Shown: piece by piece, positions 1 to 64,000 of the stretch
Numbering within the stretch: position 1 is the stretch's first letter
Layout of the letters: every line of letters starts with the position of its first letter
Source: Candidatus Saccharimonadales bacterium
Lineage (GTDB): Bacteria > Patescibacteriota > Saccharimonadia > Saccharimonadales > OMJO01
Assembly: GCA_035480035.1 (NCBI GenBank)
Contig: DATIID010000001.1
Span: 73,323-137,322, forward strand
Direction: 5' to 3'
Length of the DNA: 64,000 bases
The notes under the pieces: model-generated
The model's input: the letters and a program-made list of their open reading frames with translations, nothing else
Told to the model about the DNA's origin: nothing
The model's database searches: none
Program-made: the position numbers and the translations under genes

Positions 1-1
1 A

Positions 2-661
2 ACTCGACCTTATGAAGCGTCCGGACGATTAAATGCCGAAGAAGTGACATATAAATTAGCTGATGATGACTTGTGGCTTAACGCCAGTGCCGAACATAGT
101 TTATGTACCATGTACATGGATGAAATTTTAGATGAAGCTCATTTGCCAATTCGCTATATTGGCTATTCGACTAGTTTTCGCCGCGAAGCCGGTAGTTATG
201 GTAAAGACACCGAAGGTATTTTCCGAATGCACCAATTTGATAAGCTGGAAATGGAAGTCTTTAGTACGCCAGAAACTGGCTTGGCGGAACACAAATTGTT
301 AATTGCCATCCAGGAATATTTAGTTCAAAAACTTGGATTACCATATCAGCTAATTCAAAAGTGTACTGCCGATATCGGTAAGCCAAATGCCACCGGTGTT
401 GATATCAATACCTGGATGCCGGCTCAAAAAGCCTACCGTGAAACTCATACGGCTGATTATATGACTGATTATCAAGCACGTGGTCTGAAGACTCGAGTTA
501 AGCGGGCTGATGGCCAAACCGAATTTGTCCATACTAATGATGCCACGGCTTTTGCACTCGGACGGATCTTAAAAGCCGTTATGGAAAATTATCAAAATGA
601 AGATGGCTCAATTAGAGTACCGGAAATTTTAATGCCGTACGTGGTTAGGAGTGACAAGTGA
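2..661 (+). CDS. serS: Seryl-tRNA synthetase, C-terminal catalytic domain (5' end lies outside window)
   Basis: ORF open to the window edge. Class II aaRS motif 2-like FRREAGSYGKDTEGIFRMHQF and motif 3-like GRILKAVMENYQ, typical of SerRS. Confidence 0.9.
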   Translation, partial: TRPYEASGRLNAEEVTYKLADDDLWLNASAEHSLCTMYMDEILDEAHLPIRYIGYSTSFRREAGSYGKDTEGIFRMHQFDKLEMEVFSTPETGLAEHKLLIAIQEYLVQKLGLPYQLIQKCTADIGKPNATGVDINTWMPAQKAYRETHTADYMTDYQARGLKTRVKRADGQTEFVHTNDATAFALGRILKAVMENYQNEDGSIRVPEILMPYVVRSDK

Positions 662-1014
662 TTCAAAAATTAGAAATATCAGCCGTTCACACGACTCTCA
701 GTCCCGAACTCCAAAAGTACGTAACCAAAAAAATCGGCCACCTAGATCGTTTTTTACCAAGGCATGCTCGGGCTAGTGCCCACGCCGAAGTGACGCTGAA
801 AGAGCTTCAGCCCAAGAATAAACGCCAGTGCGTTTGCGAAGTGGTGCTTTATCTGCCCAAAGAAACTATTACTACAAAGGAAGGCACAGTGAATATGTTT
901 GCGGCCGTTGATATTGTTGAAGCCAAGCTCAAGAATCAGCTCAAAAAATATAAAGATAAGCACACCACGCATCGTTTGCATCGCCGCATCATTAAACGAC
1001 TTCGCCGTCGCTAA
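658..1014 (+). CDS. hpf: Ribosome hibernation promoting factor / RaiA family (short form)
   Basis: 118 aa with S30AE-like layout (ISAVHTTLSPELQKYVTKKIGHLDRF ... MFAAVDIVEAKLKNQLKKYK). GTG start overlaps the serS stop (GTGA). Confidence 0.8.
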   Translation: MIQKLEISAVHTTLSPELQKYVTKKIGHLDRFLPRHARASAHAEVTLKELQPKNKRQCVCEVVLYLPKETITTKEGTVNMFAAVDIVEAKLKNQLKKYKDKHTTHRLHRRIIKRLRRR

Positions 1015-1103
1015 CTTTGGTTATAAAAACAACTTCGGTAAATCGGCTTTTTTGAGTTACAATAGATTAGTATTTTAGGTCAGTAGAGTACCTAAGGAGA
1101 CAA

Positions 1104-3701
1104 ATGCACCGGATTTTAAAACGGGTACTAGGTGACCCGCAGGTTAAAACAGTTAAACGTATGCGTCGTCGTGTTAAGGATGTCAATGCGCTAGCTGGTA
1201 AATACAAAGCCATGAGTGACAAAGACCTCAAGGCTCAGACTGAGGTGCTCAGAAAACGCTTAAAAAAACAGAGTCTGGATAAAATTTTACCAGATGCCTT
1301 TGCCGTAGTGCGTGAAACTGCCACCCGTACACTTGGCCAGCGGCATTTCGACGTTCAGTTAATCGGCGGTATGGTTTTACACGAAGGCAAAGTTGCTGAA
1401 ATGAAAACTGGTGAAGGTAAGACTTTAGTGGCCACACTAGCCGTTTACTTAAATGCATTGACCAAAAAAGGTGTCCATGTTGTGACGGTCAACGAATATT
1501 TAGCCCAACGTGATGCTGGTTGGATGGCTCAGATTTATGATTTCTTGGGGCTTACCACTGGTGTAATTATCGCCGATGAGTCCTTGGTTTATGACGCTAA
1601 ATTTGAAAACAAAGAGCACGATGATCCGCGAATGCAACATCTCAAACCAGCCACCCGACAAGAAGCTTATCAAGCCGATATTACTTACGGTACTAACAAT
1701 GAGTTTGGCTTTGATTATCTGCGCGACAACATGGTTCGTGAAGTCGATCAATTGCGCCAACGCGATTTGAATTACGCGATTGTCGACGAAGTTGACTCGA
1801 TTTTAATCGACGAAGCGCGCACGCCTTTAATTATTTCAGCTCCATCTGTTACTAGCGGCAGCGCTTACGCCCAGTTTTCTAAAGTCGTTCGTCAACTGCA
1901 GGACGAAAAAGATTACGAAAAGGACGAAAAGCATAAAAGTGTCGTGCTGACTGATGATGGAATTAAACATGTTGAAAAAATTCTCGGTATTAAGAACCTC
2001 TACGCTGTCGATAACATTCGTACTATTTATCACTTGGAACAAGCTTTGCGAGCTGAAGCCTTATTTAAACGCGACAAAGATTACGTTATTACTCATGACG
2101 GTGAGGTGGTGATTGTCGATGAGTTTACCGGTCGATTACTAAAGGGTCGACGTTACAATGAAGGGTTGCATCAAGCGATTGAAGCTAAAGAAGGGGTTGA
2201 AGTCCAAGAAGAATCGATGACGCTAGCCACTATTTCATTCCAGAATTACTTCCGTTTGTATGAAAAGTTGGCCGGTATGACGGGTACGGCCAGCACCGAA
2301 AGTGAAGAATTCCACCAGATTTATAAACTCGACGTGGTCGAGATCCCGCCCAACCAAAAGATTGTTCGTGAAGACCGGCCGGATCGTATTTATAAAACCG
2401 AAATGGGCAAGTTCAAAGCCATTATAAAAGAGGTGAAAGCCCTGCACACCAAGGGCCAGCCAATTCTAATCGGCAGTGCCTCGATTGAGAAGAACGAAGT
2501 GCTAGGTGAATTATTAACTCGTGCCAGCATACCGCACCAACTTCTAAACGCTAAAAATAACGAACGTGAAGCCACCACTATCTCAAAGGCCGGCGAAAAA
2601 GGCTCAGTAACGCTAGCCACAAATATTGCCGGACGTGGTACGGACATTGTCTTGGGTCAAGGTGTTAAAGAATTGGGTGGCCTGTTTGTGCTTGGTAGTG
2701 AACGCCATGAATCACGACGAATTGACAATCAGTTGCGTGGACGGTCCGGCCGGCAAGGCGATCCAGGCTTGACCCAGTTTTTTGTTAGTACCGAAGATGA
2801 TTTGATGCGAATTTTTGGTGGTGACCGAATTGGCTCGGTCATGGATCGATTGGGTGTCGATGATGAAACACCGATTGAAAACCGCGTGATTTCCAAAAGT
2901 TTGGAAGGTGCTCAGAAAAAAGTTGAAGGCTATAACTTCGATGCTCGAAAAAATGTTGTCCAATACGACGATGTGATGAATCGTCACCGTAAGGCCACTT
3001 ACGCTATGCGGCGTGAAATATTACTACAAGCCGACATTGCCAAGCGCATTAAGATCTTTGTTGAAGACGAAGTCCGTACGCTGGCTGCCTCGCCGATGTT
3101 ACTGAGTGATAAATTCGAAGCCATCGTTACAGAAGTATTCCCATTTGATGATAAAGTACTAGATCGTTTATTCAGCGCTGAAGCCAACAAATTTTCCTTA
3201 ACGCTTAAACAAGAGGCCATAGAGCTTTACGAATCGCGTGAAGCTGCCTTTACGCCGGATATCATGCGCAAGGTAGAGCGTGATATTTATCTGCAAATTC
3301 TGGATAACTTGTGGATGGAACACCTCGAAAACATGGACCATTTACGTGAAGGCATTCATTGGATTAGCGTTGGTCAACGCGATCCACTTGTGGAATATCG
3401 TCGTCAAGGCCAGCACCTGTTTGAAACCATGCAGGAGGCGTTGCGCCATGATGTTGTCAGGGCTCTATTTAATGCCCAACCAGTTGATGAATCACAACTC
3501 GAAAAACCTGTCGAAACAGAGTTGACTCGGGCAGCTCGCCAGTCAGTCGACAACGCCGATGTTATTTTAGAAGCCGAGGAGTTTAAAGAAACTGATTTCG
3601 TACCCAAAAAAGAAGGTCAAAAGCAAAAGAAATCAGCCGCCGACAAACGTAAGAAGGCCCATAAAAAAGAGCGCCAACGCAAGCGAAAGGGTCGTCACTA
3701 A
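1104..3701 (+). CDS. secA: Preprotein translocase ATPase SecA
   Basis: 865 aa. Walker A MKTGEGKTL, DEAD-like IVDEVDSILIDEARTPLIIS, TNIAGRGTDI. AAGGAG SD upstream. Lys-rich C-terminus with no Cys-rich zinc finger. Confidence 0.97.
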   Translation: MHRILKRVLGDPQVKTVKRMRRRVKDVNALAGKYKAMSDKDLKAQTEVLRKRLKKQSLDKILPDAFAVVRETATRTLGQRHFDVQLIGGMVLHEGKVAEMKTGEGKTLVATLAVYLNALTKKGVHVVTVNEYLAQRDAGWMAQIYDFLGLTTGVIIADESLVYDAKFENKEHDDPRMQHLKPATRQEAYQADITYGTNNEFGFDYLRDNMVREVDQLRQRDLNYAIVDEVDSILIDEARTPLIISAPSVTSGSAYAQFSKVVRQLQDEKDYEKDEKHKSVVLTDDGIKHVEKILGIKNLYAVDNIRTIYHLEQALRAEALFKRDKDYVITHDGEVVIVDEFTGRLLKGRRYNEGLHQAIEAKEGVEVQEESMTLATISFQNYFRLYEKLAGMTGTASTESEEFHQIYKLDVVEIPPNQKIVREDRPDRIYKTEMGKFKAIIKEVKALHTKGQPILIGSASIEKNEVLGELLTRASIPHQLLNAKNNEREATTISKAGEKGSVTLATNIAGRGTDIVLGQGVKELGGLFVLGSERHESRRIDNQLRGRSGRQGDPGLTQFFVSTEDDLMRIFGGDRIGSVMDRLGVDDETPIENRVISKSLEGAQKKVEGYNFDARKNVVQYDDVMNRHRKATYAMRREILLQADIAKRIKIFVEDEVRTLAASPMLLSDKFEAIVTEVFPFDDKVLDRLFSAEANKFSLTLKQEAIELYESREAAFTPDIMRKVERDIYLQILDNLWMEHLENMDHLREGIHWISVGQRDPLVEYRRQGQHLFETMQEALRHDVVRALFNAQPVDESQLEKPVETELTRAARQSVDNADVILEAEEFKETDFVPKKEGQKQKKSAADKRKKAHKKERQRKRKGRH

Positions 3702-3714
3702 GCGTTTAATCAAA

Positions 3715-5001
3715 ATGAAACATACAGTTAGCGAAGTCAGTCTCAAAAATGGTACAAAGGGCCTGTTCATTCATGTGCCAGATGCTACAGTGATGACTTT
3801 TGAGGTTAATTTTCGGGCTGGTGAATATCTGGTTGAGCGGGAAAAGTGGGAAGCGCCGCATATCATGGAACATGTCCTACTTGGCGCTAATCAGTTAATC
3901 CCAAAAGCCCGAGCCTTTCAGGCCGAATTTGAAAAAAACGGTGCCTACTGTAATGCTAGCACCAGTACCTATGACATAACTTATGAAGCTGAGTGTGCCG
4001 ATTTTGAATGGGATCGAATAGCTGACTTACTAATCACAGCAATTACTAAACCATTATTTTTAGATGAAGAATTTGAAGCTGAGTTTGGTAATGTCAGGGA
4101 AGAGTTAAACGCTCGGTCTAATAATCATTTTCGACACTTAAGCCTAGCTCTTCGTGAAGCCTATGGCTTTAAATCGCTAACCGACCAACAGCGGTTAGAG
4201 TTAATGGACAATGTATCAATCAGTGACATTCGTCAGCACTATGAAAATACTCATACCACCAAAAATCTGCGTTTTATCATTGCTGGCCAATTGCCACTAT
4301 CTCGACGTCAAGCCATCAAAACGATGTTGGAAAGTTTGGAATTACCAACTGGCACTGAGCGTTTGGCTCTACCAATTGAAAAGCCGAAACGGTTGAAAAG
4401 CCCGCTTTATATCAGTAATGACACCGTAAAAAATATTTACTTTTTTCTTGATACCTTTTTGTTAAAGCGGATGAACGAAGCTGAAACCGATGCTCTAAGT
4501 TTAATTAACACTATGCTGACCGAGACTTTGTATTCGCGAATTCTTGGCACTGCTCGAGAGCGGGGCTTGGTTTACCACATGAGCTCGGGCATTGGCCAAA
4601 CCCGAAACAGCAGCAACTGGTGGTTCGGCGCCCAAATTATGCCTAAGAACATTAATGCTTTGTTTGACATTATTAATACCGAGCTGGAATCAATCTTTGC
4701 CGACAATGTATTGGAAGCTGATATCGCTGCCGCTAAGCAATATGCCCTCGGTCGTTTTCAACGCGGTGCTCAAACCGTGCAAGGTACCGCCGGCGGCTAT
4801 AGTTGGCGTTATTTCTTTGACGGCAAGATAGATGATTACTACAAGGTGCCAGAACGGATTGAAGCGATTAGTAAAGAAGCCGTAGTCAAAGTAACGCGTT
4901 CTTTATTTAAAGACAATGTCTGGGGCCTAGGTGTGCTAGGCAATTGCGGCGAAGATCTAGCCAAAGAGCTGTACAAGCAAATTGCACCGCTGTGGTCCTG
5001 A
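3715..5001 (+). CDS. M16 (pitrilysin/insulinase) family zinc peptidase
   Basis: Inverted zinc motif HxxEH (HIMEH) near the N-terminus. ~430 aa two-lobe size typical of M16. Confidence 0.8.
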   Translation: MKHTVSEVSLKNGTKGLFIHVPDATVMTFEVNFRAGEYLVEREKWEAPHIMEHVLLGANQLIPKARAFQAEFEKNGAYCNASTSTYDITYEAECADFEWDRIADLLITAITKPLFLDEEFEAEFGNVREELNARSNNHFRHLSLALREAYGFKSLTDQQRLELMDNVSISDIRQHYENTHTTKNLRFIIAGQLPLSRRQAIKTMLESLELPTGTERLALPIEKPKRLKSPLYISNDTVKNIYFFLDTFLLKRMNEAETDALSLINTMLTETLYSRILGTARERGLVYHMSSGIGQTRNSSNWWFGAQIMPKNINALFDIINTELESIFADNVLEADIAAAKQYALGRFQRGAQTVQGTAGGYSWRYFFDGKIDDYYKVPERIEAISKEAVVKVTRSLFKDNVWGLGVLGNCGEDLAKELYKQIAPLWS

Positions 5002-5034
5002 AAAACAGTTAGTTACTCCTGTATAATAGCCGCT

Positions 5035-6120
5035 ATGGCGGATCTTAAGAAACAATACGACGATTTAAACCAGGCTGTCGGTGTGACGGTTAATCAATTG
5101 AAGCTCGATAATGTAGAGAGTGAGCTTGATAAGTTGACTAACGCTAGCCATCAAGCGGGTTTTTGGGATAATCCGACCAAGTCGCAAGCAACCATGAAAC
5201 GGATTGCTGATTTGTCGTCTAGAATCAAACCATGGCAAACTATCCAGAAATCGCTGTCTGATGTAAAAGAATTGCTCGAAACCAATGATAATAGTCTGAA
5301 TGATGAACTAATTGAACAAATAAAAGGGCTTGCCGATGACTTTGATGAGTTGAAGTCACAACTAAAGCTGTCTGGACCTTATGATGATCACGATACAATT
5401 ATTAGCATTTATGCTGGTGCCGGTGGTACTGATGCTCAAGATTGGGCCGATATGCTCCGGCGAATGTATCTTAGATACGCTGAAAAAGCTAGTTACACAG
5501 TTCGCGTGCTTGATGAATCAGTTGGCGAAGAAGCTGGTTTGAAAAGTACGACTTTTGAAATTGATGGTGACTTCGCTTACGGTAAATTAAAAGGTGAGCA
5601 CGGTGTCCACCGACTAGTTCGCTTAAGTCCATTTAATTCTGATAACCTTCGACAAACTAGCTTTGCTAGAGTTGAAGTAGTACCCAAAGTCGCCCAGCCA
5701 GATGAGATTGAAATTGATGAAAAAGATCTGAAAGTCGATGTTTTTCGCAGCGGTGGACACGGTGGTCAAAGCGTTAATACTACTGACTCAGCGGTTCGGT
5801 TAACTCATCTGCCGACTAATATTGTAGTGTCGATTCAGAACGAGCGTTCTCAGCTTCAAAATAAAGAAACGGCAATGACGATTCTACGTTCCAAACTGGC
5901 CCAACTACAGCTCGAACAACACACTAAAAATTTGCGTGAGCTGAAAGGTCCTAATGAGCAGGCGGCGTGGGGCAATCAAATTCGTAACTACGTTTTGCAT
6001 CCTTATAAACAGGTCAAAGATTTAAGAACTCGACACGAATCCAGTGATCCGGATAAAGTGCTTGACGGTGATTTAGAGCCGTTTATTGAAGCTTATTTAG
6101 AGCAGTCTATCGGCGATTAG
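5035..6120 (+). CDS. prfB: Peptide chain release factor 2 (single uninterrupted frame)
   Basis: SPF tripeptide (RLSPFNS) and GGQ motif (SGGHGGQSVN). No in-frame TGA or +1 frameshift site. TATAAT 5022-5027 lies 7 nt before the ATG. Confidence 0.95.
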   Translation: MADLKKQYDDLNQAVGVTVNQLKLDNVESELDKLTNASHQAGFWDNPTKSQATMKRIADLSSRIKPWQTIQKSLSDVKELLETNDNSLNDELIEQIKGLADDFDELKSQLKLSGPYDDHDTIISIYAGAGGTDAQDWADMLRRMYLRYAEKASYTVRVLDESVGEEAGLKSTTFEIDGDFAYGKLKGEHGVHRLVRLSPFNSDNLRQTSFARVEVVPKVAQPDEIEIDEKDLKVDVFRSGGHGGQSVNTTDSAVRLTHLPTNIVVSIQNERSQLQNKETAMTILRSKLAQLQLEQHTKNLRELKGPNEQAAWGNQIRNYVLHPYKQVKDLRTRHESSDPDKVLDGDLEPFIEAYLEQSIGD

Positions 6121-6142
6121 CTGGTTTGGTATAATAAAGCTA

Positions 6143-6835
6143 ATGATTTTACTCGATCGGGTAACCAAAACTTACGCTAAAAACAACGCACTAGACCGTA
6201 TCAGTCTGCATGTTGAGCCGAAAGAATTTGTCATTATTATTGGTAAAAGTGGGGCTGGCAAATCAACTTTGCTTAAACTATTGACTCGTGAAGAACTGCC
6301 TAACAGCGGTAAAATTATTGTTGGCGGGTTGGACTATGACAAATTAAAAGACAGTGATATCCCGCTGCTTCGACGTAAAATTGGCGTTGTCTTTCAAGAT
6401 TTTAAATTACTACCCAACCGTAACGCGTATGAAAATGTAGCTTTTGCGCTCGAAATTGTTGGTTATGGCAATAAAGAAATTAAGCACACCGTACCACGAG
6501 TACTTGATATTGTCGGGTTGAAAGGCAAAGAAAAGAGCATGCCACTAGAGCTGTCCGGTGGTGAGCGTCAGCGAGTGGCCATTGCCAGGGCAATTGTTCG
6601 TCAGCCAAAGATTTTGATTGCCGACGAGCCCACTGGCAACCTCGACCCCAAGCACGCTTGGGATGTTATTAAGGTACTCGAAAAAATTAACCGCTTCGGC
6701 ACTACCGTACTATTAACTACTCATAACCAAGAAATCGTTAATCGTTTAAAGCGCCGAGTCATTACTATTGACGAGGGTCGGATTACTAGTGACCGAGCCA
6801 ATGCCGAATATCACCAAAAGAGGCCGGCCGCATGA
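6143..6835 (+). CDS. ftsE: Cell division ABC ATPase FtsE
   Basis: Walker A GKSGAGKST, signature LSGGERQR, Walker B ILIADEPTGNLD. Overlaps ftsX by 4 nt. TGgTATAAT 6127-6135 lies 7 nt before the ATG. Confidence 0.93.
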   Translation: MILLDRVTKTYAKNNALDRISLHVEPKEFVIIIGKSGAGKSTLLKLLTREELPNSGKIIVGGLDYDKLKDSDIPLLRRKIGVVFQDFKLLPNRNAYENVAFALEIVGYGNKEIKHTVPRVLDIVGLKGKEKSMPLELSGGERQRVAIARAIVRQPKILIADEPTGNLDPKHAWDVIKVLEKINRFGTTVLLTTHNQEIVNRLKRRVITIDEGRITSDRANAEYHQKRPAA

Positions 6836-7776
6836 AACGACGGATTATAACTTTTTGGCGAATTATAAAAGCCGGCATTCAAAATTTCTTGCGCAATGCC
6901 ACTTTGGCAGTGGCGGCGATGGCGGTGATGATTATTACGCTGACAATTGTGCTATTTTCAGTTATCGCCAATGCCACCTTTACTCATACGATTCAGCAAA
7001 TAACTGACAAGATTGACATTTCAGTTTATCTAAAAGATTCGGTATCGCCTGAGCAGCGCCAAAAACTAATTAAAGATATATCAGCCATGCCCAATACCAA
7101 GTCGGTCAATTTCATCACTAAAGACCAAGCATTGGAGACCTATAAGAACCAGAACCAAAATAATCTCGATCTACTACAGGCGATTTCACAAACCGACAAT
7201 CCGCTGCCGGCCAGTCTACAAATCAAACCATGGGACCCTAACAAAATTCAGGACCTAAAGACTTACTTGGAGAAACCAGATGTTAAGGCCCTGCAATCAG
7301 ATGAAACGTCATATTCTGGGGCCCGTAAAGAAGCGATTGATAAAATTTCCAAAGCAACAAAGTTTATGCGTGAGGTCGGTCTTGGTGGTGTCATTGTATT
7401 TGCACTAGTGTCGATGTTAATTATCTTTAATACTATTCGTATGGCCATTTTTAACCGCCGCGATGAATTGACGATTATGCGGCTACTTGGCGCAAGCAGT
7501 TGGTATATTCGTGGACCATTTGTGGTTGAAACTATGATTTATGGCATTGTTTCAGCCGTTATTTCGGTGACCCTTTGTAACACTTTGTTTGTCGTCGCTG
7601 CCTCGGCTTTTCAAGCCAGCAGCCTGGGATTACTTGATATTAACTTTTCAAATGACTATTTTGGCCACCATTTTTGGTTAATTTTGACGTCGCAACTCGG
7701 CATTGGTATACTAATCGGTGCCGCTTCATCCTTAATTGCCACGCGGCGTTATCTCAAATTTAAATCTGCTAAATAA
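6832..7776 (+). CDS. ftsX: Cell division permease-like FtsX
   Basis: N-terminal TM, large extracytoplasmic loop, then three C-terminal TM helices (FtsX fold). Translationally coupled to ftsE. Confidence 0.88.
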   Translation: MKRRIITFWRIIKAGIQNFLRNATLAVAAMAVMIITLTIVLFSVIANATFTHTIQQITDKIDISVYLKDSVSPEQRQKLIKDISAMPNTKSVNFITKDQALETYKNQNQNNLDLLQAISQTDNPLPASLQIKPWDPNKIQDLKTYLEKPDVKALQSDETSYSGARKEAIDKISKATKFMREVGLGGVIVFALVSMLIIFNTIRMAIFNRRDELTIMRLLGASSWYIRGPFVVETMIYGIVSAVISVTLCNTLFVVAASAFQASSLGLLDINFSNDYFGHHFWLILTSQLGIGILIGAASSLIATRRYLKFKSAK

Positions 7777-7857
7777 AGAGTCGTTCTATAAAAATTAAAC
7801 CACTAACCTGGGGTGGGGCAATTTAATGACCCCTTGAATCGCGAAGGATAATGTGAT

Positions 7858-9003
7858 ATGTTTATAAGCGTAAGCAACAAAATAAAAATGAAAATTAAAA
7901 AAGTTGTCAGCAAGCGAACTAATCAATTATTGGCACTGTTAGCAGTTGTGGTTTTAAGTGCCGGTTTTTTATTGACCCCACTTGTTCGAGCTGACATATT
8001 CGATCAACAGATCAATGCCCTTAATAGCGATAATACTGCCAAATATCAAGCCAAATCTCAACTCGGTGCCGAAGCTGCTAGTTTAACTGACACAATTGCG
8101 AAGTTACAAAACCAGATTAACGCTGTCCAAGCCCAGATTAATGCTAACCAAGCTAAACGGGATGATTTAGCTAAGCAAATTGCTGCAGCTCAAGCCGAAC
8201 TTGTTAAACAAAAAGCCTTGTTGGGTGAAGATATCCGACAGATGTATCTCGACGGCCAGATAACCACTCTGGAAATGCTGGCTTCAAGCAACAACCTCAG
8301 TGACTTTGTCGACAAACAGCAATATTTGAGTACTGTTCAAAACAAAATTAAAACCGCAGTGGATACCATTACCGAACTAAAACATGAATTACATGTCAAA
8401 AAGACTGAAGTTGACCAACTACTCAAAGACGAGCAAGCCATGCAGTCTCAGCTTGATTCGCAAAAAGCTGAGCAAGACCAACTGTTGTCTCTAAACCTTA
8501 GTCAGCAGACTTCGCTTAATAACCAGATTCAAGCTAACTTTGCACAAATTGAAAACTTACGCCAACAACAAATTATAGCTAATGCACGGTTTATTGGTGA
8601 TGCCGGCAATGGTCCTGCATGTGGCGGTGGATATCCTGCCAAGTGGTGTGAAATTCCTCAAGACAGCGTTATTGACAACTGGGGTATGTATAACCGCGAG
8701 TGTGTTAGTTATACTGCGTTTCGCGTGGCTGCTTCTGGTCGCCATATGCCTTATTGGGGCGGTGTTGGTAACGCCAACCAGTGGGACGACGATGCTCGTG
8801 CCTCCGGCATTCCAGTAGACTCCAATCCGAGACCAGGTGATGTCGCGATATCAAATGCTGGTGCTTTTGGTCACGCCATGTATGTTGAGGCAGTCAATAA
8901 TAACGGTACAATTTTCATTAGTCAATATAATGCCGCTTTAAACGGTACTTTTAGCACCAATACGATTAGTCCAGGCGGTCTAGTTTTTATCCATTTTCCT
9001 TGA
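7858..9003 (+). CDS. Secreted coiled-coil + CHAP-domain peptidoglycan hydrolase (PcsB-like)
   Basis: Signal/TM (LLALLAVVVLSAGFLL), ~200 aa Q/A/L-rich coiled coil, C-terminal CHAP (NRECVSYTAFRV ... GHAMYVEAV). Start could instead be the ATG at 7888. Confidence 0.8.
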   Translation: MFISVSNKIKMKIKKVVSKRTNQLLALLAVVVLSAGFLLTPLVRADIFDQQINALNSDNTAKYQAKSQLGAEAASLTDTIAKLQNQINAVQAQINANQAKRDDLAKQIAAAQAELVKQKALLGEDIRQMYLDGQITTLEMLASSNNLSDFVDKQQYLSTVQNKIKTAVDTITELKHELHVKKTEVDQLLKDEQAMQSQLDSQKAEQDQLLSLNLSQQTSLNNQIQANFAQIENLRQQQIIANARFIGDAGNGPACGGGYPAKWCEIPQDSVIDNWGMYNRECVSYTAFRVAASGRHMPYWGGVGNANQWDDDARASGIPVDSNPRPGDVAISNAGAFGHAMYVEAVNNNGTIFISQYNAALNGTFSTNTISPGGLVFIHFP

Positions 9004-9100
9004 ATTCATACGTTTTTAAGCCAAATTTAAGCAATTAGTTATTAGCTTTTAGCTATGTAATAATAGATTAGTATTTGCCGGAAATTTAAGTGGAGGGGCA

Positions 9101-10324
9101 GTGGAGTCAGTTAAACCAAAACCCAAACGGTTTAAATTAAAATTAATCAAAAGCTTGTGCGCTGCAGTTGTAATTGTCGGTGTTTTTGGTCTGGGCCTGG
9201 GTTTTGGCAGTGGCCGCATAAATATTGGACCCGCGGCAGTTTTTCACAAGACACTTAACCCCGGTTTGCCGAATAAACTTGATTATTCAACCATCGATGA
9301 ACTTTATGCCAAACTAAAGTCTGATTTTGACGGCAGTTTGGACCAAAGCAAACTAATGGACGGACTTGGCGAGGGTTTGGTCAAAGCCGCTGGCGATCCA
9401 TATACCGAGTACTTTAATTCCAAAGACGCTCAACAATTCAATAATGACCTTGATGGCACTTTTACAGGTATTGGCGCTGAATTAAGCAAAGATGCTAAAA
9501 ATAACATCGTGGTAATAGCGCCGCTGAGCGGCTATCCTGCCGACAAAGCTGGGCTGAAACCAAAGGACATTATTGCCGAAATTGACGGTCAGAATGCCTA
9601 TGATTTAACCGTTGGCGAAGCCGTCGATAAAATCCGCGGCCCGGCCGGTTCAGTCGTCAAACTAAAAATTATTAGAAATAACCGTACTGAATTAAATTTT
9701 AGTATTACCCGCGAAAAAATAACGATTCCGAGCGTTGAAACTAAAACACTTAGTAGTGGCATTGGCTATATTAAGATTAGCCGCTTTGGCAGTGACACCG
9801 TTGATCTAACAACTAAAGCTGCTAATAAATTTAAAGCTGATGGGGTTAAGGGCATTGTTGTTGATCTTCGCAGCGACCCAGGTGGTTTGCTTGATGCGGC
9901 CGTTGGCGTATCAAGCTTATGGCTGCCCCGTGGCAAAACTATTCTAACTGAGCGGCGCAGTGACATTATTGTCAAAAGTTATTTGTCGGAAGGACCAGCT
10001 ACTTTAGCCGGAATACCGACTGTCGTGCTATTAAACGAAGGTAGCGCCAGTGCCAGTGAAATTACAGCTGGAGCCTTGAAAGACAATGGCGTAGCCACGC
10101 TGATGGGCGTTAAAAGTTTTGGTAAGGGCAGTGTCCAACAGCTCGAAAAACTAATAGGCGGTGGTATTCTTAAGGTCACGATTGCGCGCTGGTACACCCC
10201 AGATGGCAAGAATATCGATAAGGCTGGCATTACTCCCGATAAAGTCGTAAAAATCACTGACGATGATTATAAGAACGGTCGTGACCCACAGCTCGATGCC
10301 GCTACGGCTTTTCTAAATAAATAA
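9101..10324 (+). CDS. Carboxy-terminal processing protease (S41) with PDZ domain
   Basis: N-terminal TM, PDZ (SGYPADKAGLKPKDIIAEIDG), S41 Ser/Lys region (NEGSASASEI ... SFGKGSVQ). GTG start after a GGAGGGG SD. Confidence 0.9.
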   Translation: MESVKPKPKRFKLKLIKSLCAAVVIVGVFGLGLGFGSGRINIGPAAVFHKTLNPGLPNKLDYSTIDELYAKLKSDFDGSLDQSKLMDGLGEGLVKAAGDPYTEYFNSKDAQQFNNDLDGTFTGIGAELSKDAKNNIVVIAPLSGYPADKAGLKPKDIIAEIDGQNAYDLTVGEAVDKIRGPAGSVVKLKIIRNNRTELNFSITREKITIPSVETKTLSSGIGYIKISRFGSDTVDLTTKAANKFKADGVKGIVVDLRSDPGGLLDAAVGVSSLWLPRGKTILTERRSDIIVKSYLSEGPATLAGIPTVVLLNEGSASASEITAGALKDNGVATLMGVKSFGKGSVQQLEKLIGGGILKVTIARWYTPDGKNIDKAGITPDKVVKITDDDYKNGRDPQLDAATAFLNK

Positions 10325-10365
10325 ATCGATTGCAAATTTGTCAGCCGATGGTATTATAAGCTTTT

Positions 10366-10662
10366 ATGACTGCTGAAAATGAGTCCAAGCCGAATCTATG
10401 GCAACAAATACCCACGTCTACCAAAATAGGTTTTGTTGAAATTTTAACCGGTGTAGCTGGTGAAATGGCGGCTGTAGTTAAGTATGCCCATGAAGCAATC
10501 TATGTAAATTTAGCTAATACTGTCGGTCTAAATCATGAAATTAGCCTGGGTATGTCTAGTGGCACGCGTAATCTAGCTATCGGTAGTGCAGCAGTTCTGG
10601 CGGCTGGAACGGTGCCTTTCTTTAAAGGTATTAGGGAAGGGCTTGATCAACAAAGTCAATAA
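10366..10662 (+). CDS. Hypothetical small protein (98 aa)
   Basis: ORF only. TGgTATTAT -10 at 10349-10357 lies 8 nt before the ATG. No recognisable motif. Confidence 0.45.
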   Translation: MTAENESKPNLWQQIPTSTKIGFVEILTGVAGEMAAVVKYAHEAIYVNLANTVGLNHEISLGMSSGTRNLAIGSAAVLAAGTVPFFKGIREGLDQQSQ

Positions 10663-10735
10663 GCGCCTTGCCAAGTTTAAGGTGATAGGGTAGCATTAGA
10701 GCAATAAAGCTGGGTGAGATTTAGGGAGAGGAGCG

Positions 10736-12337
10736 GTGTTAAAAAAACCGACTAAATTTATTTTTGTAACAGGTGGTGTGCTTTCCGGACTCGGCAAGGG
10801 TATCACCGCCGCCTCCATCGGTAATCTCCTCAAAGCTCGAAAACTAAAAGTCAACATTCAAAAATGTGATCCATATCTCAATGTTGACGCTGGTTTGTTG
10901 AATCCACGCGAGCATGGCGAGTGTTTTGTTACTAAAGACGGCGCTGAGACTGATCTTGACCTTGGTCATTATGAACGATTTCTGGACGAAGAACTGACTG
11001 GCGTTAGTAGTTTGATGAGCGGGCGGGTGCTACTAAAAGTTATTCAAGATGAACGAGCTGGTAAATACGATGGTGACGATGTACAAATTATTCCACACCT
11101 GACCAAGGCCATTCAGGATTATATAATTGAAGCCGGAAGGGGCTATGACGTTCACATTGTCGAAATTGGCGGCACGGTCGGCGACTACGAGAGCTTAAGT
11201 TTTATTGAAGCGATTCGAGAAATGGCTCTACGGGTTGGTCGCGAGAACTGTCTTTATGTTCACGTCGTTTATTTGCCATATCTAGGCGCTAGTCAAGAAA
11301 TCAAAACTAAGCCAGCTCAAAACTCCGTCCGAGAACTGCGTGGACTCGGTATTAGCCCAGATATTTTAGTGGCTCGTAGCGAAAAACCAGCCAATGGTGG
11401 CGTTAAACGTAAGTTAAGTTTGTTTTCGGGTGTTGCTGAAGAATCAATTGCACTTTTGCCGAATGCTAAAAGCATCTACCAAGTACCTTTGACCCTTGAG
11501 GATACCGGTATTGCTGACGTTATTTGCAAGCGTCTCGCGGTCAAAGCCAAAAAGCCTGATCTCAAAGATTGGCGTCAGGTAGTTAAACGTGCCGAAACCA
11601 AACATAAAAAACTAGTAACAGTTGGCGTAGTCGCTAAATATATGGATAACACCGATACTTATTTGTGCGTATTTGAAGCTTTGAAGGCGGCGGCATGGTG
11701 GAACGATGTAAAACTAAAAATTCGTTGGATTGAAGCTGAGAGTTTAGCTAAAAAACGCAACCTTGATGGCGTCTTTGCTGGTATCGATGGCATTGTTGTA
11801 CCTGGTGGTTTTGGCACACGTGGCCTAGAGGGCAAAATTAAAGCCGCCCAGTATTCGCTCAAGACTGGTTTACCATATCTAGGTTTATGTTTAGGCCTGC
11901 AAATGGGGGTGATTGCAGCAGCTCGCAACGCTGGCGTTAATGATGCTACCTCGGAGGAGCTTAATGCTAAAAGTAAAGATATAGTAATTAGCACAATGGC
12001 CGGACAACGTGGTAAAGAAAACACTGGCGGTACCATGCGGCTGGGCGACTACCCGTGCGTTATCGAAAAGGGTAGTTTGGCTGAAAAAGTTTATGGTTCA
12101 ACTAAAATTATCGAACGTCACCGTCATCGTTATGAATGCAGTAACGAATACCGTGATCAATATGAAAAATGGGGCATTAAAGCCGTCGGTACTAGCCCAG
12201 ACAACTTCTTGGTTGAGATGATTGAAGCTGTCAATCACCCATTTTTCCTAGCAAGCCAATTCCATCCAGAATTTAAATCTAGGCCAAATCGGGCTCACCC
12301 AATGTTCGACGGTTTTATTAAATCATTTATAAAATAA
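10736..12337 (+). CDS. pyrG: CTP synthase
   Basis: N-terminal KFIFVTGGVLSGLGKGI, GATase triad region GLCLGLQ and HRHRYE. GTG start after a GGAGAGGAG SD. Confidence 0.97.
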   Translation: MLKKPTKFIFVTGGVLSGLGKGITAASIGNLLKARKLKVNIQKCDPYLNVDAGLLNPREHGECFVTKDGAETDLDLGHYERFLDEELTGVSSLMSGRVLLKVIQDERAGKYDGDDVQIIPHLTKAIQDYIIEAGRGYDVHIVEIGGTVGDYESLSFIEAIREMALRVGRENCLYVHVVYLPYLGASQEIKTKPAQNSVRELRGLGISPDILVARSEKPANGGVKRKLSLFSGVAEESIALLPNAKSIYQVPLTLEDTGIADVICKRLAVKAKKPDLKDWRQVVKRAETKHKKLVTVGVVAKYMDNTDTYLCVFEALKAAAWWNDVKLKIRWIEAESLAKKRNLDGVFAGIDGIVVPGGFGTRGLEGKIKAAQYSLKTGLPYLGLCLGLQMGVIAAARNAGVNDATSEELNAKSKDIVISTMAGQRGKENTGGTMRLGDYPCVIEKGSLAEKVYGSTKIIERHRHRYECSNEYRDQYEKWGIKAVGTSPDNFLVEMIEAVNHPFFLASQFHPEFKSRPNRAHPMFDGFIKSFIK

Positions 12338-12381
12338 TGCCCTGATTGCGGGCTACTTATGATTGTGCTAACATCAGCAGT

Positions 12382-12888
12382 ATGGATGAACCAACAACCG
12401 AACCGAATGACTTAGCTATACCAAATATCGGTGCCCACCCGCAACCTGTTGCGCCAGCTCCAACGACAGCACCAGATGTTACTCAGCCAGCTAAAACTGA
12501 TGCCCCAGCTGATGGTTCGAAAAAGAAAATTCTATTAGTCGAAGACGACGAAGCGCTAGCTTCAGTTTATACAACTCGTCTAACGGCTGAAGGTTTTGAA
12601 ATTAAAAACGTACTCAACGGCGAAGAAGCTTTATCCGGTGCAATTAATTTCAAGCCAGATCTAATTTTGCTTGATGTAATGATGCCACGGGTGAGTGGGT
12701 TTGATGTTCTGGATATTATTCGCAACACTCCCGAAACTGCTAATATGAAGGTCTTAATGCTAACGGCGTTAAGCCAAGATGCTGATAAACAACGGGCTGA
12801 AAGTCTGGGCGTCAATGATTACATTGTTAAATCACAAGTTGTTATTGCTGACGTTGTCGAACGTATCAAAAAACAATTAGGGATGTAA
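12382..12888 (+). CDS. Stand-alone response-regulator receiver with Pro/Ala/Thr-rich N-terminal tail
   Basis: REC residues intact (VEDDE, LLDVMMP, MLTAL, IVKS). The tracked ORF starts at TTG 12346. I prefer ATG 12382, preceded by TTGCGG-17-TAACAT (12346-12374) plus 7 nt. Confidence 0.85.
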   Translation: MDEPTTEPNDLAIPNIGAHPQPVAPAPTTAPDVTQPAKTDAPADGSKKKILLVEDDEALASVYTTRLTAEGFEIKNVLNGEEALSGAINFKPDLILLDVMMPRVSGFDVLDIIRNTPETANMKVLMLTALSQDADKQRAESLGVNDYIVKSQVVIADVVERIKKQLGM

Positions 12889-12889
12889 C

Positions 12890-13162
12890 TTACTCGACGC
12901 TAACTTCTGTGCGCCTAACTGATTTACCGCTAAACAAACGGATTTTTCGAGAGGTGAATTTAACTTGGCCATCTTTAGCGGCATGGATAGTAAAATTGCG
13001 ACTTATAAATGTGCCTTTGCCGGCTCGCTTGGTTTGGCCGACTTGGCGGACAATAACTTGGCCAGTCTTTACGTTTTGGCCACCAAATAACTTAACACCC
13101 AGTCGTTGACCGGGACTATCGTGATTGTTCTTGCTGGTTCCACCAGCTTTGACGTGACTCAT
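12890..13162 (-). CDS. rpmA: 50S ribosomal protein L27
   Basis: MSHVKAGGTSKNNHDSPGQRLGVK... is a canonical L27 N-terminus. 90 aa. Confidence 0.95.
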   Translation of the reverse strand: MSHVKAGGTSKNNHDSPGQRLGVKLFGGQNVKTGQVIVRQVGQTKRAGKGTFISRNFTIHAAKDGQVKFTSRKIRLFSGKSVRRTEVSVE

Positions 13163-13163
13163 G

Positions 13164-14405
13164 TTATTTCCTGATTAAGACGACCAGTTCGCGGCCAACA
13201 AATTGGCCGGGTCGATAATAAATTAACTGCTCATGGCGGGCATGCGCAAAACTCAAACGATTGTACCCCATATCTGTTAATCGGTCAAGTAGCGGCAAAT
13301 GTTTAAAGGTTTGGCTGCTTTGCCACGCTGGTACAGCCAAACATATCCGAAAACCAGCTTTGGTTTGACTTCTTAGGTTTAGTAAAAACTTTTTTAAAAT
13401 AAGATCAACTTCACCTACAGTCTGATTTAAGATAGTTGGGTTTGGCGTCGAAGTAAAAGGGCGGCCTAAATATGTTTCGCTGGCTACTATCGTAAAGTCG
13501 TGTTGCCACTGGGCTTGGCTAGCGTCACCTTGTTCCAGAAAGTAATTTGTGGGCGCCAACCGAAACTTCTCAACCAGCCAGTCCAAATTTTGTTTAGAAT
13601 AGTTAACCATGCGTTCATCAATGTCCGAGCCGTAGGTGTTATAGCCCATCAGTTGAGCTTCCTGCAAAATCACGCCGGTGCCACAAAACGGATCCAGAAT
13701 TACTTTGTCTACAAAGTGGGGTGCTGGGATTGGTACATCGGGTGGGATATCGCAGACCGACTGTTTAGCTTCGTCTGGCAACTCGCCGACCGCTAAATTG
13801 ATGATGATTTGGGCTAGTTTGGGCGGTAGCATACCGACTCGGGCATCGCGCTTTGGCCGGCCGCGATCGCGCAGTGTATATGAATTAATATCTTGAACTT
13901 TAATCGATTGGGCAACTAGAGTTTGGTTGCCATTTTTGATAAAAATTAATTCCCAGCCAAGTGGACCGGTCAGCTGGTTATGTAAAACTTGGGCACTCGA
14001 CAAAGCTGGTTCAGTATTAGGTACCAGGCGCACTGAACGACCAGATCGAGCGATGGCTTTCTTTATTGTTAGACCGCTGGCCATTAGTTTTTTGGGTGAT
14101 AATTTAAAGTCGTAAACACTCAAACCAAGTCGCATTTTACCGACTGGCAATTTAGCAGCATGGCCAGGCGAAACTTCTATTAGGAATTTCTCAATATCTG
14201 ACCAATTAGTAGTTTCCAACTCGGTTAAGACTTTGCAAAATTTAAGGCTACCACCTAAGCGGTCAAAAGCTAGCAGGCAGGGATCAACGTCAACTAGCAC
14301 CGCTTGAGTGCCAAGCGGTTTAATTTTGCTAGAGCCGTACAGACTTTCCAATTCGGCCAAGCCAATGGCCGGCTGGCGCCCCAAAATGCACAATGATCGC
14401 ATCAT
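13164..14405 (-). CDS. Putative SAM-dependent RNA methyltransferase (UPF0020/THUMP-associated type)
   Basis: Class I MTase motif I DPFCGTGVILQEA. Directly upstream of rpmA. TATACT (14413-14418, - strand) lies 7 nt before the ATG. Confidence 0.6.
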   Translation of the reverse strand: MMRSLCILGRQPAIGLAELESLYGSSKIKPLGTQAVLVDVDPCLLAFDRLGGSLKFCKVLTELETTNWSDIEKFLIEVSPGHAAKLPVGKMRLGLSVYDFKLSPKKLMASGLTIKKAIARSGRSVRLVPNTEPALSSAQVLHNQLTGPLGWELIFIKNGNQTLVAQSIKVQDINSYTLRDRGRPKRDARVGMLPPKLAQIIINLAVGELPDEAKQSVCDIPPDVPIPAPHFVDKVILDPFCGTGVILQEAQLMGYNTYGSDIDERMVNYSKQNLDWLVEKFRLAPTNYFLEQGDASQAQWQHDFTIVASETYLGRPFTSTPNPTILNQTVGEVDLILKKFLLNLRSQTKAGFRICLAVPAWQSSQTFKHLPLLDRLTDMGYNRLSFAHARHEQLIYYRPGQFVGRELVVLIRK

Positions 14406-14454
14406 CGTAGCTAGTATACCGTGACTAGCTAATTTTCAGGTATAATTAACGTTA

Positions 14455-15498
14455 ATGTCCGAGAAACGAAAAGCTGCCTGGAAGCTAATCTTAAATATGG
14501 TCACTATCGTGGCTTTGATAGTTTTGGTTTACGCGGTTCGCAGTCAAATCCACGATACGATCGACAACTTAGCTAAGGTTAACGCTTGGGCCTTGCCGTT
14601 TATGTTGGTTTGGCAAGCACTCAATTACCATAGCTACGCCAAAATGTACCAGCAGTACTTTCGAATTTTGGGCGAGCGTTTGCGTTATCGCTCGCTACTT
14701 CGAGTAACTTTAGAGTTAAATTTTGTAAATAATGTTTTCCCCAGCGGCGGCGTATCTAGCTTTTCATACTTTAGTTTGCGAATGAAAGATGCAGATGTGC
14801 CGGGGCATAAATCAGCGCTAGTCCAACTTGCCAAATTTATTACTGTGTTTATTTCGTTTCAAATTTTGTTAATCTTTGGTCTGCTGTGTCTGGCGATTGC
14901 CGGACACGCCAATGGTTTAACCTTGTTAGTGTCGGGCTCTTTGGTAACATTGTTAGCCGTTCTGACACTAGGGTTGGGTTTTGTAATTGGCAGTAAGAAA
15001 CGAATTAATGATTTCTTTACATTTGTTACTAGATTAATTAATCGTTTAATTCATGTTTTTCGTCGCGCTTATCCGGAGACCATCAATATTGCTAAAGCCC
15101 GCGAACAGTTCAATCAACTTCATGAAAATTACATGGTCCTAAAATCTGACTGGCGGCAATTCAAGGGCCCCTTGTTTTGGGGTTTTTTGGCTAATTTAAC
15201 TGAGTTACTAACAATTTATACGGTTTATGTAGCGTTTGGAAAATGGGTTAATCCCGGCGCTGTAATTTTAGCTTATGCGGTGGCTAATTTCGCTGGTTTA
15301 ATCTCCATATTGCCAAGTGGCGTGGGCATTTATGAGGCTTTAATGACAGCCGTATTAGCGGCATCGGGAATCTCACCTGGTGTCAGTCTGCCAGTAACAA
15401 TTATGTACCGAGTGTTAAATATGTTAATTCAATTGCCGCCTGGTTATTATTTCTACCATCAAGTCCTTCATCCAAAACCGACCGTCGTTCAAGAGTGA
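14455..15498 (+). CDS. Polytopic membrane protein, UPF0104 / lysyl-PG-synthase-TM-like (flippase-like)
   Basis: ~8 predicted TM helices. C-terminal LPSGVGIYEALMTAVLAASG resembles UPF0104. TATAAT 14441-14446 lies 8 nt before the ATG. Confidence 0.6.
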   Translation: MSEKRKAAWKLILNMVTIVALIVLVYAVRSQIHDTIDNLAKVNAWALPFMLVWQALNYHSYAKMYQQYFRILGERLRYRSLLRVTLELNFVNNVFPSGGVSSFSYFSLRMKDADVPGHKSALVQLAKFITVFISFQILLIFGLLCLAIAGHANGLTLLVSGSLVTLLAVLTLGLGFVIGSKKRINDFFTFVTRLINRLIHVFRRAYPETINIAKAREQFNQLHENYMVLKSDWRQFKGPLFWGFLANLTELLTIYTVYVAFGKWVNPGAVILAYAVANFAGLISILPSGVGIYEALMTAVLAASGISPGVSLPVTIMYRVLNMLIQLPPGYYFYHQVLHPKPTVVQE

Positions 15499-15512
15499 TA
15501 TGATGGTGAGTA

Positions 15513-16631
15513 ATGACAGAGACGATTTGGTCAGTTTCAGATTTTGTAGCGGTCTTTAATCAGACGCTAGAATATGCTTATCCAAGTATTACAATTGTTG
15601 GTGAACTTAGTAACTTTCGGATAAGCCGCGACCGCTGGGTTTACTTTGATTTAAAAGATGAGTTATCATCAGTAAAATTTTTTGGCTCTGTTCAACAGCT
15701 CAGTGGCCCGCTTGAAGACGGCTTAATGCTGCAGGTTAGGGGAACGCCGCGACTACACTCCCTATACGGCTTTAGCATTAACATTCAATATATGAGTCCG
15801 GTCGGCGCCGGCTCGCTTAAAAAGGCAGCTTCATTGCTCGAGGCCCAATTAACCAAGGAAGGTCTGTTTGAGGATAGTCGCAAACGGTCACTGCCGCATC
15901 CACCGGCAACGCTAGGCTTAATTGCATCCATTGAATCAGCGGCTTACCATGACTTCATAAAAATTATGAATCAACGCTGGGTGGGGGTTGATGTTAGGGT
16001 TATTGACGTGCAAGTCCAAGGCGAACCCGCACCGGCCCAGCTAGTTAATGCTATTGAATATTTTAATAGCCATTTAAGCCCGGTTGACGCGCTGGTTATC
16101 ACGCGTGGTGGGGGCAGTGTCGACGATCTGGCGGCTTTTAATGTTGAATCGGTGGTTCGTGCCGTGGCCGCCAGCCGAATTCCAACTTTGGTAGCGATTG
16201 GCCATGAAGTTAATGTCAGTTTAGCTGAATTAGCGGCTGATCAGCGGGCCAGCACACCGTCCAACGCCGCTGAGCTATTATTTCCCGATAAACACGAGGT
16301 CTTGAGCAGACTGGATTCGATTAAGCTACAATTAACAAATCTAATCAACGTAAATCTTTCAATCACTGCTAATCAATTATTAAACTTCGAACAGGATTTA
16401 TTGACTGAGTGGCGACAGCAACGAAAGATAGCCACCACGCAATTAGCCCTCCGGCAGCAAATTATTGAAGCTTTGAACCCCGCCTTAGCCCTAAAACGTG
16501 GTTATGCCATCGTTCGTGGCGCTAACCAACAAATTATTAAATCAGTTCGGTCGTTATCGAAAAATGATAAGGTCCAAATTGACTGGTCCGACGGCTCGGC
16601 CAATGCGCAAGTCGATAGCATTAGAAAATGA
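15513..16631 (+). CDS. xseA: Exodeoxyribonuclease VII large subunit
   Basis: N-terminal OB fold (VVGELSNFRISRDRWVYFDLKD), catalytic core (ITRGGGSVDDLAAFN) and synteny with xseB. Confidence 0.9.
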   Translation: MTETIWSVSDFVAVFNQTLEYAYPSITIVGELSNFRISRDRWVYFDLKDELSSVKFFGSVQQLSGPLEDGLMLQVRGTPRLHSLYGFSINIQYMSPVGAGSLKKAASLLEAQLTKEGLFEDSRKRSLPHPPATLGLIASIESAAYHDFIKIMNQRWVGVDVRVIDVQVQGEPAPAQLVNAIEYFNSHLSPVDALVITRGGGSVDDLAAFNVESVVRAVAASRIPTLVAIGHEVNVSLAELAADQRASTPSNAAELLFPDKHEVLSRLDSIKLQLTNLINVNLSITANQLLNFEQDLLTEWRQQRKIATTQLALRQQIIEALNPALALKRGYAIVRGANQQIIKSVRSLSKNDKVQIDWSDGSANAQVDSIRK

Positions 16632-16662
16632 TTCATTTTATAATGTAATTATTGGAGATTAA

Positions 16663-16854
16663 ATGGCAGACTACCGTAAATTGAGTACTGAACTAGATGA
16701 GGTAATCAACAAATTGCAGAATGATGATTTGGATATTGATCAAGCGGCCGAAGTTTATGAAAAAGGTATGAATCTGATTCAACAAATGGAGAAACACCTC
16801 AAAACCGTTGAAAATAAAGTTACCAAAATCAAAACCAAACTCGAAAAATCGTGA
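16663..16854 (+). CDS. xseB: Exodeoxyribonuclease VII small subunit
   Basis: 63-aa helical protein directly after xseA, with GGAG SD. Confidence 0.85.
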   Translation: MADYRKLSTELDEVINKLQNDDLDIDQAAEVYEKGMNLIQQMEKHLKTVENKVTKIKTKLEKS

Positions 16855-17357
16855 CCATGCATATCTTTTGGCTAGTATTATGGATCGTTTGTTTAACAAT
16901 CTTTTTGCTGTTCACTTTTGTGATTGCATTTGGTGCGCCGTTTCTGCCAATTCTAAGACATCAAGTTAAACCGGCACTTGATATGATCGATCTCAAACCG
17001 GGCCAAACTTTACTTGAGCTGGGGAGTGGTGACGGGCGAATTTTGATCGCTGCAGCCCAGCGTGGTTTCAGCGCTATTGGCTACGAGCTTAACCCATTAC
17101 TGGTAATTTACTCTTGGTTAATCACTAGGCGCTATCGTAAGCAAGTTAAGGTTATCTGGGGCAACTACTGGCAGAAAGACTGGCCTAGAGCTGATGGTAT
17201 TTTCGTCTTTTTATTACAACCTTATATGGAGAAGTTGGATAAAAAAATTATGCAATATAAGCATAGGCCTGTAAAGCTGGTGAGCTTCGCATTTACCATA
17301 AATAGCCGTAAACCAAGCAAGAAAATCAAGGGTTTATACCTGTACACCTATAAATAA
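16851..17357 (+). CDS. Membrane-anchored class I SAM-dependent methyltransferase
   Basis: N-terminal TM, then motif I LLELGSGDGRILIAAA. Overlaps the xseB stop by 4 nt. Confidence 0.6.
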   Translation: MTMHIFWLVLWIVCLTIFLLFTFVIAFGAPFLPILRHQVKPALDMIDLKPGQTLLELGSGDGRILIAAAQRGFSAIGYELNPLLVIYSWLITRRYRKQVKVIWGNYWQKDWPRADGIFVFLLQPYMEKLDKKIMQYKHRPVKLVSFAFTINSRKPSKKIKGLYLYTYK

Positions 17358-17375
17358 TGTGTTAACATTAACATT

Positions 17376-18050
17376 ATGCAGACCAGTGATAACACCGTAG
17401 ACCCCGGCAATAGTGCTGGCAATGTGATTGTTTCATTGATACTAGTAGTTTTGCTGGTGGCGTCGTTAGGTTTTGGTTTTTGGGCTTATGCCAGCATGTC
17501 AGATTACAAGAATAACGTTGATAAAAAAATTGCCGACGCTAGCGCAATAGTCAAACAGCAAACTGCATCGGAAAAAGATAAGGAATACTTAGAAAAAGAC
17601 AAAAGCCCGTTCAAGCAATACACCAGTCCTGATTCGCTCGGCAGTGTTAAGTTTCAGTATCCCAAGACCTGGAGCGCATACATTGTTGAAGCCAATAGCA
17701 ACGATGACACACCAATCAACGGTTATTTTGAGCCAGATTTTGTACCCGATATCACCGGCAATTCCACCTATTCATTACGCTTTAAAGTTGTAAATCAGAG
17801 TTTTAATAATGTACTGACTGACTATAGTGATAAGGTTAGTGGTGGAACGGTTAAGTCCATACCTTATCGGGCTCCAAAAGTCTCAAGTATACTTGGTACT
17901 CGCTTGGACGGACCGGTTAATGATGGTCAAAAAGACAGCATGGTGATTATACCTATTCGTGATAAAACATTAGAAATTTGGACAGAGTCGGATCAATATC
18001 TTGCTGATTTTAACAACACAGTTTTACCTAGTTTGACCTTCTCACCATAA
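17376..18050 (+). CDS. Hypothetical membrane-anchored extracytoplasmic protein
   Basis: Single N-terminal TM (VIVSLILVVLLVASLGFGFWAY). TGtTAACAT 17360-17368 lies 7 nt before the ATG. Confidence 0.55.
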   Translation: MQTSDNTVDPGNSAGNVIVSLILVVLLVASLGFGFWAYASMSDYKNNVDKKIADASAIVKQQTASEKDKEYLEKDKSPFKQYTSPDSLGSVKFQYPKTWSAYIVEANSNDDTPINGYFEPDFVPDITGNSTYSLRFKVVNQSFNNVLTDYSDKVSGGTVKSIPYRAPKVSSILGTRLDGPVNDGQKDSMVIIPIRDKTLEIWTESDQYLADFNNTVLPSLTFSP

Positions 18051-18104
18051 ACTGCTCGGTGCTATACTAAAGATTAAGTAAAGAGAGGGTAGAGTCTAAC
18101 TTCT

Positions 18105-18788
18105 ATGACTATTTCTGGCTTTGAGCCGAAACAGCGTTTGTTGTTGGTGTTGGCCGAACAGTTGAAAATGCCGCTGTTACAAATTGCCCGTAGTGCTGAG
18201 CTAGAGCAATTTGGCGAGGTGGCGACAACAGCCGATGTCGCACTCAAGTTAATCGACAGTTATATCTTAAGCATCATGCCTCACCAAACCGAATTGGCGC
18301 TTGAGCCAGTGTCGGCGGCGGCCGTTTTACAAGATGTCGCCCACGAGCTAAGTAAATTTGCTAATCAATATGATTGCAAATTAAAATTGGACATCAGTGG
18401 CAAATATCAGCCCGTTATGGCCAATCGGCAAAACTTAATGTCAGCTTATACCATGCTCGGTTATTCGTTTATTGAAGCCCAGTCGGTTGATGATCAAACA
18501 CCGACGATAGTGTTGGCAGCACATAAGAGTGGTCAAGGTTTGGTGGCCGGAGTATTTTCTGAGCAAGCTGATTTAAGTGGCGATATGTATCGGCGAGCCA
18601 AAGCCCTCTATGGCACCACACGTCAACCATTGACTAGCTTGAGTTCGGTAGCCGGCGCCGGTGTATTTATCGCTGATTCGCTTATGCAAGCTATGGCTAC
18701 ACCGTTACACCCATCACACCACCATAAATTAAGCGGTTTGGCGGCTACATTGCTGCCCAGCCAACAATTACAGTTTTATGTCAGCTAA
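18105..18788 (+). CDS. Degenerate histidine-kinase-like protein (DHp + CA-like; phospho-His replaced by Glu)
   Basis: H-box-like LAEQLKMPLLQI aligns to sHELRTPLtsI with H->E. N-box Asn and G1 DxGxG are absent, and the G2 remnant is GAGVFIA. Soluble, 227 aa. Confidence 0.6.
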   Translation: MTISGFEPKQRLLLVLAEQLKMPLLQIARSAELEQFGEVATTADVALKLIDSYILSIMPHQTELALEPVSAAAVLQDVAHELSKFANQYDCKLKLDISGKYQPVMANRQNLMSAYTMLGYSFIEAQSVDDQTPTIVLAAHKSGQGLVAGVFSEQADLSGDMYRRAKALYGTTRQPLTSLSSVAGAGVFIADSLMQAMATPLHPSHHHKLSGLAATLLPSQQLQFYVS

Positions 18789-19170
18789 AATTTTAATTAT
18801 CGAGCCCGATCGTCGCTTGGGCAAAATTTATCATAGCTCACTTAGTAATCTTGGTTATCAAGTCAACCATCGATTAAGTGCTGAAGCTGCTTTAAAAATA
18901 ATGGACTTGGAAATACCAGATTTAATTATTATCGAGCCGCAATTAGTTAAACACGGCGGTTTCGAGTTTTTATATGAACTAAGATCTTACCAAGATTGGC
19001 AAGCCATGCCAGTTATAATTAACAGCTTTATCCCGGTTGAAGTTTTGAAATATATGCACGCTGCTCTTGATCAACTTGGTGTTGTACGGCAACTATACAA
19101 ACCAGACACCACCCTTAAGCAGTTAACTGAAGTCTGCCAAACTGTGTTGCAACCTAACCCTTCAACTTAA
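18778..19170 (+). CDS. Pseudo-receiver domain protein (phospho-Asp replaced by Glu)
   Basis: REC fold with IIEPD in place of the DD pair and IIIEPQL in place of the D57 site. The Ser (T87 position) and Lys (LYKPD) are retained. Overlaps the upstream gene by 11 nt. Confidence 0.65.
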   Translation: MSAKILIIEPDRRLGKIYHSSLSNLGYQVNHRLSAEAALKIMDLEIPDLIIIEPQLVKHGGFEFLYELRSYQDWQAMPVIINSFIPVEVLKYMHAALDQLGVVRQLYKPDTTLKQLTEVCQTVLQPNPST

Positions 19171-19862
19171 TGAAATCACTGGTCGATCAAGGTATTGTGC
19201 TAAGCCGGACTAATTTTCAGGAAGCCGATCGGATCTTAACAGTTATAACCGCCAATCACGGCAAAATTCGTTTGATGGCTAAAGGAGTTCGTAAAGTCAA
19301 ATCTAAATTGGCTGGCGGCATTGAATTATTCAGTATCAACGACCTAACTTTTATTGAGGGTAGGGGCGAAATTGATACCCTGATTTCATCACGACTCAAA
19401 CAAAATTTCGGTCATATTATTAGTGATATCAACCGGACGATGTTTGGCTATGAATTACTTAAGCGACTTAACCGTGCGACCGAAGATAATGCCGACATTG
19501 AATATTTTGAATTATTAGCCAAAGCCTTGAATGGTTTAAATGATTTGTTGCTTGAACAGGAACGAATTGAGCTGTGGTTTAATTGTCAGTTGTTAAAATT
19601 AGCTGGCCACTCACCAAATCTTAAAAATGATACAAATAATCAACCGCTTAAATCTAATCAGACTTACCAGTTTGATATCGAAGACATGACATTTACAACT
19701 AATCCAGACGGACGTTATAACGCTAACCAAATAAAACTTTTACGTTTAGCTATTTTAAGTGAAAAACCCGAACGTCTGGGTCAAATCAAAAAAATTGGTT
19801 ATAACCTGACAGACTGCCTACAATTATCCAAACTGATGGTCGGGCAGTTTATTCGAAGCTAA
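19170..19862 (+). CDS. recO: DNA repair protein RecO
   Basis: N-terminal OB fold GIVLSRTNFQEADRILTVITANHGKIRLMAKGVRK and ~230 aa size. Starts 1 nt inside the upstream stop. Confidence 0.85.
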   Translation: MKSLVDQGIVLSRTNFQEADRILTVITANHGKIRLMAKGVRKVKSKLAGGIELFSINDLTFIEGRGEIDTLISSRLKQNFGHIISDINRTMFGYELLKRLNRATEDNADIEYFELLAKALNGLNDLLLEQERIELWFNCQLLKLAGHSPNLKNDTNNQPLKSNQTYQFDIEDMTFTTNPDGRYNANQIKLLRLAILSEKPERLGQIKKIGYNLTDCLQLSKLMVGQFIRS

Positions 19863-19885
19863 AAATTAAATATAATAATAACGTT

Positions 19886-20305
19886 ATGAATTTAGTAGGT
19901 GAAACGGAGTTTGCGCTAGTTGATCCAGAACAGGATGCTAGTGTTGATTGGTCAGCTTTGAATTTGGTAATTGCTGACATGAAAAACCATGGTTATCCTT
20001 CGCCGGTGGAACTTGAAGACAGCTATGGTCAGATAAAATCACCAGTTGGTCCAGATGAACTAACTAACCTGGCCGGTTTCTTGATAACCCATAGCGAGGT
20101 GATTGCATATGAATCAGAGTTAAAAGAGCGACAAGAGTCTAAACATGATCATACTTTTACAGGAGCCCGTAACACCATAACCTTTTTACGTTCGGCAATT
20201 GGGGTTTTTCGAGAAAGTGTTAGGAATCGCCGTGAACTGAAAGTCGAAGAAAGACTAGTTAACGATATCAAAATTCGACCTGAAACCACTGATATTTTTG
20301 ACTAA
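19886..20305 (+). CDS. Hypothetical protein (139 aa)
   Basis: ORF only. TATAAT 19871-19876 lies 9 nt before the ATG. Confidence 0.5.
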   Translation: MNLVGETEFALVDPEQDASVDWSALNLVIADMKNHGYPSPVELEDSYGQIKSPVGPDELTNLAGFLITHSEVIAYESELKERQESKHDHTFTGARNTITFLRSAIGVFRESVRNRRELKVEERLVNDIKIRPETTDIFD

Positions 20306-20381
20306 CTTAGTTTAATCAGCCACCTGATTATTTTGTTATTTGCGAGCAAAATGGTATAATATATGTGGTTCGGGATAAATT

Positions 20382-20876
20382 ATGAAACCCAAAGCATTGG
20401 TTAACATTGTGGCTATGGCTGCATTATCGGGTGGTATAGCGGCGGCTGGCGAAGCCAAGTTTCAGAGCGCCTATGATCATAAACAAGTTGGTCTTGCCGG
20501 TGACTGTAGTGACCTGCTGACTGATCAGCTTCAGCTTAAGGTTAAGTCATTACCTGATGGTTGTGATCAGGTCGATAGTAATTTAATTGTTACAGTCCGC
20601 CAAGAAATTCCATACGTGCCAGGTGACTACACTTTACCAGTTCGCCAGGTGTTTGAAACCGAACAAGCCGATTATCATCAGCAACGAGTCGAGCAATTTG
20701 ATAAGAATGTGATTGAATTTGGCGTTGGTGGCTTTGTTCTCGTTGGGTTGGGTGAGCTGGCCCTGGCTGAAATGTGGCGCCGTAATCAAAAAATCGAAGC
20801 TGTCCGGCCACGCGCGACACGGCAACCAGTAACTCATCCGGTCAGTACGGCTAAGCCACTTGACGAAAAATTGTAA
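20382..20876 (+). CDS. Hypothetical secreted/membrane protein (164 aa)
   Basis: N-terminal signal-like segment (LVNIVAMAALSGGIAAAG) and a C-terminal hydrophobic helix. TGgTATAAT at 20352-20360. Confidence 0.5.
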   Translation: MKPKALVNIVAMAALSGGIAAAGEAKFQSAYDHKQVGLAGDCSDLLTDQLQLKVKSLPDGCDQVDSNLIVTVRQEIPYVPGDYTLPVRQVFETEQADYHQQRVEQFDKNVIEFGVGGFVLVGLGELALAEMWRRNQKIEAVRPRATRQPVTHPVSTAKPLDEKL

Positions 20877-20908
20877 AATATCATAACGAATAAGCTATAA
20901 TTCCTCTA

Positions 20909-22210
20909 ATGAGTAAAACATCCTTAGATGACATTGTGTCTTTGGCTAAACGGCGCGGTTTTATTTATCAAGGTTCGGAAATTTACGGTGGACTGGCAGG
21001 TACTTGGGACTACGGTCCGCTTGGCGTTCAACTAAAGCGCAACATTGTTAACTTGTGGTGGAAAATGTTCGTCGAGAACCGCAATGACATGTATGGCTTA
21101 GACGCAGCAATTTTAATGAACTCGAAAGTCTGGCAAGCGAGTGGTCACGCTACTGGCTTTAATGATCCAATGGTGGAATGCAGTAATTGTCATTCACGGC
21201 TGCGAGCTGATCATGTCAAGGATGATAAATGTCCAGTTTGTGGCAAAACCAAGACTTTTGGCAAACCCAAACAGTTCAATATGATGTTTCAAACCCAAGT
21301 TGGCCCGGTCAATGACGACAAGTCAAAGAGTTATTTAAGGCCTGAAACGGCTCAAGGTATTTTTGTAAATTACAAAAACGTGATTGATACATTTAGCCCG
21401 GACTTACCGTTTGGCATTGCTCAAATCGGCAAAGCTTTTCGCAATGAAATTAGCCCACGTGACTTTACATTCCGATCGCGTGAGTTTGAGCAAATGGAAA
21501 TTGAATATTTCATTGATCCCAAAGACTGGCAGACGGAATTTAATAAGTGGGTCGAAAGTATTTATGAGTTCTTGAATGTCTTAGGACTAACCAAAACACA
21601 CGTTCATGAGCTGGATGTACCAGCCAAAGATCGGGCCCATTACAGCGAGAAAACAATTGACTTTGAGTTCGACTATCCGTTTGGCAAAAGTGAATTGCTT
21701 GGCTTAGCTTATCGAACGGATTTTGATCTAAAAAATATTGAAACGGCGACAGGCAAATCAATGGACTATAGGCCAAAAGATGGGTCAAAGCCATTTGCGC
21801 CACACGTTATCGAGCCAAGTTTTGGATTGGATCGCTTAGTCCTAGCAATTTTGGTGATGGCCTATGATGAAGACAAACAAAACGACGAATCACGCACCTA
21901 TTTGAAGTTACCGGCTTACATTGCACCAGTGAAGATTGCCGTCAGTCCGTTACTCAAGAACAAGCCTGAGCTAGTTAAAAAGGCCAGAGCAGTTTATGAT
22001 CAGCTCAAACAAAAATTTGGAGCGGTCATGTGGGACGATAATGGCAATATCGGCAAGCGCTACCGTCGTCAAGACGAAATTGGTACACCATATTGTGTCA
22101 CAATAGACTTTGATACTCTTGATAATGACACGGTCACTGTTCGTAGTCGTGATACTACAGAACAAATACGAGTTAAAATACAAGATGTTTCAAACAGCAT
22201 TAAGATTTAG
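20909..22210 (+). CDS. glyQS: Glycine--tRNA ligase (dimeric alpha2 type)
   Basis: N-terminal RRGFIYQGSEIYGGLAGTWDYGPLG, class II motifs, C-terminal anticodon-binding domain. TATAAT 20896-20901 lies 7 nt before the ATG. Confidence 0.95.
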   Translation: MSKTSLDDIVSLAKRRGFIYQGSEIYGGLAGTWDYGPLGVQLKRNIVNLWWKMFVENRNDMYGLDAAILMNSKVWQASGHATGFNDPMVECSNCHSRLRADHVKDDKCPVCGKTKTFGKPKQFNMMFQTQVGPVNDDKSKSYLRPETAQGIFVNYKNVIDTFSPDLPFGIAQIGKAFRNEISPRDFTFRSREFEQMEIEYFIDPKDWQTEFNKWVESIYEFLNVLGLTKTHVHELDVPAKDRAHYSEKTIDFEFDYPFGKSELLGLAYRTDFDLKNIETATGKSMDYRPKDGSKPFAPHVIEPSFGLDRLVLAILVMAYDEDKQNDESRTYLKLPAYIAPVKIAVSPLLKNKPELVKKARAVYDQLKQKFGAVMWDDNGNIGKRYRRQDEIGTPYCVTIDFDTLDNDTVTVRSRDTTEQIRVKIQDVSNSIKI

Positions 22211-22253
22211 TTATTATTAGACTAAATAAAAATATTGATTTGAGAGAGGTCTA

Positions 22254-22967
22254 ATGAATCAAGACAAGTTACTGAGTAGTTATTTTTTTGAAAGCTCCGA
22301 ACCAAACGGCGAACTGGTAAGTTATGCCGCTGGTTATAACTCCAAAATAAAAACCTATAATCATGCTGTTAAAACTCTCAACAATATGGGTTATGACGTA
22401 TTGGCGTTTGATTATGATCCAGCAGTACTACAAGCCGGACAGCCACAGTATTTACTGGATGTCGTTGATCGGGCGGTTGAGCAAGTCAAAGACAAGTCTA
22501 AAGACTATCAAGAGACTGTGAGTATGGGTGTGAGCCTGGGTGGCTTTATTGGTTACAATGTGCTTAAACGAATTGGCAGTTCGTCGGTTGGAGCTTTTGC
22601 TGATTGTGGTGTTGATTTTGTACCAGCAATTTTTAATTCTGGCACTTTAGATGACGTTGCCAAAGCTTACCAAAACAATGGTTATGACCAAGCTAGTTTA
22701 AATCGAATTTGGGAACCGCTGGATGTTGAACCATCAAAAGCGACATTCCCTAAAGACAAGTCGTTTATTGTGTTTGATGGTACACGAGACAAGCTGATTG
22801 ACTTTAACGAAGCTAAACAAAATATTGAAGATTGGGCTGCTAAGGGCATCAATGTTAAACAATATCCATTAAAAGGCCTCGGTCATTTATTAACCGGTGC
22901 TTATTTCGTGCGTCACACTAAGAAGATAATTGGGATGGCTAAAGAATTTCATGCCCAGATTGGCTAA
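22254..22967 (+). CDS. Putative alpha/beta-fold hydrolase
   Basis: Nucleophile-elbow-like GVSLGG and a late His (GLGHLL). Weak, motif-level call only. Confidence 0.5.
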   Translation: MNQDKLLSSYFFESSEPNGELVSYAAGYNSKIKTYNHAVKTLNNMGYDVLAFDYDPAVLQAGQPQYLLDVVDRAVEQVKDKSKDYQETVSMGVSLGGFIGYNVLKRIGSSSVGAFADCGVDFVPAIFNSGTLDDVAKAYQNNGYDQASLNRIWEPLDVEPSKATFPKDKSFIVFDGTRDKLIDFNEAKQNIEDWAAKGINVKQYPLKGLGHLLTGAYFVRHTKKIIGMAKEFHAQIG

Positions 22968-23051
22968 GTGCTTTATTTAGTATTTTTGTAGCTTATTAAA
23001 TAAACAGCCCACTTGATAAATTAAAACCTTAGGCATACACTCGAATTAAAT

Positions 23052-23678
23052 ATGAGTGAAGTCAGCGGATCAGATGTGCCAAGTCACAGGATTCTTGAAT
23101 ATGCTTCTGAAGACGATCTTGACATATTAAACCGACATTTATATACGGCTAGTCGATGGGCATTTGGTGAACTGTTTGAAAAAATGCCATGTAATTTTAA
23201 TCGCACGTTTATGTTAGTTGATGATGGTGTTGATCTTGGCGACGAGGTACGGCCCGAATTTGAACAAATGGAGTTGACTGCTGTAACTGAAAGAAAGACA
23301 GATACCGCCCTGCAGATTGCGAGTTACGCAATTGCATTAGTTAGCCTGGAATCATCAAACCACGTGGGCTATCACACGGCTATATCTAGGGAGTTTGAAA
23401 TTGATCCAAACATTCCGAACGGAACAAGTAAAACCCGTGCTTATCTGTATGGTGCCAATGAAGATAACCCAGTTACAGTTACACCAAATACTGATATACC
23501 AAAAAGTTTGCCGAATAATGATCGACGACCCTACCATAGACCAAAATATCTTAAGTTTGTTGAAGAAGTCGAAAGTAATATAACCAAAGAAGAACTCAGA
23601 CAAATCTATGATGGCCTAAAGTTAGCTGGCTTTAATGGCTTGAGCATTGGTATGGGCAGTGGACCGGCCGAGGTCTAG
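23052..23678 (+). CDS. Hypothetical protein (208 aa)
   Basis: ORF only. TTGATA-17-TACACT promoter-like sequence at 23013-23041. Confidence 0.5.
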   Translation: MSEVSGSDVPSHRILEYASEDDLDILNRHLYTASRWAFGELFEKMPCNFNRTFMLVDDGVDLGDEVRPEFEQMELTAVTERKTDTALQIASYAIALVSLESSNHVGYHTAISREFEIDPNIPNGTSKTRAYLYGANEDNPVTVTPNTDIPKSLPNNDRRPYHRPKYLKFVEEVESNITKEELRQIYDGLKLAGFNGLSIGMGSGPAEV

Positions 23679-23784
23679 GTCGGTTATAGCATAGACCAAT
23701 AGGTTAATGACTTATGAAGTAGTATTATTAAAGTGTAAATATAAACATTTGAGACTATCAATTATAACTATAAGGAGAGATGTT

Positions 23785-24162
23785 ATGTTAGCAGACAGCC
23801 CTGTTTGTGCAACAATTGCCGTCAAAGATCTGGAAGCGGCCAAAAAGTTTTATGGTGATACTTTAGGTCTAAAAGATCCTAAGGCCGATCCAGGTGGTGT
23901 TTTATTTAAGGCCGGCGAAGGCAGTGCCGTTTATATTTATCAATCAGAATTTGCTGGTAGTAACAAAGCCACCTATGCCGCATGGAATGTTTCAGACGTT
24001 AAAGCAATTGTTGATGACTTGAAAGGTAAAGGTATAGAATTTAATACCTTTGATGCTCCAGGCATAACTTGGGAAGATGAAATTGCTACGATGGGTCCCG
24101 CTAAGGCGGCTTGGTTCAACGATCCTGATGGCAACATCTTAAATGTCGTTAGCGGCATGTAG
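23785..24162 (+). CDS. VOC / glyoxalase-bleomycin-resistance family protein
   Basis: Typical VOC N-terminus (ATIAVKDLEAAKKFYGDTLGL) and C-terminal WFNDPDGNIL. I chose ATG 23785 after an AAGGAGAG SD rather than the tracked 23707. Confidence 0.75.
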   Translation: MLADSPVCATIAVKDLEAAKKFYGDTLGLKDPKADPGGVLFKAGEGSAVYIYQSEFAGSNKATYAAWNVSDVKAIVDDLKGKGIEFNTFDAPGITWEDEIATMGPAKAAWFNDPDGNILNVVSGM

Positions 24163-24200
24163 TTTCAGCCTCGACTCAATAATTATTTAGATTAACTTTA

Positions 24201-24920
24201 GTGATGCGAACGATTGGTATTATTGGCTATGGTAGCTTTGGCAAATTTTTGGCCGAAAAACTAGACGGCCAAGCCAAAGTGGTAATTTATAGCCGTCGTC
24301 ACCAACCTGGGGAGAGTATTTTTGTTGATTTGACTAGTATTGCCGAGGTCGACTACCTAATACTTTCAATTCCATTAAGCGTCTACCAAGAGTATCTAGT
24401 TAAGCTCAAGCCGCTCTTAAACAAGCAGACCGTGATTATTGATGTCTGCTCGGTCAAAGTCGAGCCAATTAAGCTGATAAAGCGTTTTTTGCCTAATCAA
24501 CCAGTGATAGCTACTCATCCATTGTTTGGCCCGGAATCAGCGGGTGAATCATTGAAAGGTCACACGCTGGTAATTTGTCCCGAATTGTCAGACAAAACTG
24601 TCACTCCAAAACTAATCAAACTGGCCAAAAGCCAAGGTTTGGAAATATTATTGGAGTCGGCCGATGTTCACGACCAGCAAATGGCCACGGTTCATGCTTT
24701 AACATTTTTTATTGCGCGAGCACTCGACAAATTCGATCTTAAATCGCATCAACTCGATACACCTTCGTATAAACGGTTGCTCTATCTAGCGGAACTGGAC
24801 AAGCATCACAGTCCTGAACTGTATGCAACAATCCAGTCGGGTAATCCGTATGCCAAACCAGTCAGGCATAAATTGCTTGAGATAATGATTAAGTTAAACT
24901 CTCAACTCGAACCAAGTTAA
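24201..24920 (+). CDS. Prephenate/arogenate dehydrogenase family protein
   Basis: Rossmann IGIIGYGSFGKF and ATHPLFGPES (HPMFGP-like). GTG 24201 or ATG 24204 start. Confidence 0.75.
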   Translation: MMRTIGIIGYGSFGKFLAEKLDGQAKVVIYSRRHQPGESIFVDLTSIAEVDYLILSIPLSVYQEYLVKLKPLLNKQTVIIDVCSVKVEPIKLIKRFLPNQPVIATHPLFGPESAGESLKGHTLVICPELSDKTVTPKLIKLAKSQGLEILLESADVHDQQMATVHALTFFIARALDKFDLKSHQLDTPSYKRLLYLAELDKHHSPELYATIQSGNPYAKPVRHKLLEIMIKLNSQLEPS

Positions 24921-24960
24921 ATCAGTAAATACGAGTATTATATTAAGTAAAGGAGAATTT

Positions 24961-25698
24961 ATGACTAAAAATAATGATGATAAATGGGATTTCAGTAGCT
25001 TGAAAGCCATCTTTTTTAATGGCACACTAACGTCATCACCCGAACCCAGCCACACCGACCTACTGATCAATCTGAGCGCTGGGATAATGAAAAAACATGG
25101 TGTAAATGTAGAAATTATTCGCACCATTGATCACGATATCGCAACAGGTGTTTACCCAGATATGCGCGAACAAGGGGCTAAGACCGATGAGTGGCCAAAG
25201 ATCTATAAGCGTGTTGAAGCCGCCGATATTTTGGTACTGGCCGGGCCAATTTGGCTGGGTGACAACAGCTCAATGACCAAAAAGATTATCGAGAGACTAT
25301 ATGCTTGTTCGGGATTACTTAACAACAAGGGTCAATATGCCTATTACGGCAAAGTCGGCGGCTCATTGATTACCGGTAATGAAGATGGTGTCAAGCACTG
25401 CACGATGAATACACTTTATAGCCTGCAACACCTTGGTTGTGTTATTCCGCCGCAAGCTGATGCCGGCTGGATAGGTGAAGTTGGCCCGGGCGCTAGTTAT
25501 GGCGATAAACAAGATGACGGCTCGCGAACTGGGTTTGACAATGATTTTACTAATCGCAACACCACCTTTATGACCTGGAACTTGATGCACATTGCCAAAA
25601 TGCTAAAAGACAACGGTGGGATTCCAGCTTACGGAAATCAACGTAGTAAATGGGACGCTGGTGCTCGATTTGATTTCGCCAACCCCGAGTATCGCTAA
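24961..25698 (+). CDS. Flavodoxin-like fold NAD(P)H-dependent FMN reductase family protein
   Basis: FMN_red-like N-terminus (IFFNGTLTSSPEPSHT), ADILVLAGPIW. AAGGAG SD. Confidence 0.65.
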   Translation: MTKNNDDKWDFSSLKAIFFNGTLTSSPEPSHTDLLINLSAGIMKKHGVNVEIIRTIDHDIATGVYPDMREQGAKTDEWPKIYKRVEAADILVLAGPIWLGDNSSMTKKIIERLYACSGLLNNKGQYAYYGKVGGSLITGNEDGVKHCTMNTLYSLQHLGCVIPPQADAGWIGEVGPGASYGDKQDDGSRTGFDNDFTNRNTTFMTWNLMHIAKMLKDNGGIPAYGNQRSKWDAGARFDFANPEYR

Positions 25699-25704
25699 GG
25701 AGTT

Positions 25705-26286
25705 ATGATGAATAGGATGAAGCAGTCAAAACCAAACGTCTACGCCTTTATTGACAGCCAAAACTTAAATCTAGGTGTTCAGAAAATGGGCTGGAAGATG
25801 GATTGGCGTAAATTTAGAAAATATTTAGCTGACAAGTATGGTGTCAACAAAGCCTATATGTTTATCGGCCATGTGCCAGAATTCGAAGACATGTATGTCC
25901 ATATGCACGAACTGGGTTTTCTAGTCGTACTTAAACCAACCTCCGATATGAGTAAAGTGCCGGTTGAAAATAAAGAAGAAGACCGTTCGGCCGACAAAAC
26001 CGAAGATAAAAAACCGGTTAAGGGCAATATTGATGCCGAATTGGTGCTCTGGGCAATGAAAGAATTAAAAGATTACGACAAAGCCATTATTGTGTCTGGT
26101 GACGGTGATTTTTATTGCTTGGCTGAATATCTGGAAGAAATTGGTAAACTTGGCCACATAATGACACCCAACTGGCAGTACTCTGGCTTATTGAAACGCT
26201 TTGAGAAATACATTATTCGGATTGATCAGCTGCGACGTGAATTAAGCTATCACTCATCTCGTCGACCAAAAGCTAAATCGAAGTGA
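25705..26286 (+). CDS. NYN-domain (LabA-like) putative ribonuclease
   Basis: VYAFIDSQNLN ... NIDAELVLWAM ... IIVSGDGDFYCL places the acidic residues as in NYN/PIN-like nucleases. AAGGAG SD. Confidence 0.75.
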   Translation: MMNRMKQSKPNVYAFIDSQNLNLGVQKMGWKMDWRKFRKYLADKYGVNKAYMFIGHVPEFEDMYVHMHELGFLVVLKPTSDMSKVPVENKEEDRSADKTEDKKPVKGNIDAELVLWAMKELKDYDKAIIVSGDGDFYCLAEYLEEIGKLGHIMTPNWQYSGLLKRFEKYIIRIDQLRRELSYHSSRRPKAKSK

Positions 26287-26302
26287 GCTATAATAGGCGC
26301 TA

Positions 26303-27565
26303 ATGAGCCAACCAATTTTCCCAAAAGACTTTTATTGGGGTGCCAGCACGGCCTCCCATCAAGTCGAAGGCAACACCTTTAATCAATGGACTGTCTGGGA
26401 ATTGGCCCATGCCAAACAATTAGCCAAAAATGCTCCCGAACGGCTTGGTTGGTTGCCGAATTGGCAACAGGTCCGGTCGCAGGCCACTGATCCAAACAAT
26501 TACGTATCAGGGCAAGGCGTACGGCACTATGAGAGATATAAAGAAGATATCCACCTTGCTAAACAGCTGAACTTCAATGCCTTTCGGTTCGGCATTGAAT
26601 GGGCCAGGCTCGAACCTAATCAGGGCGAGTGGGATCAAGACGCCATCGACCATTACCATGCTTATATAAAGGAACTAAAACACCGCGGGCTAGAACCATT
26701 CTTGAATTTATGGCACTGGACAGCGCCAACGTGGTTCGAGGATAAGGGCGGTTTTAAAAAGCGAGCTAATCTAAAATACTTCGATCATTTTACTCGCAAA
26801 ATTGCTAAAGAATACGGCGATGAATTGACGTATATTATTACGATTAACGAACCCAATGTCTTTGCGACCTTTGGTTACGTAACAGGTGAATGGCCGCCGC
26901 AAGAAAAAAATTTTGTGACTGGTGCAATCGTAATTCTAAACCTAGTGCGCGCTCACAAACGGGCGTATAAAATTCTTAAACGTCACAATCCAAAACTGCA
27001 GATTGGTGTTGCTAGCCAGTTAGCCAACATCCAGGCCAAGCGTCCTAGAAACATTTTTGACGAATTTTCAGTTAAGGCTATGCGCTATGCTTGGAATTGG
27101 TGGTACATTAACCAGATTCGTAAGTGTCAGGATTTTGTTGGTTTCAATTATTATTTCTCGGATTATTACACCGAGTTTTTCAAACGTGAAAATCCCAAAA
27201 TACCGGTTAATGACCTGGGTTGGTATATGGAGCCGGAAGGCTTGTATTCATTACTGCTTAGGGTTTGGGCCCACTATAAAAAACCGATCTTTATCACTGA
27301 GAACGGCGTAGCCGATGAGACTGATCAATACCGACGTTGGTGGTTAGAAGAAACCATCATTGCGATGGAACGGGCGCTTAGCGAAGGTGTCGACCTACGT
27401 GGTTATTTCCACTGGAGTTTACTCGATAACTTTGAATGGGCCTACGGTTGGTGGCCGAAGTTTGGTTTGGTGGCCGTCGACCGCGAAAATGACATGAAGC
27501 GGACGGTTCGGGCGAGTGCCATTTGGTTCGCTTCGAAAATTAAAGATTTGCAAAAAAATCGTTGA
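26303..27565 (+). CDS. GH1 beta-glucosidase / 6-phospho-beta-glycosidase family
   Basis: Acid/base TINEPNV and nucleophile ITENGVAD motifs. N-terminal FPKDFYWGASTASHQVEG. TATAAT 26289-26294 lies 8 nt before the ATG. Confidence 0.93.
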   Translation: MSQPIFPKDFYWGASTASHQVEGNTFNQWTVWELAHAKQLAKNAPERLGWLPNWQQVRSQATDPNNYVSGQGVRHYERYKEDIHLAKQLNFNAFRFGIEWARLEPNQGEWDQDAIDHYHAYIKELKHRGLEPFLNLWHWTAPTWFEDKGGFKKRANLKYFDHFTRKIAKEYGDELTYIITINEPNVFATFGYVTGEWPPQEKNFVTGAIVILNLVRAHKRAYKILKRHNPKLQIGVASQLANIQAKRPRNIFDEFSVKAMRYAWNWWYINQIRKCQDFVGFNYYFSDYYTEFFKRENPKIPVNDLGWYMEPEGLYSLLLRVWAHYKKPIFITENGVADETDQYRRWWLEETIIAMERALSEGVDLRGYFHWSLLDNFEWAYGWWPKFGLVAVDRENDMKRTVRASAIWFASKIKDLQKNR

Positions 27566-27628
27566 TTGGCATATAAGGCAAATAGTGGTAGAATAAGCTT
27601 TAACGACAGGTGTTATTAACTAAAAATT

Positions 27629-27892
27629 ATGGAATCTCATTATCATTCTAAAGTTGGGTCGAATTATGTTGGCTATCGACCAAGACCAGTGGCCCCACCT
27701 GGCGAAGGTCTTGTCGTGCAAATTGAAAGCTCCAGCCTAATTAAACGTATAGCCAGCCTCGCCGTTCGTGGCTTAGCCAGGTTAGATACATTTGACAAAC
27801 CAGGTCCCAGTCTGTTGACACCGGACTATGGTTCAACTGTACGGGTTAGTGAACTACCTTTAATAGAATTACCTAGCGACGAATTAATCTAG
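27629..27892 (+). CDS. Hypothetical small protein (87 aa)
   Basis: ORF only. TGgTAGAAT -10-like at 27586-27594. Confidence 0.4.
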   Translation: MESHYHSKVGSNYVGYRPRPVAPPGEGLVVQIESSSLIKRIASLAVRGLARLDTFDKPGPSLLTPDYGSTVRVSELPLIELPSDELI

Positions 27893-27923
27893 CGTCCAGC
27901 TGATAACAACAAACACCATATAT

Positions 27924-27960
27924 TGTGGTTAATTGTTCAAAATTGCAAAGCTGTGGATAA
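27924..27960 (-). promoter_or_regulatory. Pair of DnaA-box-like 9-mers upstream of the mraZ promoter
   Basis: TGTGGTTAA (27924-27932, 1 mismatch) and TGTGGATAA (27952-27960, exact reverse complement of TTATCCACA), 28 bp apart. Confidence 0.3.
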
Positions 27961-27997
27961 GTATGTCAATTTCCTCAAGGAAAAGCTAACAAAATGC

Positions 27998-28051
27998 TTG
28001 CGTGTGGGTAATCGTGGGTAGTATAGTCATGTTAGTGGGTAAATGTGGGTA
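27998..28051 (+). promoter_or_regulatory. mraZ/dcw promoter with four GTGGGTA direct repeats (MraZ operator)
   Basis: TTGCGT (27998-28003), 18 nt, TATAGT (28022-28027). GTGGGTA at 28004, 28014, 28035 and 28045 forms two pairs with 10-bp phasing. MraZ is known to bind GTGGG-type repeats in its own promoter. Confidence 0.7.
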
Positions 28052-28100
28052 GTCCAAAATAGGCTACCACCACTAAAAAATAAAAACCACTAGCAGCTTA

Positions 28101-28472
28101 ATGAGAGGCCATATGTCAACAGTAGATTATTTCGAAAGAAAGCTTGACGATAAGCGGCGGTTAACCATACCCGCTGAGCTGCGTGCCGAGTTTGCGAGTG
28201 GGGTAGTAGTTACCCGCGGGTTTCAAAATTATTTACATTTGTATCCACGCGCGGTCTGGAACGACCAAGTTGAGCCGGAACTCCAAGGTAGTATCTTGGA
28301 TGAACAAACGGCTGACCTAAATGTTCGTTTCCGATCGGGTAAAAGTGAAGGCCAACTTGATGGTAAACAAGGACGGTTTACCATCGATCAGCACCTTCTC
28401 GATTACGCAGGGATAAACCGAGATGTTATAGCCGTAAGGGCGGGGCGATATTTTCGTCTAACAGCCGCCTAA
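28101..28472 (+). CDS. mraZ: Transcriptional regulator MraZ
   Basis: Two SpoVT/AbrB-like halves (DDKRRLTIPAELR and DGKQGRFTIDQHL). First gene of the dcw cluster. The start may be ATG 28113 (GAGAGG SD). Confidence 0.9.
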   Translation: MRGHMSTVDYFERKLDDKRRLTIPAELRAEFASGVVVTRGFQNYLHLYPRAVWNDQVEPELQGSILDEQTADLNVRFRSGKSEGQLDGKQGRFTIDQHLLDYAGINRDVIAVRAGRYFRLTAA

Positions 28473-28846
28473 ACGCTACGCAAAGTTCCTTAACAATTCA
28501 GATTAGAGTAGTAAACCAAAAGTAGAATGACTCGAGGTTAGCTATTCGGCAGTCAACAAGTGGTATTTAGGGTAACCACTTTAAAAACCCTCGTACCTTA
28601 CACTAAAAAACACCTCCCAAAACTCCACCTCACACATAAGTCTCTCAAACTTTGATCTTAGCCGGTGAAAGAAGTTCTCAAAATAAAAACTTCTCTCGCA
28701 TTAACGGATAAGATCACCATTCGCTCCCAAGCGAATAAACAAAAACAAAAACACCAAAAAAACAAAAAGTTGGCTGCTGAATAGGTGACCTTGCAAAAAC
28801 AAAAATAGGCCGAGTCAAATTTCCAATTTGATGAAGCCAAAAATGC
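28473..28846 (+). other. 374-nt G-poor, C/A-rich spacer between mraZ and rsmH
   Basis: Runs such as CAAAAACAAAAACACCAAAAAAACAAAAAG. Small hairpins TTCGCTcccaAGCGAA and CAAATTtccAATTTG. No credible ORF. Confidence 0.5.
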
Positions 28847-29848
28847 ATGAAAAACACAAACAAAAATCACCAAAATAAAAACAAATCCAGTGATAAACTC
28901 TCGCTCGCCAACCATGACGGATTGGCGTCGATTCGGTATCAAGAATCTAGGCAAAGGCTTAGCACTGGTCAACACCAACCGGTATTGCTGGACAGTGTCT
29001 TAAAGTATCTGAATCCGCAAGACGGGGAGTCATACCTCGATCTTACGGCCGGATATGGCGGTCATGCCAATGCAATCCTAAAGTGTACTCAATTGCCTGA
29101 AAAGGCTGTTCTCGTCGATCGCGATCAGCAAGCAATTGATTATTTGAAGCCGCAATTTCTAGGTAAGCCAAAATTAATCCACCAGGATTTTTTAACAGCT
29201 TCTCAAGAGTTACGAGCTAACAATAATCAGTTCGACATCATTTTGGCAGATTTGGGTGTGTCGTCACCTCACCTTGACTCAACGAGTCGTGGTTTTAGCG
29301 TGAGGCTTGATGGGCTACTAGATATGCGCATGGATCGGCGCCAATCTGTGACAGCCGCAGAGATAGTCAATAATTATCCAGCAGCTGAACTAGAAAGGAT
29401 AATCCGGCGTTTCGGTGAAGAACCGCGGGCAAGTAAAATTACCCGACTGGTAGTGGCTCATCGACCTTACCAAACTACTCAACAGCTGGCCGATGTGGTC
29501 GCTCGGGCTTGGCCCGAACGCAGTCGCCATCATCCAGCCACTCGCACTTTTCAAGCTTTACGCATTGCCGTCAATGACGAGTTAAATCAACTAGAGCAAT
29601 CATTGCCAATTTGGTTGGATCTGTTAGCTCCCGGCGGTCGCCTAGCGGTCATCAGCTTTCATAGTCTTGAAGATCGTTTAGTTAAGCAAGCCTTTAAAGA
29701 GCGTAGCGGCAATCGGTATGATGCTGAAGTAAAACTGCTGAATCCGCATCCAGCCGAAGCTCAAGAGTCTGAATTAGTTCTTAATCCGCGCGCCCGAAGT
29801 GCCAAACTTCGCGCCGTTGTTAAAATAAACAAGAAAGGGGATAAGTAA
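28847..29848 (+). CDS. rsmH: 16S rRNA (cytosine1402-N4)-methyltransferase RsmH
   Basis: HQPVLLDSVL, DLTAGYGGHA, DLGVSSPHLD, SFHSLEDR. Has a ~40-aa Asn/Lys-rich N-terminal extension encoded by the A-rich spacer. Confidence 0.93.
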   Translation: MKNTNKNHQNKNKSSDKLSLANHDGLASIRYQESRQRLSTGQHQPVLLDSVLKYLNPQDGESYLDLTAGYGGHANAILKCTQLPEKAVLVDRDQQAIDYLKPQFLGKPKLIHQDFLTASQELRANNNQFDIILADLGVSSPHLDSTSRGFSVRLDGLLDMRMDRRQSVTAAEIVNNYPAAELERIIRRFGEEPRASKITRLVVAHRPYQTTQQLADVVARAWPERSRHHPATRTFQALRIAVNDELNQLEQSLPIWLDLLAPGGRLAVISFHSLEDRLVKQAFKERSGNRYDAEVKLLNPHPAEAQESELVLNPRARSAKLRAVVKINKKGDK

Positions 29849-29927
29849 TGCCTATCCAGGTAAAGAACCTATCCCGGGCGTATAAGGTCAAAGTCAGAAT
29901 CGGCTGAGACCTGTAAGCCAAACAAGT

Positions 29928-29962
29928 CCTAGTTGGGGCCGATTATTCGGCCCCAACCTAGG
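29928..29962 (+). other. 15-bp-stem inverted repeat between rsmH and ftsL
   Basis: GTTGGGGCCGA (29932-29942), ttat, TCGGCCCCAAC (29947-29957), extended by CCTA/TAGG with one bulge. No adjoining U-tract on either strand. Confidence 0.6.
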
Positions 29963-29982
29963 CAGAAAACAAAAACAAAAAT

Positions 29983-30330
29983 ATGACCTATTCGAGTTCG
30001 CTGGCCATGGGCCGGCAGCGGTTTACTCACCGCAACCAAAATATCACCAATTTAAAAGCCCAAGAGCAAACCCTTGGTCCGGTCAGCAACACCATAATGC
30101 TGATTATCTTGACCTGTCTGCTCGGCTTGTTCTATTTGACGCAGGTAACTAAAACCAACGCTTTTAGTTATCGGATTGATAGTTTGCAAAAGCAGCAAAC
30201 AGCGCTCAAGGATCAACATGCCGATTTAGAGGTAGCTTCAGCACGACTACAATCGCTCGAGCGCGTCAAAAACAGCCAAGTTGCCAAGAATTTAGTGTCG
30301 GTGGCCCCATCAACAACGCTTCAAAATTAA
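29983..30330 (+). CDS. ftsL: FtsL/DivIC-like septal protein
   Basis: Single TM followed by a coiled coil. Position between rsmH and ftsI. A-rich leader AAAACAAAAACAAAAAT before the ATG. Confidence 0.65.
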   Translation: MTYSSSLAMGRQRFTHRNQNITNLKAQEQTLGPVSNTIMLIILTCLLGLFYLTQVTKTNAFSYRIDSLQKQQTALKDQHADLEVASARLQSLERVKNSQVAKNLVSVAPSTTLQN

Positions 30331-30377
30331 TTTAGGCGTAGTTATTGAACAGGGGACACTTATAGAAGAAGCGGCTT

Positions 30378-32135
30378 ATGCAGGCTAATAGCTCCACTCA
30401 ACGGCTACTACGCATCCGTATTTTTTACGGGGCGTTAGTTTTTTTATGTATGCTATTTGTGATTCGTTTGTTTTATTTGCAAGTTATTAGACATGATTAT
30501 TATCAAAAGCTAGCGGTTAGCTTTCAGCAAAAAGAAAAAGAAATCCCGGCCGAACGCGGTTTGATTCTAGCCCATAATGGTGATGGCACGACACCGATTG
30601 TGCTTAACGAAACACTATATACTCTATTCGCTGATCCCAAGTATGTTACTGATATTGATGTGGCTGCTGCCAAAATTCAATCTGTGGTTGGTGGCTCATA
30701 CAAAGATTATGTCAGTGCTATGAAACTTGACACCCGTTACGCTATTCTTAAGAAAAAATTGACTAGTGATCAGAAACAAAAAATTGATAAATTAGAACTC
30801 AAAGGTATAGGTACACGCGATGCTATTTATCGAACTTACCCCCAAGGGCAACTGGCAGCTCAATTACTCGGCTTTGTCAACGACGATGGGGTCGGTAAAT
30901 ACGGTGTTGAACAAGCGCTGAACAAAGACTTAAGCGGCCAATCGGGGCAGTTGAAAGCGATTACTGATGCCCAGGGTATCCCTTTGGCTAGCAATCCCAG
31001 CAACATCTTAATTGAGCCCCAGGCTGGTAAACAAGTCTTGTTAACGATTGACCTTGGCATTCAGCAACAGCTCGAAGACATTCTCAAACAAGGACTTGAT
31101 AATGTCCACTCCAGCTCGGGCAGCGCCGTCATCATTGATCCGAACACCGGTGCCATTAAAGCCATGGCCAATTTTCCGACTTATAACCCAGCTCAATTCT
31201 ATAAAGTTAGCGACGCTAGTGTGTTCACTGATCCAGCCGTTAGCTCGCCCCTCGAAATTGGTTCAACAATGAAACCATTTACGGCTGCGGCGGCCCTGGA
31301 CCAAGGAGTGGTTAACCGTAACTCGACTTACTATGACCCGAGTCATTTTACAATTGGTGACGCAACGGTTAGTAACATTGAAGAAGATGGCGGTCCGGGT
31401 GTAAAAAGTATTGCAGATATCTTACAATTGTCGCTTAATACCGGTGCCACTTGGTTGTTAATGCAGATGGGCGGCGGTCAAATTAACCAAAAGGCTCGAG
31501 TGGCTTGGCATGATTACATGGTTAATCATTATCAATTCAGCAAGCCAACCGGCGTCGAACAGGGTTATGAAGCCGATGGGGTGGTGCCTGACCCAATCAA
31601 CGGCTATGGTTTAGACATTACTTATGCTAACACGGCTTTTGGGCAGGGCATGACCGCCACGCCGCTACAAATGGCTGCAGCGTTGTCTAGTGTAGTTAAC
31701 GGCGGCACCTATTACCGGCCACATTTGGTTGATGAGATGACTGATTCAAGCGGTCGTACATTTGCCACACCAGTTTCAATTGTTCGCCAAAATGTCGTTA
31801 AACCAGAGGTTAGTCAAACGATTAAAGAGTTAATGGAATACGTTATCAGCAAAAACCATGTACTGTATGGTTTAACTGATCTGCGCCCGGAATATGGTAT
31901 CGGTGGCAAAACCGGCACCGCCCAGATTGCCAAACCCGGCGGCGGTTATTACGATGACCGCTATAACGGTACTTTTATGGGTTTTGTCGGCGGCGACCAA
32001 CCGCAGTATGTTATTGTGGTGCGCGTCAACGAGCCACACATTGGCGGCTATGCCGGTTCCAAGGCCGCGGCACCCATTTTTAGCGCTCTGGCAAACATGT
32101 TAATCAATAATTTCGGCGTCACCCCAAAAAGTTAA
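30378..32135 (+). CDS. ftsI: Class B penicillin-binding protein (FtsI/PBP2-type transpeptidase)
   Basis: N-terminal TM. SxxK (STMKP), SxN (SLN), KTG (KTGTA). Confidence 0.92.
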   Translation: MQANSSTQRLLRIRIFYGALVFLCMLFVIRLFYLQVIRHDYYQKLAVSFQQKEKEIPAERGLILAHNGDGTTPIVLNETLYTLFADPKYVTDIDVAAAKIQSVVGGSYKDYVSAMKLDTRYAILKKKLTSDQKQKIDKLELKGIGTRDAIYRTYPQGQLAAQLLGFVNDDGVGKYGVEQALNKDLSGQSGQLKAITDAQGIPLASNPSNILIEPQAGKQVLLTIDLGIQQQLEDILKQGLDNVHSSSGSAVIIDPNTGAIKAMANFPTYNPAQFYKVSDASVFTDPAVSSPLEIGSTMKPFTAAAALDQGVVNRNSTYYDPSHFTIGDATVSNIEEDGGPGVKSIADILQLSLNTGATWLLMQMGGGQINQKARVAWHDYMVNHYQFSKPTGVEQGYEADGVVPDPINGYGLDITYANTAFGQGMTATPLQMAAALSSVVNGGTYYRPHLVDEMTDSSGRTFATPVSIVRQNVVKPEVSQTIKELMEYVISKNHVLYGLTDLRPEYGIGGKTGTAQIAKPGGGYYDDRYNGTFMGFVGGDQPQYVIVVRVNEPHIGGYAGSKAAAPIFSALANMLINNFGVTPKS

Positions 32136-32163
32136 TCAGTAGTATAATAAGAAGAAGTTATTC

Positions 32164-33204
32164 ATGAACCAAATACTTTACATCACCGTCGAAACAAACA
32201 CCGTTATTCGGATTCTACTACTTAGCTTTTTGGGCTTTCTACTAAGCATGCTAATTACGCCAATTTATACTGATTTAGCATATCGACACAAATGGTGGAA
32301 AAAGCCCCGCCAAAACAGTGTAACCGGCGAACCGGCTACGGTCTTTAATATTCTGCATGCCGCCAAACATAAACGCTTATTCCCAACTATGGCCGGCATC
32401 GTTTTTGTTTCAGCTATAACGGCCGTAACCTTAGTATTTAATCTTAACCGCTCGGAAACCTGGTTGCCGCTTGCGGCATTAGTCGGGGCTGGTGGTATCG
32501 GTTTAATCGACGACATCATCAATATTCATGGTTCGGGGCGGGGTACCGCCGGACTACCAACCAAGTTTAAACTCATGCTGATTTCACTAGTTGCCCTAAT
32601 CGGCGGCTGGTTCTTTTACTTTAAGCTAGACGTTAGCAAAATTTCGATTCCGTTTCTGGGCAGTTTAACGGTCAGCTGGCTAATTATTCCATTATTTGTA
32701 TTAGTTGTTGTGGCTTGTGCCAATGCGGTTAATATTACCGATGGCCTGGATGGTCTAGCTGGGGGTCTCTGTGTTAGCGCCTTTGCAACCTATGCTTTAA
32801 TTGCGTTCATCGAACGCCGTTATGGCGTATCGGGGTTTTGCATGACCATTGTTGGTACCTTGCTAAGCTACACCTGGTTTAATATTTATCCGGCCCGATT
32901 TATGATGGGTGATGTCGGTTCGTTTGCACTCGGTACAGCACTTGGCGTGGTAGCGATGTTAACTAATACAGTAGTGTTATTACCACTGATTGGTTCGGTT
33001 TTTGTGGCTGAAGCCGGCTCAACTATTATTCAAGTATTGTCCAAGCGTTTGCGTGGTGGCAAAAAGATCTTTAAGATCGCACCAATTCATCATCATTTCG
33101 AAGCCAGCGATTGGCCGGAAACTAAAGTCACTATGCGTTTTTGGATTTTAGGTCAGGTGAGTAGTGTGCTGGGGTTGATTTTGTTTCTGCTGGGGAGACA
33201 TTAA
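32164..33204 (+). CDS. mraY: Phospho-N-acetylmuramoyl-pentapeptide transferase
   Basis: Polytopic. NAVNITDGLDGLA, MGDVGSFALG, IHHHFE motifs. Confidence 0.95.
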   Translation: MNQILYITVETNTVIRILLLSFLGFLLSMLITPIYTDLAYRHKWWKKPRQNSVTGEPATVFNILHAAKHKRLFPTMAGIVFVSAITAVTLVFNLNRSETWLPLAALVGAGGIGLIDDIINIHGSGRGTAGLPTKFKLMLISLVALIGGWFFYFKLDVSKISIPFLGSLTVSWLIIPLFVLVVVACANAVNITDGLDGLAGGLCVSAFATYALIAFIERRYGVSGFCMTIVGTLLSYTWFNIYPARFMMGDVGSFALGTALGVVAMLTNTVVLLPLIGSVFVAEAGSTIIQVLSKRLRGGKKIFKIAPIHHHFEASDWPETKVTMRFWILGQVSSVLGLILFLLGRH

Positions 33205-33206
33205 AT

Positions 33207-34457
33207 ATGAGTATATTCGGCAGTTCTGCTGTTCGGCGGCCGCTCAGCCAAAGCCGAACCAGCGGTCGTCGCCATCGACCAGATTATATGTTGGTTATGC
33301 TGTGTTCCATCTTAATGGTGATTGGGTTGGTAGTAATTTATGCTATCAGTCCCGCTTTGAGTATCCAAAAACAGGTCAGTGAAAATTACTTTGTGTCGAA
33401 ACAGTTAATTGCGATTGTGCTGGGTCTTGTGGTCTTTGTAGCCACAGCTAATCTGCCAATTAGTTATTGGCGGCAACTAAAAAACCCGCTAATTATCGCT
33501 GCCGGTGTAGCAGCTGTAGCCGTACGTTTATTTGGTGAGCGGGTTAACGGCGCTTATCGTTGGATCCAGATAGGCGGCTTATCTTTTCAGGCTGTTGAGC
33601 TGATCAAATTTACTTTAATGATTTGGCTTGCTATGTTCCTGGCTGATCGTTTGCGTGACGGCACCATTAACAGTAATCAAGATGTCTTCCGCAAATTGTT
33701 AGCGGTTTTGATAATTTTAGGTATCGTGGTTGGTATACTTCAGAGCGATCTTGGTTCCCTGGGTGTGATTGTGGCCATGATGGCCAGTATTTGTTTTGTT
33801 GCCGGTCTACCGCTTAAACGGGTATTTATAATCGGCGGCATAATTGCCATTGGCGTGGTTATGCTAATTTCAACCAGCACCTATCGACGCGACCGCTTAT
33901 TAACTTATCTACATCCACAGCGAGATTGTCAGGGAGCAGGCTACCAAGCTTGTCAAGCGGTTATCTCAGTTGGCTCAGGCGGTTTGTTTGGCAAAGGCCT
34001 GGGCCGTGGCGTGCAAGGCTTTGGCTATGTGCCCGAGGCGGCCAATGATTCAATTTTTGCAATTTACTCCGAGAAATTCGGCTTTATTGGTGTTGTTGCG
34101 CTGTTATGTATTTTTATGGTTTTATTCACCCGGTTGAAAAATATAATGGAACGTACCACTGATAACTTCAGTCAATTCATTGTCGCCGGCGTACTAGCTT
34201 GGCTGAGCATCCAAACAGTTATTAATATTGGGGCCATGATCGGTCTATTGCCATTAAAGGGCATTACACTACCATTTATTAGTTATGGTGGCACCAGTAT
34301 TATTTTTATTACGGCCGCAGTTGGCATTGTCTTTAATATTTCGAGATACACTGACCTGAGTCCAAATTTGATAGCGGAAAGGGGAAGCTATGACAATTCT
34401 GGTCAGCGGCGGCGGGTCCGGCGGCCACATCACGCCTATCTTAGCCGTCGCCCATGA
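33207..34457 (+). CDS. ftsW: SEDS-family peptidoglycan polymerase FtsW/RodA
   Basis: ~10 TM helices. Conserved PEAANDSIFA and LPFISYGGTS. Confidence 0.93.
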   Translation: MSIFGSSAVRRPLSQSRTSGRRHRPDYMLVMLCSILMVIGLVVIYAISPALSIQKQVSENYFVSKQLIAIVLGLVVFVATANLPISYWRQLKNPLIIAAGVAAVAVRLFGERVNGAYRWIQIGGLSFQAVELIKFTLMIWLAMFLADRLRDGTINSNQDVFRKLLAVLIILGIVVGILQSDLGSLGVIVAMMASICFVAGLPLKRVFIIGGIIAIGVVMLISTSTYRRDRLLTYLHPQRDCQGAGYQACQAVISVGSGGLFGKGLGRGVQGFGYVPEAANDSIFAIYSEKFGFIGVVALLCIFMVLFTRLKNIMERTTDNFSQFIVAGVLAWLSIQTVINIGAMIGLLPLKGITLPFISYGGTSIIFITAAVGIVFNISRYTDLSPNLIAERGSYDNSGQRRRVRRPHHAYLSRRP

Positions 34458-35550
34458 GCTAAAGTCTAAACGGCCGGACTGCAAGATTGTCTACGTAGGC
34501 GAGCGGAGTGGTAAGTTTCAGCAATTGACAACCGGTGATAAGTCGATTGACGAAGTGCACACTATTTTTGCTGGCAAATTTCGACGCTATCATGGTGAGT
34601 CTTGGTTAAAACGTTTAGTTGACCTACCAACCAACCTGAAAAATGTACGAGACGGCGTTTATCTCGCGATTGGTTATTTGCAGAGTCGAGGTTTAGTTCG
34701 TCGTATCAAGCCGGACGTAATTTTCCTTAAAGGTGGTTACGTTGGTTTACCAGTTGGCCTAGCGGCGGTTGGCCGAAAGGTGCCCTTCATAACTCATGAT
34801 TCAGATGCCTTGCCAGGGCTTAGCAATCGTTTAGTCGCTAAGTGGGCTAAGTTACACGCCACCGGTATGCCACCAGAATATTACAGTTATCCGCCAAATA
34901 GTGTGCGCTACACTGGCGTATTGGTCGGTGATCAGTTTAAACCAGTTAATAGTGAATTGATGAAACAATATCGCCAAGACTTGAATTTACCGGTAGATGG
35001 GCTAGTTTTGCTAATTACTGGCGGCAGTTTAGGTGCCGAACGATTAAACAAGGTAGTTATGCAAGCTGTGCCTAGATTATTAGCCAAGTATTCAAACCTA
35101 ACGATTATCCACCAGGTCGGACAAGGCAAGACCGGCTTGTATAAGGATTTAACTGACCAGAGCCGAGTGCAGGAATTAGAGTTTATGAATGGTATGGAGC
35201 GCTATATGGGGGCAGCTGACGTAGTGGTAACCCGGGCGGGCGCCAATACTTTGGCAGAGCTTGGAGTGCAAGGTAAGGCTTTGGTGGTGGTACCCAATCC
35301 GCTCTTAACAGCCGGTCACCAACTGAAAAATGCTGATTACCTAACGAAAAACCAGGCGGTTTTAACAGTTAGTGAAACAGAACTAACCAGTAATAGTGAC
35401 GCCCTGACGGCCGCCATTGAGCAATTGCTTGATGATCCTGCCAAGCGTCGCCAACTTGGTAAACAATTACAAAGCTTAACCAAACCAAATGCCGCTAGTG
35501 CTTTAGCTGATTTATTAATAGAAGTAGCTGAAAATAAGCCTAATGTTTAA
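34390..35550 (+). CDS. murG: UDP-GlcNAc:lipid I N-acetylglucosaminyltransferase MurG
   Basis: GGGSGGHITP G-loop at residues 7-16 and C-terminal TRAGANTLAEL. Overlaps ftsW by 68 nt, and the only Met before the G-loop is at 34390. Confidence 0.93.
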   Translation: MTILVSGGGSGGHITPILAVAHELKSKRPDCKIVYVGERSGKFQQLTTGDKSIDEVHTIFAGKFRRYHGESWLKRLVDLPTNLKNVRDGVYLAIGYLQSRGLVRRIKPDVIFLKGGYVGLPVGLAAVGRKVPFITHDSDALPGLSNRLVAKWAKLHATGMPPEYYSYPPNSVRYTGVLVGDQFKPVNSELMKQYRQDLNLPVDGLVLLITGGSLGAERLNKVVMQAVPRLLAKYSNLTIIHQVGQGKTGLYKDLTDQSRVQELEFMNGMERYMGAADVVVTRAGANTLAELGVQGKALVVVPNPLLTAGHQLKNADYLTKNQAVLTVSETELTSNSDALTAAIEQLLDDPAKRRQLGKQLQSLTKPNAASALADLLIEVAENKPNV

Positions 35551-36454
35551 TCGAAAACCCAAACCGAGTCAACGTCGGCCACTATCATCTCGACCGAAAC
35601 GTAATCCGGCCTTTTCTTATTACAAAACTGAACCCCAAGAAATTAAAAACGATTCGTCCAAAAAATCACTGGCTAACTTACGACGTCTGTCAATTGATCG
35701 TCGTCAACATATGCGCAATTTGCCAACCTATGTTTCAGTTTTGTTAATCATTGGCTCGATTCTATATGCCACAACACTTGATACCACCCCTAAAATTTTA
35801 GTTGGTCGAACAGCTGACAAAAACAGTTTAGTCAGAAGCTCATCTGATTATCAGTCGGCGATTGGCGCTATTTTAAAACGTTCAATTTTTAACCATAACA
35901 AGCTAACGATTGATACTGACTCAGTCGCCAATGCCATCGAGTCGTCATTCCCCGAGATTGAGCACGCCACCGTGACTTTACCATTACTGGGCCGACACCC
36001 AATCATTGGGCTTGATCCATCCGAACCAGCTCTTGTTTTAAGTTCAACCAAAGGTTCATTTATTGTTGGCCAAGATGGCCGAGCATTAATCTCGACAGAT
36101 AATTCAAACAGCCAAACTACCAATTCATTAACTAAAGTTGAAGATCAAAGTGGGCTGGTAGTAGAGCAGGGGAACGCGGCACTACCAAAAGACACAGTTG
36201 CATTTATTACAACGTTAATTAATCAACTAAAAAATAAAAACATTACCGTTGAGTCAATGATATTGCCAACCATTGCTGATGAATTGCATGTACGGATTAA
36301 TAATCAACCGTACTATATAAAATTTAATCTACAAGGCGATGCTCGTTTACAAACTGGCACCCTGCTGGCAGTCATGGATAAGCTTAAAGCCGATAACATT
36401 ACACCAGTAGCATATATTGATGTTCGACTTGACGAGCGAGCCTACTATAAATAA
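35543..36454 (+). CDS. ftsQ: FtsQ/DivIB-like cell division protein
   Basis: Basic N-terminus, single TM, POTRA-like plus beta domain. Position after murG. Confidence 0.7.
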   Translation: MFNRKPKPSQRRPLSSRPKRNPAFSYYKTEPQEIKNDSSKKSLANLRRLSIDRRQHMRNLPTYVSVLLIIGSILYATTLDTTPKILVGRTADKNSLVRSSSDYQSAIGAILKRSIFNHNKLTIDTDSVANAIESSFPEIEHATVTLPLLGRHPIIGLDPSEPALVLSSTKGSFIVGQDGRALISTDNSNSQTTNSLTKVEDQSGLVVEQGNAALPKDTVAFITTLINQLKNKNITVESMILPTIADELHVRINNQPYYIKFNLQGDARLQTGTLLAVMDKLKADNITPVAYIDVRLDERAYYK

Positions 36455-36885
36455 GTGTAACTGCAAGTGTAACCACCATAACAGGGTACTATCTGAACCA
36501 TAACGTTTTTATATGCTTGTGTCAGTCATCGTTTTGTTAAGACGAGTATGGTTTGGTTAAAACTTTAAAGTTTGAAGTCCCAGCTACTCCACTCTCCCCC
36601 GAAGTTCGTATTTTGTTCATATATTATCAGATCTTTTATAAAACGAAAAAACTATATTAGCATAGTAAAGTAGGGCAATGTCAAATATTGATAATTAAAC
36701 AAGCAAGGGCAGTAAAAATATATAAAACATCAAAACACGAAAAAGCAAATGTTTTCACGGGCTAGCTGTGGAAAACTTTACAATGAATAGTTAGCCGTAT
36801 AGCTAGGTAGTCGCTACAGTAAATAAAGATAACTACACGGACTGGAGAATTGAATAGTTAACATTAATATCAATATATTTAAAAT

Positions 36886-37040
36886 CTCCCCTGTAGTAGA
36901 GGTATAACTAATTAAACCATAAGCCAGATATAACAGTCGCAAAATATACATTGTACGACGTACGATGGATATGTTGATTGTGCTCTACTACACACATGGC
37001 GGCCGGTCCCACGGCCCAATTTTATTTTAAATTTTGTTTT
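36886..37040 (+). ncRNA. Candidate ~150-nt small RNA (speculative)
   Basis: TTGAAT (36850-36855), 18 nt, TATATT (36874-36879). A perfect 10-bp closing helix 36892-36901/36983-36992. GC hairpin GGCCG/CGGCC (37001-37016) followed by a T-rich run. Confidence 0.25.
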
Positions 37041-37145
37041 AGCTGTCTACTCTACTTGTTAGTTAGGCATATTTATATAACCCGTTAATAATCACATAAA
37101 TAATATATAGTTCGCAAAATGTTTAGTAGTCAATAACTTAGTCAC

Positions 37146-37176
37146 AAAAAAAAGCGGGACCCTGATTGGATCCCGC
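37146..37176 (-). terminator. Rho-independent terminator of the small TM-protein gene
   Basis: On the - strand: GCGGGATCC, aatca, GGGTCCCGC (9-bp stem) followed by T8. Confidence 0.8.
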
Positions 37177-37198
37177 CAGCTAAAATGCAAAGATTGTT

Positions 37199-37432
37199 TT
37201 AAAACTGTTCAATGGTCAGGGCTGGTTTATTCGTCGAGGTGGTAACTTTTGGGTTACTTACCTGCTTTGGCAAAACTACAACTGTTGTTCGGCTATGACT
37301 AATTACTTCAGGATGACGACTTGTGTAGTAATACATGCCACTAATGCCTAAACCAAGACCCACCAACAGCCCACAAACCATATCAAACATGGTTAACTTA
37401 CGTGGTTTAGAGATATTACTTATTAGTTCCAT
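37199..37432 (-). CDS. Small single-pass membrane protein (77 aa)
   Basis: One TM (MVCGLLVGLGLGISGMYYY). Own strong promoter and terminator. Confidence 0.55.
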   Translation of the reverse strand: MELISNISKPRKLTMFDMVCGLLVGLGLGISGMYYYTSRHPEVISHSRTTVVVLPKQVSNPKVTTSTNKPALTIEQF

Positions 37433-37455
37433 AACACTTCCCTGTTACAGGACAT

Positions 37456-37485
37456 ATTATAACATAAGCATTAGCTCAATGTCAA
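37456..37485 (-). promoter_or_regulatory. Near-consensus sigma70-type promoter for the 77-aa gene
   Basis: - strand: TTGACA (37485-37480), 18 nt, TATAAT (37461-37456). Lies just downstream of the stop codon (37489-37491) of the upstream sigma-like gene. Confidence 0.6.
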
Positions 37486-37488
37486 TAT

Positions 37489-38529
37489 CTATTCGGCTTC
37501 GGCCAGAGTGTAGGTGGCTTTAGCGACACGTTTGAATTGGGGTTTACCTTGTAAGTTCAATAAGATAGTGGTTTCTTTGACGTAACGGCTCTTCAGTACG
37601 CGTTTAACAATTTCGTCACGATGAAGTGGTTCTTTCGACTTCTTTAGAACTTGGGTGATAATGTCGGCAACCGTACCCTTTTCATAACCCCACTCTTTTA
37701 GAGCGTAAATGCCTCGCCCGATTAGTACAAAACGCTTATCTTTAATTAATTCGTTGTGAATAGCCTGGGTCGTAACGTCTTTACGCTTAAAACTACTGTC
37801 TTTAATGGCTTTGGAGATCTCATTAAAGTGCATGTGTTTGCCGTTTTCCTTAAGAATAACGTAAATCTTGTCACGAATGTTCTTCGGATTGACCATTGGC
37901 CATTTGATTAAGCCCCAACGGCCATTGAGAGTGGCTAAATCCTTAGAGATGCTAGCCAGAGCTTCTGTGTGCTTAACGTCTTTACTATTAACAGCTTCAG
38001 CAACTTGGGCGATAGTGGCTGGTTCGCCGATTTTCTTAATGGCTTCAATGATGGCGACGGCCTGGTCCTTAATTTTCTTTTCATCATGGATAGCCTTAAT
38101 CCCTACAGCATGGAAAAAGTGATCATTATCGTCGATTACGGCGAGCTCTGGGCATAATTCACATAGAAAAGCTACACGGGCTTGGTCCACTCGGCTATTG
38201 TCTTTAGATAACTGAGCGCTCAAATCAGTAATTCGAGCAACATTACCCATACCACTGATTTGTTGCTTAAGAGTTGTCTGAACTCCTTCAATATGTGGTA
38301 GTTTACCGCTACCTGCTGTCGACTTTAAGCGAGTGATGACGGCTTTTTCAAGCTGACGGACTCGCTCACGCGTAATACCTAATAATTCACCAATTTGTTC
38401 GAGTGTTTCCTTGCGATCAAACAGACCAAAACGTCTAGAAATAATCTCACGCTCGCGTTCGCGTTCAATTGTTCCCAAAATATCGTTGACGGTTTGCTCA
38501 ATGTTGATACTGGTTGTTGAGTCAGCCAT
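37489..38529 (-). CDS. Sigma-70 region-4 HTH protein with C-terminal HARE-HTH-like winged-helix repeats
   Basis: ISRRFGL...ETLEQIGELLGITRERVRQLEKAVITRLK is region 4. The C-terminal half has two delta/HARE-type units (e.g. MHFNEISKAI...VLIGRGIYALKEW). No region 2 is visible. Confidence 0.7.
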   Translation of the reverse strand: MADSTTSINIEQTVNDILGTIEREREREIISRRFGLFDRKETLEQIGELLGITRERVRQLEKAVITRLKSTAGSGKLPHIEGVQTTLKQQISGMGNVARITDLSAQLSKDNSRVDQARVAFLCELCPELAVIDDNDHFFHAVGIKAIHDEKKIKDQAVAIIEAIKKIGEPATIAQVAEAVNSKDVKHTEALASISKDLATLNGRWGLIKWPMVNPKNIRDKIYVILKENGKHMHFNEISKAIKDSSFKRKDVTTQAIHNELIKDKRFVLIGRGIYALKEWGYEKGTVADIITQVLKKSKEPLHRDEIVKRVLKSRYVKETTILLNLQGKPQFKRVAKATYTLAEAE

Positions 38530-38570
38530 AAGTTCCTTTTACACGTCTTGTAATAAGATGATTATGTATT

Positions 38571-38599
38571 ATTCTAAAACAAAACTTTTTATAAGTCAA
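38571..38599 (-). promoter_or_regulatory. Promoter of the sigma-r4/HARE gene
   Basis: - strand: TTGACT (38599-38594), 17 nt, TAGAAT (38576-38571). ~35-nt leader. Confidence 0.55.
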
Positions 38600-38699
38600 G
38601 CCCCATGTTTTATAGACTTATTGTAGCATGAAATGGACTGTCGGGCGTGTATATGAGTTGGCAATATTACTACAATACTAGCGTGACAAGATAGCAAAT

Positions 38700-38708
38700 T
38701 GTGGATAA
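38700..38708 (-). promoter_or_regulatory. Perfect DnaA-box 9-mer (TTATCCACA on - strand)
   Basis: TGTGGATAA on the + strand, intergenic between paralog 1 and the sigma-like gene. Confidence 0.3.
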
Positions 38709-38766
38709 ATTTAGTTACATTACAATATAACTTGTCGTTAGTTCACGCAAACAGTGTAAGTTTAAT

Positions 38767-39402
38767 TTAATTGGAAGCGTTTGTGCTGTTATGTATAGGT
38801 ATATCGCCTAGTATGCTAAGGCTTATATTAGCTACTCGCATTGAGTGGCCCGCGGCGACATTTTCAATACGGACCTTAATCTTAATTTGAGAACCCGGCA
38901 CAAAATTAGCCCTGTACTTCACTGGTTTGGTACAAAACTCTTGATAAGATGTCGAACCCTTGAGTGGCTGAAGTAATGAAGCTCCAGAACCTACTAAATT
39001 AATCCAGGCATTCTCAGCCGCAGCGCTTTTATCCCGTCGTATCAGTGCGCATACAAAATAGGAAGTGGCTTGCTTGGGTCTGGAAAGATAAAATGTGGTT
39101 TCTACTCCTGTTCCGCTACCATTTTTGCTGTTATAAGACGGTGGCAACTGATAGACCGATGTACCACTTGCAACCTGTCTGCTTTGATCGATAGTTTCTT
39201 TCACAGTATAAGGAACAGTTAACCCTTTGCCGGCATATGGTGTCATTTGTATAGGCAGACTAGTTTCCTTACTCATTACAGTAGTCGCAGCGTGACTAGC
39301 TCCTAGATATACTGCACCGCTGATTGAAAACATTGCCACCACAACTACTGCCATTACTTGCCTAGAAGCTAAAACTCTTTTGTATAAAACTCTGATGTCC
39401 AT
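38767..39402 (-). CDS. Secreted protein, uncharacterised paralog family, copy 1
   Basis: Signal/TM ending GASHAA. Shared blocks PYTVKETID, TSVYQLPPS, CALIRRDKSAAAE, HSMRVANISL. Only 41 nt after copy 2, so probably co-transcribed. Confidence 0.7.
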   Translation of the reverse strand: MDIRVLYKRVLASRQVMAVVVVAMFSISGAVYLGASHAATTVMSKETSLPIQMTPYAGKGLTVPYTVKETIDQSRQVASGTSVYQLPPSYNSKNGSGTGVETTFYLSRPKQATSYFVCALIRRDKSAAAENAWINLVGSGASLLQPLKGSTSYQEFCTKPVKYRANFVPGSQIKIKVRIENVAAGHSMRVANISLSILGDIPIHNSTNASN

Positions 39403-39443
39403 GTTTATCCTTTTATTTTTTTGATGTTGATTACCAAATACTT

Positions 39444-40103
39444 CTAGTAAGATGTTTGGACTAATATTATGCTAGCAACCCGCATAGCATGCGGAGCAGC
39501 ATTATTTGTTACCCGGCCGTTAATAACATAACCAGGGTTTAAGTTGGCCTCAAAGAATAAAGTGTTCGTGCACGCATAGTAATAGCCATTGGTACCAGGA
39601 AGTGAATATTCAGTCGATACATTACGAGCAACCATCATAACCGACATGCGTTCGGCTGGTGCAGTCCTGTCTCGTCTAACTAAAGCGCAGATCTTATAAC
39701 CAGTTATTTTTGATGGATAAACGTGGAATGTATTACCTGTTTCCACAGAAGTTGTACCACTGACGCTGTTGCTTAGACGCTTTGATGCCGGTAATTGGTA
39801 AACAGTTTGGCCGGTTGCTACAAGGCCGTCAGTATCTAGCAATTCTTGCACGGTATAGGGCATAACCAAACCGACGCTAGCATAAGGTTTCATAGACCAA
39901 TAATTAGCTGTTTTAACTGCCTTACCAGGTAGCCGAACCGTTAAAGATGGAGGTAAAAAAGATTGAGGGGCTGTAACTGCATGACTAGCTTGCAAGTAAG
40001 CGGCCCCAAAATATGAAAATAAGCCAATTACCGCCACTCCAATGAAGGATTTAAGCGCGATTAATTTATATGATTGGCCGAAAGACTGTTTTTTAGAAGC
40101 CAT
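39444..40103 (-). CDS. Secreted protein, uncharacterised paralog family, copy 2
   Basis: Signal/TM ending QASHAV. Blocks PYTVQELLD, TVYQLPAS, CALVRRDRTAPAE, HAMRVASIIL. AAAAGGAAA SD. Confidence 0.7.
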   Translation of the reverse strand: MASKKQSFGQSYKLIALKSFIGVAVIGLFSYFGAAYLQASHAVTAPQSFLPPSLTVRLPGKAVKTANYWSMKPYASVGLVMPYTVQELLDTDGLVATGQTVYQLPASKRLSNSVSGTTSVETGNTFHVYPSKITGYKICALVRRDRTAPAERMSVMMVARNVSTEYSLPGTNGYYYACTNTLFFEANLNPGYVINGRVTNNAAPHAMRVASIILVQTSY

Positions 40104-40142
40104 TTTTTAGTTTCCTTTTATTTTTTAAAGCTTATAACACTC

Positions 40143-40170
40143 ATGTTAAGACGTTTCTAAGTTATGTCAA
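40143..40170 (-). promoter_or_regulatory. Promoter of paralog copy 2 (duplicated block)
   Basis: - strand: TTGACA (40170-40165), 16 nt, TAACAT (40148-40143). The ~45-nt block 40131-40171 is near-identical to 41043-41083. Confidence 0.5.
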
Positions 40171-40195
40171 GCCGTGGCGTGGATCTCTTGTCTAT

Positions 40196-41017
40196 TTAAT
40201 ATAAATTATTCGTACTGTTATTGATTGGTAAAGTAACTTGTCGTTGCAGCTTAATATATGCAACTCGCATGGCGTGTTTAGCATTTACATTTATAACCTT
40301 TGCGATAATATCCATACCATTCAGAGATGGGTTGTAAGTCTGCCAACCAGTACATTGATCAGAATAACCGGTCGATCCCGCTAAGGAGTAGTTAACTATG
40401 GTCTTACCCATAGATACTTGTAAACCTTCATTTGGCGCGGTTTGGTCGCGCCTGACCTCGGCACATATTCGGTATAACGAAGGAACTGGTGGATTAACGT
40501 GAAATTTAGTTGATACCCATGTTTGACCAACAAAAGGCAGCACTTGGCAGCCTCCAGTGCTATCCCATATGAATACTATGCCACCGTTTGTAGTACCGAT
40601 TATTTTCAAGATGTAACAACGACCGGCAATAAATGTGCCGGTATCAATTCGATAAGTGTTGTTTGTGGGACATGGACCCACCTGATTAGACGGAGAGTAA
40701 ATCGGAGCATTACATTGTGCCGTCGAATAGCTACGATAACTGGCTGGTAAATGGTAAACCGTAGAGCCAGCATTAACATAATAAGTGTCAATGGTTTCCT
40801 TAACAGTATAAGGCAAAACGTTACCTCGATTGGCGCCAGGGGTCATAACGTGGAAATCAGCATACTTTACAGTAATATAGCCACTGGCCGCGTGGCTTCC
40901 TCGTAAATAGATACCACCGGCAATCGAGAAAATAGCTACAACTAATAGTGCAATTAACGGCCGATTGGGTGTGAGTTTCTGGTACCATTTGGCGCTAGTT
41001 TTTTTATTAGTTGCCAT
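40196..41017 (-). CDS. Secreted protein, uncharacterised paralog family, copy 3 (with ~60-aa Cys-containing insertion)
   Basis: Signal/TM ending RGSHAA. Blocks PYTVKETID, TVYHLPAS, CAEVRRDQTAPNE, HAMRVAYIKL. Its C-terminal LPINNSTN is shared with copy 1 (IPIHNSTN). Confidence 0.7.
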   Translation of the reverse strand: MATNKKTSAKWYQKLTPNRPLIALLVVAIFSIAGGIYLRGSHAASGYITVKYADFHVMTPGANRGNVLPYTVKETIDTYYVNAGSTVYHLPASYRSYSTAQCNAPIYSPSNQVGPCPTNNTYRIDTGTFIAGRCYILKIIGTTNGGIVFIWDSTGGCQVLPFVGQTWVSTKFHVNPPVPSLYRICAEVRRDQTAPNEGLQVSMGKTIVNYSLAGSTGYSDQCTGWQTYNPSLNGMDIIAKVINVNAKHAMRVAYIKLQRQVTLPINNSTNNLY

Positions 41018-41054
41018 TTTTAGATTTCCTTTTGTTTTTGTGCTTATATCACTT

Positions 41055-41082
41055 ATGTTAAGGCGTTTCTAAGTTTAGTCAA
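41055..41082 (-). promoter_or_regulatory. Promoter of paralog copy 3 (duplicated block)
   Basis: - strand: TTGACT (41082-41077), 16 nt, TAACAT (41060-41055), then AAAAGGAAA SD. Confidence 0.5.
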
Positions 41083-41089
41083 GCTAGAC

Positions 41090-41098
41090 TGTGGATAA
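41090..41098 (-). promoter_or_regulatory. Perfect DnaA-box 9-mer immediately upstream of the copy-3 promoter
   Basis: TGTGGATAA on the + strand, i.e. TTATCCACA in the gene orientation, 7 nt upstream of the -35. Confidence 0.3.
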
Positions 41099-41112
41099 TT
41101 AAGATATTTAAA

Positions 41113-42078
41113 TTAGTCTGATTGGTCACTTTGTTGAAATGGCAAACACATATCAACAAACTTCTGGTAGTCAATACGTCCATGAAGAATAGCTCCTAAC
41201 CCTTTTGCGTTCAATTCTTTAATGAGCGGCGGAGAAGGACGATAAGGATCTAGCGGATCTATCCCAAATTCTTGTCTTGCCCTTTCTACACCCACTTGTA
41301 CAACTCCGTGATCGCCTGCCCGAGTTAAATCTAACAGTTGCTCTTTAGATTTGTTCTGTAGTCGGTCAACGGATAGGATTGAACCAATGTGATAGGCCTC
41401 TAACTCCCCTCTTAATTCCTGCATATCAACTGATTTTTGAGAGTGGTATAACAAAACAGGTTTTCTTTCAATCTGTTCAACGTGAACTAATTCGTGAGCG
41501 ACATCTTCGGGTCGGGAGTGCTTTCTATCATGTTTTATAGTGAACGTTATCATTGGCTTCATCTTAACTAAGGCAATTCCCTTGTCTGGACCATTCAAAA
41601 AAGCAAGTCTTATTCTGTGTTCAGCATCTAAGACGCTGGCCAACGTACCAGTATAGGCCTCAGTTAGATCGGGGATTGTGAAAACAGTAGCTGGTGAATC
41701 AGGTTCGTGAGCAACAAGTTTGTTGTAGACCTGATCTACGCTGTATGGCGAGCGTGGTTCCCATAATTCAAACTGTCTTTGAGTATTGGCTTGTTGGGTT
41801 TGCGTCTGCCGATCAAAATCGTCTGATACTGTAAATGACTCACCAGGATAGACAGCAGTGATCGGTAAAACTTCATCATCCTTATATTCATTCGGCAGTA
41901 GAACTTGTCCATTACTAATATTGGCCACCACTACAGCCGACAATCTCTTCGTAAATTTGGTGGCCAAACTACCTAATCTCTGATTAATGTCTGGCTCTCT
42001 GAACGATTCAATGGCGCGGTCAATAGTACGATCAATATATTGATGCCGTTCATGTGTTTCGCCTGACACCACTTTCAT
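41113..42078 (-). CDS. Hypothetical cytoplasmic protein with HExxH metalloprotease-like motif
   Basis: VAHELVHVEQ (HExxH) with a downstream EAYH. No signal peptide. I prefer ATG 42078 over the tracked TTG 42087: TTGACT (42113-42108), 16 nt, TACATT (42091-42086), 7 nt, ATG. Confidence 0.6.
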   Translation of the reverse strand: MKVVSGETHERHQYIDRTIDRAIESFREPDINQRLGSLATKFTKRLSAVVVANISNGQVLLPNEYKDDEVLPITAVYPGESFTVSDDFDRQTQTQQANTQRQFELWEPRSPYSVDQVYNKLVAHEPDSPATVFTIPDLTEAYTGTLASVLDAEHRIRLAFLNGPDKGIALVKMKPMITFTIKHDRKHSRPEDVAHELVHVEQIERKPVLLYHSQKSVDMQELRGELEAYHIGSILSVDRLQNKSKEQLLDLTRAGDHGVVQVGVERARQEFGIDPLDPYRPSPPLIKELNAKGLGAILHGRIDYQKFVDMCLPFQQSDQSD

Positions 42079-42125
42079 GTTAAGCAATGTACAGTTTTAA
42101 CTCAACTAGTCAATATTATAATTAG

Positions 42126-44408
42126 CTATTTTTTGCGAAAAGGTCGTTTATTTTTGGCCGGTGCTTCAGCTAGTAGTTTTTTGGCTTCGGCCTCAGTTAT
42201 CTTGGCCGGATCGGTTTCTTTAGCAATTTTGGCATTTTTCTTGCCATCGGTCACATAAGGTCCATATGGTCCATTCACAACACTGATACCACCTTCAAAC
42301 TTGGCAATATATTTATCGGCTTCTTTCTGAAGTTTTTCGGCATACAGTTTGCGGGCTTCACTCTCCGTTATTTTATACGGATCTAGCGGTTTGATTGAGA
42401 CAAATGTCTTGCCGACTTTTACATATGGACCAAACCGACCAATGTTAGCTTGAATCTCCTCGCCTTGCTCGGTTTGACCAACAACCCGTGGTAATTGCAA
42501 CATTTCAAGTGCCTGCTCTAGCGTTACATCGTCTAACTCTACACCCGTTGGCAACGGTGCAAAATCAGGCTTCTCTTCACTCTCAGTCTCGCCACGCTGG
42601 ATCATTGGACCATAACGGCCGTAACGAACCATAATCGGCTGGCCAGTCTTAGGGTCTTTGCCAAGTTCCCTGGCCTGAGTCGCTTCTTGGCGACTAACTT
42701 TTTCCGAACTTTTAACTAACGGATGAAAATGCTTGTAAAAATCTTCAAGTGTTTTAGTCCATTCCCGTTTGCCATCGGCAATATCATCAAATTCTTCTTC
42801 GGCTTTAGCCGTGAAGTCGTAATCGACTATCGAAGCAAAATTCTTGACCAAAAAATCGGTGGTTACATCGGCCATAGCTGTCGGCAGTAGTTTATTTTTG
42901 TCGGCACCATAAGTTTCATCAATCGTTTGTTCAGTAATTTTGCCGTTTTTCAGCAGCAGCTGTTGGACCTGTCGGACTTGACCTTCCAGATCAGTTTTTT
43001 CAATATATCCTCGAGTTTGAATCGTGCTAATAGTTGGTGCATAGGTGCTCGGCCGACCAATTCCTAACTCTTCTAGTTGCTTGACCAAACTGGCTTCAGA
43101 ATATCGAGCTGGCGGTTTAGAAAAAGCTTGTATTGCAGCCATCTCTGTTAAATCAAGTTTTTGTCCGGTTTCGACCTGTGGCAATATGGTATCGGCTTTG
43201 CCCTTGCCGTAAACCTTTAGAAAGCCATCGAATTTTAAGACTTCTCCCTTAGCTAAAAACAGTTCTGGACCAGCCGAGCTAGCAATTGTAACTTCGGTAC
43301 GATCAAGTTCAGCCGGTGCCATCTGACTAGCTATTGCTCGTTGCCAGATTAACTGGTAAAGCTTGCCCTGGCCATCATCGTCACCGGCTGATAATCGGCT
43401 AAAATCTGTCGGTCGAATGGCCTCGTGGGCCTCTTGGGCGTTGGTGGCTTTGGCCTCAAATTGACGGCTTTGGTGATAATTAGCCCCATAGGCGGCTTTT
43501 ATTTGCGTTTCAGCAGCTTTTATGGCAAAAGTTGATAAAACCGGGCTATCGGTTCGCATGTAGGTTATATGGCCACTTTCGTACAGTCGTTGAGCCAGTG
43601 TCATGGTTTGTCGGACACCATAACCTAATTTACGGCTGGCTTCCTGCTGAAGTGTACTGGTCGTAAACGGTGCTGAGGGGTTACGACTGCCAGGTTTTTG
43701 ATCAACGGTCTTAACGCTAAAATCAGCATCCTTGCTCTTATCTAGAAATTTATTGGCATCTGGCTGGTTATTTAATTTATCAATTAGCTCAGCGATTAAT
43801 TCACCGCCACTGGCTTTAAAGGTTGCGCTGACTTTATAAACTGATTTTGGCTGGAAATCTTTGATTTCGCGTTCGCGCTCGACAATTAATCGTACGGCGA
43901 CTGATTGTACCCGGCCGGCACTTAAACCGGGACGTACCTTTTTCCAGAGAACCGGACTGAGCTCATAGCCCACTAAACGGTCTAAAATGCGTCGGGTTTG
44001 CTGAGCATCAACCAGGTGCATATCAATATCACGGGGGTTTGCCACAGCGTTTTCTATGGCTGACTTGGTAATTTCATGAAAGACAATCCGTTTAGTATTA
44101 GTCGGCTTGAGCTTAAGTGTCTCACTGAGATGCCAAGCAATCGCCTCACCTTCACGGTCGCTATCGCTGGCTAACCAGATGGTATCGGCACCCTGACTGG
44201 CTTTTTTTAAATCGCTAATTACTTTCTTCTTATCCGGGCTTATCTCATAGGTTGGCTTAAAATGATGCTCGATATCAATATTTAGCCCTTTTTTAGGCAA
44301 GTCACGGACGTGACCAAAGCTGCTTTTAACAGAGTAATCTTTACCTAAATAACGTTCAATCGTCTTGGCTTTGGCTGGCGATTCAACAATCACTAAGTTT
44401 TTCGGCAT
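42126..44408 (-). CDS. topA: DNA topoisomerase I
   Basis: Toprim LVIVESPAKAKTI and DREGE, catalytic Tyr in ITYMRTDS. C-terminal Cys-less repeats (GRFGPYVKVG, NGPYGPYVTDG). Confidence 0.97.
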   Translation of the reverse strand: MPKNLVIVESPAKAKTIERYLGKDYSVKSSFGHVRDLPKKGLNIDIEHHFKPTYEISPDKKKVISDLKKASQGADTIWLASDSDREGEAIAWHLSETLKLKPTNTKRIVFHEITKSAIENAVANPRDIDMHLVDAQQTRRILDRLVGYELSPVLWKKVRPGLSAGRVQSVAVRLIVEREREIKDFQPKSVYKVSATFKASGGELIAELIDKLNNQPDANKFLDKSKDADFSVKTVDQKPGSRNPSAPFTTSTLQQEASRKLGYGVRQTMTLAQRLYESGHITYMRTDSPVLSTFAIKAAETQIKAAYGANYHQSRQFEAKATNAQEAHEAIRPTDFSRLSAGDDDGQGKLYQLIWQRAIASQMAPAELDRTEVTIASSAGPELFLAKGEVLKFDGFLKVYGKGKADTILPQVETGQKLDLTEMAAIQAFSKPPARYSEASLVKQLEELGIGRPSTYAPTISTIQTRGYIEKTDLEGQVRQVQQLLLKNGKITEQTIDETYGADKNKLLPTAMADVTTDFLVKNFASIVDYDFTAKAEEEFDDIADGKREWTKTLEDFYKHFHPLVKSSEKVSRQEATQARELGKDPKTGQPIMVRYGRYGPMIQRGETESEEKPDFAPLPTGVELDDVTLEQALEMLQLPRVVGQTEQGEEIQANIGRFGPYVKVGKTFVSIKPLDPYKITESEARKLYAEKLQKEADKYIAKFEGGISVVNGPYGPYVTDGKKNAKIAKETDPAKITEAEAKKLLAEAPAKNKRPFRKK

Positions 44409-44462
44409 TCTTTAATCTTTAGCGTATACGACTTAATAATGCAACTTAAAATCGCGTCGGTT

Positions 44463-44666
44463 TTAGAGCTGTGATAATTTATAACCGGCCCAAACACCCA
44501 CAAATCCGCCAAGTGTGCCGGCCACAATACCCCAGAGGCCGAAAAAATTACCATGATCAAACAAACTACCAATCCAGCTACCGGCGGTGGAGCCGACAAA
44601 AATGCCAACATAGATAAGTGATTTAGCACCCATGCTAGCGATTATACTACTTATGCCAATCGCCAA
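44463..44666 (-). CDS. Small glycine-zipper membrane protein (GlsB/YeaQ/YmgE-like)
   Basis: 67 aa, two Gly-rich TM helices (GIFVGSTAGSWIGS, GIVAGTLGGFVGVWAG). Overlaps the dprA stop by 16 nt. Confidence 0.6.
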   Translation of the reverse strand: MAIGISSIIASMGAKSLIYVGIFVGSTAGSWIGSLFDHGNFFGLWGIVAGTLGGFVGVWAGYKLSQL

Positions 44667-45508
44667 TTACCGGCACCGAGTGGCTTAATCTTGCCAGTGA
44701 TTTCCAGCATACTCAGGGTTTGATTGAAAGCTGGGATGGCAAGCTGACTCTTGATTTGCAGTTCAGCACTATCAGTTATGCCTTGTCTAAGCTGGGCTAA
44801 AATCGCTTCCTCATGTTCATTGGCGCCTTGGATTGACCTGGTTACACGAGTCGAGACCAGTCCCATGGCCATTAATACATCGTCAGTCGAGGTTACTGGT
44901 ATAGCGCCTGCTTTGATTAAATTATTAGTACCCTGACTTGTTAGACTGGTAATGTTTCCGGGTACCGCCATAACTGTCCGGCCTTGGTCAAGGGCAAAAT
45001 TGGCGGTGTGTAAGCTACCGCTCTTTTCAGCCGCTTCCGTGATTAATACCGCATCGCTGAGTCCTGAAATAATCCGATTGCGAGCAATAAACTGATAACC
45101 GAGTGGTTCAGTCTCCTCTGGGTATTCACTAATAATTACTCCACCACTTTGTAGAATTCGGTTAGCTAAATGATAGTGTGATTTAGGATAAATTCGCTCA
45201 ACACCACATGCTAGTACGGCTACCGTACAGCCATCGGCGTCTAATGCTGCCTGATGGGCAATGCTGTCGATCCCCAGTGCTAAACCACTAATGATTACAA
45301 TTCCTCGACTGGCTAAATCACTAACAATTTTTATGGTTACAGCTCGGCCGTAAGGGCTGGCTTTGCGACTGCCGACCACTGCTAGTCGGGGCAAATTGGC
45401 AAAGTTTTCTAAATTACCACGGTAAAATAGTTGTTTCGGTGGATTAGCGATATGTCTAAATTCAGTTGGTAAAAACTTCGAATTAAGCTTTAGCGTATTG
45501 ACAATCAT
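44651..45508 (-). CDS. dprA: DNA processing protein DprA (Smf)
   Basis: Rossmann-like core AVVGSRKASPYG...ISGLALGIDSIAHQAAL...GSLHTANFALDQGR. Confidence 0.9.
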   Translation of the reverse strand: MIVNTLKLNSKFLPTEFRHIANPPKQLFYRGNLENFANLPRLAVVGSRKASPYGRAVTIKIVSDLASRGIVIISGLALGIDSIAHQAALDADGCTVAVLACGVERIYPKSHYHLANRILQSGGVIISEYPEETEPLGYQFIARNRIISGLSDAVLITEAAEKSGSLHTANFALDQGRTVMAVPGNITSLTSQGTNNLIKAGAIPVTSTDDVLMAMGLVSTRVTRSIQGANEHEEAILAQLRQGITDSAELQIKSQLAIPAFNQTLSMLEITGKIKPLGAGNWRLA

Positions 45509-45527
45509 TTACAATTATTAAGTGGTA

Positions 45528-45556
45528 TTGACATAATGAAACATATTTGCTAAAAT
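45528..45556 (+). promoter_or_regulatory. Near-consensus promoter driving the candidate ncRNA
   Basis: TTGACA (45528-45533), 17 nt, TAAAAT (45551-45556). Confidence 0.6.
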
Positions 45557-45562
45557 TGCAAT

Positions 45563-45931
45563 TCGTAAATCCATGTTAGTGGATTTTATGTACCTTATAC
45601 CCATTCTAACTCTTCTCACGTCCGCGTGAGAAGCAACGTTAGATTGTTTTAGAGCGTGCTATCTAAGTTGTTACCCTCCACTTTTCTAGCTAGCTGGTTT
45701 GACCAGCAGCGTTCTAAAACAAACTAACCCCTTTAAGACACCCCATATAGCGTTTACGCAGTATGGTGGTTCACTTCGGTGGGCCGATAGTGCGAGTCCC
45801 AAAGATTCCTGCCACTAGTGGCGGGAGGCACATCACTTAATTTGATTATGGTGTTTGATGCTTCGCCGGGTGGGCTTGAAGGGTGTAAAAGGTCTCCAGC
45901 GGTGCCCACCCCCTCTGGAGACCTTTTAGAT
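45563..45931 (+). ncRNA. Candidate ~370-nt highly structured non-coding RNA, family unknown
   Basis: No ORF of 60 aa or more on either strand. At least 6 hand-foldable helices, including a 19-position long-range helix and a C(UUCG)G tetraloop hairpin. Bounded by a strong promoter and an intrinsic terminator. Confidence 0.5.
45887..45931 (+). terminator. Intrinsic terminator of the candidate ncRNA
   Basis: GGTCTCCAG (45891-45899) pairs with CTGGAGACC (45915-45923), extendable by A4/T4. 15-nt loop, followed by TTTTAGATTTT. Confidence 0.8.
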
Positions 45932-45969
45932 TTTACAGATTATTAAATAGATGTTAGAGTATCCTACGC

Positions 45970-46719
45970 ATGTCAGAAATTATTACCGAACAACCAACTC
46001 GGCTTTTAGCCGAAGATTATTATCAAAATCCTGAACAATTTAAGATAAACCGGCCATTGCACCTTTTGGCCCGTAAAGTGTTATTGCCATCGATGGCTGT
46101 ATTGCATGGTCGAACTAATGTCTTAGCTCCCGAAACCAACCTCGCTGAACTTGAAAAACCAGTCGTTATCGCGGCGACGCACCGCTCTTGGGAAGATATT
46201 CCCCGCACCGTGGCTGCCACGCGCGAGGTCGGCCTAAGGCCAATCCGATTTGTTTTTAAAGCTGAACTAAATAAACCACGAGCCTTGGGCTACTTATTTG
46301 AGAAATTGGGTGGTGTGGCGGTTGAACGCCATGAACCAGATACTGGCGGACTGTTTAAAGTCCTTGGCGGTTTCTTAGATGAAGGCGATAATGTCGCGAT
46401 CTATCCTGAAGCAACTCGCAAACGTGAAGACGTTCGGCGGCTTGGCGAGTTAAAACCTGGTGCTTCAGTCTTAGCTGGCCGACGCAACTTGCCAATGGTG
46501 CCATTAGCAATTGCCGGTATGGCGGACGGCGAGCACCCAACCATGCGAGGCCGAATGCCAGTAGTGGCGGTCTTTGGTGAACCAATTACCCGTGAGGTAG
46601 CCGGTTCAGTCAAAGAGATGCAAGCGGCTCTCGAAATCAGCCTCCAGAACTGTCTGGATGAGGCTTACGAACAACGCGAACTCTACAGCAGTGACTTTAT
46701 TCAAAAAATTGGGGTGTAA
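45970..46719 (+). CDS. plsC: 1-acyl-sn-glycerol-3-phosphate acyltransferase family (PlsC-like)
   Basis: HX4D motif ATHRSWEDIP and block III YPEATRKR. TGtTAGAGT -10 (45952-45960) lies 9 nt before the ATG. Confidence 0.85.
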   Translation: MSEIITEQPTRLLAEDYYQNPEQFKINRPLHLLARKVLLPSMAVLHGRTNVLAPETNLAELEKPVVIAATHRSWEDIPRTVAATREVGLRPIRFVFKAELNKPRALGYLFEKLGGVAVERHEPDTGGLFKVLGGFLDEGDNVAIYPEATRKREDVRRLGELKPGASVLAGRRNLPMVPLAIAGMADGEHPTMRGRMPVVAVFGEPITREVAGSVKEMQAALEISLQNCLDEAYEQRELYSSDFIQKIGV

Positions 46720-46728
46720 TATAAAACT

Positions 46729-47058
46729 ATGCAAGCCGATAAAGAACTTGGAGTTTTTTACTTGACCAGTAGCGAAGCTCTCTTGATTGATGTCGACCAA
46801 AAACGAACCGTCCGACCGATTCGCGAAGCCTATGACATTGCCAATGATGCTTTGTTAGCATTAACGTTATATAGCGCTTATTGCCCACAGGAAATGTATC
46901 CTGAACAACCGGCTCTACGTCAATTTGCTGAAGAAAACCGCCATCGTAGCATTCGATTAGCTCAAGGGATTTTAAAAGCCGCGGAAGTTGAAATTGACTG
47001 GGAATCAGCTCAGGAGCGGTTGGTTAGTACTTTCGAAGCCTATATAAGTGATAAATGA
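46729..47058 (+). CDS. Hypothetical protein (109 aa)
   Basis: ORF only. TAATAT (46717-46722) lies 6 nt before the ATG. Confidence 0.5.
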   Translation: MQADKELGVFYLTSSEALLIDVDQKRTVRPIREAYDIANDALLALTLYSAYCPQEMYPEQPALRQFAEENRHRSIRLAQGILKAAEVEIDWESAQERLVSTFEAYISDK

Positions 47059-47128
47059 CCAAGTGTCGGCTTAGGCGTTGTTATACGATTGAAATTATCA
47101 GACAATCCAATTCCCTAATCTAGTAACT

Positions 47129-47137
47129 TTATCCACA
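47129..47137 (+). promoter_or_regulatory. Perfect DnaA-box 9-mer upstream of paralog copy 4
   Basis: TTATCCACA on the + strand, same orientation relative to the gene as at copy 3. Confidence 0.3.
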
Positions 47138-47215
47138 ACTGGCGTTAATCAGCTTGATAGTTCTACATTTTTGTAATTAAGGGTATAGTCAATGTATAAC
47201 CTTAAAGGAAAACAA

Positions 47216-47776
47216 ATGACTAAAACTACAAATAAACGCAAAACTTCTGTCGGACAGAAGTTATTAAGTGCTGTAAAACCAGGTAGCGTGAAGAGTGGAG
47301 CGTTGCTTTTTATGCTTGCCTTTGCGGTTATTGGTGGCAGCTACATGCTTTTTCGCAGTTATGCGGCCACCGAAATCGTTAAACAAGCTTGGGCGGATAA
47401 TGCTCCCAACCTAATCAAGCTAAGCAGCGGTTCGGCAGTTAAGCAAACTGATCCTGTTGGCGGCGCGCCATCTACTAAGGCTTGGCGACTGAAGCGTAAT
47501 GCAATAGTTTATGCTGAGTACAATTATCCGAGCAAAACCCCCCCCAGCAATATCAAATTTTGTGTATATTCCAGGTTCCCGTTGGTCAACCCCAGAAATG
47601 AGTTTCTTATATATGGCTGGCTCAAGTTCCAGGCTGGTAGCAAGAAATATCAAGAACAATGTTATCGGCCGACAAAGTTTTTGATCAAAAATGGCAATCG
47701 AATTGGATTTGAAGTCCAAAATTACGGTCCTGGCGATATGTTCATCTTGTATATGGCGTTCAAGTACACCTTATAA
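47216..47776 (+). CDS. Secreted protein, diverged fourth member of the paralog family
   Basis: Same N-terminal layout (MTKTTNKRK..., TM, RSYAAT) and conserved Cys spacing (KFCVYSR ... EQCYRP). Start moved to ATG 47216 (AAAGGAAAA SD) because TATAGT 47184-47189 sits 2 nt from the tracked ATG 47192. Confidence 0.55.
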   Translation: MTKTTNKRKTSVGQKLLSAVKPGSVKSGALLFMLAFAVIGGSYMLFRSYAATEIVKQAWADNAPNLIKLSSGSAVKQTDPVGGAPSTKAWRLKRNAIVYAEYNYPSKTPPSNIKFCVYSRFPLVNPRNEFLIYGWLKFQAGSKKYQEQCYRPTKFLIKNGNRIGFEVQNYGPGDMFILYMAFKYTL

Positions 47777-48409
47777 AATAAAACTACGAGTGTCGGCTGG
47801 AAGACTATCACCAGCTACGCACTCAGTGATCAAAACATTTACTTCTTTTAATAAGTTGGTCATTTGAGTCTGCTCATCCGCGTTAAATCTAGATAGTACA
47901 AAATCGGCACTATCGCCCTCGTGTTGATGAGCGTTGCCAATTCCAATTCGAATTCGGCCAAAATCTTCGCCAAGTCGCTCAATGATTGACTTAACTCCGT
48001 TATGACCAGCATCACTGCCGCCCACGCGGCTGCGAATTTGGCCGAACGGAATATCCAACTCGTCGTGGACGACTAAAATATCAGCATTAGTTAATTTATA
48101 AAAATGAGCGGTTGCTTCAACGGCTGCGCCGCTTAGGTTCATATAAGTCGTCGGTTTGATGACAATAAGACGTTTATCACCAATCAGACCGCTGGTGTGC
48201 AGGCACTTCAAGTCCTTTTTAACTACCCAGCCCGGTAAGTCATGCTGTTTGACGAAGTTATCAACCGCTGCGAAACCAATGTTATGGCGGGTGCCATCAT
48301 AATCTTTAGCCGGATTACCCAAACCAACGATCAGTACTGATTTATTAAGTCCTAATGTATATAACGGAGCACTGCTGCTGACCTGCGGTTTTTTTTGAAA
48401 TAAAGCCAT
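47771..48409 (-). CDS. pth: Peptidyl-tRNA hydrolase
   Basis: LIVGLGNPAKDYDGTRHNIGF and GHNGVKS. ~20-aa N-terminal extension. 6-nt convergent overlap with the upstream + gene. Confidence 0.93.
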   Translation of the reverse strand: MALFQKKPQVSSSAPLYTLGLNKSVLIVGLGNPAKDYDGTRHNIGFAAVDNFVKQHDLPGWVVKKDLKCLHTSGLIGDKRLIVIKPTTYMNLSGAAVEATAHFYKLTNADILVVHDELDIPFGQIRSRVGGSDAGHNGVKSIIERLGEDFGRIRIGIGNAHQHEGDSADFVLSRFNADEQTQMTNLLKEVNVLITECVAGDSLPADTRSFIL

Positions 48410-48417
48410 AACTAATT

Positions 48418-49770
48418 CTAACTCGTTTTGGGGCGATCGCCGTGTTTATGGGTGACGTGTTTTTCGATAAACCAAAACTTAATGGCTGTACCGTTAAAAC
48501 CGTAGCGCTGTCTAAGTTCACGTTCCATGTAACGTTTGTAGCTCCAGTGGATAAATTTGGTATGGCTGCCAAAGACTTTAAAGCTTGGCGTCGGGTTGTC
48601 GTTTTCTTGGATGATGTAGTTAAGTTTGGGTGCTCGATTTTTAAGTCCGGCTGGCGGATGTTTCACCGTCACTGATTTTAACCACTGGTTAAGCTCGGCA
48701 GTCTTAATCCGGCGAAATCGTTCATCGGTTATGTCTAATACCAAATCAAAAATTTTAGTCACGTTTTGGCCGGTGACTGAACTGGTAAATATTAATGATG
48801 CCCATGGCACAAAGTTATAGTCTTGCTTGAGTTTGGCGGCCAGTTCATCGCGTGTAAATGGTGTTTTTTGATCTGACATGGTGTCCCACTTACTAATGAC
48901 TAAAATCAAGCCCTTGCCAGCTTCCTTGATTAAACCGGCAATTTTTTGATCGAGTGCCACGCCAAGTTCATTGACGTCCATGAGTAATAAACAAACATCA
49001 GCTTGCTCGATCGCACTGAGTGATCTTAAAACGCTAAACTGTTCGATACCCTGCTCGATTTTACCGCTGCGGCGGATACCGGCGGTGTCCATCAGCTCGA
49101 TTTCTTTTTGCTTATATCCAATTACCGTTCGGTTAACATCGCGGGTAGTACCAGCACGAGCGGCTACGATGGCTTGCTGTTTTTTGGCCATAGCATTAAA
49201 AAGCGCTGATTTGCCAACGTTAGGCCGGCCAAGAATGGCCAGATGAATGCGGTCATCCGATACTTTAATTTTGGATCTGGGAATTTGATCAATTAGTTGG
49301 TCAAGTAATTCATCAATTCCTTGATTTTGTGTGGTCGATGTTAAAATAACCGGTTTAATACCCAAGTTAAGGTAATTATTGGCGACTGCTCGTGGTTGCT
49401 TATCGGACTTGTTAACGACTAAATAAACCAGTTTGCGACTTTTAAGCGCTAAAGTCGCAACTCGACGGTCCTCATCAGTTATGGCAGCATCAGCTTCAAT
49501 TACCACCCAAATCACGTCGGCACTATCAGTAGCCTGAATAATTTGCTCTTGAATTGTGAGCTCAAAATCATCTTCCGCGGATTTCATGCCAGCAGTATCA
49601 ACCAGCCAAAAATCCTGGCCTTTGTACTCCGCCCGAGCGGTAATACTATCCCGCGTCGTTCCAGCTTCACGGGCCACAATTGCCTCACGCCGTCTTAAGA
49701 TGGCATTAAATAAGCTGGACTTGCCGACGTTTGCCCGGCCGACAATGGCCACAATTGGTACTTTTTTCAT
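48418..49770 (-). CDS. der: Ribosome-associated GTPase Der (EngA)
   Basis: Tandem G domains (GRANVGKSS, DTAG, NKSD; GRPNVGKSA, DTAG, SKWD) plus a KH-like C-terminus. Confidence 0.96.
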   Translation of the reverse strand: MKKVPIVAIVGRANVGKSSLFNAILRRREAIVAREAGTTRDSITARAEYKGQDFWLVDTAGMKSAEDDFELTIQEQIIQATDSADVIWVVIEADAAITDEDRRVATLALKSRKLVYLVVNKSDKQPRAVANNYLNLGIKPVILTSTTQNQGIDELLDQLIDQIPRSKIKVSDDRIHLAILGRPNVGKSALFNAMAKKQQAIVAARAGTTRDVNRTVIGYKQKEIELMDTAGIRRSGKIEQGIEQFSVLRSLSAIEQADVCLLLMDVNELGVALDQKIAGLIKEAGKGLILVISKWDTMSDQKTPFTRDELAAKLKQDYNFVPWASLIFTSSVTGQNVTKIFDLVLDITDERFRRIKTAELNQWLKSVTVKHPPAGLKNRAPKLNYIIQENDNPTPSFKVFGSHTKFIHWSYKRYMERELRQRYGFNGTAIKFWFIEKHVTHKHGDRPKTS

Positions 49771-49823
49771 CCTAAAAGATTAGCATTTTGTTAGAGTATT
49801 GACAACTAGTTAAAACGATTTTA

Positions 49824-50468
49824 TTAGATTTCTTTAGTTTTTCCCTTGGCTAATGAACGGAGCTGATAGTCGCCAAATTTAATACGATGGAGTTTGACGA
49901 CTGTATAGCCAAGGGCGTCAAAAGTGCGGCGGATTTGTCGGTTGCGACCTTCCGACATAGTCACTTTCCAGTTTTTATCGACGCCTTGTAGCCTAAGACT
50001 GCTCAGTCCATCATGCAGTTTGACACCCTCAAATATTTGAGTTTGATCGCCAGTAGTTAAGGTTTTATTTAACTTAACTTCGTATATCTTCTCTTTTTGG
50101 AAAGACGGATGGGTTAGTTGATTAGCCAGTTCGCCATCATTAGTTAACACTAAAAGGCCAGAGCTATCTTTATCGAGCCGACCGACTGGTTTAAGATTGT
50201 GGTATTTAGCTGGTAACAAGTCATAAATTGTCTGACTGCCCTGGCCGTTACGACTACAAATATAGCCAATCGGTTTATTGAATATAATGGTGAGCGTTGG
50301 TTTAAGTTTCAACGGCTGATAGTTAAACGTTACGACATCGTCGTTTTGAACGTTATAGCCGGTTTCGGCAAGGCGCCCGTTAACTAAGACCTGGCCAGAC
50401 TCAATCGCTTTGTCCGCCGCCCGGCGACTTAAACCACTGGCTTTGGCAACATATTGATTGATTCTCAT
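49824..50468 (-). CDS. rluB: Pseudouridine synthase, RsuA/RluB family
   Basis: N-terminal S4 domain (RINQYVAKASGLSRRAADKAI) and catalytic GRLDKDSSGLLVLTNDG. Confidence 0.88.
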   Translation of the reverse strand: MRINQYVAKASGLSRRAADKAIESGQVLVNGRLAETGYNVQNDDVVTFNYQPLKLKPTLTIIFNKPIGYICSRNGQGSQTIYDLLPAKYHNLKPVGRLDKDSSGLLVLTNDGELANQLTHPSFQKEKIYEVKLNKTLTTGDQTQIFEGVKLHDGLSSLRLQGVDKNWKVTMSEGRNRQIRRTFDALGYTVVKLHRIKFGDYQLRSLAKGKTKEI

Positions 50469-50477
50469 TTAGATAGT

Positions 50478-51449
50478 TTATAACGCGATTGAGCTGGGGT
50501 CATTGGGGCCCGGAGCTGATGGTGGTGGACTAGGCGGCGTTAAAGTACCTGATGAACCTTCTTTCGCCAGCAAATCATCCAAGTTTGGACCGTCTAATGG
50601 TTGCCCGGTCGGGCTGATAACTTTTTTGTGAACTGGTGGACTATCATCACCCGGTAGTTTGTCCGGTCGTGGTGGCCCGCCAGAAATTGGCGCGTCGTTA
50701 TTATTGTTGCTGGGTGATGGCTGTAGTTGAGGGGTTGGGTCAGTAGTTATTGCTGGTGGAGTTGGCGTATCGGTCTGAGGTGGTGAGCTTAGCGGTGGTG
50801 CAGTTGGGGTTGGTGGCATAGGATCTGGAGTTGGTGGATTGACGCTCGCCACAAAATCATTAATTTGTTTGTTAATTTGGTCTTCTTCATTGGAATTAGT
50901 TTGAGCCAGTGCTGAATCGGCTTTCGGGCCAGTTGACTCGATATTAAGACTTGATAGATCGATTTGTGGTGTGGTGACCGGCGCAGCTGGTATTGTTGGG
51001 GCAGCTGGCACTGGTGGTGTAATTGGGCCGCCGGTTGTGGCGGCGTCGTCGCTGACAACACCGGATGATGACGGACTTGTGGTACCTTCCAGGACTTCTC
51101 TAGCAACTCGGGCCACATCTTCCAATGTGACTTGTGATTTGACAAGATAACGATCAGCGCCTAATTTTTCGGCTCGATTTTTATCTTCGGCTTGAGATAA
51201 GGCGGTCATCATAACCACTTTAGTGTTTTTGGTCTCTTGAGTACCACGCAAAATATCAAGCATATCGAAACCGCTGATTTTAGGCATCATGACGTCAGAA
51301 ATAATTAAGTCCGGCTTTTCTTTGACAGCTAAGGCCAAGGCTTCCTCGCCGTCGCGAGCACTAACGATTTCATAACCCTCTGCTAATAGTCGAGCCTCGT
51401 AAATCTCCCGAAGGTTGTTATCATCCTCGACCAACATTATTTTTGCCAT
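50478..51449 (-). CDS. Response-regulator receiver with ~200-aa Pro-rich low-complexity C-terminal tail (no output domain)
   Basis: Intact REC (VEDDN, IISDVMMP, MMTAL, LVKS), paralogous to 12382-12888. The tail is rich in P/T/S/A (PPTPDPMPPTPTAPPLSSPPQTDTPTPP). Confidence 0.85.
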   Translation of the reverse strand: MAKIMLVEDDNNLREIYEARLLAEGYEIVSARDGEEALALAVKEKPDLIISDVMMPKISGFDMLDILRGTQETKNTKVVMMTALSQAEDKNRAEKLGADRYLVKSQVTLEDVARVAREVLEGTTSPSSSGVVSDDAATTGGPITPPVPAAPTIPAAPVTTPQIDLSSLNIESTGPKADSALAQTNSNEEDQINKQINDFVASVNPPTPDPMPPTPTAPPLSSPPQTDTPTPPAITTDPTPQLQPSPSNNNNDAPISGGPPRPDKLPGDDSPPVHKKVISPTGQPLDGPNLDDLLAKEGSSGTLTPPSPPPSAPGPNDPSSIAL

Positions 51450-51526
51450 GACGTTTGATTTACCTGCTTAAGCCATTAACATGCTTATGTTACCAGTTAT
51501 TGTATCACGAGTCCAAATGCCTATTA

Positions 51527-52888
51527 TTAAGTGGTTAATGGTGAAAATGACTTTGACTCCTTGGTTTGTAAATTGCTGGCCTGCTGGGTGTTTAGGCGGG
51601 GCAAGTTGATATAAAAAGTTGTGCCCTCGCCAAGTTGGCTTTCAACCCAAATCCGACCTTGGCTAAGTTCAACAATGCTTCGGCTTATAAATAAGCCCAG
51701 TCCGGTGCCGTTAATACTTCGAGTGGTTGAGTTGTCGACTCGGTAAAACTTCTGGAACAGATGAGGCAAATCTTCGGCAGCGATGCCAGCACCAGTATCC
51801 CGGACGTAAAGTTGGATGACCTTGTCATCACCTGTTAAGCCGACCGAAATTTTGCCATGATCAGTGTATTTGACGCCGTTATCAAATAAATTGGTAATGG
51901 CTTCACGCATTCTGTCGGGATCGGCTTGAGCATAATATAGCGGCCGAATAACCTTTTCACCGGCGGCAGTGGTTTTAGTTTCGTTACCACCAGAACCAAT
52001 CAAAAATTCTACCGTTAAACCTTTCTTTTCAGCCGTGAAGCGCAAACTGTCGGTAATCTGCTCGAGTAGGGCGCCAAACTCTACTACTTGAGGGTGGTTG
52101 ACTAAACGGCCGTCCTCGGCCTTAGCGCTAGTTAACAAGTCTTGGAACAACTGCCCTAAATGTTTAGTACTGGTGTGAGCCTTTTCCAAATAATCACGGG
52201 CTCGACCGTCAATGTTGGCAACGTGAGGGTTAAGAGCCAGGGCTAAGTAACCTTCAATCGCTGCCACAGGTGTACGCATTTCATGACTAGCGGTGCTGAT
52301 AAAGTCGGCCCGTTGTTCTTCGTCGGCCCGTTCCTGTGTAACGTCGCGAAAAACACCGACCACAGCATTAACTGCATTCTTACTATCAATAATCGGTGTA
52401 ACAATCAAATGGATGGGGATTTGGCGGTTAGCTTTGGTCATAATCACCGCTTGGTTATCACGAAACGGCTTCTGCTCACTCATCACCCTAGCAAATGGCT
52501 CATGCTCTTGATCATAAGCCCGGCCTTTAGTATCGATCAATTGTAAAACTGAATGGTAATCTAGGCCCTCAGCATCTTCCTTTTTCCAGCCAATCAGTCT
52601 TGAAGCGCCATTATTAAACACCTGGATAGTATTCTTGCTGTCAATCATTACCACCCCATCCTCAATTGAACTTAGGATGACCTCAGCTTTAACTTTTTCG
52701 GTACTGGCTTCGTTACGACTGCCGACGATTGCTTTGGCATCGTGACGGCGAATAATCAGTGCAAAAATAACCCCCACTAATACTAAAATCGCCACGCTAA
52801 AAACAATTAACCAGACAGATGATGAACTGGAACTGCCGCTTGCGGTTGCAAAGTCAATGGGTATCATAAAATAACCAAGTGATAACAC
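51527..52888 (-). CDS. Sensor histidine kinase (TM + PAS + HisKA + HATPase_c)
   Basis: H-box SHEMRTPV, N-box NLFDNGVKYT, G1 DTGAGI, G2 GTGLGL. Adjacent to the REC gene. Confidence 0.9.
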   Translation of the reverse strand: MLSLGYFMIPIDFATASGSSSSSSVWLIVFSVAILVLVGVIFALIIRRHDAKAIVGSRNEASTEKVKAEVILSSIEDGVVMIDSKNTIQVFNNGASRLIGWKKEDAEGLDYHSVLQLIDTKGRAYDQEHEPFARVMSEQKPFRDNQAVIMTKANRQIPIHLIVTPIIDSKNAVNAVVGVFRDVTQERADEEQRADFISTASHEMRTPVAAIEGYLALALNPHVANIDGRARDYLEKAHTSTKHLGQLFQDLLTSAKAEDGRLVNHPQVVEFGALLEQITDSLRFTAEKKGLTVEFLIGSGGNETKTTAAGEKVIRPLYYAQADPDRMREAITNLFDNGVKYTDHGKISVGLTGDDKVIQLYVRDTGAGIAAEDLPHLFQKFYRVDNSTTRSINGTGLGLFISRSIVELSQGRIWVESQLGEGTTFYINLPRLNTQQASNLQTKESKSFSPLTT

Positions 52889-52992
52889 TTATGGTTTATT
52901 ATCGGTGTTTTAGGGTTAATTTACAACTGTGCCGTCTGGACTTGCCACCCCTGTCATGCTAGTATTACGCCGTTAATGGTTGTGTAAAAGCT

Positions 52993-53069
52993 GGCCCCGT
53001 CGTCTAGCGGTTCAGGATATCTGGTTCTCATCCAGAAGATCGCGGGTTCGAATCCCGCCGGGGTCACCA
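52993..53069 (+). tRNA. tRNA-Glu (anticodon CUC), CCA encoded
   Basis: Cloverleaf by hand: acceptor GGCCCCG/CGGGGTC (one GU), D-arm GTCTAGCGGTTCAGGA, anticodon stem TCTGG/CCAGA with loop TTCTCAT, T-arm GCGGGTTCGAATCCCGC, discriminator A plus CCA. Confidence 0.93.
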
Positions 53070-53090
53070 AAGTTCGCTATAATAAGTTTA

Positions 53091-53672
53091 ATGAAAAATT
53101 TTATTAAGAAATACATCAATGTTTTTTTAGTGGTGCTACTAGTTAGCTTCATCTATAGTTCGATTTACACTACTGCTCAGCAGGTCTTAAGAATGGACGC
53201 CAATGACCCTCAGATTCAGATGGCCGAGGACACTGCCGCCAAACTCGATGAACACTTCAAGCCCCAAGCTTTAACTGGCCGATATATTGACGTGGGTCGT
53301 AGCCTAGCACCATTCATTATCATTTACGACAAATCTGGCGAAGTTGTGGCTGGTTCTGGCTATTTGGATAACCGAGTGCCGAAAGTCCCTCTTGGGGTTC
53401 TTAAGCACTCTGAAAATAAGACAAATGGCAACCGGGTAACTTGGCAACTGAGCGGTAATGTCCGCATTGCTTCAGTGACTGTAGCGACACGTCATTATTA
53501 TGTGTTAGCCGGTCGTAATCTACGTGAAGTTGAAAACCGCGCGAACGACGTCTTAAAGATGGTGACCTTTAGCTGGATTATTTCTCTACTGACTGTTGGT
53601 GTATTTTATAAACTTAAAATTCACCCTGACATTCCTGAAAAGAAACTATCGAAGAATTTGCACAAGCGGTAG
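53091..53672 (+). CDS. Hypothetical bitopic membrane protein
   Basis: The tracked ORF (52980) runs through the tRNA. The in-frame ATG 53091 is preceded by TATAAT (53078-53083) plus 7 nt. TM helices at both ends. Confidence 0.55.
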   Translation: MKNFIKKYINVFLVVLLVSFIYSSIYTTAQQVLRMDANDPQIQMAEDTAAKLDEHFKPQALTGRYIDVGRSLAPFIIIYDKSGEVVAGSGYLDNRVPKVPLGVLKHSENKTNGNRVTWQLSGNVRIASVTVATRHYYVLAGRNLREVENRANDVLKMVTFSWIISLLTVGVFYKLKIHPDIPEKKLSKNLHKR

Positions 53673-54923
53673 CTCCTGCCAATTCGACACGTAGCGTGGA
53701 CTGAGCAAGCGATGCTTGGGCTGCCAATTATCACCTAAATCCTCAGTTGCCCAACGAATGGTACGCTTGCCCCAGCGGTTATTGATCTGGTCAATCATAT
53801 TCATCTTAATCTTGGAACGATCAAAGCCTGTTGGATTGACGTAACCTAACAAGTCAGTCTGCAATCGGCTAGCCGGCACAAAATCATATAGCCAGACACC
53901 AGCCCGATGATACAGTTGCCGCTGATCATAAATTTGACTAAATTGACTAACTAATCGGCTCAGTATCAACCCCGTGTCAGCCGTTGGTGTCGAAAACTTA
54001 ATTTCCCTTGTCCACGACCGGTAACCGGGTTTATGACGACTAGTGGTTAAGAATAAACCGGCCCGACGTGTTAGTTGATCTTCACGGCGCAAGCGGTAAG
54101 CTGCACCAGCGGCGAAGTTAGCCAGCGCCGCTTCAATAACGCCGGCATTGTTGGTATCCTCACCAAAAGTACGGGTCCGGGCAATGCTTTGCTGTAATTT
54201 GCCTTCACGCTGTAAGCCATAACATGGGACACCGTTTAGCTCGGCCACCATTTGCCGGCCATGAATGCCCATTAATTGTTGAGCAAATTGTGGCGACAAC
54301 TCCGATAGCTGCCAAGCATTACTAATACCTTCGGCTTTAAGCCGTGGCGCCAGCCGCCAGCCAACGCCCCAAATGTCTTGAATAGCCGTATTAGCCAAAA
54401 ACTGCTGCGGCCATTTTGGTAGGGCCAGCACGCCGTTATGTTCGGGGTGTTTTTTAGCATATTCGCTGGCTAGTTTGGCCAGGGTTTTAGTTGGGGCAAT
54501 ACCAATCGACACTGGAATGCCAACCCAATCAAGGATTTTTTGCCGAACTACGCGTCCCCAGGCTGGATAATCTTTAATCTTTAGTTGGCTGAGGTCTAAA
54601 AATGATTCATCAACTGAATAAACTTCAATGCGCGGTGTAATACTGGTTAGTAGCATGGCAATTCGTTTACTAATATCACCATAGAGTTCAAAATTAGCTG
54701 AAAATTGAATCACACAGTGGTCTTTAAATAATTGGCGGTACTTAAAGGCTGGTGCCCCCATTGGGATACCAAGAGCTTTAGCTTCATTACTGCGGGCTAC
54801 GGCACACCCGTCATTACTCGATAAGACTACCACTGGCTGGCCTTCTAAATCTGGCCGAAAAACTTTCTCGCAGCTAACGAAGAAGTTATTACAATCAATT
54901 AGTGCAAAAATTGGCTTACGCAT
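53646..54923 (-). CDS. umuC: Y-family DNA polymerase, UmuC-like
   Basis: IDCNNFFVSCE, SVDESFLD, little-finger region. Follows the umuD-like gene with a 1-nt overlap. Confidence 0.9.
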   Translation of the reverse strand: MRKPIFALIDCNNFFVSCEKVFRPDLEGQPVVVLSSNDGCAVARSNEAKALGIPMGAPAFKYRQLFKDHCVIQFSANFELYGDISKRIAMLLTSITPRIEVYSVDESFLDLSQLKIKDYPAWGRVVRQKILDWVGIPVSIGIAPTKTLAKLASEYAKKHPEHNGVLALPKWPQQFLANTAIQDIWGVGWRLAPRLKAEGISNAWQLSELSPQFAQQLMGIHGRQMVAELNGVPCYGLQREGKLQQSIARTRTFGEDTNNAGVIEAALANFAAGAAYRLRREDQLTRRAGLFLTTSRHKPGYRSWTREIKFSTPTADTGLILSRLVSQFSQIYDQRQLYHRAGVWLYDFVPASRLQTDLLGYVNPTGFDRSKIKMNMIDQINNRWGKRTIRWATEDLGDNWQPKHRLLSPRYVSNWQELPLVQILR

Positions 54924-55273
54924 CAGTAGTCCCGGTATGGATGGATAGTCGTGGTGACTACGCCCCAGTGCGATGTACCCTGGGGTAGCCGTGACGGCAG
55001 ACTAATCACAAATGATTCGCCTTGCCACCAAACAATTAAATCATTCGGTCGAGCGTCAACCACCCGGTCGACAATAATAATATCGCCGGCAAATATGCCG
55101 CTTGACTGCCAATCGTTACCACTGATACGCATAAAGTAAGTCCCGGCCATATGTTTTACCAGTAAGCGGTTAAGATCCAAACTATCCAGCGAGCCGTCAA
55201 GCGCTGGATTTGGGAAACCTGCGTGGACCGATACGCCGTCCAAGTCGCCGCTGGTTAGTTTTGAGCCAATCAT
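54923..55273 (-). CDS. umuD: UmuD-like S24-fold protein lacking the Ser/Lys catalytic dyad
   Basis: Aligns to E. coli UmuD (AGFPNPA..., TYFMRISGNDW vs TYFVKASGDSM, GESFVISL vs GEFTVKKL). This gives S60->D and K97->I. 116 aa. Confidence 0.8.
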   Translation of the reverse strand: MIGSKLTSGDLDGVSVHAGFPNPALDGSLDSLDLNRLLVKHMAGTYFMRISGNDWQSSGIFAGDIIIVDRVVDARPNDLIVWWQGESFVISLPSRLPQGTSHWGVVTTTIHPYRDY

Positions 55274-55512
55274 GACAGTGCCTTTCGGTTAACCAATGTC
55301 CATTGATTGTCTTCCAGGCGCAAGCGGAACAACTGTTGACCATCAGTCATGTCAAACAGCCGAACTAAGTGCTGACCGGTTTGGATTAAGTACTGCAAAC
55401 CGCTATCGATAAATGAGTAGGACCTATCGTCAACTGTGATAGTCCGCGGCACGCTTTTAATACCTCGTTTATTAACAAAGGTGTAAGCGTTAATTTCAAT
55501 TTCGTGATTCAT
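55270..55512 (-). CDS. Small hypothetical protein, first gene of the umuDC-like operon
   Basis: ATG 55512, 7 nt after an AAGGAG SD (the tracked TTG 55518 is too close to the SD). The stop overlaps the umuD-like start (ATGA). Confidence 0.5.
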   Translation of the reverse strand: MNHEIEINAYTFVNKRGIKSVPRTITVDDRSYSFIDSGLQYLIQTGQHLVRLFDMTDGQQLFRLRLEDNQWTLVNRKALS

Positions 55513-55791
55513 TTTCAAACTCCTTATAAAATTACAAATAAACTGGTTAAGGTTATTACCAGTAAACGGCTTTTAAGGACAGGAGCTGCTTGCCAAGTCT
55601 GCTTAACCGTTCCTAAGCGGCTTGAAATACAAGAAGCTGGTGTTTGTAATTGGACTAGCAGGGACCGAAGTGTGCAAAGTCCGAAGTTTGAAAAGCCTGT
55701 GAGTGGATGGTCGAATCGACTCATACCCACATGACTAATGCTTATTTTGAGCCGCTGAACCGGCTTTGACAAGTCTGGAAAATTCTAAAAT

Positions 55792-56220
55792 TTATAGTTT
55801 AATTTTCTGCAGATAAGCGACGAGTTCTTTGGGGGTGATGTCAGCCTTGATAATATAGCCATCGGCGAGCTTTTCAGTTTCGGCTTTATGCTCCTCGTCC
55901 TGTTGCAAGTTAGTTGTTAGGATTATCTTGCTATGAAGTTTAGGGGTTTTAGCCGGGTCGCGCAGAATTTTTAAAATCTCGGTTCCAGTCAAATTAGGGA
56001 TCATGATGTCGAGCAAAATAATATCGTATTGATCAGTCTGAGATTCCTGAAGGCCGGCGTTGCCATCAAAGACGTTTTTGACTTGATAACCGGCTTTAGT
56101 TAATGCCCGGGTGTATAGATCGCCGATGAAATGCTCGTCTTCAACACACAAAACGGTGATTGGCTTTCCAGCTGGAGTTAGCGGTGTGGTGTTAGTGGGT
56201 GCGGGTGAATTTGGGTCCAT
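55792..56220 (-). CDS. Stand-alone response-regulator receiver
   Basis: VEDEH, ILLDIMIP, LTTNL, IIKAD. 142 aa with no output domain. 3 nt downstream of its kinase gene. Confidence 0.88.
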   Translation of the reverse strand: MDPNSPAPTNTTPLTPAGKPITVLCVEDEHFIGDLYTRALTKAGYQVKNVFDGNAGLQESQTDQYDIILLDIMIPNLTGTEILKILRDPAKTPKLHSKIILTTNLQQDEEHKAETEKLADGYIIKADITPKELVAYLQKIKL

Positions 56221-56223
56221 TGA

Positions 56224-57756
56224 TTACCTTCTATATAAACTGTGATTTTTAATCCAACCATGGGCCTGGCGGACGACGCCTTTATTATTGCCTGCTTTTA
56301 GCTCTTCGGCAAGTTTTGAAGCCGGTAATAGCGTGAAGCCAAAAATACTGCCCTCACCTTCTTTAGACTGGACCCAAATTTCACCGCCGTGTGAGTTAAT
56401 AATGGCTTTAGATATATACAGGCCAAAACCGGTCCCACTGATTTTACCGGATGAACGATGGCTACGATAAAACTTATCAAACAAATGTGGGATAACAGCG
56501 GTTGGAATACCCGGTCCATAGTCTTGGATAGTTGTCTCGACGTTGCCGTCTTTATCTAGCTTGGCGCGAATCGTAATTGTCTCGCCTTCGCGGCTGTATT
56601 TAATGGCATTACCGACCAAGTTGTTGATAACTTCAATAATCGCGAACTTATCAACGGCGACTGGCGGCAAGTCGGGGGCAATATCGACCCGTAGATGACG
56701 CTTATGGACCTTGGCATTGAGGTCTAACTCTTGACAGGTTGGCTGTAAAACATCCAACCAGTTACTTTCGGCCATGTGCAGCGACAATTGATTCTGGTCA
56801 ATCCGAACGACATTTAGAATATTAGCAAAGAAAGCATTAAGCTGTTGGGCCGATACAATCATCCGACTGAGGTATTCGGCCATTTCAGGATCAAGTTTGC
56901 CTCTCAGTTCATCGTCAAATACCTCAATGTAGCCGCGTAATATGGTTAGCGGGGTACGCAACTCATGGACGGCCAAAGCGATGAAGTTAATATCGTCGTC
57001 AGTTTTGCTATACTCAACCGTTCGGTCAACGATTACCAGTATGAATTCACTGCCGTCTGTATTATCGCGGTTATAGTAAGTCAATAGATCGCATAATTTA
57101 ACCTGATTATCTGGGCGGCGTAAACGCACTCGTTCCCAACTGGCTGTAGCATTGATTTTGTTCTGTTTACAGTCCTCAATCCATTTATCAAGCGTGGGCT
57201 CGGTTGAAAATTCCAAGTCGATAGCGTCATATAATTGTTTTCCAACTAAGATTTGTTTGTCGGGACTACAATAATCAATCGCCATTGGCGAGGTTAGCAC
57301 CACTTTTTGATCTTTGTTAAAGACGATTAATGGCAGCGGCAAATGGTTGACGATGGTACTAGCCATACTGTTGAGAGGATTAATCTTTTCGGTCGTCGGT
57401 TGCCCACCTTGACCAACCAACTGGTAAATGTAGGTCAACATGGCTGAAACTAATTCTTTGCCGACTTTGATGGTTTCCAAATTTGGCGCAGTTGTTTCAC
57501 TATGGCCGGGCGTGACATGTAAAAACCCTCGCCAAATGTCAAATAGTGGTGCGGTGGCTTGGTTGACTACCAGACGACTTAACCACAATGAGCTAACCGC
57601 TGCTAACAATAGTAGAATTGGGACAGTAATTATCAGTGGTAATTTGATAACCCCGATCAAAATTATTGCTAATATAACCAAAAATAAACTAGTGCCCAAT
57701 ACAGCAATCAATAGCTTTTGATGAAGTTGTTTTTTTAATTCGCCGAAGTGATCCAT
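56224..57756 (-). CDS. Sensor histidine kinase (2 TM + PAS-like + HisKA + HATPase_c)
   Basis: H-box VHELRTPL, N-box NLVGNAIKYS, G1 DYGPGI, G2 GTGFGL. Confidence 0.9.
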   Translation of the reverse strand: MDHFGELKKQLHQKLLIAVLGTSLFLVILAIILIGVIKLPLIITVPILLLLAAVSSLWLSRLVVNQATAPLFDIWRGFLHVTPGHSETTAPNLETIKVGKELVSAMLTYIYQLVGQGGQPTTEKINPLNSMASTIVNHLPLPLIVFNKDQKVVLTSPMAIDYCSPDKQILVGKQLYDAIDLEFSTEPTLDKWIEDCKQNKINATASWERVRLRRPDNQVKLCDLLTYYNRDNTDGSEFILVIVDRTVEYSKTDDDINFIALAVHELRTPLTILRGYIEVFDDELRGKLDPEMAEYLSRMIVSAQQLNAFFANILNVVRIDQNQLSLHMAESNWLDVLQPTCQELDLNAKVHKRHLRVDIAPDLPPVAVDKFAIIEVINNLVGNAIKYSREGETITIRAKLDKDGNVETTIQDYGPGIPTAVIPHLFDKFYRSHRSSGKISGTGFGLYISKAIINSHGGEIWVQSKEGEGSIFGFTLLPASKLAEELKAGNNKGVVRQAHGWIKNHSLYRR

Positions 57757-57773
57757 GCCCCACCCATATTCGG

Positions 57774-59021
57774 TTAGGGTTTAAAACTGACCGAACCGGC
57801 CGTACCGACTAAAGTTATCCAGGTTTGACCAGGGTCTAATTTTACTTCGGTGCCACTATCATCCTTAAAGTGGACTTGCAAATTGCGGTCGGTTTTTGAC
57901 CAGTTAAGTTGACCAACTACACCATCTTGGAAGACAAAGGCTGTACCGTTGCCGATTGATTGATAATAAGTGTGTACTCCATCTGGGTCGGGACTTTCGG
58001 GTACTACTAGTGCTATTACCACTTTTGGGCTAAGCTGAGCACCGGTGCGCTCATCAGTGTGTGGCTTGCCACCCTCACTACGTTTATAGCTATTGGTGGC
58101 CGGATCATAATCATAGTGAACATTGTAGTAATAACCGGACACAATTAAATCAATTGTTTTGGCGGTTGGCGTGGGGGCTGGGGTTTCTTTGTCTTTACGG
58201 GAGAAACCTACGTAATTGCTAGTCGTAAAGCCCTTAGCGGTTTCCAAAGCACTTAATTCAGCAATACTGGTGTAGACGTTATGAGGCGCATAACGTGATG
58301 TAATTCGGTGATAATAGCCGCTATTAAAAGATTGGTCGAGATCTTTACTACCAAGACTTCTAACTTGAACCAGACCCTCGGCACTGCCGCCGACGTGTGC
58401 TACGGCAGCATCAAAGCCCCCCAGGTAATCCAGATAGTATGGTCGGACCGAGCGAACTGGACCAATGTAATCCGGCACACTGGGATTTTGGAATAAGGCC
58501 AAAAAGCGCGTGATACCACCTTCAGCCACCGCCTCAAAGACCACCCCAGCGTCTTTCAGGCCGGACTGTGGCCGGGCATCCGGACTATTCTCAATCATGA
58601 CACCAGTAACCGGTAGTTTGTTGTAGGCTACTGGTACCATTAAGCCGGTTAGTTTCGATGGTTCAGTGGTGGACTTCTTGGCTTTAGACGCGGCTTTTTT
58701 TGCAGTAATCGGCGCTAAGGTTGGGGTTTTTCGAACTTGTAAGTAAGCAATCACCATGCCACCGACGACAACCAGTGTGGCACCAGCAATCATTAGCCAT
58801 TCTTTCCATGTCAGGCGCTTCAGACGTTTTATAAGATCTTTGAGGCGGTGTTTTTTAAGTTTAGGTGGCGGACCGAAATGTGTCGGTTCGGGTCCGAGCT
58901 CTGAACTATCTGGTTTATCTAACGAATTCTTAGGCATAACGTGATGGTTACCAATGCGACTAGGCATTACTTTTATAGGTTTCGACGACTTCTTCTTGAT
59001 TGGCTTAACGTCGTCAATCAT
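57774..59021 (-). CDS. Membrane-anchored DUF3048-like (YerB-like) protein
   Basis: DARPQSGLKDAGVVFEAVAEGGITRFLALF. Start moved to ATG 59021 because the tracked 59114 overlaps gltX. TGcTACAAT (59036-59028) lies 6 nt before the ATG. Confidence 0.7.
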   Translation of the reverse strand: MIDDVKPIKKKSSKPIKVMPSRIGNHHVMPKNSLDKPDSSELGPEPTHFGPPPKLKKHRLKDLIKRLKRLTWKEWLMIAGATLVVVGGMVIAYLQVRKTPTLAPITAKKAASKAKKSTTEPSKLTGLMVPVAYNKLPVTGVMIENSPDARPQSGLKDAGVVFEAVAEGGITRFLALFQNPSVPDYIGPVRSVRPYYLDYLGGFDAAVAHVGGSAEGLVQVRSLGSKDLDQSFNSGYYHRITSRYAPHNVYTSIAELSALETAKGFTTSNYVGFSRKDKETPAPTPTAKTIDLIVSGYYYNVHYDYDPATNSYKRSEGGKPHTDERTGAQLSPKVVIALVVPESPDPDGVHTYYQSIGNGTAFVFQDGVVGQLNWSKTDRNLQVHFKDDSGTEVKLDPGQTWITLVGTAGSVSFKP

Positions 59022-59058
59022 GACGACATTGTAGCAAAGTGTTAGTGCTTTTTCTATC

Positions 59059-60489
59059 TTAGTTAAGGTTGTCGATTTGTTGCTCAATCCGTAGCAGCGA
59101 TGCTTCTCGGCCAAGAACGGCCATGGTTTCTGCCAAACCTGGCGAAGCTGGCGCTTGGGTTGTGGCGATTCGGATTAAACTGAATAACACAGCCGGTTTT
59201 TGGCCAGTGGTTTCGAGTAACTTGTTGAGCCGCTCAGTCAGGTCGTTAACCGAGAAATCACCGTCCTTAAGGGCCACTTTTGCAGCGGTTAGCAGTTCTT
59301 TTAGTTCGGCAACAGATAGTTTCTTAAGTTGTTTATGACTGGTAATCAGCGAATTGTCGACCGGTAATCCTTGAAAGAAAAAATTAGTTAGGTCTGGCAA
59401 TTCGGCCAAATACTTAAGTCGCTCTTGGACAATGGCTAAAACTTGTTTCTTGTATTCGTTGGGCGCGTCCTCAGCATCTTTTGGCCAAAATTTTTCAGCC
59501 CTTTTATATAACTCCTCAATATTTAGTTGACGGATATGCGCACCGTTAAGCCAAGTCAGTCGTTGTTCATCAAACTTAGCACCGCCGCGATGAACCCGAG
59601 ATAAACTAAACTTCTGGACTAACTCGTCGACACTAAAAACTTCTTGCTCGGTGCCATCATTCCAGCCAAGGGTGGCCAAAAAATTAACTATGGCTTCCGG
59701 TAAATAACCATCACGGGCATAGTCTAAGACATCTTTGGCGTGGTCACGCTTACTTAATTTGCGCTTGCCGTCGGGCGCCATTATAAACGGTAGTGTTGCC
59801 ATAACTGGTGGCTGAATGTCTAACGCTTCATACAAGTTCAAGTAACGTGGCACCGATGCCAAAAATTCCTGTGAGCGAATAATATGTGATACCTCCATCA
59901 GGTGGTCATCAACAATATGACTGAAATTATAGGTGGCAAAGCCATCCGATTTAATCAAGACAAAGTCATCAATTGCTTCCGGACCGGCCTGTAATTCACC
60001 CAGTACTTCATCATGCCACTTATAGGCTTTGGGCTCAGACTTTAAACGAAGCGGTTGATTACCGTCCCATTTTGGCGGATTGGTTGGCCGATGTTCACGA
60101 TACAAGAATGGTTTCTTGGCCTTTTGGGCAGCTTGGCGAAAAGACTCAACTTCTTCAATTGAATACGGATCGGTATAAGCCCGGCCAGATTTAATTAATC
60201 TTTGACCCCACTCCTTGTATATATCTAAACGCTCACTCTGGGTATAGGGAGCATGTGGTCCACCGTTGTCTGGACCCTCGTCCCAGTTAAGTCCCAACCA
60301 CTTGAGAGTGTCGATAATATGACTAACAGCCTCTTTGTTTAAGCGAGCTTGATCGGTGTCTTCGATTCGAAGGATAAACTGGCCACCCTTTTGTTTAGCT
60401 AGCAGCCAATCAAATAAAGCGTTACGGGCTCCACCGACGTGCATATAACCTGTCGGACTTACCGCAAAACGCGTTCTAACATTTTTCAT
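59059..60489 (-). CDS. gltX: Glutamate--tRNA ligase
   Basis: HIGH-type PTGYMHVGGARNALF, KMSKS-type KLSKRD. 476 aa. Confidence 0.96.
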   Translation of the reverse strand: MKNVRTRFAVSPTGYMHVGGARNALFDWLLAKQKGGQFILRIEDTDQARLNKEAVSHIIDTLKWLGLNWDEGPDNGGPHAPYTQSERLDIYKEWGQRLIKSGRAYTDPYSIEEVESFRQAAQKAKKPFLYREHRPTNPPKWDGNQPLRLKSEPKAYKWHDEVLGELQAGPEAIDDFVLIKSDGFATYNFSHIVDDHLMEVSHIIRSQEFLASVPRYLNLYEALDIQPPVMATLPFIMAPDGKRKLSKRDHAKDVLDYARDGYLPEAIVNFLATLGWNDGTEQEVFSVDELVQKFSLSRVHRGGAKFDEQRLTWLNGAHIRQLNIEELYKRAEKFWPKDAEDAPNEYKKQVLAIVQERLKYLAELPDLTNFFFQGLPVDNSLITSHKQLKKLSVAELKELLTAAKVALKDGDFSVNDLTERLNKLLETTGQKPAVLFSLIRIATTQAPASPGLAETMAVLGREASLLRIEQQIDNLN

Positions 60490-60518
60490 ATATCTTGTAT
60501 TTTAGCAGTTTTGACTGG

Positions 60519-61526
60519 CTAAATACTATTGGCTAGGTGGAGTAATTGATCACTGTTAAGGCTGGAGTTGCCTTCAATCCGAAACCAAATGCCTTGGTCG
60601 ACCCAAGTGGCATTACTGCCACCATAGATGTAAATAGTTTTGCCGTTGTCTTGATAGGTTTGATAGGGTCGCTGGTTGACGGTGACATAATTCTCGAGCA
60701 GCGTCTGACTATCCCAATTGGACACTGTTTGTTTAACGTCAAAAGCTCGTTTGTCACTATTGGATTTATAATTTAAGGTTATTTCACCCGGTCGGTAAGC
60801 GATTCGGCCATCTAACACAAACCCAGACGGCAGGTAACCTGGCAAATTAGCGGCTACACCAGCCCGGGCAGCAGCCACGCGCATCTCGATACTATAGATA
60901 TTTTGTTGAGCGATAAAACTGATTAATAAAACGGCCGCTAAAACGCCAAGGCCAATATTTAATCGCCGCGAGCTGATACGTAGTTTGGTTGCTAACTTGT
61001 GGCGCCGTTTGGTTTTCTTAAGTTTAGGCGTTTCATGCGCAGTGGCTTTATCGAGCGATTGCTTGACTAGGTCCGGCTTTTTAGGGCTATCACTAACTCG
61101 TTTTTCGCTGGGCATTGGCTTAACTGGTAAATTGACATGCTTAGGCTTCAATGAGAAGTCGCTAATGCTACTGCCAAAACGCGAAACTAAGGTATTCTTA
61201 CTAATGTTTTTAGCACGTGTTAAGCGTTGATTATCGAAATTATCGTGTAGTAAAACTTCAGCTGATTCATGAATTGTTTTTGATTTGGGAGCTAACGACG
61301 GTTTCTTGACGACCGAACGCATTAAGGTTCGTGCTCGTTGGGTTGAGTTGTGTACTGAACCAGCGGTCACTTTTTGGCCGGCGCGCTTAAAAAATCCATC
61401 AACCGTTTTGGGAGGATGGGATGATGGTTTTGGGCGGCTATGACTAGTTGGTTCGGTCATTGGTTGGCCAGTTGTGGCATTATATGTTTTACCCTTTATT
61501 TCGATAATATTTTGGCGATCACCCAC
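60519..61526 (-). CDS. Hypothetical membrane-anchored protein (DUF4367-like C-terminal domain); start uncertain
   Basis: Basic Ser/Pro/Lys-rich N-terminal half, one TM (LGVLAAVLLISFI), then LPGYLPSGFVLDG. The tracked start 61706 overlaps the divergent gene. GTG 61526 (AGGAAAA SD) or ATG 61460 is more plausible. Confidence 0.45.
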   Translation of the reverse strand: MGDRQNIIEIKGKTYNATTGQPMTEPTSHSRPKPSSHPPKTVDGFFKRAGQKVTAGSVHNSTQRARTLMRSVVKKPSLAPKSKTIHESAEVLLHDNFDNQRLTRAKNISKNTLVSRFGSSISDFSLKPKHVNLPVKPMPSEKRVSDSPKKPDLVKQSLDKATAHETPKLKKTKRRHKLATKLRISSRRLNIGLGVLAAVLLISFIAQQNIYSIEMRVAAARAGVAANLPGYLPSGFVLDGRIAYRPGEITLNYKSNSDKRAFDVKQTVSNWDSQTLLENYVTVNQRPYQTYQDNGKTIYIYGGSNATWVDQGIWFRIEGNSSLNSDQLLHLANSI

Positions 61527-61665
61527 TTTTCCTGTTCCCTTAGCCTTAATCAAATTGCCGATAGAGCTGATATGTATCTTAATCCTGTTTCCTGTTATTC
61601 GCAAGACGGGGTCAATGGTTTGACATTTTGTTATATACTGAGGTTGAGTACAATAAAAACACAAA

Positions 61666-63144
61666 ATGGATTTTCTAGACCCTAAGAAACGCCGAGCCCA
61701 TACCATTCGCCTATTTGTTGGCTATTTTCTAGTCGGTATTGCTCTGTTAATTGGTACGGCTATCCTGGCATTGGCTGCTTATGGTTTTGGGATTAATCGA
61801 AAAACTGGCCAAGTTATCCAAAATGGTTTGGTTTTCATTGATGCTCATCCTGAAGCCGCCGATATCTTCCTGAATGGTGCCAGTCGAGGCAAGACCAAAA
61901 CCCGTCTAGTCATACCTGAAGGTAGCTATAACGTTGAGTTAAGGCGAACAGGTTACCGCACTTGGAAAAACTCATTTGATCTGGGTGGTGGTTCAATCGT
62001 CCAGCTAATTTATCCATTTTTGTTTCCTGAAAAATTGGTCTCCAAAGACTTACAGACCTATTCATCACTACCGGGTTTGTCGACAGAAAGCCCGGATCGG
62101 CATTGGCTGCTAGTACAGTCGCCATCAAGCCTGACAATCTTTCAACAGTTTGACTTAAATGCGACTAAAAATGATGTAACTAGTTTTAGTTTACCGTCCA
62201 ATCTATTAACCACCTCCACTGGCCCACAGGCTTTGGAGTTGGTGGAGTGGTCGACTGACAATCGTCATTTAATTGTTAGGCATATTTATCCGGGCGGTCA
62301 AGAATATATTTTGATTGACCGGGCATCACCAAGTAGTAGCCAGAATCTAACCAAATTGTTTGATCGACCAAATGTTCAATTCTCATTGCATGACAAGAAG
62401 TACGACCAGTATTATCTGTATGATTTGGCAGCCCAAAACCTATTTACTGGTGATTTAAAGTCTCATCAAGTCACTTTGATACTCGATAAAGTAATCAGTT
62501 TTAAACCACATAGCGCCGATGTTATTTTGTACGTGACGGCGGCCGCAACGCCAACTAAAGTTCAAGTCAAGCTAAAGTCTGGCCAAAACAGTTACAATTT
62601 AGTCCAGTTACCGTCGGCTAATAAATACTTGATTGACGTCGCTCGGTTTAATAATGATTGGTATATGGTGGCTGGTAGTCCTTCCGACGGCCGAACCTAC
62701 ATATATAAAAATCCAGCTGATCAATTTAAGTCTAAAACCATAACTCATGCTAGCGCATTTGCAGTCTTGAAATTAGATGGACCGCAGTTCGCGTCGTTTT
62801 CCGAGAACACTCGCTTCATTGAAGTCCAAGCCGGCCAACAATTTGCCGTTTATGATTTGGAAAATCAAAAAATGATGCATTACAACAGCCAGCTAACGCT
62901 ACCTGCCAACTATAAAGCAGTTTGGATGGACGGACATCGTTTAATACTCAATAGCGTTAGCAAAATGGTGGTGATGGATTTTGATGGCACCAACCAACAG
63001 ACATTGGTCGACTTGTCGTCGGTTAACTATTTAACTTTCTTTGACCGTGACTATAAAGCGGTGTTCACTATTTCACCATCAAAGTCCGGCGCCTCTAAGC
63101 CGGCCCTGATTAGAACTGAACTGAAAGTCTTACCAGCCAAGTAG
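61666..63144 (+). CDS. PEGA-domain membrane-anchored protein with large beta-rich extracytoplasmic region
   Basis: N-terminal TM, then a PEGA-like segment (ADIFLNGASRGKTKTRLVIPEGSYNVELRRTGYRTW). Confidence 0.7.
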   Translation: MDFLDPKKRRAHTIRLFVGYFLVGIALLIGTAILALAAYGFGINRKTGQVIQNGLVFIDAHPEAADIFLNGASRGKTKTRLVIPEGSYNVELRRTGYRTWKNSFDLGGGSIVQLIYPFLFPEKLVSKDLQTYSSLPGLSTESPDRHWLLVQSPSSLTIFQQFDLNATKNDVTSFSLPSNLLTTSTGPQALELVEWSTDNRHLIVRHIYPGGQEYILIDRASPSSSQNLTKLFDRPNVQFSLHDKKYDQYYLYDLAAQNLFTGDLKSHQVTLILDKVISFKPHSADVILYVTAAATPTKVQVKLKSGQNSYNLVQLPSANKYLIDVARFNNDWYMVAGSPSDGRTYIYKNPADQFKSKTITHASAFAVLKLDGPQFASFSENTRFIEVQAGQQFAVYDLENQKMMHYNSQLTLPANYKAVWMDGHRLILNSVSKMVVMDFDGTNQQTLVDLSSVNYLTFFDRDYKAVFTISPSKSGASKPALIRTELKVLPAK

Positions 63145-63146
63145 AC

Positions 63147-63911
63147 CTACAGCCAATCCTTAATACGTTGCCAAAGGGTTGGTGCGTTGCCGGGTAGGAT
63201 TTTAGGTTGAGTCGACGTCTTAATTGGAGTACTGGCAATATTTGATAATGGATCAGGGCTGATTTGTTGGCCCCAAACCACTAAACGGTTTAAGCTGGTA
63301 CCTGGCGGATCACAAGTAATCAGCGTAAAAGTAGCTGGTTTATTAGTGTTATTTAGTACTCCCAAGTCAGTAGGTTTGACAATTTGTTTATCATAAACCT
63401 GGTAGACGTAGCGCTTGCCTTTGTACTGGATAATGAAAGTATCGCCCGGATCTAAACGTTTAAGCAACACAAACGCAAACTTATACTTACCTTGGTTAAA
63501 AATATTATTACTAGAATGGCCAAAAATAGCACCATTGCCTTTTTGACCGGGAAACGAAGTTGCGGCGTAATGAATGACGCCATTTTCTAAATCTTTTTGA
63601 ATCACTTTTTCGTCCAGCGATTTTTCATCAAAATTAACCGGTACCTCAACGTTAATTTTAGGTATAATGACTTTTGACTCTGGACCAACAGCGGTGCTTA
63701 AGGGATCTATGATAATTGATGACGCGCTGATCGACCGGCTGGGCGAAATAAATGGTGCAATGAAACGTTCATTAAAGAAACTGAACAATAAGATAATCAC
63801 CACCAACAGACCTAAACCTAACCCAAACAATAATGATTTTAAATGTTGGCGTTTAGTCATTTTGTGTGGTGACGCCACCCGATGCATGATCTCATCCTTA
63901 ATATTAGCCAT
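63147..63911 (-). CDS. Sortase family transpeptidase
   Basis: N-terminal TM, catalytic His (IFGHSS), TLITCDP Cys motif, downstream Arg (NRLVV). Confidence 0.85.
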   Translation of the reverse strand: MANIKDEIMHRVASPHKMTKRQHLKSLLFGLGLGLLVVIILLFSFFNERFIAPFISPSRSISASSIIIDPLSTAVGPESKVIIPKINVEVPVNFDEKSLDEKVIQKDLENGVIHYAATSFPGQKGNGAIFGHSSNNIFNQGKYKFAFVLLKRLDPGDTFIIQYKGKRYVYQVYDKQIVKPTDLGVLNNTNKPATFTLITCDPPGTSLNRLVVWGQQISPDPLSNIASTPIKTSTQPKILPGNAPTLWQRIKDWL

Positions 63912-64000
63912 GGCTGATAGGTCTAATTTCGGGGAAGATTTGAACTCAGTAGTATGGTGATGCTGTGGTGACAGTGTATGAGGCTGGAACGTAGCTGTAC

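Follow-up and report, generated by a model that had tools for sequence, protein, structure and literature searches.

Two adjacent genes of a Candidatus Saccharimonadales bacterium encode a protein with the fold of a histidine-kinase core, here called HKL, and a protein with the fold of a response-regulator receiver, here called REC, and both have lost residues required for phosphotransfer. The genes lie in a contig stretch of 64,000 nucleotides, referred to as the window. HKL has lost the phospho-accepting histidine and the ATP-binding motifs, while REC keeps Ser/Thr83 and Lys108 and has lost its second metal-binding acid, which is missing in the whole family, and, in the subfamily of the window, also the phospho-accepting aspartate. 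The pair is conserved across Saccharibacteria and is translationally coupled with recO. On balance, we favor the view that it derives from a HisKA-type two-component system that lost phosphotransfer and was retained as a protein-protein module. It is best read as a scaffold or adaptor complex that works without phosphorylation, and its nearest known counterparts are PsmA of Streptomyces and DivL of Caulobacter.

Genes and products

The features of the locus are collected in Table 1. The open reading frames of HKL and REC overlap by 11 nt in the window, and in the sequence TAATG one base is common to the stop codon of REC and the start codon of recO, as the initial annotation had described. The recO product is recognized by Pfam (RecO_N, E 1.8e-18; RecO_C, 3.7e-5) and by TIGR00613 (85.3 bits against a cut-off of 48.7), which identifies it as RecO. 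HKL has no sensor domain, and no transmembrane segment is found in the secondary structure of its AF2 model. HKL-type genes are inconsistently labeled by annotation pipelines, as “hypothetical protein”, “histidine kinase” or “KdpD”, and REC-type genes are labeled “response regulator”.

Table 1. Features of the HKL-REC-recO locus (positions of the window)
Feature	Position	Strand	Details
Upstream membrane-anchored protein gene	17376..18050	+	N-terminal TM helix; conserved motifs DYKNNVD, YPKTW
HKL, predicted soluble pseudo-histidine kinase	18105..18788	+	227 aa; ORF call
HKL domains			DHp helices, residues ~8-57; CA-like domain, ~67-216; AF2 model
HKL Glu18 codon (GAA), position of the phospho-accepting His	18156..18158	+	Sequence and alignments
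REC, single-domain pseudo-receiver (aspartate-less receiver)	18778..19170	+	130 aa; Pfam PF00072
REC Glu9-Pro10-Asp11 (GAG CCC GAT)	18802..18810	+	Pro10 at the second metal-binding acid
REC Glu53 codon (GAG), position of the phospho-acceptor Asp	18934..18936	+	Sequence and RR468 alignment
REC residues 61-74, helix alpha3 and next loop (GxEFLYELRSYxxW)	18958..18999	+	Conservation, model
recO	19170..19862	+	230 aa; RecO_N + RecO_C; TIGR00613

A kinase-core fold without the kinase motifs

The AF2 model of HKL (pLDDT 73.9) consists of a helical hairpin (residues 8-33 and 37-57) followed by an alpha/beta domain. In Foldseek, the top matches of this model are the histidine-kinase cores of ZraS, HK853, CpxA and RetS, with a best E-value of 5.6e-9 and a probability of 1.00, so that the model and the search together reveal both the DHp hairpin and the CA domain of a sensor kinase. 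Among PDB sequences, the profile of the HKL family matches CpxA best (E 0.0015-0.013), and in this alignment the CpxA motif ISHELRTPL is placed on LAEQLKxPL of HKL, with Glu18 on the phospho-accepting histidine. Alignments made with hhalign against EnvZ, CpxA and PhoR of Escherichia coli have the identical register. The replacement of the H-box histidine by glutamate, which the initial annotation had read from a manual alignment, is thus borne out by both kinds of alignment, and a shift of that alignment, which would have undone the claim, is not found.

The absence of the N-box asparagine and of the G1 motif, also claimed before, is equally confirmed: the hhalign alignments place Ser/Ala121 at the former and x-x-Gln-x-Gly/Asp at the DxGxG position of the latter. 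Both motifs are missing throughout 267 HKL members, including the few that carry a histidine at the kinase site, and the sole remnant of the ATP-binding motifs is G2, in the form GAG(I/V)F. The HisKA phosphatase motif (an acid at +1 and Thr/Asn at +4) is absent as well, the H-box reading E-Q-L-K-x-P. In Pfam, HKL of the window matches neither HisKA nor HATPase_c at E<=1. Within the two subfamilies of homologues described below, HisKA is matched by 1 of 40 HKL members of subfamily A (E 0.087) and by 7 of 49 of subfamily B (best E 0.0012, below the cut-off), and HATPase_c by none in either.

Conserved parts of HKL include the DHp helix past the H-box (PLLQIARxAEL) and the region of the lid, with Gly170, Gln174, Gly186, Ala190 and Asp191; the lid-derived loop (residues 171-193) is disordered in the model, with pLDDT below 50. 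A pseudo-histidine kinase is defined by Collins and Childers, as cited in PMC12632262, as a protein with the kinase fold that lacks at least one kinase function and still acts in a network. The sequence of HKL fits this definition, which makes it a putative member of the class, with a probable loss of activity and a possible role in a network.

A receiver with an incomplete active site

REC passes the gathering score of Pfam Response_reg (35.5 bits against 30.2), and its AF2 model shows a (beta-alpha)5 fold with a pLDDT of 93.5. In Foldseek it is closest to the pseudo-receiver of FrzS (E 2e-9), followed by RR468 and DivK, with TM-scores of 0.8-0.87 to these three structures. RR468 is also its best sequence match (E 1.8e-13), and the HMM alignment of the two proteins sets Glu9-Pro10 on Asp9-Asp10, Glu53 on Asp53, Ser83 on Thr83, and Lys108 on Lys105. 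Of these five active-site residues, two are lesions, namely Pro10 and Glu53, since glutamate at the first acidic position also occurs in KdpE, a canonical regulator in the alignment with Glu-Asp at the acidic pair. The initial annotation, which had counted both positions of the acidic pair and the phospho-site as changed, therefore holds for Pro10 and Glu53 and not for Glu9; its observation that the Ser/Thr and Lys switch residues are retained stands. A pseudo-receiver is a recognized receiver that lacks at least one of the five residues, and an aspartate-less receiver is one that lacks the Asp (PMC12632262); Pro10 and Glu53 place REC in both classes.

The most conserved stretch of the receiver comprises residues 61-74, that is helix alpha3 (residues 61-69 are helical in the model) and the following loop. 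Gly61, Glu63, Leu65, Glu67, Arg69, Ser70, Tyr71 and Trp74 are each present in at least 95% of 128 sequences from both subfamilies, and this stretch is likely to be a functional surface. The beta5-alpha5 region (YKPxTxL) is also conserved. Helix alpha1, the usual specificity surface of receivers, is variable.

Conservation of the pair and states of the former phospho-sites

The homologues fall into two subfamilies, A and B, with 553 and 363 members, and the HKL family as a whole comprises 600 clusters at 50% identity (E<=0.001). Full-length, intact open reading frames are found in hundreds of lineages, with 40-76% identity and many invariant positions. Among species representatives of subfamily A, to which the window belongs, Glu18 of HKL is present in 66 of 67, and in REC Glu9, Ser/Thr83 and Lys108 are each found in 66/66, and Pro10 and Glu53 in 65/66. 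Over 267 HKL members, the kinase site is E in 238 and otherwise Q, D, H, L, A or R, histidine occurring in only 3, while 92 of 120 subfamily-B members have D there; Asn or Tyr is also found in some members. The phospho-site of REC is mostly Asp in subfamily B. The conservation of the two glutamates is thus a property of subfamily A, and Asp is usual in subfamily B.

The combination of residues was followed in 128 cleaned pairs as a triplet of the HKL site, the second acid of REC and the phospho-site of REC. E,P,E occurs in 65 pairs and D,(S/T/A),D in 32, and D,P,D, D,P,E, N,S,D and E,S,D are found as well. None of the 128 pairs has Asp or Glu at the second acidic position, where the residue is P, S, T, A or G. 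Mixed states exist, such as a subfamily-A HKL protein with Asp18 whose REC has Glu53, and the HKL members with histidine have receivers of the Glu type. In a separate tabulation, with kinship ignored, the two former phospho-sites are associated: Asp in HKL is paired with Asp in REC 38 times and with Glu 4 times, and Glu in HKL with Glu 8 times and with Asp 4 times. Strict covariation between Glu-Glu and Asp-Asp is not claimed, given the mixed states and the uncontrolled phylogeny. Mutual information with APC over the 128 concatenated pairs was also discarded as a contact signal: its top inter-protein pairs mirror the A/B split, and one REC column is coupled to many HKL columns, which is uninformative on contacts.

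Glu/Glu is therefore one state among several rather than the defining one; the lesions common to every case checked are the lost ATP-binding motifs in HKL and the missing second metal-binding acid in REC. Of the earlier proposal of a co-evolved, phosphotransfer-dead pair, several parts survive. Both proteins lack required residues, and they are conserved, tightly coupled and under purifying selection; co-evolution at the level of residues is not separable from the split into two clades. The idea that glutamate mimics the phosphorylated state cannot be a general principle, because several site states and mixed pairs occur, among them the Asp/Asp subfamily and the His-type members with Glu-type receivers.

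Genetic context and coupling to recO

The order PsbP-like protein, HKL, REC, recO is kept in essentially all of the ~150 related loci that reach far enough, and intact pairs with the same neighbors are present in 69 genome loci and ~70 metagenome loci. The pair is not a product of decay in a single strain, the other outcome that would have overturned the initial annotation. The gap between HKL and REC is -4 to +4 in most loci. REC and recO overlap by 4 nt in 52 of 63 loci (one per species) and by 1 nt in 5 more, and the 4-nt overlap recurs in 40 subfamily-B loci. In the window, overlaps of 4 or 1 nt are found for only 4 of 54 same-strand gene pairs. The linkage to recO, already noted and left unexplained in the initial annotation, is real and specific.

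In the 69 genome loci and in the subfamily-B loci, the gene immediately upstream of HKL encodes a membrane-anchored protein whenever the sequence extends far enough. A split sensor, in which this protein would signal to HKL through its cytoplasmic tail, was considered and rejected: the N-terminal tail is not conserved, and therefore nothing suggests a cytoplasmic contact with HKL. A scan for promoters and terminators over 14300-22400 gave counts no higher than those of shuffled controls. One extended -10-like site is seen at 18039-18068, 5' of HKL.

The pair could be a dedicated accessory or regulator of RecO that loads, stabilizes or gates the recombination mediator, a reading that would explain the conserved translational coupling and the rarity of comparable overlaps. 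The exonuclease VII genes, which lie upstream in most loci, are in keeping with it, and so is a lineage without xseAB at the locus, in which the pair still adjoins recO. However, the coupling may merely set the expression of recO, and in a few loci 142-152 nt separate REC from recO.

Fitness data from a related epibiont bear on the same question. Gene order from the S41 peptidase to glyS is collinear between the window and Southlakia epibionticum, and genes were matched by position to published Tn-seq data (PMC10633639, Table S1). SEML1_0246, at the position of HKL (708 bp), is called GD, GD and ES at T0, T1 and T2, its insertions falling from 32 in the input to 8, 3 and 1; SEML1_0247, at the position of REC (366 bp), is called NE, GD and ES, with 10 insertions in the input and 2, 1 and 0 afterwards (PMC10633639). 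On these calls both are class II essential, and the literature places the position-matched genes among those required for epibiotic growth. In the same data, recO scores as dispensable: it is called NE, NE and GD and keeps 25-36 insertions, and recF likewise tolerates many (PMC10633639). Because the phenotypes differ in this way, the important function of the pair cannot run solely via RecO, and we regard a dedicated RecO accessory as unlikely.

Insertions in the HKL gene could be polar on REC. The published Pfam i-E values of the S. epibionticum pair (HATPase_c 6.9e-6, HisKA 3.4e-4 and Response_reg 1.2e-17; PMC10633639) are better than those of all members of subfamilies A and B; this pair might thus have decayed less, or could even be active, and its phenotype would then carry over less well to the window. 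SEML1_0245, at the position of the upstream gene, is annotated as Mog1p/PsbP-like by structure, enriched in Patescibacteria and called essential at T0 (PMC10633639).

Proposed function and remaining alternatives

In the favored reading, the degenerate pair would act as a scaffold or adaptor and not as a signal relay. HKL would dimerize through its DHp helices, and REC would dock on it in the ancestral kinase-regulator geometry, giving a permanent complex held partly by the carboxylates at the former phospho-sites and by Lys108. The conserved DHp helix past the H-box and the conserved beta5-alpha5 region of REC are in keeping with this docking, and the variable helix alpha1 of REC speaks against it. 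A third partner would be bound either by the alpha3 face of REC, which is invariant, or by the conserved lid-derived loop of HKL (GxxRQP...GAGxFxAD), and output would pass through this contact. A more specific version is offered tentatively: Saccharibacteria might have converted a two-component ancestor into an obligate heterocomplex that works without phosphorylation, and Glu/Glu or Asp/Asp carboxylates, along with the Lys and Ser/Thr that were kept, would fill the former phosphotransfer center. This complex might be essential for epibiotic growth, with the REC alpha3 face acting on a partner that possibly links RecO-dependent DNA transactions to a function in the envelope or the cell cycle.

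Alternatively, the CA-like domain of HKL might sequester a regulator, like anti-sigma factors of the GHKL type, and REC might compete for it or release it when a ligand binds in the remodeled nucleotide pocket. The lid region, disordered in the model and yet carrying conserved residues, could serve such a switch, and since HKL lacks a sensor domain, any input would need to act on the core directly. However, this partner-switching scheme is purely an extrapolation from conservation, with neither a candidate target nor a recognizable ligand-binding motif, and it appears slightly less likely still than a RecO accessory.

An active pair is improbable. Non-canonical chemistry could involve His140 of HKL and His59 of REC, which are invariant in alignments of 40 and 13 sequences, or the pair could serve the canonical orphan receiver nearby as a phosphatase or a phosphate sink. 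Nevertheless, about a quarter of the family has Tyr, Arg or Lys in place of His140, most subfamily-B receivers have Arg in place of His59, and the ATP-binding motifs, the phosphatase motif and the second metal-binding acid are all missing. The orphan itself, a single-domain regulator with an intact active site, is encoded 5 kb upstream (12346-12888). The least credible reading, that of non-functional relics surviving only through their place in the operon, would account for the loss of all catalytic motifs and the varying residues at the former phospho-sites, but it is already contradicted by the conservation of full-length reading frames, and the confident REC model and the depletion of insertion mutants in S. 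epibionticum also speak against it.

Comparison with known systems

The hybrid histidine pseudokinase PsmA of Streptomyces carries Glu at the histidine position in one species and Asp, Gln, Val or Tyr in orthologues, has degenerate ATP motifs and no autokinase activity, can dispense with its receiver Asp, and is a scaffold that binds DivIVA (PMC12963549). HKL resembles it in its HisKA-like core with a variable residue at the histidine position, its degenerate ATP motifs, the absence of the D/ExxT/N phosphatase motif and the association with a receiver. The two cases differ in that PsmA, which occurs only in Streptomycetaceae, is a DivIVA-binding protein of over 1300 aa whose single chain joins PAS domains, a long disordered linker and a receiver that keeps its Asp. 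HKL, in contrast, is a bare core of 227 aa, and REC, degenerate as well, is encoded by its own gene.

DivL of Caulobacter is a kinase-like protein without the phospho-histidine that is believed to bind the single-domain receiver DivK through its DHp domain, and REC has DivK among its closest structural matches. DivL is essential; it is described as a membrane-anchored protein with PAS sensor domains and with Tyr in place of the phospho-histidine, and as binding the phosphorylated form of DivK, which is a true receiver that obtains its phosphate from other kinases. REC, in contrast, should not be phosphorylatable in the canonical way.

HK853 and RR468 of Thermotoga maritima, whose complexes are among the best fold matches of both proteins, consist of DHp and CA domains and a stand-alone receiver, and this layout is probably the ancestral type of the pair. 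This canonical HisKA kinase and its single-domain regulator have His260, the N, G1 and G2 boxes, Asp9, Asp10 and Asp53, all of which HKL and REC lack in canonical form.

FrzS, HP1043, ChxR and plant PRRs share with REC the receiver fold and an incomplete active site (PMC4395418; PMC12632262). Glu is the commonest replacement of the phospho-accepting Asp in aspartate-less receivers, and FrzS binds its partner through the alpha3-beta4-alpha4 side (PMC4395418; PMC12632262), a likeness to the alpha3 surface of REC. All but two of 20 characterized bacterial atypical regulators are orphans (PMC4395418; PMC12632262), whereas REC has a conserved and equally degenerate kinase-like partner in its operon, and no output domain.

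Implications

Pseudo-receivers and histidine pseudokinases are each already known, and their mechanisms are largely unsolved. No description of a pseudo-two-component pair in Saccharibacteria was found in the literature searched. Here the kinase-like and the receiver-like half have both degenerated, and they are kept as a translationally coupled pair across the many sampled lineages of Saccharibacteria, which have very few regulators. The position-matched genes are needed for growth in the only Saccharibacterium with Tn-seq data. The pair is therefore a compact test case (227 aa and 130 aa) for what dead two-component proteins do, made genetically tractable by natural transformation. The inconsistent pipeline labels of both genes are a warning to annotators. 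For the Saccharibacteria themselves, the pair is a candidate core function of the epibiotic lifestyle.

The HKL and REC proteins

The window belongs to a Candidatus Saccharimonadales (Saccharibacteria/TM7) genome, the name also borne by exact matches to HKL and REC. HKL, a kinase-like protein, and REC, a receiver-like protein, are encoded with recO in a tight block of three ORFs on the + strand (see table). The product of recO is a standard RecO, which matches RecO_N and RecO_C and scores 85.3 bits with TIGR00613 (cut-off 48.7).

Features of the HKL–REC–recO region
Feature	Position	Strand	Remarks
CTP synthase ORF	10736-12337		Between peptidase and regulator
Single-domain response regulator, canonical	12346-12888	+	LLVEDDE, LILLDVMMP, MLTA, VKS
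Membrane-anchored protein	17376-18050	+	Directly upstream of HKL; in every locus reaching it
HKL	18105-18788	+	227 aa
REC	18778-19170	+	130 aa; 11 nt overlap with HKL
recO	19170-19862	+	Start ATG and REC stop have one base in common (TAATG)
ORF in recO-glyS interval	19886-20305	+	139 aa; no significant Pfam match
ORF in recO-glyS interval	20382-20876	+	164 aa; no significant Pfam match

REC scores above the Pfam Response_reg gathering threshold (35.5 vs 30.2 bits), and AF2 models it with confidence as a (beta-alpha)5 fold (pLDDT 93.5), closest in structure to the FrzS pseudo-receiver, RR468 and DivK. In the HMM alignment to RR468, its best PDB sequence (E 1.8e-13), Glu9-Pro10 falls on Asp9-Asp10, Glu53 on the phospho-acceptor Asp53, Ser83 on Thr83 and Lys108 on Lys105, which bears out the Asp-to-Glu replacement and the retained switch residues described in the initial annotation. 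That annotation also counted the whole EPD motif as a replaced acidic pair; Pro10 stands as a lesion, whereas Glu9 does not, because the canonical regulator KdpE aligns with Glu-Asp and Glu is thus tolerated at the first acidic position. The lesions of REC are Pro10 and Glu53.

HKL has no Pfam or NCBIfam match at E<=1. Searching PDB sequences with a profile built from 40 homologues brings up CpxA first (E 0.0015-0.013), with LAEQLKxPL on ISHELRTPL and Glu18 at the phospho-His, and hhalign against the verified E. coli proteins EnvZ, CpxA and PhoR leaves the H-box register unchanged, so that the manual alignment behind the His-to-Glu claim was not shifted. The same comparison finds neither the N-box Asn (Ser/Ala121 is there) nor the G1 DxGxG, as claimed, and only the G2 remnant GAG(I/V)F is left of the ATP-binding motifs. 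In the AF2 model (pLDDT 73.9, pTM 0.68), two helices (8-33, 37-57) form a DHp hairpin, followed by an alpha/beta domain whose lid region (171-193) is disordered, and Foldseek matches the model to histidine-kinase cores at probability 1.00 (ZraS, HK853, CpxA and the RetS histidine-kinase region). The best PDB sequence match is the CpxA chain of 4biz, deposited as ISEELRTPL, which outscores wild-type CpxA (21.3 vs 18.1 bits) apparently because it has Glu for the phospho-His.

Conservation and gene neighbourhood

A word-indexed search found 553 HKL homologues at E<=0.001, and an exhaustive profile search 600 clusters at 50% identity, of which 433 reach E<=1e-10; lengths are about 180-255 aa in all 150 matches listed. 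When one genome per species was scanned, 69 loci came up, labelled mostly Saccharibacteria with a few other or unspecified taxa. Where the contig is long enough, the order is constant: xseA, xseB, (methyltransferase), membrane-anchored protein, HKL, REC, recO and, further on, glyS. Both Glu substitutions persist in these close orthologues: HKL Glu18 in 66/67, and in REC Glu9 (66/66), Pro10 (65/66), Glu53 (65/66), Ser/Thr83 (66/66) and Lys108 (66/66). Strain-specific decay, the alternative named initially, is countered by the conserved ORFs, gene order and residues in the 69 loci; the pair is a conserved family.

The start of recO inside the REC stop codon was confirmed, and the linkage is kept in related genomes: HKL-REC spacing is -4 to +4 nt at nearly all loci, and the REC-recO overlap is 4 nt in 52/63 and 1 nt in 5 more. 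Since overlaps of 4 or 1 nt are found in only 4 of the window's 54 same-strand neighbour pairs, the conserved coupling to recO is also specific. Spacing exceptions are L048 (5672-6272), with 581 nt between HKL and REC, and L007 and L008 (about 6050-6230), with 142-152 nt between REC and recO. In one subfamily-B lineage (L074 1-10747, and L075), xseA and xseB are absent between the flippase-like and methyltransferase-sized genes, and the pair is still attached to recO.

Counterparts of the two ORFs between recO and glyS are rare (19886-20305 in one of 69 related loci, L029; 20382-20876 in none), and they are a lineage-specific insertion into an otherwise conserved stretch. The canonical regulator has an intact active site, a ~60-aa N-terminal extension rich in Pro and Ala, and no adjoining kinase gene.

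Residue states across the family

The H-box residue of 267 family members is E in 238, Q in 10, D in 9, H in 3, L in 2, A in 1 and R in 1, and the N and G1 motifs are present in none of them, the His-bearing ones included. Subfamily B, the second large branch (363 homologues), has the same gene context as subfamily A, the branch of the window pair; its H-box residue (n=120) is D in 92, E in 14, N in 6, H in 3 and Y in 2, and its receiver keeps the phospho-site Asp but replaces the second acid by Ser, Thr or Ala. When 128 cleaned pairs are scored as triplets (HKL site, REC second acid, REC phospho-site), 65 read E,P,E and 32 read D,(S/T/A),D, with D,P,D, D,P,E, N,S,D and E,S,D among the others; Asp or Glu stands at the second acidic position in 0 of 128. 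Glu/Glu is thus one state among several. What all the examined cases share, judging by sequence, is that HKL has lost ATP binding and REC its metal site.

His-bearing HKL proteins are partnered by Glu-type receivers, and a subfamily-A HKL with Asp18 by a Glu53 receiver. Together with the Asp/Asp subfamily and the mixed states, the His-Glu pairs argue against Glu phosphomimicry as a general principle, which is confined to the window clade at most. As for co-evolution, the genes are kept together; the two sites are associated, but inseparably from phylogeny, and residue-level co-evolution does not follow. Two loci have single-site changes with the partner unchanged: L049 (5704-6087), a subfamily-A receiver with a phospho-site Asp, Glu-Pro-Asp kept and a Glu-type HKL, and L020, with Asn at the HKL site and a Glu-type receiver.

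Conservation of at least 95% in both subfamilies (128 sequences) is found in HKL at Pro23 and Glu32 of DHp helix 1 and at Gly149, Gly170, Gln174, Gly186, Ala190, Asp191 and Gly211 of the CA-like domain, and in REC at Glu9, Asp11 and Lys108 and, in helix alpha3 and beyond, at Gly61, Glu63, Leu65, Glu67, Arg69, Ser70, Tyr71 and Trp74. The surface of REC that usually sets specificity, helix alpha1, varies.

Comparison with Southlakia epibionticum

The available part of the S. epibionticum ML1 record gives the order S41 peptidase, response regulator, L27, flippase-like protein, xseA, xseB, methyltransferase, hypothetical protein, "HAMP domain-containing histidine kinase" (708 bp), response regulator (366 bp), recO and glyS, with 4-nt overlaps at both junctions of the kinase-like, receiver-like and recO genes. 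Window 9101-22210 is collinear with SEML1_0237-0249 from S41 peptidase to glyS in that record, the CTP synthase ORF being extra; the canonical regulator takes the position of the dispensable SEML1_0238, before the opposite-strand L27 gene. Because synteny is long-range, a common neighbourhood by itself says little about shared function in this phylum.

Tn-seq calls (T0, T1, T2) and insertions (input, T0, T1, T2), from Table S1 of PMC10633639, are GD, GD, ES and 32, 8, 3, 1 for the kinase-like SEML1_0246, and NE, GD, ES and 10, 2, 1, 0 for the receiver-like SEML1_0247, making both class II essential under that study's definition. The PsbP-like upstream gene SEML1_0245 gave ES, ES, ES (18, 1, 0, 0) and recO NE, NE, GD (38, 25, 36, 29). 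SEML1_0245, the counterpart of the membrane-anchored protein, is described there as enriched in Patescibacteria and as Mog1p/PsbP-like in its structure, and it is essential at T0. Insertions in the kinase-like gene could be polar on its receiver-like partner; downstream polarity does not explain the phenotype of the pair, as insertions are tolerated in recO immediately upstream of essential glyS. The pair is probably important for growth. The published Pfam scores of the S. epibionticum pair (HATPase_c 6.9e-6, HisKA 3.4e-4, Response_reg 1.2e-17) surpass all those of subfamilies A and B, and that pair may be less degenerate.

Since the phenotypes of the pair and recO are unlike, RecO cannot be the only or main client. 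Either recO is merely carried along by expression of the pair, or a wider role of the pair takes in RecO.

Interpretation

The most economical reading is that a former HK853/RR468-type system became a phosphorylation-independent protein module, in which HKL would probably dimerise and dock REC, and the module would engage a third partner. The sequence observation stands; its interpretation is supported in part, Glu/Glu not being the defining state. The closest precedent is PsmA of Streptomyces, a histidine pseudokinase whose His position is Glu, Asp, Gln, Val or Tyr by species; its ATP motifs are degenerate, it lacks autokinase activity, its receiver Asp can be dispensed with, and it acts as a DivIVA-binding scaffold (PMC12963549); DivL-DivK is another functional analogue. 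According to a 2025 review (PMC12632262), Glu is the commonest phospho-site residue in receivers that lack the Asp, the His is missing from 0.9% of HisKA domains, and of 20 characterised atypical regulators only two are not orphans. The pair belongs to a known category, pseudo-two-component proteins; the literature searched contained no conserved operonic pair with both partners degenerate. The pair merits attention for its conservation over the sampled Saccharibacteria lineages, its probable importance for growth and its small size, and because genetic tools to test it already exist.

Follow-up and report, generated by a model that had tools for sequence, protein, structure and literature searches.

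A stand-alone structured RNA gene conserved among Saccharibacteria, possibly encoding a ribonucleoprotein core

A structured RNA gene between dprA and plsC

The window analysed here is a 64,000-nucleotide stretch of DNA from a Candidatus Saccharimonadales bacterium. It contains a non-coding gap (45509-45969) between dprA and an acyltransferase (plsC) gene, and this gap holds a stand-alone gene for a non-coding structured RNA of ~365 nt. The existence of the gene is demonstrated by its promoter, terminator, fold and conservation, without expression data. The features of the locus, in window coordinates, are as follows.

44651-45508, - strand: dprA (Pfam DNA_processg_A, 6e-76)
45528-45556, + strand: promoter, with -35 box TTGACA (45528-33), 17-nt spacer and extended -10 box TGcTAAAAT (45548-56)
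45563-45934, + strand: predicted transcript, ~365-372 nt
45567-45586, + strand: hairpin P1 (45567-73/45580-86)
45590-45610, + strand: J1/2, a conserved single strand, G(U/C)ACCUUAUACCC(CC)AUUCUAAC
45612-45633, + strand: optional hairpin P2, 9 bp with a UCCG loop (45612-20/45625-33)
45638-45728, + strand: P3 arm, built on a 19-position duplex (45638-56/45710-28)
45665-45684, + strand: 20-nt loop AAGUUGUUACCCUCCACUUU at the top of P3, invariant in the alignment of homologues
45729-45737, + strand: 5' strand of P4, CCCUUUAAG, pairing with 45875-83
45738-45867, + strand: variable central domain closed by P4, containing hairpin 45768-85, P5, P6 and P7
45792-94/45864-66, + strand: P5
45807-14/45819-26, + strand: P6
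~45828-37/45852-61, + strand: P7
45868-45883, + strand: G-tract GGGUGGG (45868-74), then the 3' strand of P4, CUUGAAGGG (45875-83)
45887-45934, + strand: terminal hairpin, a bidirectional intrinsic terminator with A-tract, 10-bp stem (45890-99/45915-24), 17-nt loop and U-run
45970-46719, + strand: plsC-like acyltransferase gene (PF01553)

The promoter scores 11/12, with the extended TG present before the -10 hexamer (TAAAAT, 45551-56) and an A/T-rich flank upstream. The transcript start is inferred from the -10 box and its end from the U-run; neither end has been mapped experimentally. In the core of the terminator stem, GGTCTCCAG (45891-99) pairs with CTGGAGACC (45915-23), flanked by A4 and TTTTAGATTTT. 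An automatic terminator scanner missed this element solely because of its 8-nt loop limit, and the terminator was read directly from the sequence. The predicted fold of the window RNA has a minimum free energy of -143 kcal/mol. Its z-score is -8.33 on the + strand compared with -6.45 on the - strand, and none of 100 shuffled sequences folds as well.

Coding potential was rejected for this locus. The longest open reading frame in the gap encodes 51 aa, homologues do not preserve the ATGs at 45573 and 45588, and the conserved blocks show all nine combinations of relative frame about equally often, leaving no conserved reading frame. No second copy or repeat of the RNA was found within the window.

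A sequence-only reading of the locus had described an independent promoter-to-terminator RNA of unknown family rather than a leader, and this description is now supported on stronger evidence than was available to it. The TTGACA-17 nt-TAAAAT promoter, the strong terminator (45891-45899/45915-45923), the absence of any frame of 60 codons or more from the gap and a separate -10 box for plsC (45952-45960) after the terminator all held. The 18-codon frame from 45573, named there as a possible functional product that would refute an RNA gene, is ruled out by its varying ATGs and the random frames of conserved blocks. The RNA was also called abundant, which remains an inference from promoter quality.

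Distribution and genomic context

Homologues were retrieved with an exact 18-mer from the RNA against GTDB species genomes, which returned at least 120 loci. Near full-length nhmmer matches, with E-values down to 4e-64 and with promoter and terminator, were obtained in 114 of these 120. The relatives that the sequence-only reading had suggested looking for thus exist, and they preserve the entire unit. All retrieved loci belong to Saccharibacteria, as judged by name or by flanking genes. Retrieval by an exact 18-mer biases both this distribution and the apparent invariance of the block containing it, so Saccharibacteria are not shown to be the sole carriers. Viral contigs gave one chance 18-mer hit without homology.

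Each fetched 8-kb locus has one exact 18-mer match and one full-length nhmmer match, including those from two complete chromosomes (L033, L054); the complete genomes in the data set are CP064992.1 and OY970322.1. The usual gene order is topA<-dprA<-[RNA->]<-pth<-der. Among 99 loci compared, dprA lies upstream of the RNA in 78, and pth is convergent with or adjacent to it in 69. The promoter-RNA-terminator unit is a single-copy element at the same chromosomal position, between dprA-topA and convergent pth-der, in at least 114 genomes. The homologues identified through synteny retain the promoter, the long invariant blocks and compensating changes in hairpins, in a setting where PlsC is only 45-55% identical. 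Apart from topA, dprA, pth and der, the flanks carry only small variable genes.

The 99 loci lack the consistently placed, coherent downstream gene that a riboswitch or other cis leader would have. Since the gene that follows in the window, plsC, occupies this position in only three of the 99 and the usual neighbor is convergent pth, the RNA is not a plsC leader.

Both boundaries of the gene are conserved. The promoter consensus is TATTGACA-N17-TGCTAAAAT, a block retained in 98 homologues. Homologues are 323-479 nt long when counted from 5 nt downstream of the -10 box to a point ~14 nt beyond the terminator stem. The terminator stem is paired in 95% of cases across homologues and has two-sided changes at nine of its ten pairs. 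It is followed by 5-8 U within 9 nt in 92 of 96 sequences. The 17-nt terminal loop (GCGGUGCCCACCCCCUC in homologue numbering; window 45899-45915) is identical in 82 of the 96 and differs by one base in the other 14. In the window copy, the closing G and C of this loop form the innermost stem pair.

One idea raised by Logan contigs that break inside the terminator, namely that the RNA is part of a mobile element, was rejected. The breakpoints (45554, 45610 and 45892-45919) coincide with k-mers common to several species.

Conserved structure

The consensus structure combines ~85 nucleotides that are invariant outside the variable hairpins with a periphery that changes between lineages. P1 has a conserved base, GUAAG/YUUAC, and inner pairs that covary, such that six of seven pairs change on both sides. 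The J1/2 strand that follows is conserved across homologues, and its UCUAAC repeats the 3' strand of lower P3. P2 is absent from roughly one third to one half of homologues (22-33 of 45 alignment rows are gapped).

The P3 arm carries an invariant A-A mismatch (45643/45723) within its long duplex, inside which lie a short variable hairpin, the invariant loop and hairpin P3b (45693-98/45702-07). Its cells are paired in 93% of cases, and five pairs change on both sides, for example from U-A to A-U in L079 and from U-A to C-G in L026 and L061. G-U pairs in P3 and in other helices would be A-C mismatches on the opposite strand, which places the RNA on the + strand. The invariance of AAGUUGUUACCCUCCACUUU is partly a product of construction, because the retrieval 18-mer lies inside this loop; the loop is also identical in L005 and L007, both of which were found through synteny.

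P4 is a conserved long-range helix (CCCUUUAA/UUGAAGGG) that is 99% paired. CCC/GGG is replaced by CUC/GAG in L026 and L061, and the pair 45737/45875 is G-C in the window and C-G in most homologues. The central domain closed by P4 has at least two architectures across homologues, of which type B occurs in L070, L092, L079, L095, L097, L055 and L049. Within it, P5 and P6 change on both sides at all of their pairs (3/3 and 8/8, respectively), and P7 is likewise supported by covariation.

Most helices drawn by hand in the sequence-only reading survive this comparison. Those at 45567-73/45580-86, 45612-20/45625-33, 45638-56/45710-28, 45693-98/45702-07 and 45807-14/45819-26 are supported by homologues. 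A sixth (45768-74/45779-85) exists in the window, but the part of the central domain around it varies between lineages. The seventh (45861-64/45878-81) failed: it has no support, and 45875-83 pairs instead with 45729-37 to form P4, where changes are compensatory.

Two further proposals were examined and discarded. A helix between the 5' and 3' ends, UUAUAC/GUGUAA, has uncompensated changes in five sequences and is absent where an insertion hairpin follows P4. What looked like a duplicated 3' hairpin in L007 proved to be a large optional hairpin inserted ahead of the true terminal one, and not an att-like repeat. L056 also shows an apparent duplication of this hairpin, and the reinterpretation rests on L007 alone.

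Covariation and potential pseudoknots

A covariation test of the kind proposed in the sequence-only reading was run on homologue alignments, and the helices do covary. The pairs with highest mutual information are Watson-Crick partners within the proposed helices. In alignment A2, 80.4% of cells are paired, compared with 74.0% in shuffles. The covariation score of this alignment is 0.206 against 0.114 in shuffles, none of 500 shuffles reaches 0.206, and slid controls give at most 0.131. P1, P3, P4, P5, P6, P7 and the terminator stem are thus maintained by compensatory changes.

The terminal loop is complementary to two other conserved strands. Its GGUGC can pair with GYACC (45590-94) near the 5' end, with all five pairs possible in 95 of 96 sequences and U-G alternating with C-G; RNAalifold independently proposes the same pairing. 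Its (G)CCCACCC is complementary to the G-tract GGGUGGG(C), and 93 of 96 homologues preserve the core of this match, GGUGGG with CCCACC. The sequence-only reading had noted that the 45869-45875 region is complementary to the terminator loop and could form a pseudoknot or an alternative fold; the complementarity is real. In L014, L066 and L115, GGUCGAG stands in place of the G-tract and the terminal loop is retained.

These complementarities suggest that the loop might engage in a double pseudoknot with GYACC and the G-tract. Two-sided covariation is not available for either interaction because the bases involved are invariant. A metagenome scan for loop variants (AGYGGTGCCCBCCCCCTC), aimed at finding such covariation, was uninformative: none of its 120 hits was matched by nhmmer, and the 40 contexts shown were all unrelated GC-rich DNA.

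Relationship to known RNA classes

Searches with Rfam 15, which the sequence-only reading had also suggested, found no family. No match to the RNA reached the gathering score in a scan of the whole window or of eight homologue loci, and none appeared at E<=10 or E<=5 in the window region (45450-46000, relaxed filters, E<=10) or in seven further loci, making 15 homologue loci in all. Low-threshold matches on the RNA are hairpin noise only (mir-927 and mir-355 on P3). A literature search of incomplete coverage yielded no description of this RNA, which does not exclude one elsewhere.

RNase P, tmRNA and SRP signatures, which the sequence-only reading had reported missing, are indeed lacking by Rfam, ARAGORN and inspection. 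Neither RF00010 nor RF00011 matches the window copy or the 15 homologue loci, even at E<=10, and neither the CR-I string GGAAAGUCC nor the CR-V string ACAGAA..GGCUUA, nor a close variant, occurs in the window RNA or the family consensus. Diverged CPR RNase P RNAs can escape default thresholds and are still found with RF00010 (PMC8172020). ARAGORN finds only tRNA-Glu in the window and no tmRNA. The tRNA-like domain of tmRNA (acceptor stem, T-arm, CCA end) is absent, there is no T-loop, and the 3' end is a terminator hairpin. Similarly, no conserved frame could serve as a tag frame ending in ..AA stop, and the central domain varies in both length and architecture. The idea that ACCCUCCA is the 3' acceptor strand of a tmRNA-like domain, with U70/A73, was rejected because neither a 5' strand to match it nor a T-arm is present; GAAGGGU, its only near-complement, is taken up by covarying P4. 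For SRP domain IV (GNRA loop, GGAA-AGCAGC motif), there is no model match and the motif is absent from the consensus.

Other classes were compared as well. The minimum free energy and consensus structures are multi-branched with long-range helices, without the rod and central bubble of 6S RNA, and RF00013 does not match; for 6S RNA, this bears on fold and model similarity but not on binding to RNA polymerase. A proposed mimicry of 5S rRNA (loop resembling helix II/III, CCCAUUCUAAC resembling loop C) was rejected as chance-level similarity: alignments to E. coli and B. subtilis 5S are no better than shuffled (fraction of shuffles at least as good, 0.29-0.89), and RF00001 does not match. No T-box was seen in the sequence-only reading, and no riboswitch family matches in Rfam. 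A resemblance to sgRNA/tracrRNA (GUUUUAGAGC...AAGUU) was dismissed, since an effector gene is lacking and P3 closes with a perfect partner strand of its own. Guide RNAs of the Cas9, IscB or TnpB (omega RNA) kind are further disfavored by the absence of effectors from the flanks, the lack of HEARO or tracrRNA model matches, and a 5' strand that is invariant rather than a variable guide.

The orphan large RNAs OLE, raiA, ROOL and GOLLD are all represented in Rfam 15, and none of them matches. What they share with this RNA is general character alone, namely large size, conservation, pseudoknots (here predicted) and an unknown function. OLE RNA of Firmicutes is a large, lineage-restricted, single-copy 'ornate' RNA with invariant junction nucleotides, thought to be a ribonucleoprotein core with a housekeeping or stress role, and in these respects it is like the Saccharibacteria RNA. 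It differs in length (~610 nt versus ~365 nt) and phylum, and the Saccharibacteria unit has no Rfam similarity to it, lacks an adjacent partner gene such as oapA, and is defined by its own near-consensus promoter and terminator. The raiA motif RNA of Firmicutes and Actinobacteria is similarly stand-alone, pseudoknotted, highly conserved, strongly covarying and of unknown function. However, it is ~200 nt long and usually lies upstream of raiA, whereas the RNA described here has a dprA/pth context, another architecture and no Rfam match.

RNase P RNA and tmRNA share with this RNA a length of ~330-460 nt, one copy per genome, a strong promoter, long-range pseudoknots (predicted in this RNA) and a conserved core with variable periphery, but their defining signatures are absent here, and models and ARAGORN are negative. 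6S and Ms1 RNAs likewise have constitutive genes of an abundant type with no conserved downstream gene, and Ms1 is lineage-specific and ~300 nt long. Unlike them, the fold predicted here is multi-domain and pseudoknotted, with no long rod containing an open-promoter-like bubble, and no RF00013-clan model matches. RoxS/RsaE C-rich sRNAs are comparable in that several conserved C-rich single-stranded motifs are present, one with CCUCC. The Saccharibacteria RNA is three to four times longer and far more structured and conserved, in a genome that seems to have few Shine-Dalgarno sites.

Proposed role

On balance, we favor the view that this is a new, uncatalogued, stand-alone non-coding RNA family found across Saccharibacteria and acting in trans as a housekeeping RNA, probably as the core of a ribonucleoprotein (estimated probability ~0.55). 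Its biochemical role is an inference, made without data on expression, transcript ends or essentiality, and no protein or RNA partner has been identified. Likewise, calling it 'abundant', 'stable' or 'housekeeping' relies on the quality of its promoter, its conservation and its single-copy synteny. The Saccharibacteria (TM7), which are ultrasmall and live as episymbionts, have lost most biosynthetic capacity and have genomes of ~0.7-1.2 Mb. An RNA that keeps a single copy at one position, ~85 invariant bases and a consensus promoter in such reduced genomes must presumably do something important.

According to this model, the RNA would be made constitutively, would be stable, and would be comparable in status to OLE or raiA RNAs rather than a cis-regulator. 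The 17-nt terminal loop would be a structural hub that pairs GGUGC with the 5' GYACC and CCCACC(CC) with the G-tract beside P4. The resulting double pseudoknot would hold the two ends of the RNA and its central domain together as a compact core that resists nucleases. The hairpins that differ between lineages (P2, the central domain and the optional pre-terminator hairpin) would decorate the outside of this core, and the long P3 arm would display AAGUUGUUACCCUCCACUUU as a recognition surface.

A bolder version of the proposal is also possible. The RNA might be a further unrecognized essential housekeeping RNA beside rRNA, tRNA, RNase P, tmRNA and SRP RNA, forming the catalytic or organizing core of a lineage-specific ribonucleoprotein. 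A link to translation is conceivable because of the constant pth-der neighborhood and an invariant loop that resembles an anti-Shine-Dalgarno sequence. Alternatively, the RNA might self-assemble into an RNA-only particle through loop-to-strand pairings.

Alternative explanations

The RNA could be a base-pairing regulator of the RoxS/RsaE type, although this seems unlikely. Its invariant C-rich strands, UACCCCCA, UUACCCUCCAC and GCCCACCCCC, would base-pair with G-rich targets, either ribosome-binding sites or other RNAs, to control their translation or stability. Loop ACCCUCCACUUU resembles the 16S anti-Shine-Dalgarno tail and contains CCUCC. There are four conserved C-rich segments for one or two G-rich segments within the RNA, so some C-tracts must stay free. 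Predicted L2 duplexes are slightly stronger for translation-initiation regions than for gene interiors (-6.14 versus -5.45 kcal/mol). However, the margin is narrow, and for the terminal loop it runs the other way (-6.91 versus -7.49). Shine-Dalgarno motifs are only weakly enriched in the window (-4.84 versus -4.10 kcal/mol with a 16S anti-SD probe), and leaderless starts look common, as a TATAAT-like box lies 6-10 nt ahead of the start codon in at least seven window genes. It would also be unusual for a base-pairing sRNA to reach ~330-460 nt and to combine ~85 invariant positions with pseudoknots and multi-helix junctions that covary.

A large ribozyme or ligand-sensing RNA, in which the invariant junctions and double pseudoknot would form an active site or pocket rather than a protein scaffold, is similarly doubtful. 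The many invariant nucleotides in junctions and loops, the compact pseudoknotted fold that is predicted, and the combination of fixed core and swappable periphery are in its favor. Against it, Rfam reveals no ribozyme or riboswitch similarity, the genomic context suggests no reaction or ligand, and the RNA is not upstream of a conserved gene.

There is little to recommend a highly diverged universal RNA (RNase P RNA, tmRNA, SRP RNA or a 6S/Ms1-like RNA that binds RNA polymerase) missed by existing models. Size, single copy, strong promoter and conserved core with variable periphery all fit universal housekeeping RNAs, and default thresholds can fail for CPR RNase P RNAs, as mentioned above (PMC8172020). 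Moreover, 6S has no conserved sequence, so that a functional analogue cannot be excluded by sequence. Nevertheless, the RNase P, tmRNA, SRP and 6S models find nothing at E<=10 in the window copy and 15 homologue loci, ARAGORN is negative, and the RNase P strings, tRNA-like acceptor and T-arm, tag frame, SRP motif and central-bubble rod are all lacking.

Local regulation of dprA (competence), by promoter occlusion or by antisense pairing with dprA transcripts, is also very improbable. The RNA promoter lies ~20 nt from the dprA start codon in the window, and the dprA ATG is a fixed 13 nt from the conserved promoter block in most loci. With a TAATAAT box 6 nt before its ATG, dprA is apparently leaderless, which makes the two promoters overlap. 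However, about one fifth of loci carry the RNA without adjacent dprA and have orf67 or topA as neighbor instead (for example, L106, L124, L125, L096 and L084). Promoter interference also requires neither a covarying structure of more than 300 nt nor an invariant terminator loop.

Finally, it is all but ruled out that the locus encodes a small protein or serves the plsC-like gene as a cis leader or riboswitch. In the window, the RNA does precede plsC in the same orientation, and short frames of up to 51 aa exist, but plsC follows it in so few loci (3/99), a terminator and a separate -10 box precede plsC, frame starts are unconserved and the frames of conserved blocks are evenly distributed.

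The first ~45 bp overlap the divergent dprA promoter region. Because of this overlap, part of the conservation on the 5' side could operate at the DNA level.

New large structured RNAs that span a phylum are rare, and RNase P, tmRNA, OLE, raiA and ROOL/GOLLD RNAs each led to new biology. Culture and genetic manipulation of Saccharibacteria are now feasible (PMC10187176), which makes the function of the proposed housekeeping RNA directly testable. A model of the family merits addition to RNA family databases, and the RNA would be a useful marker for mis-binned or mislabeled Saccharibacteria contigs in MAGs.

A structured RNA gene between dprA and plsC

The structured non-coding RNA studied here (~365 nt; window 45528-45934 with its promoter, plus strand) lies in an intergenic gap with the following features.

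Features of the locus
44651-45508, minus strand: dprA (Pfam DNA_processg_A, 6e-76)
45509-45969: gap between dprA and the PlsC-type acyltransferase gene
45528-45556, plus strand: promoter TTGACA-17-TAAAAT, score 11/12, extended TG
45891-45899/45915-45923, plus strand: terminator hairpin GGTCTCCAG/CTGGAGACC, flanked by AAAA and TTTTAGATTTT, read from the sequence
45970-46719, plus strand: PlsC-type acyltransferase gene (PF01553)

The sequence-only reading had proposed this promoter, this terminator and a gap without long ORFs, and all three claims held; the longest ORF in the gap is no more than 51 aa. The terminator scanner skipped the hairpin solely because its loop limit is 8 nt. The 371-nt stretch has a minimum free energy (MFE) of -143 kcal/mol; its z-scores are -8.33 (plus strand) and -6.45 (minus strand), and none of 100 dinucleotide shuffles reaches this stability. 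No second copy of the RNA was found within the 64-kb window.

Distribution of homologues

PlsC has few relatives. The order dprA-gap-plsC is the same in contigs encoding PlsC proteins of 55% (L005/L006) and 45% (L007) identity. Alignment to the window shows that these gaps share the promoter and long stretches of invariant sequence; the intervening hairpins differ by compensating substitutions. Some 300 extra nt separate the RNA terminator from plsC in one of these contigs (L005:2700-3000). They contain a hairpin region rich in GC, together with another terminator-like element (..CACCCTCTGGAGGTCCTTTTT) similar to the 3' half of the terminal hairpin of the RNA.

A scan with the invariant 18-mer GTTGTTACCCTCCACTTT against one genome per GTDB species returned at least 120 loci. 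When 120 of these are searched by nhmmer with the window RNA, 114 give a match over nearly its whole length, promoter through terminator (E 4e-64 to ~1e-12), so that the search of related genomes suggested by the sequence-only reading recovers the full unit in 114 loci. Each carries one match, loci from two complete chromosomes included. The remaining six are chance 18-mer matches in unrelated phyla. Because the loci were retrieved with it, the 18-mer is necessarily invariant among them, and genomes carrying a different version of it are unsampled; the other conserved blocks were not selected for in retrieval.

Three matching contigs are labelled Bacillota (L024, DATIJU010000014.1), Sulfotelmatobacter (L059) and Dormiibacterota (L023). 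The flanks of L024 and L059 carry Saccharibacteria-like topA/dprA/pth/der, 54-70% identical to the window proteins, and these two contigs are probably mis-binned or mis-labelled; the L023 flanks were not included. The RNA may serve as a lineage marker.

Short-read Logan contigs of the organism from SRR9179559-62 (L002-L004, L131-L134) repeatedly end within the best-conserved parts of the RNA, at window 45554, 45610 and 45892-45919. The simplest explanation is that k-mers common to co-occurring Saccharibacteria species break the assembly graph, and the idea of a mobile element was rejected.

Genomic context

Among 99 full-length loci, dprA lies divergently upstream of the RNA in 78; in most of these, precisely 13 nt separate its start codon from the conserved promoter block. 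Beyond dprA are topA and a 67-aa membrane-like ORF (orf67). Downstream, pth and then der follow on the opposite strand in 69 of the 99, pth often abutting the terminator. This layout places the RNA on the plus strand within a minus-strand string (der, pth, dprA, orf67, topA). The gene plsC is downstream in just three of the 99 loci. No conserved gene has the RNA as its leader, and its earlier description as an independent RNA held.

The interval from the RNA to pth spans 0-3.3 kb and holds variable genes. Because its content varies and pth abuts the terminator in many genomes, it looks like a local hot spot of gene gain and loss. Its window counterpart (45935-47770) contains plsC, a 109-aa ORF and a 194-aa ORF without a Pfam or NCBIfam match. 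Since a conserved A-tract precedes the terminal hairpin and a U-tract follows it, this hairpin could plausibly terminate both the RNA and pth. On the other side (window 45509-45545), a -10-like box for dprA, TAATAAT on the minus strand, lies just upstream of the RNA's -35 element; the divergent promoters therefore overlap and may exclude each other.

A small conserved peptide, which would have refuted the sequence-only reading, was looked for and rejected. The ATGs vary across homologues, that of the proposed mini-ORF included, and the relative frames of three central conserved blocks spread evenly over all nine classes. An apparent peptide, 'LLDCFR...LLPSTF...LKQTNPFN', is a translation of conserved RNA blocks.

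Secondary structure and covariation

Mutual information with average-product correction was calculated for 98 distinct full-length sequences (345-526 nt with promoter; 323-479 nt from after the -10 box to past the terminator). The top-ranked pairs are Watson-Crick partners of the proposed helices. They include 45891/45923 and 45897/45917 of the terminator stem, the latter being CG in 45 sequences, GC in 33, UA in 11 and AU in 6. In an alignment of 45 sequences, 80.4% of the cells of the proposed structure are paired (shuffles: 74.0%). The covariation score reaches 0.206 against 0.114 for shuffles; none of 500 shuffles attains it and all slid controls score 0.131 or less. Covariation supports the helices listed next.

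Covariation of the proposed helices
P1: 6/7 pairs change on both sides
P3 (long arm): 5 pairs change on both sides, among them U-A to A-U in L079 and U-A to C-G in L026/L061
P4 (encloses the central domain), 45729-37/45875-83: CCC/GGG to CUC/GAG; closing pair G-C or C-G
P5: 3/3 pairs change on both sides
P6: 8/8 pairs change on both sides
Terminator stem: 9/10 pairs change on both sides

G-U pairs are frequent and would turn into A-C mismatches if the opposite strand were transcribed, which assigns the RNA to the plus strand. P2 is optional, as is the hairpin separating P4 from the terminator, and the central domain has at least two architectures. In L007:2145-2337 the latter hairpin has grown into an insertion of ~150 nt, with GGGGACAUCC/GGAUGUCCCC as its closing strands, so large insertions are tolerated at this site. 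In L056, nhmmer likewise gives a second match to the terminal hairpin.

Constant core and putative pseudoknots

Elements of the constant core
Single strand: G(U/C)ACCUUAUACCCCCAUUCUAAC
P3: sequence-conserved, with an invariant A-A mismatch
20-nt loop at the top of P3: AAGUUGUUACCCUCCACUUU
P4, 45729-37/45875-83: constant across the family
G-tract: GGGGUGGG
17-nt terminator loop: GCGGUGCCCACCCCCUC, identical in 82/96 sequences, one base different in 14/96

RNAalifold independently pairs GYACC (45590-94) with GGUGC (45901-05) of the terminator loop. Of 96 sequences, 95 preserve these base pairs, and GUACC (42) and GCACC (52) both pair with the invariant G. Complementarity between the G-tract and the terminator loop, noticed in the original reading, also held: a 6-bp core with CCCACCC is kept in 93 of 96. 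The related sequences L014, L066 and L115 have GGUCGAG in place of the G-tract and extend P4 instead. Two-sided covariation is missing at both contacts, as their bases are invariant. A metagenome scan for loop variants returned 120 sequences; nhmmer matched none of them to the RNA, and those inspected lay in unrelated GC-rich DNA. Given the missing covariation, the G-tract exceptions and a variant scan that brought up no homologue, the two pseudoknots are inferred and remain a model. Together they would use nearly the whole loop, tying the 5' strand, central domain and 3' hairpin together. The 5' strand also contains UCUAAC, a repeat of the sequence on the 3' side of lower P3, which could alternatively form a local hairpin with GUUAGA.

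Comparison with known RNA families

At gathering score, Rfam 15 matches tRNA-Glu alone in the whole 64 kb. With relaxed filters (E<=10, 45450-46000) only microRNA-like hairpin noise appears, on the long P3 helix. Homologues have no match in eight loci (gathering score) or seven further loci (E<=5). Thus, the Rfam search, another check proposed at the outset, matched no known family to the window copy or 15 homologue loci. Of the signatures originally reported missing, the following are indeed absent: CR-I/CR-V of RNase P RNA, the tRNA-like domain and tag frame of tmRNA, which ARAGORN did not find either, and domain IV of SRP RNA. Diverged CPR RNase P RNAs are still recovered with RF00010 at low threshold (PMC8172020), whereas RF00010 fails on this RNA. 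The 6S-type rod is lacking, and likeness of segments to 5S rRNA is at chance level. A Cas9-repeat likeness of the string GUUUUAGAGC was rejected, as no effector gene is present and P3 pairs with a partner strand of its own. The 18-mer also hits one viral contig, without homology to the RNA. No published description was found in the full-text literature searched, whose coverage is incomplete. With no Rfam 15 match and the defining features of the tested families unmet, this RNA is judged to represent a new family, whose function can only be inferred.

Possible functions

The gene is constitutive-looking, single-copy, syntenic and strongly constrained, with a fixed core and swappable periphery. 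Such a combination is typical of the RNAs of housekeeping ribonucleoproteins and of 'ornate' orphans such as OLE and raiA. On this analogy, a stable trans-acting RNA forming a ribonucleoprotein core is modestly favoured (probability ~0.55). Its recognition surfaces would be the P3 loop, which is invariant, and further C-rich strands.

RoxS-like pairing with ribosome-binding sites is possible with weak support. Several window genes look leaderless (TATAAT-like box 6-10 nt before ATG), Shine-Dalgarno enrichment in the window is slight, and predicted duplex energies are barely different between gene starts and gene interiors. The overlapping promoters may affect dprA as a side effect; in roughly one locus in five the RNA is present with no dprA next to it. 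A ribozyme, an RNA-polymerase-binding analogue of 6S/Ms1 and a self-assembling RNA particle cannot be ruled out.

Other features of the window

Leaderless-looking starts occur at no fewer than seven ORFs of >=100 aa (for example, 5035, 6143, 13164(-), 14455, 20909, 26303, 45508(-) and 45970). Their upstream TATAAT-like boxes and lack of a Shine-Dalgarno motif suggest that leaderless mRNAs are frequent; AAGGA-type motifs are weakly enriched at window gene starts. A 374-nt A/C-rich intergenic gap (28473-28846, plus strand) has several local hairpins and an MFE z of -6.7 (plus strand, 25 mononucleotide shuffles), probably inflated by skewed composition; Rfam at E<=10 gives only noise there. The ~1-kb gap at 36455-37488 has no ORF of >=100 aa, a GC content of 0.34-0.37 and no notable fold signal. 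The sole Rfam or ARAGORN match in the window, tRNA-Glu (CUC), lies at 52993-53069, and the 230-aa TTG ORF overlapping it (52980-53672) is probably spurious.

Follow-up and report, generated by a model that had tools for sequence, protein, structure and literature searches.

The 64,000-nucleotide stretch of DNA analyzed here (the window), from a Candidatus Saccharimonadales bacterium (CPR/TM7), carries on its minus strand an error-prone DNA polymerase operon which, in our reading, would encode a mutasome similar to Pol V, in which UmuD would be a non-cleavable scaffold and a leader RNA would exert control. We put the probability of this reading at roughly 0.55. The operon consists of a small ORF of 80 aa that we call SOF (55270..55512, with its ATG at 55512 and its end at 55270), a UmuD-like S24-fold protein of 116 aa that lacks the Ser-Lys dyad and has an internal deletion of ~19 residues (54923..55273), and a UmuC-type Y-family polymerase of 425 aa (53646..54923). 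All features given below lie on the minus strand, with the exception of one tRNA gene. In the ribosome-binding region of SOF (55512..55525), AAGGAG (55525..55520) is separated by 7 nt from the A of the ATG. SOF is joined to the UmuD-like ORF by an ATGA overlap, and the UmuD-like ORF and umuC share one base (TGATG); these start/stop overlaps, which are repeated in two related loci (L041 and L043), suggest translational coupling. The ORF readout, coordinates and overlaps agree with the original prediction, made from the sequence of the window, that a small ORF with a good Shine-Dalgarno sequence precedes a umuD-like gene and umuC in that order. A umuD-like gene directly before umuC was also observed in L005, L006, L007, L012, L017, L033, L041, and L043.

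Judging from profile matches, the 116-aa protein is a true UmuD/S24 homolog. It matched Pfam Peptidase_S24 (PF00717) with 35.1 bits (gathering score 23.3), although only over residues 15–85 on profile positions 5–74 of 116, and it matched the PHROG 811 “UmuD-like protein” family at 7e-20 and the NCBIfam UmuD model PRK10276 at 1.2e-17 (64 bits, below the cut-off of 110). UmuD and UmuD' were the best matches in a PDB profile search, for which the profile itself included E. coli UmuD. The protein has retained its beta core and C-terminal strand as well as the conserved GFPNPA motif of the N-terminal arm, and ~32 homologs were found in its clade. An alignment to Peptidase_S24, proposed with the original prediction as a check, gave a match above the gathering score. 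To place the dyad positions, MAFFT and HMMER alignments to E. coli UmuD and PDB 8gmt/1umu were used. The GDSM of E. coli aligned with G52-N53-D54-W55, so that Ser60 corresponds to Asp54, as had been predicted. The predicted change of Lys97 to Ile stood in part: there is no Lys at that position, but the register was off by one, as anchoring Phe94 on Phe88 places Val96 at Ile90 and Lys97 at Ser91. The only lysines in the protein are K5 and K40. Across 32 clade sequences the Ser60 column holds Asp (15), Glu (5), Gln (3), Thr (2), Leu (2), and one each of Val, Asn, Gly, Ser, and His, and the Lys97 column holds Ser (20), Gly (8), Cys (3), and Thr (1). No conserved Lys or Ser column was present anywhere in that alignment, and the dyad was absent from 32/32 members; the loss is clade-wide and not a one-off.

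Because the Ser-Lys dyad is missing, the UmuD-like protein is predicted to be unable to process itself by the S24 autoproteolytic mechanism, in line with what had originally been proposed. The public record of the protein (HSX44618.1) is annotated “S24 family peptidase”, an annotation that is probably wrong for the UmuD-like proteins of this clade. Its similarity in size to processed UmuD', on which the original prediction had remarked, proved to be a coincidence. This is because the 18 residues before Gly19 are retained, and it is the deletion of ~19 residues matching E. coli UmuD ~102–120, in the stretch that separates the Lys97 strand from the C-terminal one, that gives the 116-aa length, rather than a missing N-terminus. 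Two further ideas about the protein were discarded. An alternative catalytic pair of the Asp at the Ser60 position and the Ser at the Lys97 position, with the conserved His17/His111, was rejected as Ser91 is Gly in 8/32 sequences and Asp54 is unconserved, and a phage origin was rejected as the nearest phage proteins, at ~35–49% identity, are UmuD-like proteins of the ordinary kind.

The UmuC of the operon has the Pfam domains IMS (2e-36), IMS_C (4e-18), and DUF4113 (3e-15), the last being the UmuC C-terminal tail, and its best NCBIfam model was PRK03609 (5e-100; 335 bits, below the cut-off of 431). The motifs ALIDCNNFF and YSVDESF can be read in its translation; we take these to contain the equivalents of E. 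coli UmuC Asp6, Asp101, and Glu102, and the polymerase appears catalytically intact. In E. coli UmuC the C-terminal tail is the region that binds UmuD'. The window operon has much in common with E. coli Pol V (UmuD'2C-RecA-ATP, encoded by umuDC): the umuD-like gene is upstream of, and overlaps, umuC, the small subunit has the S24 fold, including the C-terminal strand, and carries GFP(S/N)PA as its arm motif, and UmuC has IMS, IMS_C, and the DUF4113 tail. It differs in that SOF is added as a first gene together with a structured RNA leader, and in that ~19 residues of the UmuD-like protein are deleted; with Ser60 and Lys97 absent, RecA*-stimulated self-cleavage would not be expected of it, unlike E. 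coli UmuD. A UmuD-type subunit with no need for activation by cleavage has a parallel in phage P1 HumD, described in PMC4713147, which cites McLenigan et al. 1999, as a UmuD' homolog synthesized with no N-terminal segment. HumD drops that segment, whereas the window protein keeps its 18 residues before Gly19 and drops the catalytic residues, and its match to the HumD model NF051876 reached 33 bits against a cut-off of 120.

Two alternative explanations for the lost dyad were considered. One, which the original prediction had left as an option, is that the UmuD-like protein is cleaved in trans at Ala18-Gly19, either by another S24 protein (LexA, for example, or a canonical paralog of UmuD) or by some unrelated protease. 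As had been noted, this dipeptide occupies the position of the cleavage site (Cys24-Gly25 in E. coli UmuD); Gly19 is invariant in the clade, Ala is the commonest residue before it (20/32), the preceding GVSVHAG is conserved, and intermolecular cleavage is known for E. coli UmuD dimers. The residue before the invariant Gly is, however, Thr (6), Val (3), Asp (2), or Ser (1) in 12/32 sequences, none of which is to our knowledge a LexA/UmuD-type cleavage residue, and this speaks against conserved cleavage. In addition, the ~19 deleted residues fall in the C-terminal domain that bears the catalytic residues of UmuD and LexA, and no second S24 gene was found within the 64-kb window. The conservation of Gly19 can be explained by its opening the invariant arm motif GFPNPA, with no cleavage needed, and we consider trans-cleavage quite improbable. 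The other alternative, that the operon is a decaying pseudogene cluster with the dyad loss as part of its decay, could draw on the lost catalytic residues and internal deletion, and on a DinB-like gene that is split into two tblastn pieces in one related locus (L014). This alternative, which the original prediction had named as grounds for refutation, is scarcely credible, as ORFs of constant length are intact in >30 homologs and dN/dS is about 0.1–0.3 for all three genes: a median of 0.27 for SOF, a median of 0.21 for the UmuD-like gene, and ~0.12, from three unsaturated pairs, for UmuC. The ORFs are intact in all relatives, the start/stop overlaps and Shine-Dalgarno sequence are conserved, and the UmuC catalytic motifs are intact. 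SOF, the UmuD-like gene and umuC are under purifying selection.

SOF has 19 close homologs with a mean column identity of 72%, and a profile scan of 1.84 billion proteins recovered about 95 cluster representatives of 75–110 aa, with family records only from Saccharimonadales/Patescibacteria. By these matches SOF is a real gene family. Long proteins from the same search (e.g., P0074, 1163 aa, with nine matching stretches) were set aside as low-complexity repeats that match a beta-hairpin motif. An AlphaFold2 model based on a 74-sequence alignment was all-beta with seven strands (pLDDT 89.9). In an earlier model from 19 sequences (pLDDT 66) the N-terminus seemed disordered, and the notion of a YqjX-like free “N-terminal arm” was abandoned when the 74-sequence model turned this region into a strand. 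There were zero matches to SOF in Pfam, NCBIfam, PHROG, and PADLOC, and Foldseek searches of PDB and BFVD returned none with E<0.05 and no convincing TM-score. Profile-profile comparison gave a probability of 1% for SOF being a diverged UmuD domain, which was rejected. One family member matched DUF6504 at E=0.044, a domain for which no literature was found.

The original prediction had likened SOF to the YolD/YqjX small proteins that accompany the Firmicutes YqjW/UvrX polymerases and have been proposed as their partners (PMC6511836, PMC12926913). This analogy failed at the level of sequence, as 0/75 family members matched YolD (PF08863) at E≤1 or any relevant Pfam model. SOF does resemble these proteins in its small size, its beta-rich make-up, and the position of its gene just before that of a Y-family polymerase. 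A recent survey shows that unrelated small subunits can fill the PolY partner role, and the N-terminal arm of UmuD' is known to be inserted into UmuC (PMC6511836, PMC12926913). Unlike YolD, SOF is not specific to a polymerase type, can stand alone, and always occurs with its own RNA leader.

A survey of related loci, also proposed with the original prediction, supported the small ORF as conserved and as repeatedly tied to Y-family polymerase genes. SOF was linked to a Y-family polymerase in about 23/38 loci; the remaining 15 of about 38 have unrelated neighbors and no such polymerase within 5 kb. In addition to umuDC-like genes, SOF heads a second cassette in which a SOF paralog is directly upstream of, and overlaps, a DinB-like polymerase gene, often with a gene for SRAP. 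SRAP (PF02586) was found inside or beside the SOF/polymerase cluster, on the opposite strand and hence outside the transcript, in seven related loci, although not in the window; SRAP (YedK/HMCES-type) proteins have been associated with UmuC-like polymerases previously (PMC12926913; Aravind et al. 2013, PMC3765255). Mean SOF identity was 64% between cassette types and 66–69% within them; both types have the same orthologous SOF, and its sequence is independent of cassette type. SOF as an accessory subunit, as originally suggested, is only partly upheld: the protein is conserved and polymerase-linked, but it is unspecific, occurring with the DinB-like cassette or alone as well. Both cassette types sit in the same syntenic slot, and the flanks of the window and L001 are syntenic. 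A tRNA-Glu(CUC) gene, identified in the window by ARAGORN and Rfam (52993..53069, plus strand), forms the conserved distal flank of the swappable cassette and is found beyond the polymerase gene in both types, at ~20–600 bp in L001, L011, L012, and L013 and farther away in L005 and L007. The leader and SOF are the constant module, behind which stand alternative polymerase cassettes, with or without SRAP, that appear interchangeable. In one locus (L022) the order is umuD-like, umuC, leader, SOF.

The most constant partner of SOF is a structured RNA just 5' of it, which the original prediction had missed. The leader core of ~176 nt (55563..55738, by covariance model R1), within a whole 5' leader of ~230 nt, comprises P1, P2, a long hairpin P3, and a 3' CCGUUU strand. 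R1 matched the window leader with 149.5 bits (E=1.2e-37) and gave exactly one match per locus in 40/40 loci, always directly upstream of the SOF gene; when metagenomes were searched with an RNA-only pattern, SOF was downstream of 4/4 leaders where the contig allows. In the helices 84.9% of cells were paired, as compared to 30–42% with the partners slid, and double changes occurred in 32/39 pairs, values that were reached by 0/500 shuffles. The alignment used for these counts was fitted to the model, which favors the structure, but a MAFFT-only alignment contained the same exchanges in P1, P2, and P3a. The MFE z-score of the leader was −4.53. Among the 4227 families of Rfam 15, only a tRNA reached the gathering score in the window; nothing relevant matched the window leader at E≤10, and nothing matched six other loci at E≤1. 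A match to the Pistol ribozyme, which scored 21.9 bits where 34.5 were required and skipped 33 positions of the model, was judged spurious, and a leader peptide AUG-UGG-GUA-UGA in P1 was dismissed as noncoding because relatives have AUG-UGA. By these data the leader is a genuine, covarying RNA that was present with each SOF gene examined, and by these searches it is previously undescribed.

P1 (55694..55736) is an irregular hairpin of AGUC/GGCU and UGUGGGU/ACUCACA with a variable tip. Its helix 1 is 93% paired, with changes on both sides in 10/11 pairs, and its innermost pair is UA in 27, GC in 7, and CG in 5 sequences. P2 (55652..55682) has three stacked short helices and a near-invariant GGUCMCUG; helices 3–5 are 81–97% paired, with GC/AU/CG exchanges at 129:196, 131:194, and 135:189. 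P3 (55584..55638) is a long irregular hairpin with the conserved loop GAACGG (55607..55612), and its outer helix is 94% paired with double changes in 5/7 pairs. When folded alone with RNAfold, P3 formed one long end-closed hairpin in 32/39 distinct sequences, with the hexamer cleanly in the apical loop in 19/39; the exceptions are the weakest cmsearch matches or a cut record. The loop would form a pseudoknot with the 3' strand CCGUUU (55564..55569), for which 97% of cells are paired. Variation here is nearly all pairing-preserving (A-U to G.U, G-C to G.U, and two A-U to G-C), but it is too small for statistical support and the covariation is weak. The same GAACGG/CCGTTC sequences were also considered as Cheo-box half-sites, but they are ~35–55 nt apart, at a variable distance, and inside the transcript, and we read them as an RNA pseudoknot because the sole changes preserve RNA pairing.

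Around this core the leader has a cis-regulatory layout, with a promoter-like site upstream, a terminator-like hairpin, and an RBS-pairing segment. The consensus scan placed a sigma-70-like promoter (TTGTCA, 17 nt, CAAAAT) at 55744..55772. In 11 orthologous upstream regions its −35 and −10 columns are conserved with a variable spacer, and no conserved palindromic operator was visible in or around it; a LexA box was rejected for this reason, in contrast to the LexA box of E. coli umuDC. Neither lexA nor recA was found within the 64-kb window. The terminator-like hairpin (55527..55563) has ACUGGU, a 10-nt loop, ACCAGU, and a U-rich tail. A strict terminator scan did not call it because of its 10-nt loop; a relaxed scan, for a perfect hairpin of ≥5 bp right after CCGUUN with ≥5 U in 9 nt, was positive in 23/30 leaders, and the stem covaries. 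The J1/2 segment (U)UUUCAAACUUC (55683..55693) is a putative anti-RBS, complementary to the ribosome-binding site, and in the MFE fold is paired with GGAGUUUGAAAA of the ribosome-binding region, in which AGGAG, UU, and AUG are invariant columns (alignments A5 and A6). Cognate J1/2-RBS duplexes had a mean of −10.0 kcal/mol as compared to −7.2 for non-cognate ones, with 0/10000 permutations as low, and compensated variants are seen in UUCAAGCUC/GAGCUUGAA (L014) and AUAAGAUUUUC/GAGAAUCUUAU (L020). The helix is weak in about 8/26 leaders. RNAalifold had paired the Shine-Dalgarno sequence with the 5' arm of P3, a solution that was replaced by this J1/2-RBS pairing with its compensatory changes. Expression platforms differ between lineages in the terminator-like hairpin, the RBS pairing, and extra hairpins.

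The leader shares several properties with autoregulatory leaders (ribosomal-protein leaders, phage T4 gene 32) and riboswitches, including a pseudoknot within a covarying structured 5' UTR, RBS sequestration, a terminator-like hairpin, and strict one-to-one association with a gene family. It matches no Rfam family. Gene 32 of T4 is autoregulated through a 5' pseudoknot, which for the SOF leader is an analogy only. It is possible, if doubtful, that the leader is a small-molecule riboswitch for a metabolite or ion and no protein-binding operator, and that SOF is merely the regulated gene. A core of three helices whose joining nucleotides are highly conserved, together with a pseudoknot, would suit such an RNA, and variable expression platforms are a riboswitch hallmark. 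However, its restriction to one protein family, in 40/40 loci and 4/4 RNA-first matches, is typical of autoregulatory protein-binding leaders, as riboswitches usually control several kinds of genes, and there are zero Rfam class matches. A further, unlikely, alternative is that SOF and its leader are independent of DNA damage, the cassettes having landed downstream in a recombination-prone slot where co-transcription is incidental. SOF would then belong neither to the mutasome nor to its control. That would account for the SOF loci with no polymerase nearby, for a SOF sequence that does not co-vary with polymerase type, and for both cassettes being in one syntenic slot, often with tRNA-Glu beyond. 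It is harder to reconcile with the linkage in about 23/38 loci, which outlasts rearrangement in L022, with the overlap of the SOF paralog and the DinB-like gene, with SRAP, a DNA-damage protein, beside SOF in seven loci, with a gap between leader hairpin and SOF RBS too small for a separate promoter, and with the ATGA overlap of SOF and the next gene.

We hypothesize that from one promoter the leader RNA, SOF, the UmuD-derived subunit, and UmuC would be made in one transcript, and that the UmuD-like protein would never be cleaved and would serve UmuC as a scaffold, with no enzymatic role. The checkpoint that RecA*-triggered cleavage imposes on E. coli Pol V would be absent, with control shifted to the mRNA leader. 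A long-range helix in the leader would sequester the ribosome-binding site, and the terminator-like hairpin would add to this, until an effector on the P1-P2-P3/pseudoknot core relieves the block. Expression is thus probably governed by the leader and no longer by the classical cleavage switch. In our judgment SOF more probably has the leader as its target, or a general part in the damage response, than a role as a subunit of a single polymerase. By analogy with full-length UmuD in E. coli, the retained 18-residue N-terminal segment might block UmuD'-like function. Given the 15 loci with no polymerase within 5 kb, SOF may also be unrelated to translesion synthesis. A more far-reaching proposal, drawn from analogy and in our view rather improbable, is that SOF and the leader together make up a self-contained switch that senses damage, in place of the LexA/RecA*-cleavage logic. 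By binding to the P3-loop pseudoknot core in the leader of its own mRNA, SOF would repress the operon; upon replication stress, single-stranded or damaged DNA would titrate SOF away, freeing the ribosome-binding site and letting transcription read through into the attached translesion cassette. If true, this would be the first RNA-leader-controlled mutasome, and the protein family and RNA class at its center would both be new.

SOF has a confidently predicted structure and no detectable relatives, and its leader is a covarying RNA motif whose regulatory architecture is clear. Both are associated with translesion polymerases and SRAP in Saccharimonadales, bacteria with reduced genomes in which regulation is poorly understood. 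The swapping of cassettes behind a constant control module represents a natural experiment in the recruitment of error-prone polymerases. E. coli Pol V is restrained by several layers, of which RecA*-triggered UmuD cleavage is a central one. That this clade keeps UmuC and a UmuD-derived partner without protease chemistry suggests that the scaffold role of UmuD is separable from its role as a switch, and the cleavage checkpoint of Pol V may be dispensable.

The 80-aa small protein (SOF), the UmuD-like protein and the UmuC of the window are encoded by three tightly packed minus-strand ORFs. The SOF ORF (55270..55512) has AAGGAG 7 nt before its ATG; the 116-aa UmuD-like ORF (54923..55273) overlaps it through ATGA, and the 425-aa umuC ORF (53646..54923) overlaps the UmuD-like ORF by one base (TGATG). 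The coordinates bear out the ribosome-binding site, overlap and gene order of the original prediction. In public records, the source is a Candidatus Saccharimonadales MAG and the products are annotated as “hypothetical protein”, “S24 family peptidase” and “Y-family DNA polymerase”, respectively. The 425-aa ORF encodes a polymerase of the UmuC type: Pfam recognised IMS, IMS_C and DUF4113, the tail domain of UmuC, in its product, UmuC was the top NCBIfam model (5e-100), and the LIDCNNFF and SVDESF motifs are undamaged. The 116-aa protein passed the Pfam threshold for Peptidase_S24, with UmuD as its nearest models, which upholds the proposed homology, and SOF had no match to known families in Pfam or NCBIfam. 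ORF lengths are constant among relatives, and dN/dS ratios, calculated from unsaturated dS only and approximate because dS is large, were 0.27 (SOF), 0.21 (UmuD-like gene) and 0.12 (umuC, for which only 3 pairs were usable). These ratios and the constant lengths show that all three genes are maintained by selection and rule out that the operon is a decaying pseudogene cluster, a possibility that the original prediction had raised against itself.

To map the catalytic dyad, 35 homologs were aligned with E. coli UmuD, and their profile was compared with solved UmuD and UmuD' chains. The GDSM of E. coli UmuD aligned with G52-N53-D54-W55, confirming that the nucleophile Ser60 is replaced by Asp (Asp54). 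The general base Lys97 is also absent, but its counterpart is Ser91 and not Ile90, as the alignment anchored Phe94 on Phe88; the one-residue slip in the earlier register does not alter the conclusion that the dyad is lost. The loss extends across the 32 sequences of the clade: the Ser60 column is variable (D15 E5 Q3 T2 L2, and one each of V, N, G, S and H) and the Lys97 column holds S20 G8 C3 T1. The Met61 column is Trp in 32/32 sequences. Free variation at the Ser60 position shows that no nucleophile is selected there, and a dyad retained at shifted positions is excluded, since no column of the clade alignment has a conserved Lys or Ser. Both residues tested as defining for autoproteolytic UmuD proteins are missing, so the UmuD-like protein falls outside that family.

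The length of 116 aa had been likened to that of processed UmuD'. This likeness does not hold, as the N-terminal segment is retained (18 residues precede Gly19) and the protein is short because of an internal deletion. Approximately 19 residues (E. coli ~102–120) are missing in every clade member, and this deletion limits the Pfam match to profile positions 5–74 of 116. The window protein therein differs from HumD of phage P1, in which the N-terminal segment is missing and cleavage is thereby bypassed. The Gly19-Phe-Pro-Asn-Pro-Ala stretch is invariant or nearly so in the clade alignment. The Ala18-Gly19 dipeptide noted at the cleavage position is present, but the residue preceding Gly19 varies among the 32 members (A20 T6 V3 D2 S1), and this variation speaks against conservation of a site for cleavage. 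A more distant UmuD homolog of 121 aa from a metagenome (P0033) begins with MTTGFPNPA, at the cleavage-site Gly, and its C-terminal region is complete. Thr replaces Ser60 and Arg replaces Lys97 in this protein, which may represent a UmuD'-like form that is truncated by nature. A phage contig from the human gut (MT836424.1:5132-5437) encodes a UmuD-like stretch that lacks the ~19-residue insertion and aligns to 86% of the window protein; this may be a further short form.

SOF is conserved in relatives, with 19 close homologs of 58–100% identity. A profile scan of 1.84 billion representatives gave 111 matches, of which ~95 were proteins of 75–110 aa; the long matches were repeat proteins and were rejected as spurious. 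Scanning 185,579 species genomes with peptide patterns taken from the close homologs revealed 31 SOF loci, all labelled Saccharimonadales, Saccharibacteria or Patescibacteria, or without a taxon label. The family is mildly basic (median pI 9.1) with many conserved aromatic residues, and an AlphaFold2 model from a 74-sequence alignment was confidently seven-stranded and all-beta (pLDDT 89.9). Family comparison showed no relationship of SOF to the UmuD-like protein. The suggestion that SOF is comparable to the YolD/YqjX proteins of Firmicutes does not stand beyond a parallel in gene position, as SOF is unrelated to YolD.

Analysis of 44 loci by tblastn and gene calls revealed three arrangements. 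In class A (the window and ~10 loci) SOF is followed by the UmuD-like protein without its dyad and UmuC; in class B (~10 loci) it is followed by a SOF paralog of 88 aa, whose gene overlaps the start of that for a DinB-like polymerase of 412 aa (1e-56 to Pol IV models of NCBIfam); and in class C (15 loci) SOF is solitary amid unrelated genes. The DUF4113 tail is kept in UmuC, and Pfam found no such tail domain in the DinB-like polymerase. Mean SOF identity did not follow class (A-A 66%, B-B 69%, A-B 64%), and the SOF nearest to that of the window (80%) is from a class B locus. SOF is therefore the constant element and the second small gene the polymerase-specific one, which corrects the idea of SOF as an accessory subunit of the umuDC operon. 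In the related locus L001, the paralog (6256–6522, +; 29% identical to window SOF) occupies the place of the UmuD-like gene, directly upstream of the polymerase gene with a 17-nt overlap with its start. Locus L014 has two such paralogs, and its DinB-like match (6446–7512) is in two separate pieces (aa 1–114 and 204–412), which may reflect either disruption of the gene or faulty assembly. Locus L022 carries umuD-like, umuC, the leader and SOF, in this order. A gene for SRAP (PF02586, SOS-response-associated peptidase) lies on the opposite strand between both small genes in five class B loci and adjoins SOF or umuD-like in two more. These seven loci are L042 (2820-3482, minus strand), L008, L011, L013, L014, L021 and L039.

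The window and L001 have flanks in common, with genes for a histidine kinase and its neighbouring response regulator on the upstream side and for a PAS kinase and a response regulator on the downstream side. The window response regulator at 50478..51449 (−) has a normal receiver domain, then a ~200-residue Pro/Thr/Ser-rich low-complexity tail, with no recognisable output domain; its syntenic counterpart in L001 (305 aa) likewise matched Response_reg only. Farther upstream, beyond the syntenic two-component genes (L001 and the window flanks), are genes for a DUF3048 protein, a helicase of the PIF1 type and a 244-aa protein with a WhiB domain (L001:1709-2443, −). Outside this setting, WhiB is characteristic of Actinobacteria, on which Saccharibacteria usually live. 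In classes A and B alike, the polymerase gene has a tRNA-Glu on its far side; in the window, tRNA-Glu(CUC) (52993..53069, +) is convergent with the end of umuC. A 230-aa ORF (52980..53672, +), for which no NCBIfam family was matched, shares 27 nt with the 3' end of umuC. Because it begins inside the tRNA, its initial ~35 codons are spurious, and the true start is probably MKNFIKKY.

Among orthologous loci, the “intergenic” ~280 bp before SOF are conserved, with substitutions that preserve base pairs, and encode a structured leader RNA on the minus strand. Downstream of a promoter-like TTGTCA-17-CAAAAT (55772..55744) are helix P1 (55694..55736), joining segment J1/2 (55683..55693), helix P2 (55652..55682) and the long hairpin P3 (55584..55638), capped by GAACGG. 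The linker ends with CCGUUU (55564..55569), complementary to that loop, and is followed by a hairpin with a U-rich tail (55527..55563) and then the ribosome-binding site. A covariance model of 27 sequences, with manually assigned structure, found exactly one match per locus in 40/40 loci (380 kb searched), always directly upstream of SOF, solitary SOF genes included. In the model-fitted alignment, which is biased towards structure, paired cells amounted to 84.9% vs. 30–42% with slid partners, and double-sided changes occurred in 32/39 pairs; 0/500 shuffles reached the observed values. The same exchanges were already present in P1, P2 and the outer P3 helix in a plain MAFFT alignment. The window leader had a folding z-score of −4.53. 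A metagenome search with the RNA pattern only yielded five further leaders, with SOF next in 4/4 that were checkable. Rfam 15 had no match in the window or six other loci, and the motif did not turn up in searches of the literature.

Several leader features suggest control of expression. The GAACGG:CCGUUC pairing is 97% kept; its changes, nearly all A-to-G or C-to-U yielding G.U, plus two A-U to G-C, are too few to be statistically convincing. Directly after CCGUUN, 23/30 leaders form a hairpin with a perfect stem of 5 bp or more, followed by 5 or more U in 9 nt, although that of the window (6 bp, 10-nt loop) falls short of a stricter terminator definition. J1/2 is complementary to the ribosome-binding site, with cognate duplexes at −10.0 vs. 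−7.2 kcal/mol for non-cognate ones (0/10000 permutations) and multi-position compensations in L014, L016 and L020; a strong helix is absent in ~8/26 leaders. Some divergent leaders lack this hairpin (e.g., L030, with nothing terminator-like) or have extra ones ahead of the ribosome-binding site. In five loci (L017, L033, L043, L019 and L022) the leader hairpin and the start of SOF are separated by an additional 40–60 nt, which include another GC-rich hairpin immediately upstream of the Shine-Dalgarno. Variable output devices attached to a conserved core are what a cis-regulatory RNA looks like.

We infer that UmuC is scaffolded by the UmuD-like protein, which would have no enzymatic role. In models of E. 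coli Pol V the arm motif, core, C-terminal strand and UmuC tail are contact elements (PMC6511836, PMC12926913); the UmuD-like protein keeps the first three, and UmuC keeps its tail. The original prediction that the protein cannot self-process is supported for the S24 mechanism, and activation would involve no proteolytic step. The leader would gate expression by masking of the ribosome-binding site and premature termination. Each leader goes strictly with one SOF gene, a pattern closer to autoregulatory leaders than to metabolite riboswitches, and we therefore favor SOF, or a SOF-containing complex, as the effector. A small-molecule ligand is a serious rival. A link to DNA damage is suggested by gene content (UmuC, DinB-like polymerase, SRAP). 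In composition the system is like Pol V.

Overall, the finding of the original prediction is real and was reasonably read, but needs correction on three points: the alignment register at Lys97, what makes the protein short, and what kind of gene the small ORF is. A 2026 survey of bacterial polymerases lists 11 mutasome types from complete representative genomes; when its text was searched, neither Patescibacteria nor Saccharibacteria nor CPR was mentioned. For two components of the present system, SOF and the leader RNA, we found no precedent.
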